Below, in pieces: positions 1 to 29,517 of a DNA stretch of 29,517 nucleotides. How positions within the stretch are numbered: position 1 is the first letter of the stretch; every line of letters begins with the position of its first letter. The DNA is from a virus (taxonomy: Duplodnaviria; Heunggongvirae; Uroviricota; Caudoviricetes): the IMG/VR virus record IMGVR_UViG_2531839446_000026, positions 1-29,517 of that record; one strand, 5' to 3'. The translations under genes were made by a program, and so were the position numbers. The notes under the pieces are model-generated. The model was not told the origin of the DNA. It saw only the letters and a list, made by a program, of their open reading frames with translations, and made no database searches.

Positions 1-8379: not shown

Positions 8380-10113
8380 ATGAGCCGGAAATCTTACCCC
8401 AACGTAAATGCAGCCAATCAGTATGCCCGTGATGTCGTGCGCGGAAAGATTGTGGCCTGCCAGTTTGTGATTCAGGCCTGCCAGCGCCATCTTGATGACC
8501 TGATGGCGGAAAAAAGTAAGTCGTTTCGTTACCGCTTCGACAAGGACCTGGCTGAACGGGCCGCCAAATTTATTCAGCTGTTGCCGCATACCAAGGGTGA
8601 GTGGGCATTCAAACGGATGCCCATCACGCTGGAGCCGTGGCAGCTCTTTGTGATCTGCTGTGCGTTTGGCTGGGTCAATAAAGGTACCCGGCTGCGCCGC
8701 TTCCGGGAGGTGTATACCGAAATCCCCCGTAAGAACGGCAAATCGGCAATCTCTGCCGGTGTCGCCCTGTATTGTTTTGCCTGTGATAACGAGTTTGGCG
8801 CGGAAGTGTATTCCGGTGCCACGACAGAGAAACAGGCGTGGGAAGTCTTTCGCCCGGCGCGACTGATGTGTAAACGCACACCCATGCTGACGGAAGCGTT
8901 CGGGATTGAGGTTAACGCCTCAAACATGAACCGTCCGGAGGATGGCGCGCGGTTTGAACCGCTGATCGGTAACCCCGGTGATGGATCATCACCCCACTGT
9001 GCGGTGGTGGATGAATATCACGAGCACGCCACCGATGCGCTTTACACCACGATGCTTACCGGGATGGGGGCGCGACGTCAGCCACTGATGTGGGCCATTA
9101 CTACTGCCGGGTACAACATTGAGGGGCCGTGCTACGACAAGCGGCGGGAAGTTATCGAGATGCTCAACGGGTCGGTACCCAACGATGAACTGTTCGGGAT
9201 CATCTATACCGTTGATGAAGGTGACGACTGGACCGACCCGCAGGTGCTGGAAAAAGCCAATCCAAATATTGGCGTGTCGGTTTATCGCGAATTTTTGTTA
9301 AGTCAGCAGCAGCGTGCGAAAAATAACGCCCGTCTGGCAAACGTCTTTAAAACAAAACACCTCAATATCTGGGTGTCGGCGCGTTCGGCGTATTTCAACC
9401 TGGTGAGCTGGCAGAGCTGCGAGGATAAATCACTGACCCTTGAGCAGTTCGAGGGGCAGCCGTGCATTCTGGCCTTTGACCTGGCGCGTAAGCTGGATAT
9501 GAACAGCATGGCGCGACTTTATACCCGCGAGATTGACGGTAAAACGCATTACTACAGTGTGGCCCCGCGTTTCTGGGTACCGTATGACACGGTGTACAGC
9601 GTCGAGAAAAATGAAGATCGACGGACAGCCGAACGCTTTCAGAAATGGGTGGAAATGGGCGTTCTGACCGTTACCGATGGTGCGGAGGTGGATTATCGCT
9701 ACATCCTCGAGGAGGCCAAAGCGGCGAACAAAATCAGCCCGGTCAGTGAGTCACCCATCGACCCCTTCGGGGCGACCGGATTGTCACATGACCTTGCTGA
9801 TGAAGACCTGAACCCCATCACTATCATTCAGAACTACACCAACATGTCCGACCCGATGAAAGAGCTGGAAGCGGCAATTGAATCGGGGCGCTTTCATCAT
9901 GATGGCAATCCCATCATGACCTGGTGTATCGGCAACGTGGTCGGCAAAACCATTCCGGGTAACGATGATGTGGTGAAGCCCGTCAAAGAGCAGGCGGAAA
10001 ACAAAATCGATGGTGCAGTTGCGCTGATTATGGCGGTTGGCAGAGCCATGCTGTACGAGAAAGAAGACACGCTGTCTGACCACATTGAGTCCTATGGGAT
10101 CCGCTCGCTTTAA
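8380..10113 (+). CDS. Terminase large subunit (HK97/Terminase_1 type)
   Basis: 577-aa ORF with P-loop RKNGKS and ATPase plus nuclease layout; follows terS. Confidence 0.95.
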
Positions 10114-10124
10114 CTGAGGTAATT

Positions 10125-10307
10125 ATGATCATGCTGATTCTCGCGCCTCTGGTGGGCGTGCTGGGGGCGCTTTTGCTGGCGTATGGTGCCTGGCTGATTT
10201 ATCCCCCGGCGGGGTTTGTTGTTGCCGGGGCGTTGTGTCTGTTCTGGTCGTGGCTGGTGGCGCGATATCTCGACCGTACACAGTCGTCTGTCGGCGGAGG
10301 TAAATAG
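10125..10307 (+). CDS. Small hydrophobic protein (two predicted TM helices), hypothetical
   Basis: GAGGT 4-5 nt upstream of the ATG; stop overlaps the portal GTG start (translational coupling). Confidence 0.45.
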
Positions 10308-11548
10308 TGTTCTTTTCGGGATTATTTCAACGAAAAAGTGACGCACCGGTGACCACGCCAGCAGAGCTGGCGGATGCTATCGGGTTGTCCTACGACACCT
10401 ATACCGGAAAGCAGATCAGCAGCCAGCGGGCCATGCGACTGACGGCGGTTTTTTCCTGTGTCAGGGTGCTGGCGGAGTCGGTCGGGATGTTGCCCTGCAA
10501 CCTGTATCACCTGAACGGCAGCCTGAAGCAGAGAGCCACTGGCGAACGTCTGCATAAGCTGATCTCCACGCATCCCAATGGCTATATGACGCCGCAGGAG
10601 TTCTGGGAGCTGGTGGTCACCTGTCTGTGCCTGCGGGGAAACTTTTACGCCTACAAAGTGAAAGCATTTGGCGAAGTGGCTGAACTGCTGCCCGTCGATC
10701 CCGGCTGTGTGGTACCGAAGCTTAACAGTAGCTGGGAGCCGGTCTATCAGGTCACATTCCCGGATGGCTCCACGGATGTACTGAGCCAGGAGGATATCTG
10801 GCATGTGCGCACGCTGACGCTGGACGGACTGGTGGGGCTGAATCCCATCGCCTATGCCCGCGAGGCAATATCGCTGGCGGCAGCGACCGAAGAGCACGGG
10901 GCCAGACTGTTCAGCAATGGCGCGGTGACGTCGGGTGTGTTGCGTACAGAGCAGACGCTGTCAGATCAGGCTTATGAGCGCCTGAAGAAAGATTTTGAGG
11001 AGCGTCACACCGGGCTTGGCAATGCTCACCGCCCGATGATCCTTGAGATGGGGCTGGACTGGAAGTCGATGGCGCTGAACGCCGAGGACAGCCAGTTCCT
11101 GGAAACCCGCAAGTTTCAGCTTGAAGAAATCTGTCGTCTGTTCCGGGTGCCGTTGCACATGGTGCAGAACACCGATCGCGCCACCTTCAACAATATCGAA
11201 GAGCTGGGGCTGGGATTTATCAACTATTCACTGGTGCCGTATCTGACCCGCATCGAACAGCGGATCAACACCGGACTGGTACGAAAAAGTAAGCAGGGCG
11301 TTTATTACGCCAAATTTAACGCCGGGGCGTTACTGCGCGGGGATATGAAGTCCCGTTTTGAAGCCTACGCCACCGGGATCAACTGGGGAATTTACTCTCC
11401 CAATGACTGCCGCGACCTGGAAGATATGAATCCGCGTCCCGGTGGTGATGTCTATCTCACACCGATGAACATGACCACGAAACCCTCCGATGGCAGTAAA
11501 GCCGGTAAGCAGAAGGATAACGCCAATGCAGACGAAACAACGTCTTGA
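10307..11548 (+). CDS. Portal protein (HK97 family), GTG start
   Basis: 413-aa ORF; N-terminal ..LF.RK....AVFSCVRVLAESVGMLP.NLY pattern typical of HK97-type portals; GGAGG 6 nt upstream of the GTG. Confidence 0.92.
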   Translation: MFFSGLFQRKSDAPVTTPAELADAIGLSYDTYTGKQISSQRAMRLTAVFSCVRVLAESVGMLPCNLYHLNGSLKQRATGERLHKLISTHPNGYMTPQEFWELVVTCLCLRGNFYAYKVKAFGEVAELLPVDPGCVVPKLNSSWEPVYQVTFPDGSTDVLSQEDIWHVRTLTLDGLVGLNPIAYAREAISLAAATEEHGARLFSNGAVTSGVLRTEQTLSDQAYERLKKDFEERHTGLGNAHRPMILEMGLDWKSMALNAEDSQFLETRKFQLEEICRLFRVPLHMVQNTDRATFNNIEELGLGFINYSLVPYLTRIEQRINTGLVRKSKQGVYYAKFNAGALLRGDMKSRFEAYATGINWGIYSPNDCRDLEDMNPRPGGDVYLTPMNMTTKPSDGSKAGKQKDNANADETTS

Positions 11549-12176
11549 TGTACCGCTGAGTCTGAAATCTGTCAGTGACTCCGGTGAGTTTGAAGGGTAT
11601 GGCTCCGTCTTTGGTGTAAAGGACAGCCACGATGATGTGGTGATGTCCGGGGCATTTGCTGCTTCCCTGCGGGCGTGGAGTGACAGAAAAGCGTTACCTG
11701 CGCTGCTCTGGCAGCACCGCATGGATGAACCCATCGGTGTTTACACCGAAATGAAGGAAGACGATGTCGGGCTTTACGTCAGGGGGCGGTTGCTCATTGA
11801 TGATGATCCCCTGGCAAAACGCGCACATGCACACATGAAGGCCGGTTCGTTAACCGGCCTTTCTATTGGGTACGTCCTGAAGGACTGGGAATACGACCGG
11901 ACGAAAGAAGCCTTTCTGCTGAAAGAAATCGACCTCTGGGAAGTCAGTCTGGTGACGTTTCCGTCTAACGACGAGGCGCGGATCAGCGACGTCAAGAACG
12001 CGCTGGCCCGCGGGGAAATCCCCGAACAGAAAAAAATCGAAAGAGTCCTGCGTGATGTCGGACTCTCCCGTACCCAGGCCAAAGCATTCATGGCCGGGGG
12101 CTATGGCGCACTGTCCCTGCGCGACGCTGAGGATGTGGGCTCTGCACTGAATGCACTGAAAAATCTGAACTTCTAA
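11490..12176 (+). CDS. Prohead maturation protease (HK97 family); alternative start at ATG 11526
   Basis: GEFEGYGSVFG...VVMSGAF core; canonical position between portal and capsid genes. Confidence 0.85.
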   Translation: MAVKPVSRRITPMQTKQRLDVPLSLKSVSDSGEFEGYGSVFGVKDSHDDVVMSGAFAASLRAWSDRKALPALLWQHRMDEPIGVYTEMKEDDVGLYVRGRLLIDDDPLAKRAHAHMKAGSLTGLSIGYVLKDWEYDRTKEAFLLKEIDLWEVSLVTFPSNDEARISDVKNALARGEIPEQKKIERVLRDVGLSRTQAKAFMAGGYGALSLRDAEDVGSALNALKNLNF

Positions 12177-12190
12177 TCAGGAGAAATACG

Positions 12191-13396
12191 ATGGCGGTAG
12201 ATATTAAAGATGTCGAACAGGTCGCGCAGGAGCTGCAGCAGAAGTTTGACGACTTCAAAGCAAAGAACGACAAGCGCGTGGATGCGATTGAGCAGGAAAA
12301 AGGCAAGCTTGCCGGGCAGGTGGAAACCCTGAACGGGAAACTCAGCGAGCTGGAAAATCTCAAAAGCGATCTTGAAAAAGAGCTGCTTGAGCTGAAACGT
12401 CCGGCAGGTGGCGCGCAAAATAAACTGGCCACCGAGCATAAAGAAGCGTTTGTGGGCTTTTTGCGTAAAGGCCGTGAAGATGGTCTGCGCGATCTGGAGC
12501 GTAAGGCATTGCAGGTGGGCACCGATGAAGACGGTGGCTATGCCGTGCCGGAAGCGCTGGATCGCAACATTCTCACCCTGCTGAAAGATGAAGTGGTGAT
12601 GCGCCAGGAAGCCACGGTGATCACCGTTGGCGGTTCCGACTACAAAAAACTGGTGAATCTGGGCGGCACGGCTTCCGGATGGGTGGGGGAAACGGATACG
12701 CGATCCCAGACTGCCACCTCCAGACTGGAGCTGATTGAACCTCTCATGGGGGAAATCTACGGCAACCCGCAGGCCACCCAGAAAATGCTGGATGATGCCT
12801 TCTTCAACGTGGAGGCCTGGATCAACAGCGAGCTGGCAACCGAATTTGCCGAACAGGAAGAAATTGCCTTTACCACCGGCGATGGTACCAAGAAGCCGAA
12901 AGGGTTCCTGGCGTATGAATCCACTGATGAAACCGATAAGGTCCGGGCGTTCGGCAAACTTCAGCATATTGTATCCGGCGAAGCGACCGCGGTGACCGCA
13001 GACGCCATTATCAAACTGATTTACACGCTGCGAAAGGCACACCGCACTGGCGCGAAGTTCATGATGAACAACAACAGCCTGTTTGCCATCCGTCTGCTGA
13101 AAGACACCGAGGGTAACTATCTGTGGCGTCCGGGGCTGGAACTGGGGCAGCCGTCCTCTCTGGCGGGTTACGGTATCGCTGAAAACGAACAGATGCCGGA
13201 TATCGCCGCTGATGCGAAAGCCATTGCATTTGGTAACTTCAAACGGGGTTACACCATCGTTGACCGTATCGGCACCCGCATTCTGCGTGATCCGTACACC
13301 AATAAACCGTTTGTCGGTTTTTATACCACCAAGCGCACCGGCGGGATGCTGGTCGATTCGCAGGCCATCAAACTGCTGAAGATTGCAGCGGCGTAA
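12191..13396 (+). CDS. Major capsid protein (HK97 fold) with N-terminal coiled-coil delta/scaffolding domain
   Basis: 401-aa ORF; N-terminal ~100 aa heptad-rich (KLAGQVETLNGKLSELENLKSDLEKELLEL), then capsid domain; SD CAGGAGAAA upstream. Confidence 0.92.
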   Translation: MAVDIKDVEQVAQELQQKFDDFKAKNDKRVDAIEQEKGKLAGQVETLNGKLSELENLKSDLEKELLELKRPAGGAQNKLATEHKEAFVGFLRKGREDGLRDLERKALQVGTDEDGGYAVPEALDRNILTLLKDEVVMRQEATVITVGGSDYKKLVNLGGTASGWVGETDTRSQTATSRLELIEPLMGEIYGNPQATQKMLDDAFFNVEAWINSELATEFAEQEEIAFTTGDGTKKPKGFLAYESTDETDKVRAFGKLQHIVSGEATAVTADAIIKLIYTLRKAHRTGAKFMMNNNSLFAIRLLKDTEGNYLWRPGLELGQPSSLAGYGIAENEQMPDIAADAKAIAFGNFKRGYTIVDRIGTRILRDPYTNKPFVGFYTTKRTGGMLVDSQAIKLLKIAAA

Positions 13397-13445
13397 TCAT
13401 TCAGGGGCGCGGAACCGCGCCCCCTGTTCTGACGGGTGAAGAATC

Positions 13446-13646
13446 ATGATCCTGAAACAAGATCTGAAATGGTCACCGGACGGTATGCGTGTTGAGGTCA
13501 TTCGGGCCGGTGAGTATGACGACGGGGCGCTTCCTGCCCGGGTGCAGGAGATTGCACTTCAGGCCGGGTTAGCTGAGCGCGGAACCAGTGCAAAAAGCAG
13601 TAAAGCGGCAAAAGAGAAAAAAGCCACGACCAGTAAAGAGAGCTGA
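13446..13646 (+). CDS. Hypothetical small protein with Lys-rich C-terminus
   Basis: 66-aa ORF between the capsid and connector genes with a plausible SD (GGTGAAG); no family recognised. Confidence 0.4.
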   Translation: MILKQDLKWSPDGMRVEVIRAGEYDDGALPARVQEIALQAGLAERGTSAKSSKAAKEKKATTSKES

Positions 13647-13648
13647 GT

Positions 13649-13972
13649 ATGCTTCTGACAATGGAAGAGATTAAAGCCCAACTCCGGCTGGATGAGGATT
13701 TCGATACTGATGACCGCCATCTGCAACTGCTGGCATGTGCGGCACAAAAGCGGACGGAAACGTATCTGAACCGGAAGCTCTATGCACCGGATGAAACCAT
13801 TCCGGACAGCGATCCGGACGGGCTGCACCTGCCGGATGATATTCGTCTGGGGATGCTGATGCTTATCAGCCATTTTTACGAAAACCGCTCGTCGGTTACG
13901 GAAGTGGAGAAACTCGACATGCCGCAGAGTTTTGGCTGGCTTGTCGGCCCGTACAGGTACTTTCCGCAATGA
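13649..13972 (+). CDS. Head-tail connector (gp6-like DNA-packaging/connector protein)
   Basis: N-terminus MEEIKAQLRLDEDFDTDD..LQLL..AAQ matches the gp6-like connector signature. Confidence 0.8.
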   Translation: MLLTMEEIKAQLRLDEDFDTDDRHLQLLACAAQKRTETYLNRKLYAPDETIPDSDPDGLHLPDDIRLGMLMLISHFYENRSSVTEVEKLDMPQSFGWLVGPYRYFPQ

Positions 13973-14379
13973 AAATTCGTCAGGCGCAGACCAGCGCAAC
14001 CTACATTCTGCCGGACCCCGGTGAACTGAATAAACGCGTCCTGATCCGCCTGCGGGTGGATATGCCCGCGGATAACTTTGGCGTGGAGCCTCAATACCCG
14101 GTTACGTTCCGGACATGGGCGAAGGTTATCCAGACCAGTGCCACCACCTGGCAGGAAACCGCGCAGACCGGGGACGCCATCACCCATTACATCACTATTC
14201 GTTACCGCCGGGGGATCACCGCTGATTATGAGGTGGTCTGCGGTGACAGTGTGTACCGGGTGAAACGTCAGCGCGATCTGAACGGGGCGCGGCGCTTTCT
14301 GCTGCTGGAGTGTACGGAGCTGGGCGAATGTAGGCAGAGTCACGGAGGCAACAATGACGACTTCCTTTTTGCACGTTGA
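13969..14379 (+). CDS. Head closure / head-tail adaptor protein
   Basis: ..FRTWAKVIQ.SATTWQE...GDAITHYITIRYRRGIT.DYEVV.GD..YRV pattern typical of phage head-closure proteins; overlapping start and stop with neighbours. Confidence 0.8.
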   Translation: MKIRQAQTSATYILPDPGELNKRVLIRLRVDMPADNFGVEPQYPVTFRTWAKVIQTSATTWQETAQTGDAITHYITIRYRRGITADYEVVCGDSVYRVKRQRDLNGARRFLLLECTELGECRQSHGGNNDDFLFAR

Positions 14380-14860
14380 TTTTCAGCAGCCCGCGGAGAT
14401 GCGCTTTAACCGCGCCCGTGTCCGGCGGGCGTTTGTCACGATTGGTCAGCGTCATATGCGTGATGCCCGTCGGCTGGTGATGCGCCGTGCGCGGTCGGCA
14501 CCGGGTGAAAACCCCGGTTATCAGACCGGACGCCTGGCTCGTTCGATTGGTTACATGGTACCCAGAGCCAGTAAACATCGCCCTGGTTTTATGGCACGTA
14601 TAGCCCCTAACCAGCGTAATGGAGAGGGAAACCGCCGTATCACCGGTGATTTTTATCCGGCTTTTTTGTTCTATGGCGTGAGGCGAGGGGCAAAGCGTCG
14701 TCGCAGCCATCATCGTGGTGCATCCGGTGGCAGCGGCTGGCGACTGGCTCCACGTAATAACTTCATGGTGGAAACGCTTGAAAAGAACCGCAGCTGGACA
14801 CGCTATTTTCTGGCGCGGGAATTGCGTAAATCACTGAAGCCGGAGCGACGACACAGATGA
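14354..14860 (+). CDS. HK97 gp10-family tail-completion protein
   Basis: ..GENPGYQTGRLARSIGY.. motif and position after the head-closure gene. Confidence 0.7.
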   Translation: MTTSFLHVDFQQPAEMRFNRARVRRAFVTIGQRHMRDARRLVMRRARSAPGENPGYQTGRLARSIGYMVPRASKHRPGFMARIAPNQRNGEGNRRITGDFYPAFLFYGVRRGAKRRRSHHRGASGGSGWRLAPRNNFMVETLEKNRSWTRYFLARELRKSLKPERRHR

Positions 14861-15417
14861 AACTGACGCCTGTTATTGCTGCACTGCGTGCCCGTTGTCC
14901 GTATTTTGAAAACCGGGTTGCAGGCGCGGCCCAGTTCAAAAATCTGCCGGAGGTCGGAAAGCTGAAACTCCCGGCGGCATATGTTGTACCGGGTGATGAT
15001 TCTCCGGGAGAAAACAAAAGCCAGACCGACTACTGGCAGGAGCTGAAAGAGGGCTTCTCCGTGGTTGTCATACTGAGTAACGGGCGTGATGAGCGCGGTC
15101 AGTTTGCTTCGTATGATGTGGTGGACGATGTCCGGCAGATGCTCTTTAAGGCCCTGCTGGGCTGGAACCCGGAAGCGTGCGGTAACCCGATTAACTATGA
15201 CGGCGGCACGCTGCTGGATCTGAATCGTCATGAGCTGATTTATCAGTTCGATTTTTCGATCATCAGCGAGCTGACTGAAGACGATACCCGCCAGCAGGAT
15301 GACCTGAACAGTCTGGATGAACTGCGAACGCTGGCGATTGATGTTGATTATCTCGATCCCGGTAACGGGCCTGACGGCGATATCGAACATCACACCGAAA
15401 TAACCCTTCCTTCCTGA
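14857..15417 (+). CDS. Hypothetical neck or tail protein (pre-sheath)
   Basis: 186-aa ORF translationally coupled to the upstream gene; family not recognised. Confidence 0.55.
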   Translation: MKLTPVIAALRARCPYFENRVAGAAQFKNLPEVGKLKLPAAYVVPGDDSPGENKSQTDYWQELKEGFSVVVILSNGRDERGQFASYDVVDDVRQMLFKALLGWNPEACGNPINYDGGTLLDLNRHELIYQFDFSIISELTEDDTRQQDDLNSLDELRTLAIDVDYLDPGNGPDGDIEHHTEITLPS

Positions 15418-15425
15418 GAATCTTC

Positions 15426-15596
15426 ATGTTTGTGAAACCTGTTAAAGGGCGGTCAGTGCCTGACCCTGCCCGCGGTGACCTTTTGCCCGCCGAAGGGCGA
15501 AATGTTGACGAGAACAACTACTGGCTGCGCCGTGAAGCAGCGGGTGATATCCGGCGCGTGAATAAAAAGGTGAACACCGATGACGATAAGCTTTAA
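15426..15596 (+). CDS. Possible small protein upstream of the sheath gene (56 aa; below the ORF-table cutoff)
   Basis: ATG at 15426, stop at 15594-15596, overlapping the sheath start by 17 nt; no clear SD. Confidence 0.3.
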   Translation: MFVKPVKGRSVPDPARGDLLPAEGRNVDENNYWLRREAAGDIRRVNKKVNTDDDKL

Positions 15597-17076
15597 CACC
15601 ATTCCGTCGAATACGCTGGTTCCGCTGTTTTATGCGGAAATGGATAACCAGGCGGCGAATACTGCACAGGACAGCGGAGCATCGCTGCTGATTGGTCATG
15701 CCAATAACGGTGCAGAGATTGTTGCCAACAGTCTGGTGCTGATGCCGTCGGCAGACTATGCACGCCAGATTTGTGGTGCGGGAAGTCAGCTGGCGCGTAT
15801 GGTCGAGGCTTATCGCCAGACCGACCCGTTTGGTGAACTGTATGTAATTGCCGTTCCTGAATCCACGGGCGCGGCGGCAACGGTTACGCTGACGGTGACC
15901 GGGGCGGCAACCGAAACCGGCACGGTGAATGTTTATGTGGGACGTACCCGCGTGCAGGCACCGGTGACCAACGGCGATAACGTCACGACGATTGCCAGCA
16001 GTATCAAAGATGCCATTAATGCCGTTCCGGCCCTGCCGTTTACGGCCTCATCTTCGGCAGGCGTGGTCACGCTGACCGCGCGTCATAAGGGGCTTTGCGG
16101 GAATGAAATTCCTGTCAGCCTCAATTACTACGGCTTTGGTGGGGGCGAAGTGCTGCCAGCGGGCGTACAGATTGCTGTGGCGACGGGGAGCGCCGGAACG
16201 GGCGCTCCGGTTCTCACCGGCGCGGTGGCTGCAATGGCGGATGAGCCGTTTGATTATATTGGCCTGCCGTTCAACGACACGGCCTCCGTTAACACGCTGG
16301 TGACAGAGATGAACGATACCAGCGGTCGCTGGAGCTATGCGCGTCAGCTGTATGGTCATGTGTATACGGCAAAGATCGGCACGCTGTCAGAACTGGTGAA
16401 CGCAGGTGACCAGTTTAACCAGCAGCACATTACCCTGGCGGGATACGAAAAAGAGACCCAGACGCCTGCCGACGAGCTGGCGGCAAGCCGTACCGCCCGC
16501 GCAGCGGTGTTTATTCGCAACGATCCGGCACGTCCCACGCAGACCGGTGAGCTGGTGGGTATGCTGCCTGCGCCGAAGGGGAAACGGTTCACGATGACCG
16601 AACAACAGACCCTGCTGTCTCATGGCGTGGCAACGGCGTATGTCGAAAGCGGGGTGCTGCGCATTCAGCGTGATGTCACCACGTACAGGAAAAACGCTTA
16701 CGGTGTTGCGGATAACAGCTACCTCGACAGCGAGACGCTGCATACCAGCGCGTATGTGCTGCGCAAACTGAAATCCGTCATTACCAGTAAGTACGGGCGT
16801 CACAAGCTTGCCAGCGACGGTACCCGCTTTGGTCCCGGTCAGGCGATTGTCACACCGGCGGTGATCAAAGGGGAACTGCTGGCAACCTACCGTCAGCTTG
16901 AGCGTGCGGGGATCGTGGAAAACTACGAACTGTTTAAGCAGTACCTGGTTGTGGAGCGTGATGCCAGCGATCCGAACCGCCTGAACACGCTGTTCCCGCC
17001 TGACTATGTTAACCAGTTGCGTGTCTTTGCCGTGGTTAACCAGTTCCGTCTTCAGTATTCAGAGGAGTCTGCATAA
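15580..17076 (+). CDS. Contractile tail sheath protein (Mu gpL-like)
   Basis: 498-aa ORF followed directly by the tube gene, chaperone and tape measure; N-terminus TISFNTIPSNTLVPLFYAE typical of sheath proteins. Confidence 0.9.
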   Translation: MTISFNTIPSNTLVPLFYAEMDNQAANTAQDSGASLLIGHANNGAEIVANSLVLMPSADYARQICGAGSQLARMVEAYRQTDPFGELYVIAVPESTGAAATVTLTVTGAATETGTVNVYVGRTRVQAPVTNGDNVTTIASSIKDAINAVPALPFTASSSAGVVTLTARHKGLCGNEIPVSLNYYGFGGGEVLPAGVQIAVATGSAGTGAPVLTGAVAAMADEPFDYIGLPFNDTASVNTLVTEMNDTSGRWSYARQLYGHVYTAKIGTLSELVNAGDQFNQQHITLAGYEKETQTPADELAASRTARAAVFIRNDPARPTQTGELVGMLPAPKGKRFTMTEQQTLLSHGVATAYVESGVLRIQRDVTTYRKNAYGVADNSYLDSETLHTSAYVLRKLKSVITSKYGRHKLASDGTRFGPGQAIVTPAVIKGELLATYRQLERAGIVENYELFKQYLVVERDASDPNRLNTLFPPDYVNQLRVFAVVNQFRLQYSEESA

Positions 17077-17432
17077 TGGCCCGTATCGGGGGAACCTGTT
17101 ATTTCAAAATTGACGGTCAGCAGCTATCGCTGACCGGCGGCATTGAGGTGCCCATGAACAGGACGGTCAATGATGACATCATCGGCCTGGACGGTTCAGT
17201 GGACCGCAAGGAAACTCACCGTGCGCCTTATGTCAAAGGGACCTTCAAGGTGCCGAAGAATTTTCCGGTGAGCAAAATCACCTCGTCTGATGAGATGACC
17301 ATCACTGCCGAGCTGGCGAACGGTCAGGTCTATGTATTGTCGTCCGCCTGGCTGCACGGCGAAGCGAACCATAATGCCGAAGAAGGCACGGTTGATCTTG
17401 AGTTCCACGGTGAAGAAGGGGATTACCAGTAA
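17076..17432 (+). CDS. Tail tube protein (Mu gpM-like)
   Basis: 118-aa ORF, start overlaps the sheath stop (TAATG). Confidence 0.85.
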   Translation: MARIGGTCYFKIDGQQLSLTGGIEVPMNRTVNDDIIGLDGSVDRKETHRAPYVKGTFKVPKNFPVSKITSSDEMTITAELANGQVYVLSSAWLHGEANHNAEEGTVDLEFHGEEGDYQ

Positions 17433-17701
17433 TGAAAGAGCTTGAGTTAAAGAAACCGATTATCGCTCATGGTGAGACACTCTCCGTACTGGAGTTTGAT
17501 GAACCCACCGGGAAGGATGTCCGCGAGCTGGGGTATCCCTACCAGATGAATCAGGATGAGTCAGTCAGACTTCTGGCGCATGTGGTGTCGAAATACATTG
17601 TGCGGCTGGCGAAAGTGCCGCAAAGCTCTGTCGACCAGATGTCTCCGGCAGACCTGAATGCAGCGGCGTGGCTTGTGGCTGGTTTTTTCCTCCAGGCCTG
17701 A
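17432..17701 (+). CDS. Tail assembly chaperone (G-like short form)
   Basis: 89-aa ORF immediately upstream of the tape measure gene, ending just after a T-TTT-TTC slippery heptamer. Confidence 0.8.
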   Translation: MKELELKKPIIAHGETLSVLEFDEPTGKDVRELGYPYQMNQDESVRLLAHVVSKYIVRLAKVPQSSVDQMSPADLNAAAWLVAGFFLQA

Positions 17702-17850
17702 CGGCTGAATACCTCACTGATCGCTTCTTTGACTGCGCCAGCTACTGGCGCATTAATCCCTTCGAATTGCTGAATATGCCTATCAGTGAAATTCCCTTGC
17801 TGGTCAGTCAGGCAAACAGGATAGAGCAGGAGAAACGCACACATGGCTGA
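17432..17850 (+). CDS. Tail assembly chaperone -1 frameshift fusion product (G-T-like long form)
   Basis: A -1 slip at 17683-17689 moves the ribosome into the frame of ORF 17668..17850, which ends 8 nt inside the tape measure gene. Confidence 0.65.
17683..17689 (+). other. Programmed -1 ribosomal frameshift slippery heptamer T-TTT-TTC
   Basis: In the 0 frame of the chaperone gene the codons are GGT TTT TTC; after a -1 slip the next codon is CCT in the frame of the overlapping ORF. Confidence 0.65.
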
Positions 17851-19678
17851 ATTTGAGCTTAAGGCGTTGATCACCGGTGTCGACAGGCTTTCTCCCGCGC
17901 TGTCGAAAATGCAAAAGAAAATCCGGGGATTTAAACGCCAGGCGGAAGAAGCGTCACAGGGTGGGCTGGCGCTTGGTGGAGGACTGGCAGCGGGGCTGAC
18001 GCTTTCCCTGAAATCTTATGCCGATCAGGAAAACGCCGCTACCGGGCTGAAAGTCGCCATGATGGATGCGAACGGCGAGGTTGGAAAGAGCTTTCAGGAC
18101 ATCAATAAACTGGCTATTGGCCTGGGTAACCAGCTACCCGGTACAACGGCTGATTTCCAGAACATGATGCAGATGCTGGTGCGTCAGGGGATCCCGGCAG
18201 AAAACATTCTGGGTGGTGTGGGTAAAGCGACAGCTTATCTTGCGGTACAACTGAAAAAAACACCGGAAGCGGCTGCTGAATTTGCTGCAAAGATGCAGGA
18301 TGCTACCGGAACGGCGTCAGAAGACATGATGGGGCTGTTCGACACTATCCAGAAGGCGTTTTATCTGGGCGTTGACGATACCAACATGTTGTCCTTCTTC
18401 ACTAAAACCAGTTCTGTTCTGAAGATGGTGAACAAGGACGGTCTTCAGGCTGCACAGAGCCTTGCCCCCATCAGCGTCATGATGGATCAGATGGGGATGA
18501 ACGGGGAGTCGGCAGGTAATGCCCTGCGAAAAGTTATCCAGTCCGGATTAAGCGTTAAGAAAATCAGGGACGTCAATAAAATCATGGCCCGCCAGAAACT
18601 CGGGGTACAGCTCGATTTTACTGACGGCAAAGGAAGTTTTGGCGGTCTTGATAACATGTTCAGGCAACTGGCAAAGCTGCGAAAACTGACTGACGTTAAG
18701 CGAACAGGTGTACTTAAGGCAATATTTGGTGATGATGCCGAAACCCTTCAGGTGGTCAATGCACTAATCGATAAAGGAAAGGATGGCTACGATCAGATCC
18801 AGCAGAAGATGAATAAACAGGCCAGCCTGAATAAACGTGTTCAGGCCCAGCTTGGTACGCTGTCCAACCTGTGGGAGGCAATGACGGGGACCGCAACTAA
18901 CGGCCTTGCGGCTATTGGCGGCGCATTTTCTGGTGACGCCAAAAATATCACGCAATGGCTGGGGGAGTTAGGGGAAAAATTCACGAAGTTTGCGGATGAA
19001 AATCCCCGGGTTATTCGCGGCGTCGTCGGGCTTGCTGCCGGTCTTGCGATTCTGAAACTGGGATTGATGGGCGTTGGCGGTGCCATCAGTATTGTCAGCA
19101 GGATCATGTCGATGACGCCGATTGGAATGATTGCGACGGCGATAGCCCTGGCTGCGGGATTAATTATCACTAACTGGGATGTTGTCGGACCTTATTTCAA
19201 GAAGCTCTGGGAAACCATTGGTCCTTATTTTGAGGCTGGCTGGGAACTTCTGAAGAAGGTTTTTGCCTGGTCGCCGCTGGGGATGGTAATCAATAACTGG
19301 GGACCGGTTGTTAAGTGGTTTCAGGATATGTGGGACAAACTGAAGCCAATTATTGAGTGGTTTACCGACAGTTCCGGTGACACGGTCGATGCCATTAACT
19401 CTGCGCAGTGGGGCGCGGGTGCTTATGATGCTTATGGGACGGGAATACCGGCACGGGGATACACACCTTATCAGGCGGTAGATCCGGCTCAGTCAAACAA
19501 CGCCTCCGGTGCCACAGGCCCGAATCCCTTCATGATTAACAAAGCTTCTGCGCCAAAAGTTGATGGTGAGATCAAGGTCTCTTTTGTGAATTCGCCTCCG
19601 GGTATGCGGGTTATGGAAACGCGATCCAGCGGTTTTGATGTCAGCCATGATGTTGGCTATACGCGCTTTGGCAGGTAA
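17843..19678 (+). CDS. Tail tape measure protein
   Basis: 611-aa ORF, Ala/Gly-rich with hydrophobic C-terminal segments; canonical position after the frameshifting chaperone. Confidence 0.9.
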   Translation: MAEFELKALITGVDRLSPALSKMQKKIRGFKRQAEEASQGGLALGGGLAAGLTLSLKSYADQENAATGLKVAMMDANGEVGKSFQDINKLAIGLGNQLPGTTADFQNMMQMLVRQGIPAENILGGVGKATAYLAVQLKKTPEAAAEFAAKMQDATGTASEDMMGLFDTIQKAFYLGVDDTNMLSFFTKTSSVLKMVNKDGLQAAQSLAPISVMMDQMGMNGESAGNALRKVIQSGLSVKKIRDVNKIMARQKLGVQLDFTDGKGSFGGLDNMFRQLAKLRKLTDVKRTGVLKAIFGDDAETLQVVNALIDKGKDGYDQIQQKMNKQASLNKRVQAQLGTLSNLWEAMTGTATNGLAAIGGAFSGDAKNITQWLGELGEKFTKFADENPRVIRGVVGLAAGLAILKLGLMGVGGAISIVSRIMSMTPIGMIATAIALAAGLIITNWDVVGPYFKKLWETIGPYFEAGWELLKKVFAWSPLGMVINNWGPVVKWFQDMWDKLKPIIEWFTDSSGDTVDAINSAQWGAGAYDAYGTGIPARGYTPYQAVDPAQSNNASGATGPNPFMINKASAPKVDGEIKVSFVNSPPGMRVMETRSSGFDVSHDVGYTRFGR

Positions 19679-19738
19679 TGAAAAATTAATCTGTTAATGA
19701 GTCCCACTCCGGTGGGATTTTTTATGTACGGAGTTTAT

Positions 19739-21067
19739 ATGACGTGGAAAGACAGACTTCAGGACGCGTCATTTCGCGGTGTGCCGTTTAAGGTTGAAGA
19801 AGAAAGTGCGGGAACCGGTCGTCGTGTGGAAACGCACGAATACCCGAACCGCGACAAACCCTATACCGAAGACCTGGGGAAAATCACTTTCCGCCCGTCC
19901 ATCACAGCTTATGTGGTGGGAGATGACTGCTTTGACCAGCGCGATCGCCTGATTGACGCGCTGAATAAACCCGGTCCCGGCACGCTTGTCCATCCGACTT
20001 ACGGTGAGCTGAAAGTCTGTGTTGACGGGGAAGTTCGGGTCAGCACATCGAAGAGTGAAGGGCGTATTGTCCGCTTTGACCTGAAGTTTGTCGAAGCGGG
20101 AGAACTCTCTTACCCCACTTCAGGTGCGGCGACGGCGCAGACGCTGATGTCATCCTGTTCTGCACTGGATGACTGCATCAGTGACAGCTTCAGTGGTTTC
20201 AGTATCGATGGCGTGGCAGATTTTGTGCAGAACGACGTCGTCGGTAATGCCAGCACAATGCTTGGGTATGTTTCTGATGCGATGAAAGTGGTGGATTCTG
20301 CCGTATCGGATGCCGCCAGGCTGTTGCAGGGGGATATCTCGGTACTTCTGCCGCCACCATCGTCAGGCAAAAATTTCGTTGAGCAGGTGCAGAAAATGTG
20401 GCGTACCGGGAAACGCCTTTATGGTAACGCCAGCGACCTGGTCACCATGATCAAAACGCTTTCCGGTGTCAGCCTCGGCAGCGATCTGCAACCGCGCGGC
20501 GTCTGGAAAACGGACAGTAAAACTACCGCCACGGCGACGCAGCAGCGTAACGTGGTTGCCAGCACCCTTCGTACGACCGCAATCAGCGAAGCGGCGTATG
20601 CCGTCACACGATTGCCTGCGCCCACAACTTCCGCGGTGATGCAGAATGCCACAGTAGGGCAGTCAACAACACCCGCGCAGAGCACCGGCTGGCCTTCTGT
20701 CACGCATCCGGCACTGAACAATGCACCGGCGGTGAAAAACACGGTTGACCTGCCAACGTGGGAAGAACTGACCGACATTCGCGACACACTGAATACGGCA
20801 ATTGATAAGGAGTTGTCCCGTACAACCAGTGATGCGCTGTTTCTGGCGCTGCGCCGGGTGAAAGCAGATCTGAATGCGGATATCAACACGCGCCTTGAAC
20901 AGTCTGCACGGATCATTCAGCGCACGCCGGATGAGGTTTTACCCGCGCTGGTGCTGGCGGCGACCTGGTTTGATAACGCGGCGCGTGACGCGGACATTAT
21001 CCGGCGTAATGCCATTACGCATCCCGGCTTTGTGCCGGTGATCCCTCTGAAGGTGCCAGTGCAATGA
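19739..21067 (+). CDS. Mu gpN-like DNA circularisation / baseplate hub protein
   Basis: N-terminus MTWKDRLQDASFRGVPFKVE.....GRR...HEYP; GGAG 5 nt upstream of ATG 19739 (ORF table starts at 19697). Confidence 0.85.
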   Translation: MTWKDRLQDASFRGVPFKVEEESAGTGRRVETHEYPNRDKPYTEDLGKITFRPSITAYVVGDDCFDQRDRLIDALNKPGPGTLVHPTYGELKVCVDGEVRVSTSKSEGRIVRFDLKFVEAGELSYPTSGAATAQTLMSSCSALDDCISDSFSGFSIDGVADFVQNDVVGNASTMLGYVSDAMKVVDSAVSDAARLLQGDISVLLPPPSSGKNFVEQVQKMWRTGKRLYGNASDLVTMIKTLSGVSLGSDLQPRGVWKTDSKTTATATQQRNVVASTLRTTAISEAAYAVTRLPAPTTSAVMQNATVGQSTTPAQSTGWPSVTHPALNNAPAVKNTVDLPTWEELTDIRDTLNTAIDKELSRTTSDALFLALRRVKADLNADINTRLEQSARIIQRTPDEVLPALVLAATWFDNAARDADIIRRNAITHPGFVPVIPLKVPVQ

Positions 21068-22143
21068 ACGATAACGTCACGCTACGGGTAAATGGCCGGG
21101 AGTGGAATGGCTGGACATCGGTGCGCATCGGTGCCGGTGTTGAACGACTGGCGCGGGATTTCAGTGTGGAGATCACCCGCCAGTGGCCGGGAGATGAGGG
21201 TATCACCACGCTTCAGCCGCGCATTAAAAACGGTTCAAAAGTGGAAGTGCTAATTGGTGATGAGCTGGTGATCACCGGCTGGGTGGAGGCGACTCCCGTT
21301 CGTTACGATGCCCGTTCGGTCAGCACCGGTATTGCCGGACGTAGTCTGACGGCTGACCTGATTGACTGTGCAGCCGAACCGACACAGTTTAACGGACGCT
21401 CGCTGGTGCAGATTGCGCAGGCGCTTGCTGCGCCTTTCGGCATTGAGGTGGTGAACAGCGGTGCGCCGTCGGGTGTTATTCCTGATGTTCAGCCTGATCA
21501 CGGTGAAACGGTGATTGAGGTAATCAACAAAATACTCGGTCAGCAGCAGGCGCTGGCTTACGACGACCCGCACGGCAGGCTGGTGATTGGCGGTATTGGC
21601 TCAACGCGGGCACATACCGCGCTGGTACTTGGGGAAAACATCCTTTCCTGTGATACGGAGAAGAGTATCCGGGAGCGATTTTCTGTTTACCAGGTGGCGG
21701 GGCAGCGTGCCGGAAACGACGATGATTTCGGTGAGGCCACCACCACCGCGCTGCGGGCCCGCACAGAGGACGCATTTATTGCCCGTTACCGTCCGATGTA
21801 TATCAGGCAGACAGGGCAGGCTACGGGGGCAGGTTGTATTGCCCGTGCGGACTTTGAAGCCCGACAACGGGCGGCGCGGACGGATGAAACCACCTATGTG
21901 GTGCAGGGCTGGCGACAGGGTAACGGTACGCTGTGGCAGCCCAACCAGCGGGTGATTGTCTTCGATCCGGTCTGTGGTTTCGACAATACCGAACTGCTTG
22001 TTTCGGAAGTCACGTTTACTCAGGACCAGAACGGCACCCTGACGGAAATCCGTGTCGGCCCACCTGATGCTTATCTGCCTGAACCCGAAGCCCCCGGCGC
22101 GCGGAAAAAGAAAAAAGCCAGAGTACAGGAGGACCCGTTCTGA
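21064..22143 (+). CDS. Mu gpP-like baseplate protein
   Basis: 359-aa ORF in Mu-type baseplate gene order (N-P-V-gp46-J-gp48); start overlaps upstream stop. Confidence 0.8.
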   Translation: MNDNVTLRVNGREWNGWTSVRIGAGVERLARDFSVEITRQWPGDEGITTLQPRIKNGSKVEVLIGDELVITGWVEATPVRYDARSVSTGIAGRSLTADLIDCAAEPTQFNGRSLVQIAQALAAPFGIEVVNSGAPSGVIPDVQPDHGETVIEVINKILGQQQALAYDDPHGRLVIGGIGSTRAHTALVLGENILSCDTEKSIRERFSVYQVAGQRAGNDDDFGEATTTALRARTEDAFIARYRPMYIRQTGQATGAGCIARADFEARQRAARTDETTYVVQGWRQGNGTLWQPNQRVIVFDPVCGFDNTELLVSEVTFTQDQNGTLTEIRVGPPDAYLPEPEAPGARKKKKARVQEDPF

Positions 22144-22691
22144 TGAGGACGATTGAAGCCATGCAGCGACAACTCCTCGGCCTGATTGGGCGGGCAGTGG
22201 TGAAAAGCATCAGTGCCGCCACGAAATGTCAGACCGTGGATGTGTCCCTGATTGCCGGTGAACCCAAAGCCGGGGTTGAACATCTTGAACCCTACGGTTT
22301 TACCGCAAGGGCAAACAGCGGTGCGGAAGCGGTGGTGTTGTTTCCGGATGGCGACCGTTCTCATGCGGTGGTTGTTACGGTGTCGGACCGGCGCTACCGC
22401 CTGAAAGGGCTGCAGACGGGTGAGGTGGCGGTCTATGACGATCAGGGGCAGTCCGTGACGCTGACCCGGGAGGGGATCGTGGTGGACGGTGCAGGTAAAA
22501 CGATCACGTTTCGCAATGCACCTGAAGCACGTTTTGAAATGGACCTGGAAGTGACAGGACAGGTGAAAGACCTGTGCGACTCCAGCGGCACCACCATGTC
22601 AGCGATGCGGCTTGCCTATAACGGGCATCGTCACAGAGAGAACGGTCAGGGCAGTAACACCGACAAACCTGATAAAGCGATGGAGGCATGA
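22143..22691 (+). CDS. Baseplate assembly protein V (gp45-like spike)
   Basis: 182-aa ORF; ..EPYGFTARAN.GAEAVVLFPDGDRSH.VVV.. pattern of V/gp45 proteins. Confidence 0.85.
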   Translation: MRTIEAMQRQLLGLIGRAVVKSISAATKCQTVDVSLIAGEPKAGVEHLEPYGFTARANSGAEAVVLFPDGDRSHAVVVTVSDRRYRLKGLQTGEVAVYDDQGQSVTLTREGIVVDGAGKTITFRNAPEARFEMDLEVTGQVKDLCDSSGTTMSAMRLAYNGHRHRENGQGSNTDKPDKAMEA

Positions 22692-23116
22692 TGGAACTGT
22701 GGCTGACGGTGAACGGTAAACGCACCTGCGCCAGCGCACCGCTGGATCCGCTGACCCGCGCCGTGGTGATTTCCCTGTTTACCTGGCGGCGGGCGGAGCC
22801 TGATGACAATGCCGACGTCCCGATGGGATGGTGGGGGGATACCTGGCCTGCGGTACAGAATGACCGTTACGGCTCTCGACTGTGGCTGCTTCAGCGCAGC
22901 AAACTGACCAATCAGCTGGTGCAGACGGTAAGGGAGTATATCCGCGAATGCCTGCAATGGATGATTGATGATGGCGTGGTGTCCCGTATTGATCTGGATA
23001 TCCGCCGCACCGGGATTAATGAACTGGGTAACAGTATCACTCTCTGGCGTCGTGACGGACCGGTAATGATTTCTTTTGATGATCTGTGGAGTGCGATAAC
23101 GCATGGCGGACAGTGA
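22688..23116 (+). CDS. Baseplate protein, phage GP46 family
   Basis: 142-aa ORF between the V and J-like genes. Confidence 0.75.
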   Translation: MMELWLTVNGKRTCASAPLDPLTRAVVISLFTWRRAEPDDNADVPMGWWGDTWPAVQNDRYGSRLWLLQRSKLTNQLVQTVREYIRECLQWMIDDGVVSRIDLDIRRTGINELGNSITLWRRDGPVMISFDDLWSAITHGGQ

Positions 23117-24161
23117 ATTTCAGCGCCCGACGCTGGCAGAAAATATCAGTATGCTCCGTAACGATTTATTCGCCAGGCTGGACGTCAGCGACACGCTCCG
23201 GCGCATGGATGAAGACGTGCGGGCAAAGGTGTATGCGGCGGCGCTGCATACGGTTTACGGGTACATCGATTATCTGGCAATGAACATTCTGCCTGACCTG
23301 TGCGATGAGTCCTGGCTGGCGCGACATGCTGCGATGAAACGGTGTCCGCGCAAGGGGGCCACGGCTGCCAGCGGGTATATACGCTGGGAAGGTGTCAGCG
23401 ATGGCCTGAAGGTGACCGCCGGGAGTGTTATTCAGCGCGATGACCTGGTTCAGTACACGGCAACTGCCGATGCAACCAGCTCCGGTGGTGTCCTGCGCGT
23501 GCCGATCGCCTGCTCAAGTGCAGGCGCGGTCGGTAACGCTGACGACGGTACGTCATTAATCCTGGTCACGCCGGTTAATGGTCTGCCGTCTTCCGGTGTG
23601 GCTGACCCCCTTACAGGCGGATTTGATACTGAAGAGCTGGAAACGTGGCGCGCCCGCGTCATTGAGCGGTATTACTGGACGCCGCAGGGCGGGGCTGACG
23701 GGGACTATGTCGTCTGGGCTAAAGAAGTGCCCGGCATTACCCGCGCATGGACATACCGTCACTGGATGGGAACGGGGACTGTCGGTGTGATGATTGCCGG
23801 CAGTGACCTGATTAATCCCATTCCGGAAGAATCAACGGAAACGGCGGCAAGACAACACATTGAGCCACTGGCCCCGGTGGCAGGCTCTGATTTGTATGTG
23901 TTCAGGCCGGTGGCGCATACGGTGGATTTTCATATCCGCGTGACGCCGGACACACCGGAAATACGAGCCGCCATCACTGCTGAGTTGCGTTCGTTCCTGC
24001 TGCGTGATGGTTATCCGCAGGGAGAACTGAAGGTGTCGCGTATCAGTGAAGCGATTTCCGGTGCGAACGGGGAATACAGCCATCAATTGCTTGCACCGGC
24101 GGACAATATCTCCATTGCAAAAAATGAACTGGCGGTTCTGGGGACGATTTCATGGACGTGA
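23103..24161 (+). CDS. Baseplate J-like protein (gp47 / JayE-like)
   Basis: 352-aa ORF in conserved position. Confidence 0.85.
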
Positions 24162-24736
24162 CAAACGATGATTACATCCGTCTGTTGTCGGCACTGCTGC
24201 CGCCCGGTCCGGCGTGGTCAGCCAGCGATCCGGCGATTGCCGGTGCGGCACCGTCATTAACTCGTGTTCATCAGCGTGCGGATGCCCTGATGCGGGAGCT
24301 GGATCCGCGCACCACCACTGAACTGATAAACCGCTGGGAGCGTCTGTGCGGTCTGCCGGATGAATGTATTCCGGCGGGAACGCAGACCCTTCGCCAGCGT
24401 CAGCAACGGCTGGATGCGAAGGTTAACCTGGCGGGCGGCATCAACGAGGATTTTTATCTTGCACAGCTTGCTGCCCTGGGCAGACCAGATGCCACCATCA
24501 CGCGATACGACAAAAGCACTTTCACCTGCTCATCGGCCTGTACTGACGCGGTGAATGCACCGGAATGGCGGTATTACTGGCAGGTCAACATGCCAGCCAC
24601 CACCAACACCACCTGGATGACATGTGGCGATCCCTGTGATTCCGCACTGCGTATCTGGGGGGACACCGTTGTCGAGTGCGTGCTTAACAAACTCTGCCCG
24701 TCGCATACCTACGTAATTTTTAAATATCCGGAGTAA
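24152..24736 (+). CDS. Tail protein gp48 / YmfQ-like
   Basis: 194-aa ORF directly upstream of the tail fibre gene; equivalent to e14 ymfQ by position and size. Confidence 0.75.
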
Positions 24737-24739
24737 TCC

Positions 24740-25480
24740 ATGCATCGTATAGACACGAAAACCGCGCAGAAGGATAAGTTCGGCGCGGGTAAGAACGGTT
24801 TTACCCGTGGTAACCCCCAGACTGGCACGCCTGCCACCGATCTGGATGATGACTACTTTGACATGTTGCAGGAGGAACTTTGCAGCGTGGTGGAGGCATC
24901 CGATGCCAGCCTGGAGAAGGGGCGGCACGACCAGTTACTTACCGCACTTCGCGCGCTGCTGTTAAGCCGCAAGAATCCGTTTGGCGATATCAAATCGGAT
25001 GGCACTGTGCAAACGGCTCTCGAAAACCTTGGTTTGGGAGAAGGCTCTGCATTACCTGTTGGTGTCCCTGTTCCGTGGCCTTCAGCTACGCCGCCAACAG
25101 GCTGGCTGAAATGCAATGGCGCTGCCTTTGATAAGGTTAAATATCCCCGTCTTGCTACAGCATATCCATCAGGGAAACTACCTGATCTCCGCGGTGAGTT
25201 TATTCGTGGCTGGGATGATGGGCGCGGCATTGATACAGGGCGTGCTTTATTGAGTATTCAGAGTGATGAAGTCAGAAAGCTCGCATTAAAATACTGGGGA
25301 CCAGCTTCAAACAGTTCACCATCAAAAACATTTGCACTCAGCGACAGTGCCGGTGGCGGGTTGTACACGGATGGAATAAGTCAGGCAAGCGGTGGGATTA
25401 TCAACGCTTTTCAGCTCCCTGGCGGTAACGAAACCCGCCCACGAAATGTTGCATTTAACTATATCGTGAGGGCTGCATAA
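24740..25480 (+). CDS. Side tail fibre protein: constant N-terminal part fused to the currently expressed variable C-terminal part (Sv)
   Basis: Tail-collar-like C-terminal domain ([14 protein letters not shown]....YP.LA.....[21 protein letters not shown]); an inversion crossover site lies inside the gene at 25029-25043. Confidence 0.85.
25029..25043. repeat. Left inverted-repeat core of the Pin-type invertible segment (gix/pix-like crossover site)
   Basis: ttggtttgggagaag is the exact reverse complement of 26877-26891; flanking bases extend the similarity to ~21 of 25. Confidence 0.75.
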
Positions 25481-26082
25481 TGGATAATGTTGTATTAAAT
25501 AGCGAGTTTATTGCCACGAAGGCGGGGAATATTACCGTCTATAACTATGATAGTGAAACACGGGAATATATTTCCACATCAACTGAATATCTTGCTGTGG
25601 GTGTCGGTATTCCGGCATGTTCCTGTCTTGATGCACCTGGCATACATAAGGTTGGTTATGCAATCTGTCGTTCTGTGAATTTAAATTCATGGGAATATGT
25701 GCCAGACCATCGCGGTGAAATCGTCTATAGCACAGAAACAGGAGAATCAAAAGAAATCACAGCTCCGGGTGATTACCCTGAAAATACAACCACTATCGCC
25801 CCTTTATCTCCATACGATAAATGGGATGGTGAGAAATGGGTGACCGATACTGAGGCACAGCATAGCGCCGCAGTAGACGCGGCAGAAGCACAGCGCCAGT
25901 CACTGATTGATGCTGCTATGGCTTCCATCAGTCTGATTCAACTGAAATTGCAGGCCGGACGGAAACTGACGCAGGCAGAAACAACCCGACTTAACGCCGT
26001 GCTGGATTACACTGACGCGGTGACGGCAACAGATACCAGCACCGCGCCGGATGTCATCTGGCCTGAACTGCCGGAGGCGTAG
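25480..26082 (+). CDS. Tail fibre assembly protein (Tfa), active orientation
   Basis: 200-aa ORF whose start overlaps the tail fibre stop (TAATG); C-terminal ..TAPDVIWPELPEA motif typical of Tfa chaperones. Confidence 0.85.
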   Translation: MDNVVLNSEFIATKAGNITVYNYDSETREYISTSTEYLAVGVGIPACSCLDAPGIHKVGYAICRSVNLNSWEYVPDHRGEIVYSTETGESKEITAPGDYPENTTTIAPLSPYDKWDGEKWVTDTEAQHSAAVDAAEAQRQSLIDAAMASISLIQLKLQAGRKLTQAETTRLNAVLDYTDAVTATDTSTAPDVIWPELPEA

Positions 26083-26506
26083 GCCATTTAATATCTGGCG
26101 CACCGGAAGTATCGACCAGTTCCAGTGCGTCCAGATAATCCAGCCACAGATTATATTGCGCCAGTTCCTCGCCTTTCAGACGACCAATAGCGGCTTTACC
26201 GGGCCATTGTTTACTGTTCATATAATCGTTGGCCTGATTAATTAGTAGCTGTCTTTCTGATTCAGTAATTTCAATAAGTTCTTCATGCGTAGGGGCAGGA
26301 ATATCCGCCCACGCGGGCAGCCCATCACCTCCGGCAATACGGATTTTTCCTTGTGGCGGTTCAGCCATAAATTCACTGATAATATTTTGACTCACCTCCT
26401 TAGCATCTGATAAATCCCATCCCTCTGATTTATATTTATCAATCATATCCACAGGGAAAAAAGCATTATGCCTTGCGCTATAAACATATTCGTTCATATA
26501 AATCAT
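26054..26506 (-). CDS. Alternative tail fibre assembly protein (Tfa'), silent orientation
   Basis: 150-aa ORF on the opposite strand inside the invertible segment; C-terminal ..GAPDIKWPTPP.. parallels Tfa. Confidence 0.8.
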   Translation of the reverse strand: MIYMNEYVYSARHNAFFPVDMIDKYKSEGWDLSDAKEVSQNIISEFMAEPPQGKIRIAGGDGLPAWADIPAPTHEELIEITESERQLLINQANDYMNSKQWPGKAAIGRLKGEELAQYNLWLDYLDALELVDTSGAPDIKWPTPPAVQAR

Positions 26507-26517
26507 CCTGAATAAAA

Positions 26518-26931
26518 TTATTCACCAACAGCCCACCAACTGTAAGTCATTGACACCTTGTCGCTGGTTGATGCAGTTCTGTAAGCAGAATTAAAGCCGG
26601 TTAATGTTGGGCCTTCTACGGACATAACGAATCCACGCCCTGCACCAAAAGGCGCACCGCCATCGCCAGAATGGGTAAGAATGGCGATATCCGCTTTTTT
26701 AGGGAAAGGGATAGGAAATGTAATCCTCATTGTTTGCGTCGATAATTTCGGCATAGCCTCACCTCGACCATATTGCAGGATTTTCCCGTTGGGTAATTTC
26801 ATCCATCCATCACCACTGGCAAACGAGGCCATGTCCGGTATCTGATTTTCCCCTGTCCCCACATTCCGTTTTGCCGCTTCTCCCAAACCAACGTTTAAGA
26901 AAATGCAGAGATTATGGCTAACTGGCATCAT
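26518..26931 (-). CDS. Alternative tail fibre variable C-terminal segment (Sv'), promoterless and startless until inversion; only 26518-26891 lies inside the segment
   Basis: Reading frame through the right crossover site encodes ..NVGLGEAAK.., matching ..NLGLGEGSA.. at the left site in the tail fibre gene, so inversion fuses the constant part to this segment. Confidence 0.7.
26877..26891. repeat. Right inverted-repeat core of the Pin-type invertible segment
   Basis: cttctcccaaaccaa, reverse complement of 25029-25043; ~70 bp upstream of the pin start. Confidence 0.75.
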
Positions 26932-26958
26932 CCCCGGTTTTTACTCAGGGGAATGCTC

Positions 26959-27513
26959 ATGCTTATTAGCTATGTCCGCGTATCAACAAATAACCAGAAT
27001 ACGGAATTGCAGCGTAATGCGCTGGAGTGTGCAGGATGTGAGCTGATTTTTGAAGACAAGATAAGCGGTACAAAGTCCGACAGACCAGGACTGAAAAAGC
27101 TGCTCAGGACATTATCGGCAGGTGACACGCTGGTGGTCTGGAAACTGGACCGACTGGGGCGCAGTATGCGGCATCTTGTCGTGCTGGTGGAGGAGTTGCG
27201 CGAACGAGGCATCAACTTTCGTAGTCTGACGGATTCAATTGATACCAGTACCCCAATGGGGCGCTTTTTCTTTCATGTGATGGGTGCCCTGGCTGAAATG
27301 GAGCGTGAACTGATTGTTGAAAGAACAAAAGCTGGACTGGAAGCTGCTCGCGCACAGGGACGAATTGGTGGACGTCGTCCCAAACTTACACCAGAACAAT
27401 GGGAACAGGCCGGACGATTAATTGCATCAGGAGTTCCTCGCCAGAAGGTGGCGATTATCTATGATGTTGGTGTGTCAACTTTGTATAAGAGGTTTCCTGC
27501 AGGGGATAAATAA
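26959..27513 (+). CDS. pin: Serine DNA invertase, Pin/Gin/Hin/Cin family
   Basis: MLISYVRVSTNNQNTELQRNAL... with catalytic Ser in YVRVST and a C-terminal HTH; close to recalled E. coli PinE. ATG at 26959 preferred over the ORF-table start at 26914. Confidence 0.92.
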   Translation: MLISYVRVSTNNQNTELQRNALECAGCELIFEDKISGTKSDRPGLKKLLRTLSAGDTLVVWKLDRLGRSMRHLVVLVEELRERGINFRSLTDSIDTSTPMGRFFFHVMGALAEMERELIVERTKAGLEAARAQGRIGGRRPKLTPEQWEQAGRLIASGVPRQKVAIIYDVGVSTLYKRFPAGDK

Positions 27514-27619
27514 AGTTAAAGACACTTTGTGTACAAAAGAAAGTAAAACAACAGCAACTTGTTGCAATTTTATCAATAAAAGTAGTATTGTCGTGAAAAA
27601 TTGATTAAAGATTAATATT

Positions 27620-28453
27620 ATGCATGTTTTTGATAACAATGGAATTGAACTGAAAGCTGAGTGTTCGATAGGTGAAGAGGATGGTGTTTATGGTCTAATC
27701 CTTGAGTCGTGGGGGCCGGGTGACAGAAACAAAGATTACAATATCGCTCTTGATTATATCATTGAACGGTTGGTTGATTCTGGTGTATCCCAAGTCGTAG
27801 TATATCTGGCGTCATCATCAGTCAGAAAACATATGCATTCTTTGGATGAAAGAAAAATCCATCCTGGTGAATATTTTACTTTGATTGGTAATAGCCCCCG
27901 CGATATACGCTTGAAGATGTGTGGTTATCAGGCTTATTTTAGTCGTACGGGGAGAAAGGAAATTCCTTCCGGCAATAGAACGAAACGAATATTGATAAAT
28001 GTTCCAGGTATTTATAGTGACAGTTTTTGGGCGTCTATAATACGTGGAGAACTATCAGAGCTTTCACAGCCTACAGATGATGAATCGCTTCTGAATATGA
28101 GGGTTAGTAAATTAATTAAGAAAACGTTGAGTCAACCCGAGGGCTCCAGGAAACCAGTTGAGGTAGAAAGACTACAAAAAGTTTATGTCCGAGACCCGAT
28201 GGTAAAAGCTTGGATTTTACAGCAAAGTAAAGGTATATGTGAAAACTGTGGTAAAAATGCTCCGTTTTATTTAAATGATGGAAACCCATATTTGGAAGTG
28301 CATCATGTAATTCCCCTATCTTCAGGTGGTGCTGATACAACAGATAACTGTGTTGCCCTTTGTCCGAATTGCCATAGAGAATTGCACTATAGTAAAAATG
28401 CAAAAGAACTAATCGAGATGCTTTACGTTAATATAAACCGATTACAGAAATAA
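27620..28453 (+). CDS. mcrA: McrA-type HNH restriction endonuclease targeting modified cytosine
   Basis: 277-aa ORF recognised from memory as E. coli e14 McrA; C-terminal HNH motif HHVIPLSSGGADTTDNCVALCPNCHRELH; AT-rich. Confidence 0.9.
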   Translation: MHVFDNNGIELKAECSIGEEDGVYGLILESWGPGDRNKDYNIALDYIIERLVDSGVSQVVVYLASSSVRKHMHSLDERKIHPGEYFTLIGNSPRDIRLKMCGYQAYFSRTGRKEIPSGNRTKRILINVPGIYSDSFWASIIRGELSELSQPTDDESLLNMRVSKLIKKTLSQPEGSRKPVEVERLQKVYVRDPMVKAWILQQSKGICENCGKNAPFYLNDGNPYLEVHHVIPLSSGGADTTDNCVALCPNCHRELHYSKNAKELIEMLYVNINRLQK

Positions 28454-28686
28454 AATTATTTATTAAAGTCACATTTAAGACGTAATACCCTACAGGGTAA
28501 AAATTTTTTCTGATCTTAACTTCTGCAAATGTTAACTGCTATTTTTATGCTAAAAATGGTTATCAAAACTCAAAAACACATGTTTATAATCAATGAGTTA
28601 TAGAAATGCTAAGGGCTAATGAGTTATATGCAAATTAGTAAAATTATGTTGCTATGTCAAATAGTTACGATTTAGTCATCTAACTA

Positions 28687-28851
28687 ATGCTGCGCCATAT
28701 GGGTTGGACTGAAGCCGCAGACCTGATTGTTAAAGGTATGGAAGGCGCAATCAACGCGAAAACCGTAACCTATGACTTCGAACGTCTGATGGAAGGCGCT
28801 AAACTGCTGAAATGTTCAGAGTTTGGTGACGCGATCATCAAGAATATGTAA
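28687..28851 (+). pseudogene. icd: Displaced 3' fragment of isocitrate dehydrogenase gene (icd'), marking the prophage right attachment junction
   Basis: Translates to [54 protein letters not shown], the C-terminal ~54 residues of Icd, with no upstream coding continuity. Confidence 0.85.
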
Positions 28852-28874
28852 TTTCTGCATGCGTTAAAAACTGT

Positions 28875-28904
28875 AACGGGCGTATAACACGCCCGTTGTT
28901 TTTA
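28875..28904 (+). terminator. Rho-independent terminator downstream of the icd fragment
   Basis: aacgggcg (28875-28882) / cgcccgtt (28890-28897) stem with a 7-nt loop, followed by gttttta. Confidence 0.7.
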
Positions 28905-29112
28905 TAAATATGTTAACCGTTATAAAATAACGTATCAAAAGTCAAGTGAACACATTTCAAATATCAATTTGATCGTATTGGTCTGGTGATTATTTATGGG
29001 GGGCAATAAAAAGACAGTATTAATCATCCATAGGGATGGTCTCTGCACTTTTATTTCCATTATGCTAATGCCTTACTGAATTATGAAGCATTTCTTAAGC
29101 TCCCAACTTTAG

Positions 29113-29517
29113 CTAGATTAATGGTTTATTATTTTCTACATCTTCAATATATAAAAGCGTATTATCAATGGCGTAGTAACTGCGTTTGTTATAATTAACA
29201 TCAGTAACCCACCGGAAAACGCCAGCGCCTGCCAGTGTTGAACAGTATTCCCGAAATGTAGATTTTCCGCGAATATGAAGCAATGCGGCCTCTTTTATTT
29301 TAGCAGGGTTCTTGGTTGTACTAACTTTTAACAGGTTCCTGGTTCCTCTTAATAATAAAACCGTGTCATCGTGAGTAATAATTCTGATGTTATCCGTAGC
29401 CAGATAATAAATGTAATGTGCAATACGGTGATGTTTTAATTCTGAATAAAACCAGGAGAAGTTTTGCTCTTTTCTCACTTGCTCAAACATCTTTTGAAAA
29501 ACAACGACCTGATCCAT
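29113..29517 (-). CDS. DUF1398-family protein (YcgX/YdfO/YbcV-like), host-side flank; ATG falls on the last 3 bases of the window
   Basis: 134-aa AT-rich ORF; ..FWSLYSELKHH...HYIYYLATDN.......AGVFRWV.. pattern recalled for DUF1398 proteins. Confidence 0.6.
   Translation of the reverse strand: MDQVVVFQKMFEQVRKEQNFSWFYSELKHHRIAHYIYYLATDNIRIITHDDTVLLLRGTRNLLKVSTTKNPAKIKEAALLHIRGKSTFREYCSTLAGAGVFRWVTDVNYNKRSYYAIDNTLLYIEDVENNKPLI

Follow-up and report, generated by a model that had tools for sequence, protein, structure and literature searches.

The e14 P segment and the invertases Pin, Gin, Cin and Hin have been textbook examples of site-specific DNA inversion since the 1980s. The P segment of K-12 e14 and its invertase PinE were reportedly described by Plasterk and van de Putte in 1985 and by Mehta and colleagues in 2004. 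K-12 cultures contain both states side by side, the P segment being inverted by PinE (PMC4272514, PMC12529663). The tail-fibre locus described here lies in a 29,517-nt stretch of caudoviral DNA (IMG/VR record IMGVR_UViG_2531839446_000026, referred to in full as the window). It can be identified with high confidence as the P segment of an E. coli prophage that belongs to the e14 family and is integrated at icd; this invertible segment forms a two-state tail-fibre (host-range) switch of the Gin/Cin/Pin/Hin class. The system is recognized as the known e14 P-segment/Pin switch because of its locus, its collinear flanks, a module in opposite orientation and the occurrence of both orientations in genomes. 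The switch as such is already known, and its genes are annotated in public genomes.

The window matches the first part of E. coli contig ADUS01000054.1 at 100% identity; the assembly of the source strain is GCA_000188875.2. Its gene order is that of the e14 locus, with the icd attachment site, jayE-ymfQ-stf upstream and pin-mcrA-icdC downstream. Beyond pin, mcrA (27620-28453), an icdC remnant (28687-28851) and ycgX (29113-29517) follow as in K-12 e14, and the contig does not reach the left prophage end with int, xis and repressor. Across the tail and head genes the window is collinear with a full-length e14-like prophage, with equal ORF sizes, and judging from sequence the virion structural genes look intact. 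K-12 e14, in contrast, is a 15-kb remnant, whereas the window prophage retains full head, tail and lysis genes. Collinearity of the flanks with K-12 e14 extends to 25044 and resumes at 26877, and the breaks fall exactly at a pair of inverted repeats.

These repeats are perfect over 15 bp, 25029-25043 (TTGGTTTGGGAGAAG) being the exact reverse complement of 26877-26891. Extension by the repeat finder gave arms at 25024-25043 and 26877-26896 (19/20 matching), while a base-by-base count of 25019-25043 against 26877-26901 gave 21/25, so that both figures in the initial annotation were reproduced. The arms are separated by a spacer of 1833 nt and form the longest perfect inverted repeat in the whole window at distances of up to 3 kb. 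Since a perfect inverted repeat of at least 15 bp also arose in 5 of 100 dinucleotide shuffles, its length alone is only marginal against chance, and its significance derives from context, namely site consensus and position. The core pattern TCNNAAACCNNGGTTTNNGA, derived from Mu gix, P7 cix and K-12 pix and searched with up to two mismatches, matches the 29.5-kb window exactly twice, both times at the repeats (0.08 matches expected by chance); two or more matches occurred in 1 of 100 shuffles. The left crossover site, pixL (25017..25042; CTCTCGAAAACC-TT-GGTTTGGGAGAA, central TT at 25029-25030), overlaps one repeat arm and matches the consensus at 25020-25039 with no mismatch. The right site, pixR (26878..26903; TTCTCCCAAACC-AA-CGTTTAAGAAAA, central AA at 26890-26891), matches at 26881-26900 with one mismatch. 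Aligned with K-12 pix, Mu gix and P7 cix, the pair is 1 nt off K-12 pix. The two sites are 26-bp imperfect palindromes in inverted orientation with matching central dinucleotides, as is characteristic of Din systems.

The arrangement of fibre genes around and between these sites is that of a tip switch, with a constant 5' part outside the segment, alternative in-frame 3' parts inside it and a dedicated chaperone gene after each. The tail-fibre gene (24740-25480, + strand; 246 aa, Collar domain) is positioned after the Mu-gp48-like ymfQ gene in the late operon. Its constant N-terminal part, Sc (24740..25043, + strand; 101 codons ending ...ALENLGLGE), lies outside the segment and is 98.2% identical to K-12 stfP as far as 25044, where collinearity ends. 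The variable tip now fused to Sc, Sv (25044..25480, + strand), is of the StfE type, carries a Collar domain (PF07484, E = 2e-14), matches the T4 gp37 tip (2xgf, E = 1e-20) and short tail fibres among PDB sequences, and corresponds to K-12 stfE on the reverse strand. It is followed by its cognate TfaE-type chaperone gene, tfa (25480..26082, + strand; 200 aa, Caudo_TAP, E = 2e-32), which shares 89% nucleotide identity with K-12 tfaE on the opposite strand.

On the minus strand, the silent tip Sv' (26518..26876; Gp53-like_C, PF21882, E = 3e-12) is remotely similar to the tip of K-12 StfP (28% across 87 aa) and is followed by its own silent chaperone gene, tfa' (26054..26497; Caudo_TAP, E = 4e-30). 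The latter encodes 147 aa from the ATG at 26497, the length annotated in relatives (the ORF reaches 26506, 150 aa), and its 3' end overlaps tfa by 29 nt. Two convergent tip-plus-chaperone modules were thus recovered from ORFs and Pfam domains, in agreement with the earlier placement of Sv+tfa and Sv'+tfa' on opposite strands. Comparison of the tips with known domains, which the initial annotation had recommended, grouped Sv with Collar/T4 gp37-like and Sv' with Gp53-like_C proteins. As hints from homology that the two states may differ in receptor or host specificity, the collar tip resembles the collar regions of T4 gp37/gp12 and the gp53-like tip a short tail fibre. Upstream of Sv', a pin-side leader (26892..26931, - strand) gives the silent tip its ATG start, so that the complete ORF (26518-26931, - strand) is ATG-initiated and 137 aa long. 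This leader is the counterpart of the K-12 'stfE' start, and similar pin-side leaders are found in K-12, MEI2A-0323, P0271 and 14EC007. The K-12 counterpart was treated as expressed by Kirigo et al. (PMC12529663).

The reading frames continue over both sites, as LGLGE-GSAL on the plus strand and VGLGE-AAKR on the minus strand. Inversion of the segment in silico yielded an uninterrupted, in-frame Sc-Sv' fusion of 220 aa, which bears out the proposal that a GLGE-encoding frame through both sites permits an in-frame tip swap.

The serine invertase gene had been placed immediately after the segment, and pin (26959..27513, + strand; 184 aa) indeed begins 55 nt beyond pixR. Its product combines an N-terminal catalytic Resolvase domain (E = 3.5e-51) with a C-terminal helix-turn-helix (HTH_7), is 95% identical to K-12 PinE and stands close to Gin, Hin, Cin and Pin; the best PDB match is to the Mu Gin structures 3uj3/4m6f (E = 1.5e-93, residues 1-181). 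Y5, R7, S9, D33, R65, R68 and the other residues known to be catalytic in Tn3 resolvase (PMC2794168) are all present. The initial annotation had considered an inactive pin, for example through mutation of the catalytic serine; that serine is intact, yet beside the catalytic residues Pin carries a G4S substitution (nt 26968, G to A) at a near-invariant glycine. Gly4 is the G of the GYxRVS motif, adjoining Tyr5, Arg7 and Ser9. It is as conserved as the catalytic residues, being present in 120/120 of the closest cluster representatives and in 134/142 diverse ones, and most sequences that lack it are fragments or have further motif defects. Four further variants, N12, E16, E23 and D41, characterize the lineage. 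The changes concerned (D12N, D16E, N23E and E41D) were suspected of being damaging, but this was dismissed because they co-occur with Gly4 in a well-populated lineage, which comprises many metagenome contigs as well as P0001 with its 16 member sequences and 28 contigs.

Within the 5' end of pin, a presumed Fis-dependent recombinational enhancer (26977..27044) is suggested by homology, agreeing at 58/68 positions with K-12 and at 54/68 with the enhancer annotated in P7. The lineage change D12N falls within this stretch. A single degenerate Fis consensus match, at pin nt 71-85, is kept in the window, K-12, P7 and Mu, although the motif is too degenerate for proof. A scan of 24500-27700 found no plus-strand sigma-70-like promoter between pixR and pin at the scan threshold, and site totals over the scanned interval were no higher than in shuffles.

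By analogy with the biochemistry of Gin and Hin, invertase dimers would bind the two 26-bp sites, which are situated within the fibre reading frames, and an enhancer bound by Fis within the 5' part of pin would join the dimers in an invertasome. Ser9 would then cut both sites at the central TT/AA dinucleotide, and subunit rotation followed by religation would invert the 1.86-kb segment. In the state seen in the window, the late operon is predicted to make Sc-Sv (246 aa, collar-type tip) and the 200-aa chaperone; the other state would yield Sc-Sv' (220 aa, gp53-like tip) with the 147-aa chaperone.

Among the described systems, the P segment of K-12 e14 shares the icd locus, Sc (98% nucleotide identity), the two-module layout, chaperone genes overlapping by 29 nt and an orthologous StfE/TfaE-type module (82-89% nucleotide identity). 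The E module, however, is ON in the window, whereas in the MG1655 reference it lies on the pin side, and the window's Pin differs in carrying G4S. The modules themselves also differ: the second tip lacks DNA similarity to the StfP tip (28% amino-acid identity), tfa' diverges from TfaP over most of its length, and the collar tip has another distal part. The pair of modules is therefore not the K-12 pair, and the segment represents a cassette variant and not the K-12 allele. The G segment of Mu shares the Mu-type baseplate genes upstream (gp44-48 homologues in the window), the Sc/Sv fusion, cognate chaperones (U and U' in Mu), an invertase gene after the segment, and 26-bp sites with an AAACC-NN-GGTTT core. 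It differs in its 3-kb length, its longer fibres (S, 504 aa, against 220-246 aa for the whole fibre in the window), its central dinucleotide (TC/GA in gix, TT/AA in the window) and its tips, which are unrelated in sequence. The C segment and Cin of P1/P7 share the class of invertase, sites and fibre switch. The P7 enhancer is annotated within roughly the first 90 nt of cin, and pin is identical at 54/68 positions of the corresponding stretch. The C segment is longer (4.2 kb) and carries other fibres, and cin is found on the opposite side of the segment with respect to the constant part of the fibre.

Both orientations of the segment exist in related genomes. The StfE/TfaE-type module is inverted relative to MG1655, and among complete E. 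coli genomes 68 have the window orientation and 59 the inverted one, counts that take in O157:H7 strains with equal scores in either orientation. Strain 14EC007 has an e14-like prophage in which the window-type Sv and tfa genes are inverted and the pin-side leader is the same. At the population level, both orientations are thus represented by the genome counts, K-12 and 14EC007. Altogether, direct comparison of flanks, sites, Pin and orientations agrees with the Mu G / e14 P-segment type to which the locus was originally assigned. Metagenome scans for the tip-specific inverted junction returned 0 matches, against one for the window-orientation control, in a collection with too few copies to be informative. 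A Logan contig (L003; SRR040465) that starts inside pixR, at window position 26885, was considered as a sign of read-level heterogeneity and proved ambiguous. It was rejected because the inversion branch is expected at 26876/26877. At 100% identity over 1832 nt, this contig points to the source strain as the probable origin of the run.

The architecture of the segment can be intact and the switch nonetheless frozen. According to this explanation, to which slightly less than even weight is given, G4S disables Pin and the collar-tip-ON state is locked unless an invertase of another prophage acts in trans. The near-invariance of Gly4 is consistent with such a loss, as is the finding that a single nucleotide (26968) distinguishes the allele from otherwise near-identical G4 alleles. 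Furthermore, the S4 allele is rare, being carried by only two genome assemblies and one reassembly of reads, and both genomes have the same orientation, although two carriers in one orientation would be the chance outcome half the time. Pin also decays in relatives, by a frameshift in one (L005) and a truncation in another (L006). Against a loss of function, S4 persists unaltered in two strains although their prophages show 166 differences in ~10 kb. Large serine recombinases have Ala, Ile or Val at the Gly4 position, so that Gly is not chemically essential there, and Ser is a small residue. An experimental basis for inactivity of G4S was looked for in two papers and not found, neither of them mentioning the GYxRVS glycine (Olorunniji and Stark, 2009; McLean et al., 2013). 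In addition, inversion of K-12 e14 in trans by other invertases is documented (PMC12529663). If Pin G4S were inactive, inversion might likewise rely on another Din-family invertase in trans. On the sequence, then, the switch may be stuck in this strain through Pin G4S. The initial description of a complete switch of the Mu G / e14 P type is borne out for architecture and type; with Pin G4S, activity in this strain can at most be presumed.

The segment is also shared, nearly unchanged, with the invertible H-fibre cassettes that P2-like prophages carry in E. coli (O157:H7 among others; loci L027-L034). These contain the same DNA, with both tips, both chaperones and the inner half-sites. Window positions 25024-26894 are 99.3-99.6% identical in seven of the eight P2-like loci (L027, L028 and L030-L034), and the eighth (L029) is 96.1% identical, only to 26245. 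The Sv stretch 25262-25418, which is unmatched in the closest complete-genome relatives (shown for MEI2A-0323), is present in 14EC007 and in the P2-like prophages. Cassette identity ends at the crossover sites; beyond them there is none towards Sc, and towards the invertase it is 82%. Outside the cassette, the P2-like loci have a long fibre of the P2 H type as the constant part (473 aa in total), and their invertase is a paralogue of 197 aa with 82% nucleotide identity; in the P2-like loci examined, it is the gp53-like tip that is ON and the collar tip that is silent. E14-like and P2-like prophages are co-resident in O157:H7 FRIK944, and the identity shared at the cassette boundary amounts to ~20 bp, which is short for homologous recombination. 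A portable cassette may have moved between unrelated co-resident prophages, e14-like with a Mu-type tail and P2-like, by recombination at the crossover sites themselves, the present locus combining a recent P2-type cassette with a G4S-crippled Pin in a locked state. This scenario is tentative, and in its full form rather unlikely.

A different role for the switch is suggested by K-12, where inversion of the P segment creates StfE2, a fusion of the stfE leader to the gp53-like StfP tip that blocks adsorption of T2 (Kirigo et al. 2025, PMC12529663). With this precedent, the switch could now be a host anti-phage device, in which the pin-side ORF (the leader with whichever tip lies next to pin) is expressed alone and blocks adsorption, the host range of the prophage being secondary. 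The leader ORF of the window, fused to a gp53-like tip (26518-26931, - strand), is in the analogous state; an ATG-initiated leader is retained in all lineages examined; and defence genes lie next to the locus, in this case mcrA and in relatives further cargo of a defence-like kind. The prophage nevertheless retains an apparently intact virion gene set, unlike K-12 e14, which leaves the ordinary phage function open to it. The leader overlaps pixR and the region upstream of pin, hence it would be conserved regardless of translation. Moreover, with only 28% identity between the gp53-like tip and that of K-12 StfP, the T2 result is not transferable to the window. Such a defensive role is accordingly considered improbable for this locus.

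Next to no credence is left for the repeat being a chance or historical feature between merely convergent tail-fibre genes that do not invert: a 15-bp perfect inverted repeat does appear in 5% of window shuffles, but the comparative data refute this explanation, as the repeats lie at the same codons and in the same reading frame of both fibre ORFs, fit a site consensus specific to this family that has no other match in the window, fall at exactly the bases where collinearity with K-12, 14EC007 and P2-like prophages breaks, and flank a segment that genomes frequently show in either orientation.

The locus offers three modest uses. The presence of the P segment in a prophage with a full virion gene set could make the host-range role of the e14 switch testable, a role that is unclear in the K-12 remnant. 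The G4S allele constitutes a natural probe of the invariant GYxRVS glycine in serine recombinases. Furthermore, the ~99.5% identical cassette bounded by crossover sites provides a clean example of tail-fibre module exchange.

The invertible tail-fibre segment is bracketed by the perfect 15-bp inverted repeats that the initial annotation had claimed, the sequence at 25029-25043 (TTGGTTTGGGAGAAG) recurring without mismatch in reverse complement at 26877-26891. Spaced 1833 nt apart, the arms lengthen to 19 of 20 matching positions at 25024-25043 and 26877-26896, and a manual recount with flanks gave the same 21/25 as previously put forward. No longer perfect inverted repeat with arms up to 3 kb apart occurs in the window; dinucleotide shuffles reached 15 bp in 5 of 100, and the significance of the repeat from length alone is slight, barely beyond chance. 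From its content, it is clearly beyond chance. Each repeat forms one half of a 26-bp imperfect palindrome, namely the left crossover site pixL (25017-25042; CTCTCGAAAACC-TT-GGTTTGGGAGAA) and the right crossover site pixR (26878-26903; TTCTCCCAAACC-AA-CGTTTAAGAAAA), both alignable with K-12 pix, Mu gix and P7 cix. A core consensus built from pix, gix and cix matched the 29.5-kb window exactly twice, at pixL and pixR, with 0.08 matches expected by chance.

Between the arms lie four genes in two convergent pairs, in agreement with the proposal of two tip-and-chaperone modules on opposite strands. The plus strand carries a 246-aa fibre gene with a phage tail Collar domain (24740-25480), whose 3' part is inside the segment, followed by a Caudo_TAP chaperone of 200 aa (25480-26082). 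The minus strand encodes a Gp53-like_C fibre tip (26518-26876), whose ORF also spans the right repeat and has its ATG at 26931, and downstream of this tip a second Caudo_TAP chaperone of 147 or 150 aa (26054-26497 or 26506). The predicted in-frame ..GLGE.. is indeed encoded across both repeats, and after in silico inversion of 25044-26876 the constant 101 residues read uninterrupted into the gp53-like tip, giving a fusion of 220 aa. The expected adjacent serine invertase, pin, starts at 26959 and encodes a 184-aa Resolvase + HTH_7 protein. In invertase genes of the Gin/Cin/Pin/Hin type, the initial ~90 nt contain a Fis-dependent enhancer, annotated at this place for cin in the P7 record. The corresponding stretch of pin (26977-27044) is identical to K-12 at 58 and to P7 at 54 of 68 positions, and pin shares with K-12 pinE, cin and gin one conserved match to the degenerate Fis consensus; homology marks the stretch as a candidate enhancer, not a proven one.

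In a comparison with K-12 MG1655, the left flank is collinear as far as 25044 (98.2%) and the right flank resumes collinearity at 26877 (93.1% within the region compared). Stretches 25024-25261 and 25430-26231 align in reverse orientation with K-12 stfE and tfaE, so that the StfE/TfaE module of the window faces the other way from that of the MG1655 reference. The distal collar-tip stretch 25262-25418 is unmatched in the closest complete-genome relatives, as shown for strain MEI2A-0323. Among 5,426 complete E. coli genomes, scored at a coverage of at least 80%, the window arrangement was found in 68 and the in silico inverted one in 59, and sets of O157:H7 strains scored equally for both. The window-type collar tip is silent and inverted in the 14EC007 e14-like prophage, where it adjoins a pinE gene with the same pin-side leader. 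In K-12, both orientations coexist in clonal cultures (PMC4272514). The K-12 segment is inverted by PinE and in trans by PinQ, and 33% of 562 deposited E. coli sequences are reported to show P-segment inversions (PMC12529663). An independent short-read assembly of SRR040465 (a Logan contig) has one break inside pixR, where the contig starts at window position 26885, and another inside the icdC repeat. A mixture of segment orientations among the reads might account for the pixR break, though its position is not a clean fit.

Sites, gene layout, the K-12 comparison and the presence of both orientations in E. coli genomes bear out the architecture of an e14 P-segment-type switch, and on sequence grounds the segment is assigned to the e14 P-segment/Pin tail-fibre system, already known. 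The window matches the initial 29.5 kb of contig ADUS01000054.1 (assembly GCA_000188875.2) at 100% identity, and its gene order (Mu-type baseplate genes, ymfQ, fibre gene, invertible segment, pin, mcrA, icdC remnant, ycgX) reproduces the E. coli e14 context. Terminase, portal, protease, capsid, sheath, tube, tape-measure and baseplate ORFs are present, with sizes matching the full-length e14-like prophage of MEI2A-0323, with which the window is collinear; the left end (int, xis, repressor) lies beyond the contig start. Unlike the 15-kb remnant of K-12, the host element has an apparently full set of virion genes and is apparently a structurally complete e14-family prophage.

Several local differences were also observed. 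A frameshift breaks up the gene for a 376-aa 'nucleoid-associated protein' (4076-5204, minus strand), which is intact in MEI2A-0323; the two resulting ORFs are both 100% identical to it in protein sequence. Stretches 6345-7398 (the region of the MEI2A-0323 S1-peptidase and HNH genes) and 1-1304 (early region) are not collinear with that closest full-length relative, which is ordinary mosaicism. From 28860-28902 onward, iraM and ymgK, located in K-12 between icdC and ymgL/ycgX, are missing, and the K-12 alignments on either side share 43 nt at the junction. As in K-12, mcrA (27620-28453) fills the slot after pin, where related prophages carry other defence-like cargo: an HNH endonuclease, an AAA ATPase and an FRG-domain protein in 14EC007 (L036, 5409-8874), or, in several metagenome contigs, a 165-aa protein with an AAA_15/SMC_N-like one of 917 aa (L004, 9117-12741).

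The site-to-site cassette (25024-26894) is 99.3-99.6% identical to seven of eight fetched P2-like E. coli prophage loci, O157:H7 included; the eighth (L029) reaches 96.1% and matches only up to 26245. In these loci, by contrast, the constant part comes from a P2 H-type fibre, long at 473 aa for the whole protein, and is unrelated to the constant (Sc) side of the window; the adjacent invertase gene encodes a 197-aa paralogue, with only 82% DNA identity; and the gp53-like tip is ON with the collar tip silent. Identity ends at the crossover sites, which suggests that these served as points of cassette exchange; both prophage types occur in O157:H7 FRIK944. Haggard-Ljungquist et al. in 1992 and Sandmeier in 1994 are said to have described horizontal transfer of fibre tips among unrelated phages. 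The sharing fits this long-held view and is unexpected yet not novel. In metagenome contigs L010 (7111-9392) and L018 (5817-7933), the cassette has a second 197-aa invertase and a P2-type sheath gene as its immediate neighbours; these contigs are either real hybrids or assembly chimeras made at shared crossover sites.

Pin is 95% identical to K-12 PinE, among solved structures it is closest to those of Mu Gin (E = 1.5e-93), and counterparts of all Tn3 resolvase catalytic residues (PMC2794168) are present, including Y5, R7, S9, D33, R65 and R68; a gamma-delta resolvase alignment gave a register identical to that of the Tn3 comparison. The catalytic-serine mutation suggested as a sign of inactivity was looked for, and S9 is in place. 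A single G-to-A change at nt 26968, however, converts Gly4 of the GYxRVS motif to serine. Gly4 is found in 120/120 of the closest 90%-identity cluster representatives and, among 150 diverse 50%-identity representatives, in 134 of 142, a level equal to that of the catalytic Ser, Arg7 and Tyr5 in the diverse set; the exceptions are mostly fragments or proteins with other motif defects. The other N-terminal differences from K-12 (N12, E16, E23, D41) are those of a populated lineage with Gly4. Only three assemblies were found to carry the S4 allele: the source assembly, the independent reassembly of SRR040465 and a second E. coli assembly, GCA_018568225.1, whose prophage has an identical pin despite 166 differences over ~10 kb. 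An assembly error is therefore rejected, and the allele is real and inherited. The collar tip is ON in both carrier genomes, too few to mean anything.

That G4S disables Pin, locking the switch in the source strain, is a possibility we place somewhat short of even. A search of Olorunniji and Stark 2009 (PMC2794168) and McLean et al. 2013 turned up no experiments on Gly4, and, like PinQ in K-12, a different invertase encoded in the genome could still act on the segment in trans. In two close relatives with the same cassette, pin is frameshifted (L005, 8220-8770, GCA_047913685.1) or truncated and recombined (L006, 8220-8770, GCA_974481805.1); invertase loss therefore occurs naturally. It is improbable that the pin-side ORF acts as a blocker of phage adsorption: K-12 StfE2, the post-inversion leader fused to the gp53-like StfP tip, blocks T2 adsorption (Kirigo et al., PMC12529663) and the window state (26518-26931, minus strand) is formally analogous, but its tip is only 28% identical to that of StfP, conservation of the leader, which overlaps pixR, is no proof of translation, and virion genes are still present. 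What sets this known switch apart is only the Pin G4S allele.

Follow-up and report, generated by a model that had tools for sequence, protein, structure and literature searches.

The right end of an e14-type Escherichia coli prophage: pin, mcrA and a displaced icd fragment behind a structural gene set with a frameshifted terS

What kind of element places a DNA invertase gene, a restriction gene and a piece of the host gene icd side by side behind phage structural genes, and how does it relate to the cryptic prophage e14 of E. coli K-12? This question is raised by the right part of a 29,517-nt stretch of viral DNA (IMG/VR record IMGVR_UViG_2531839446_000026), hereafter the window. An earlier note, made from the sequence alone, had placed pin, mcrA and an icd 3' fragment at 26959-28904, and Pfam searches and alignments to K-12 proteins confirmed all three there. 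We are highly confident that this region is the attR and terminal cargo carried by a temperate prophage of the e14 type, inserted in the icd 3' end of a B2-like, iraM-less E. coli. Judged by its genes, the phage is one with lambdoid early and lysis functions, an HK97-like head and a Mu-like contractile tail of the SfV/SfII/SfI type (Table 1). The arrangement is already known, common and published, and this is an ordinary e14-type right end; past annotation its significance is small, consisting in exact coordinates for attR, icd', pin, mcrA and the invertible fibre segment.

Table 1. Features of the window, with positions numbered from its first nucleotide
Feature	Position	Strand	Remarks
IS100 right part (IS21 family)	1-1311	+	istA 3' end (4-459), istB (456-1238)
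KilA-N domain gene, C-terminal remnant	1301-1471	+	aa 209-265; truncated by IS100
DUF968 gene	1476-2471	+	full-length match, 99-100% aa to MEI2A-0323 prophage protein
Antiterminator Q	2474-2836	+	reference Q aligns to 2489-2833, 99-100% aa to MEI2A-0323
AT-rich cargo pair	2833-5228	-	between Q and lysis genes; GC 0.335
406-aa cargo protein	2833-4053	-	cargo pair; no assigned function
NA37 nucleoid-associated protein gene	4076-5204	-	cargo pair; frameshift, +A in A-run near 4794
Holin	5490-5816	+	lysis; with endolysin 97-99% aa to reference
GH24 endolysin	5820-6296	+	lysis; with holin 97-99% aa to reference
Rz-like ORF	6280-6714	+	weak match, 64% identity over aa 1-50
Phage HNH endonuclease	7364-7753	+	Pfam HNH E 3e-16; 96% aa identity to reference
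Small terminase subunit gene terS (P27 family)	7879-8372	+	frameshift; single-T insertions at 7994 and 8007
TerL	8380-10113	+	packaging
ymfR	10125-10307	+	packaging/head block
Portal	10307-11548	+	head
HK97-type prohead protease	11526-12176	+	head
Major capsid protein	12191-13396	+	head
Connector/closure/terminator genes	13446-15596	+	head-tail connection
Sheath	15580-17076	+	Mu-like contractile tail
Tube	17076-17432	+	Mu-like contractile tail
Tail assembly	17432-17701	+	Mu-like contractile tail
Tape measure	17843-19678	+	Mu-like contractile tail
DNA circulation	19739-21067	+	Mu-like contractile tail
Baseplate genes	21064-24161	+	Mu-like contractile tail
ymfQ	24152-24736	+	Mu-like contractile tail
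Tail-fibre gene, current fusion	24740-25480	+	constant N-terminus with StfE-like variable C-terminus
Invertible P segment	25018-26902		~1.9 kb; hix/gix-like sites at ends
Tail-fibre assembly gene, TfaE type	25480-26082	+	currently expressed orientation
Silent alternative cassette	26054-26931	-	second tfa (26054-26506), alternative fibre C-terminus (26518-26931)
pin	26959-27513	+	serine DNA invertase (Gin/Hin/Cin/Pin family), 184 aa
mcrA	27620-28453	+	type IV modification-dependent HNH restriction endonuclease, 277 aa
Phage-side arm of attR	28454-28686		AT-rich, GC 0.26
icd' (icdC equivalent)	28687-28851	+	displaced host icd 3' end, 165 nt ending TAA
Probable att core ATGCTGCGCCA	28687-28697	+	first 11 nt of icd homology
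Native icd intrinsic terminator	28873-28904	+	11-bp stem and T-run; hairpin 28873-28899
ycgX (DUF1398), chromosomal	29113-29517	-	Pfam DUF1398

McrA is identical to the K-12 enzyme EcoKMcrA at 277/277 aa and full length, with the N-terminal modified-cytosine reader and the C-terminal HNH nuclease (Pfam HNH at residues 207-256); it matches PDB 6GHC with residues 1-277 covered (E 2.9e-190) and is recognized by PADLOC as mREase_IV. As had been proposed, the gene is AT-rich and terminal, with a GC content of 0.385 (0.25-0.26 in its flanking spacers) against 0.556 for the structural genes, and it is the final gene ahead of attR, that is, an AT-rich cargo gene or moron. By its identity to the characterized K-12 enzyme, McrA would cut DNA carrying 5-methyl or 5-hydroxymethyl cytosine and so shield the lysogen. 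With mcrA intact, the host would be expected to restrict incoming cytosine-methylated DNA, a point of use to those working with the strain.

The neighbouring invertase shares 175/184 aa (95%) with K-12 PinE, comprises the Pfam Resolvase (E 3.5e-51; 173.6 bits) and HTH_7 (51.1 bits) domains, and retains the N-terminal serine nucleophile Ser9 in its start, MLISYVRVST. Adjacent to it, crossover sites at about 25018-25043 and 26877-26902, forming a 20-nt inverted repeat with 95% complementarity, bracket a segment with two alternative fibre C-termini and two tfa genes. The constant N-terminal ~100 aa of the fibre are 97% identical to K-12 StfP over aa 1-105, whilst the TfaE-type protein shares 181/200 aa with K-12 TfaE; in the silent cassette we detected Pfam Caudo_TAP and, in the alternative fibre C-terminus, a Gp53-like_C domain. 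The resemblance to the Gin/G system of Mu, Cin/C of P1 and Hin of Salmonella extends to the resolvase-HTH_7 recombinase gene lying beside its invertible segment, to crossover sites that are imperfect 26-bp palindromes centred on AA/TT and to the exchange of tail-fibre C-termini together with their chaperones, although the segment measures 1.9 kb here and 3 kb in Mu. Inverted blast blocks place the P segment in the opposite orientation to that of K-12, which suggests that it does invert. If Pin is active, as K-12 leads us to expect, it would flip the 1.9-kb segment between the two hix-like sites, and inversion would swap the receptor-binding C-terminal part of the fibre along with its assembly chaperone, amounting to a host-range switch.

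To the left lies an SfV-like gene set in which every packaging, head and tail gene is present. By tblastn, the packaging and head genes at 8380-13396 gave full-length matches at 98-100% aa identity, and the connector and tail genes at 13446-24736 gave full-length or near-full-length matches in unbroken frames at 94-100% (hyp66 being matched at aa 1-65 of 66). Overall, of the 27 reference proteins for packaging, head and tail, which run from TerS to the tail-fibre assembly protein, 26 are matched at full length without a break in frame, the exception being TerS. These 26 genes, from TerL onwards, are 73-100% identical in amino acids to those of relatives, a range that narrows to 94-100% once the variable tail-fibre and tfa genes are set aside. 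The earlier note's full set of packaging, head and contractile-tail genes thus holds as gene content but, in the sequence as given, not as an intact set: terS is frameshifted by two 1-nt insertions.

How, then, does this element relate to e14 itself (b1137-b1159 with icdC b4519 in K-12 MG1655)? The right ends share one order, namely ymfQ, tail fibre, P segment, pinE, mcrA, 165 nt of icd' and the icd terminator, as well as the phage arm of attR. The match of pin-mcrA-icd' and the tail-fibre region to e14, as first noticed, is borne out, the pin-mcrA-icd' block and the constant fibre part being collinear with it at 96-98% nucleotide identity. Across the window, K-12 e14 aligns in four collinear blocks with nucleotide identities of 97.6%, 97.5%, 89%/82% (the inverted cassette) and 96.2%, and aaaE, ymfR, beeE, jayE, ymfQ, stf, tfa, pinE and mcrA keep their collinearity. 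K-12 e14 lacks window positions 10715-23373, from the portal C-terminus to the baseplate J N-terminus, and all sequence to the left of 8977; of these stretches only the aaaE, beeE and jayE fragments persist there, and microhomology is present at the junction of the 10715-23373 deletion. On this alignment, K-12 e14 is a deletion derivative of this kind of prophage, shaped by two large deletions that removed the replication-to-terminase and portal-to-baseplate genes. An origin of e14 from such a phage by deletion has been known since comparative analyses of e14, SfV and SfI, and the window gives a clear view of it. Conversely, the IS100 copy and the terS frameshift of this prophage are not found in K-12, and its gp53-like cassette stands in place of StfP/TfaP. 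Hence, of the suggestion that the window holds a more complete relative or ancestor of e14, the fuller relative stands and the ancestor does not: given the 2-4% divergence and the differing fibre cassettes, the aligned sequences should be read as those of a less-decayed sibling.

Prophages of the same plan are widespread. The pin-mcrA-icd' arrangement is carried by 329 of 5426 complete E. coli genomes, and 160 of them also carry 80% or more of the 25-kb stretch. At icd, full-length 'e14' prophages (e.g. in S88, PMC3636060, and in MEI2A-0323, FWSEC0010 and 00-3076) have the whole architecture seen here, with Q, lysis genes, terminase, HK97-like head, Mu-like tail, invertible fibre, pinE, mcrA and icd'; their identity to the window is 96.7-97.4% with 87-95% of the 25-kb query covered. 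The S88 prophage has been described as ~97% identical to the morphogenesis genes of SfI (PMC3636060). Unlike the window, these relatives have intact terS and NA37 genes, no IS100 at its position, and fibre cassettes only 73-96% identical to its own; in all of the best matches iraM adjoins icd'. The iraM-less arrangement is shared by one of the scanned stretches with an e14-type attR junction (L021, 96.5% identity). Another record, vB_EcoM-689R6, was considered as a sequenced free phage with mcrA and rejected, being a partial prophage-region record with host icd, rluE and mnmA and a rearranged end.

The serotype-converting phages of Shigella flexneri, SfII, SfI, SfIV and SfV, share the packaging, head and contractile-tail genes at 97-98% nucleotide identity and likewise place a cargo module between tail fibres and att. 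In contrast to the window prophage, they integrate at tRNA-thrW with a different integrase, carry gtrABC for O-antigen modification rather than pin and mcrA, and have no invertible fibre segment. Their identity to the window reaches up to the constant fibre part and stops at the left crossover site (~25043), and a P2-like phage of E. coli O157:H43 T22 has a fibre cassette and invertase 95.5% identical over window positions 25018-27344. Together with the differences among the variable cassettes of the window, MEI2A-0323 and K-12, these observations speak for another explanation, whereby pin, the invertible segment and mcrA form an independently mobile mosaic module that was joined to an SfV-type backbone and is no ancestral component of the e14 lineage; the window would then show a recombinant and not a fuller e14. 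We regard this as unlikely, though worth serious consideration: the backbone-pin-mcrA-icd' arrangement occupies one place in 160 complete genomes, and K-12 e14 keeps aaaE, ymfR, beeE, jayE and ymfQ in the same order at 97.5% identity, from which it follows that the combination is older than the K-12 deletions. Module exchange does not conflict with a common origin of the e14 type.

Whether this copy still works is a separate matter, as it bears three lesions. At its left, the window begins within an IS100 (99-99.8% identical to annotated IS100/IS100kyp copies; IstB scoring 373 bits against Pfam IstB_IS21), and this insertion has either removed codons 1-208 of the KilA-N gene or moved them outside the window: the MEI2A-0323 KilA-N protein, used as a tblastn query, matched at aa 209-265 only. 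The NA37 gene is split across two frames in tblastn (Pfam NA37 being found on the intact relative); a PADLOC scan of the NA37 and 406-aa proteins found no defence-system match, and a Pfam search with the Rz-like ORF gave no significant match. In terS, the best E. coli matches measure 539 nt compared with 541 nt here, so that they have the same 8-bp variant without the two T insertions, for which there was no counterpart in E. coli terS among the matches listed from 1127 matching records. The 8-bp difference itself (8354-8361) was considered as a lesion and rejected, as it is a common natural allele annotated as intact elsewhere. Taken at face value, the sequence is that of a decaying prophage copy that has probably lost self-sufficient DNA packaging, and the three lesions are reason to annotate the element as probably defective rather than intact. 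A minor reading is domestication in progress, with packaging and early genes damaged and mcrA still at 100% protein identity.

Sequencing error could account for the indels in terS and NA37, the latter of which sits in an A9 homopolymer. Were the lesions artefacts or tolerated changes, the prophage would be fully functional and inducible, as might be argued from the 26 full-length head, tail and fibre genes from TerL on, from the homopolymer and from the natural status of the 8-bp allele. We give this little credence, however, as the insertions at 7994 and 8007 split the terS frame, neither lies in a long homopolymer, both are absent from the best-matching copies listed, and the KilA-N loss or displacement by IS100 also speaks against it.

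The right boundary of the prophage is sharply defined. In E. coli E2348/69 the icd-ycgX site is unoccupied, and the window from 28687 to 29517 is identical to it (831/831), terminator included (28904 being the last base of its T-run), whilst the sequence left of 28687 is unrelated to that site; the junction of prophage and chromosome therefore falls exactly at 28686|28687. The icd piece, correctly taken to be displaced, has the same extent as K-12 icdC b4519 (165 nt in both) and covers positions 302-348 of the 348 in Pfam Iso_dh. Alignments to K-12 and E2348/69 revealed no icd homology upstream of 28687, and the fragment is consequently not part of a full-length icd, the outcome that the earlier note had named as refuting its reading. 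At this junction the phage arm meets the terminal 165 nt of host icd, in the position known from K-12. An exact-pattern scan of species-representative genomes and IMG/VR found e14-type attR junctions in E. coli and in a Shigella flexneri genome (two copies); the junction sequence recurs in K-12, MEI2A-0323, four stretches in three species-representative genomes and 14 viral contigs, and none of the scanned species-representative and IMG/VR matches is identical to the window. That the icd-like stretch is simply the end of an ordinary full-length icd, or a chance or assembly artefact with no junction, draws on the icd similarity itself and nothing more, and has next to no probability given the AT-rich phage DNA upstream of 28687, which is shared with the right end of K-12 e14 and shows no icd similarity, and the recurrence of an identical junction in K-12, MEI2A-0323, the three representative genomes and the 14 viral contigs.

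Within attR, the att core had been expected at about 28680-28690; the locality was right but lay a few bases off, as icd homology begins at 28687. Comparison of att copies of other strains defines 28687-28697 as the probable 11-nt core: ATGCTGCGCCA is the same in the aligned attL and attR copies of K-12 until their first mismatch, and it occurs once in the whole window. An 11-bp core is also given through secondary citations (PMC4444293, PMC13626634 and PMC6379469). As the two att copies of MEI2A-0323 are identical over ~130 nt, sequence alone leaves the crossover point unfixed. In the phage arm an 11-nt sequence, AATGAGTTATA, is directly repeated at 28592-28602 and 28618-28628; both repeats are kept in K-12 and MEI2A-0323 and are possible arm-type integrase sites. 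Neither an Rfam scan (gathering thresholds) nor a tRNA/tmRNA scan of the whole window returned a match, pointing to an att site without an RNA gene. Relatives of this prophage have both attL and attR copies, with intE/xisE adjoining icd; for this copy, whose left end lies beyond the window, we infer integration at icd from attR alone. By analogy with K-12, attP would bring a phage version of the final 165 nt of icd, followed by a terminator. An integration event at this 11-bp core would then keep icd working at the left end, and the original host icd 3' end would stay at the right as the dead fragment 28687-28851. Excision is described in PMC4444293 and PMC13626634 (citing Hill et al. 1989) as fusing icd to icdC.

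Finally, the chromosomal flank differs from that of K-12, where iraM-ymgK lies between icd' and ycgX; it is absent here. Searching the literature for iraM in combination with e14 and icd retrieved no relevant paper. In K-12-type genomes an islet of ~860 bp containing iraM-ymgK has on either side a copy, ~50 bp long, of the icd terminator region, the two copies having diverged, whereas iraM is absent and the terminator region is present once in the window and in 1038 of 5426 E. coli genomes. This pattern of two terminator copies with iraM and one without would fit a tentative reading, somewhat doubtful in our view, in which the icd 3' end is a repeatedly used integration hot spot and iraM the final trace of an earlier integrative element; such an element, nested outside the site at which e14 attaches, would have come with an icd terminator of its own.

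The right end of an e14-type prophage proposed in the earlier note, comprising pin, mcrA and a displaced icd 3′ fragment (icd′) within positions 26959–28904, was borne out, as domain searches, alignments to E. coli K-12 and the icd 3′ end placed all three there; the end coordinate reflects the final base of the icd terminator T-run. Pin is identical to K-12 PinE at 175 of 184 residues, and McrA matches its K-12 counterpart at all 277, aligns over its whole length with the solved EcoKMcrA structure (6GHC) and fits the PADLOC model for type IV methyl-directed restriction. In translation, icd′ matches the Pfam isocitrate dehydrogenase profile over the profile's final 47 positions, and its extent equals that of the K-12 pseudogene icdC. 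Coordinates are collected in the table.

Features of the window and their K-12 e14 counterparts
Feature	Position	Strand	Remarks
IS100 right part (IS21 family)	1–1311		istA 3′ end, istB; in prophage KilA-N gene
Two-gene cargo	2833–5228	−	AT-rich, GC 0.335; between antiterminator Q and holin
Cargo gene 1	within 2833–5228	−	406-aa protein
Cargo gene 2 (NA37 nucleoid-associated protein)			extra A in A9 run near 4794, frameshift
terS (small terminase)	7879–8372		single-T insertions at 7994 and 8007, 13 nt apart; frame split
K-12 aaaE-ymfR-beeE	8977–10714		97.6 %
K-12 jayE-ymfQ-stf constant part	23374–25044		97.5 %
Tail-fibre gene	24740–25480		left hix/gix-like site at codons ~95–101
K-12 tfaE/stfE cassette			inverted in window; 89 % / 82 %
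K-12 pinE-mcrA-icdC-terminator	26877–28902		96.2 %
pin	26959–27513	+	184 aa; resolvase catalytic domain (E 3.5e-51), HTH_7
mcrA	27620–28453	+	277 aa, HNH protein
icd′	28687–28851	+	165 nt ending TAA; aligns with last 165 nt of icd
K-12 ymgL-ycgX	28860–29517		96.0 %
icd terminator	28873–28899, T-run to 28904		hairpin + T-run

In E. coli E2348/69, where the site is unoccupied, icd is uninterrupted, with ymgL and ycgX immediately after it. From 28687 to 29517 the window agrees with this strain at 831/831 positions, and further left the two are unrelated; the right prophage boundary therefore lies exactly at 28686|28687. No upstream continuation of icd, which would have made the fragment part of a complete gene, is present in this alignment, and icd′ is therefore the host's original icd 3′ end, neither phage DNA nor a piece of a full-length gene.

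The two K-12 att copies (the icd 3′ end at attL and icdC at attR) have ATGCTGCGCCA in common before their first mismatch, so the att core probably occupies 28687–28697, slightly to the right (by a few bases) of the 28680–28690 proposed previously. As the two att copies of MEI2A-0323, an E. coli strain with a full-length e14-type prophage, are identical over about 130 nt, the crossover point is not fixed by sequence alone. In K-12, the phage-borne icd copy, consisting of the coding end plus terminator, matches the host copy at 83.5 % over 254 nt (BLAST). The 233 bp between mcrA and the core are very AT-rich (GC 0.26), and within this arm AATGAGTTATA occurs twice, exactly, at 28592–28602 and 28618–28628, 26 nt apart. 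These repeats are kept in the attR of K-12 and MEI2A-0323 and are possible arm-type integrase or Xis sites; they may also be due to chance, being short, present in two copies only and set in AT-rich DNA.

The alignment against K-12 e14 and icd that the earlier note had called for gave collinear BLAST blocks of 96–97.6 % identity outside the fibre cassette. Because these blocks stop at 10714 and resume at 23374, K-12 e14 lacks an equivalent of 10715–23373, and it likewise lacks all sequence left of 8977. The junction left by loss of 10715–23373 falls in a short microhomology, GGTA(T), and K-12 e14 is a deletion derivative of a phage like that of the window. Of the suggestion that the window holds a more complete relative or ancestor of e14, relative stands, whilst sibling fits better than ancestor.

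When annotated MEI2A-0323 prophage proteins were run by tblastn against the window, the whole gene series that starts with the large terminase and ends with fibre assembly was found collinear and with unbroken frames, the backbone proteins being 94–100 % identical. The module shows 97–98 % nucleotide identity to Shigella phages SfII, SfI, SfIV and SfV, ending at ~25043, and is thus a backbone of the known SfV type, with a P27-family terminase, HK97-like head and Mu-like contractile tail. The structural module is complete in gene content but not intact, as the terS frame is split. In all, this copy bears three lesions, in terS, in the KilA-N gene (IS100) and in the NA37 cargo gene. The best E. 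coli terS matches among those listed are two bases shorter, annotated as intact and without either T insertion. Against the first reference, terS carried three differences close together, resembling clustered damage; the third, an 8-bp variant near the 3′ end, was ruled out as a lesion since it is common to the best E. coli matches and hence a natural allele. If the T insertions are real, the prophage would be unable to package DNA unaided. Additionally, the window begins within IS100, leaving one flank of the insertion in view, and contains only codons 209–265 of the adjoining KilA-N gene. The cargo pair is kept in MEI2A-0323 at 100 % amino acid identity, and its 406-aa protein has no match in Pfam or PADLOC. 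The position between Q and holin is that of the stx genes in Stx phages.

The fibre region has the organisation of a classical Pin/P-segment host-range switch. A 20-nt inverted repeat (25024–25043 and 26877–26896, 95 % complementary) sits inside 26-bp hix/gix-like sites with central TT/AA. Before the left site the fibre protein is 97 % identical to K-12 StfP, past it the protein resembles StfE, and the chaperone encoded downstream shares 91 % identity with TfaE; the opposite strand encodes another chaperone, together with an alternative C-terminal part of the fibre that contains a gp53-like domain. The segment is inverted relative to K-12. The cassette and invertase also occur together in a P2-like phage (95.5 % identity) and therefore form a mosaic module.

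Whereas gene content, boundaries, homologies and lesions are read directly from the DNA, we infer the mechanism from prior work on K-12 e14, the Gin/Hin/Cin/Pin invertases and EcoKMcrA. The tyrosine integrase IntE, encoded beyond the window, would carry out recombination between attP and the core in icd, and the icd end brought by the phage would preserve the function of the gene; Pin would flip the P segment and so switch fibre specificity, and McrA would cut modified-cytosine DNA entering the lysogen.

Among 5426 complete E. coli genomes, 329 have pin-mcrA-icd′ at a single site to 80 % or more of its length, and 160 have 4600–29517 at a single site to the same extent. Previous work put the full 'e14' prophage of E. 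coli S88 at ~97 % nucleotide identity to SfI over orf1–orf22 (PMC3636060), reported e14 at icd in 19 % of 638 genomes (PMC6379469) and, in passages citing Hill et al. (1989), described excision joining icd to icdC (PMC4444293, PMC13626634). The arrangement was therefore already known, and this right end is an ordinary one.

Several related loci differ in content. The iraM-ymgK segment (~860 bp) that follows icdC in K-12 is missing from 28852–29113. In K-12 the icd terminator region occurs on both sides of this segment, as two diverged copies of ~50 bp, where the window has one copy; iraM is likewise missing at this site in 1038 of the 5426 genomes, E2348/69 among them. The pattern could stem from DNA inserted long ago at the 3′ end of icd, or from loss of the stretch between the two terminator copies. 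ON470584.1 ('Escherichia phage vB_EcoM-689R6'), in which pin-mcrA is joined to the fibre gene in inverted order without an invertible segment, was rejected as a free virion genome; its host genes (icd, rluE, nudJ, mnmA and hflD) and N runs mark it as a prophage region. The element of E. coli EC05 (12234–23977 of the retrieved locus) has no head or tail genes besides the fibre and keeps intE, xisE, yfdP/Q/R, tail fibre, invertible cassette, pinE, mcrA and icd′, with a second integrase fragment adjoining icd. It is a further decay state of the e14-type element and illustrates independent deletion routes, all keeping pin-mcrA. Finally, Shigella flexneri SFBU0723 (CP182557.1) carries the e14 attR phage-arm/core junction in two separate exact copies on one chromosome, each followed by pin-mcrA-like sequence (94–97 % identity), which suggests a single genome with two e14-type right ends.
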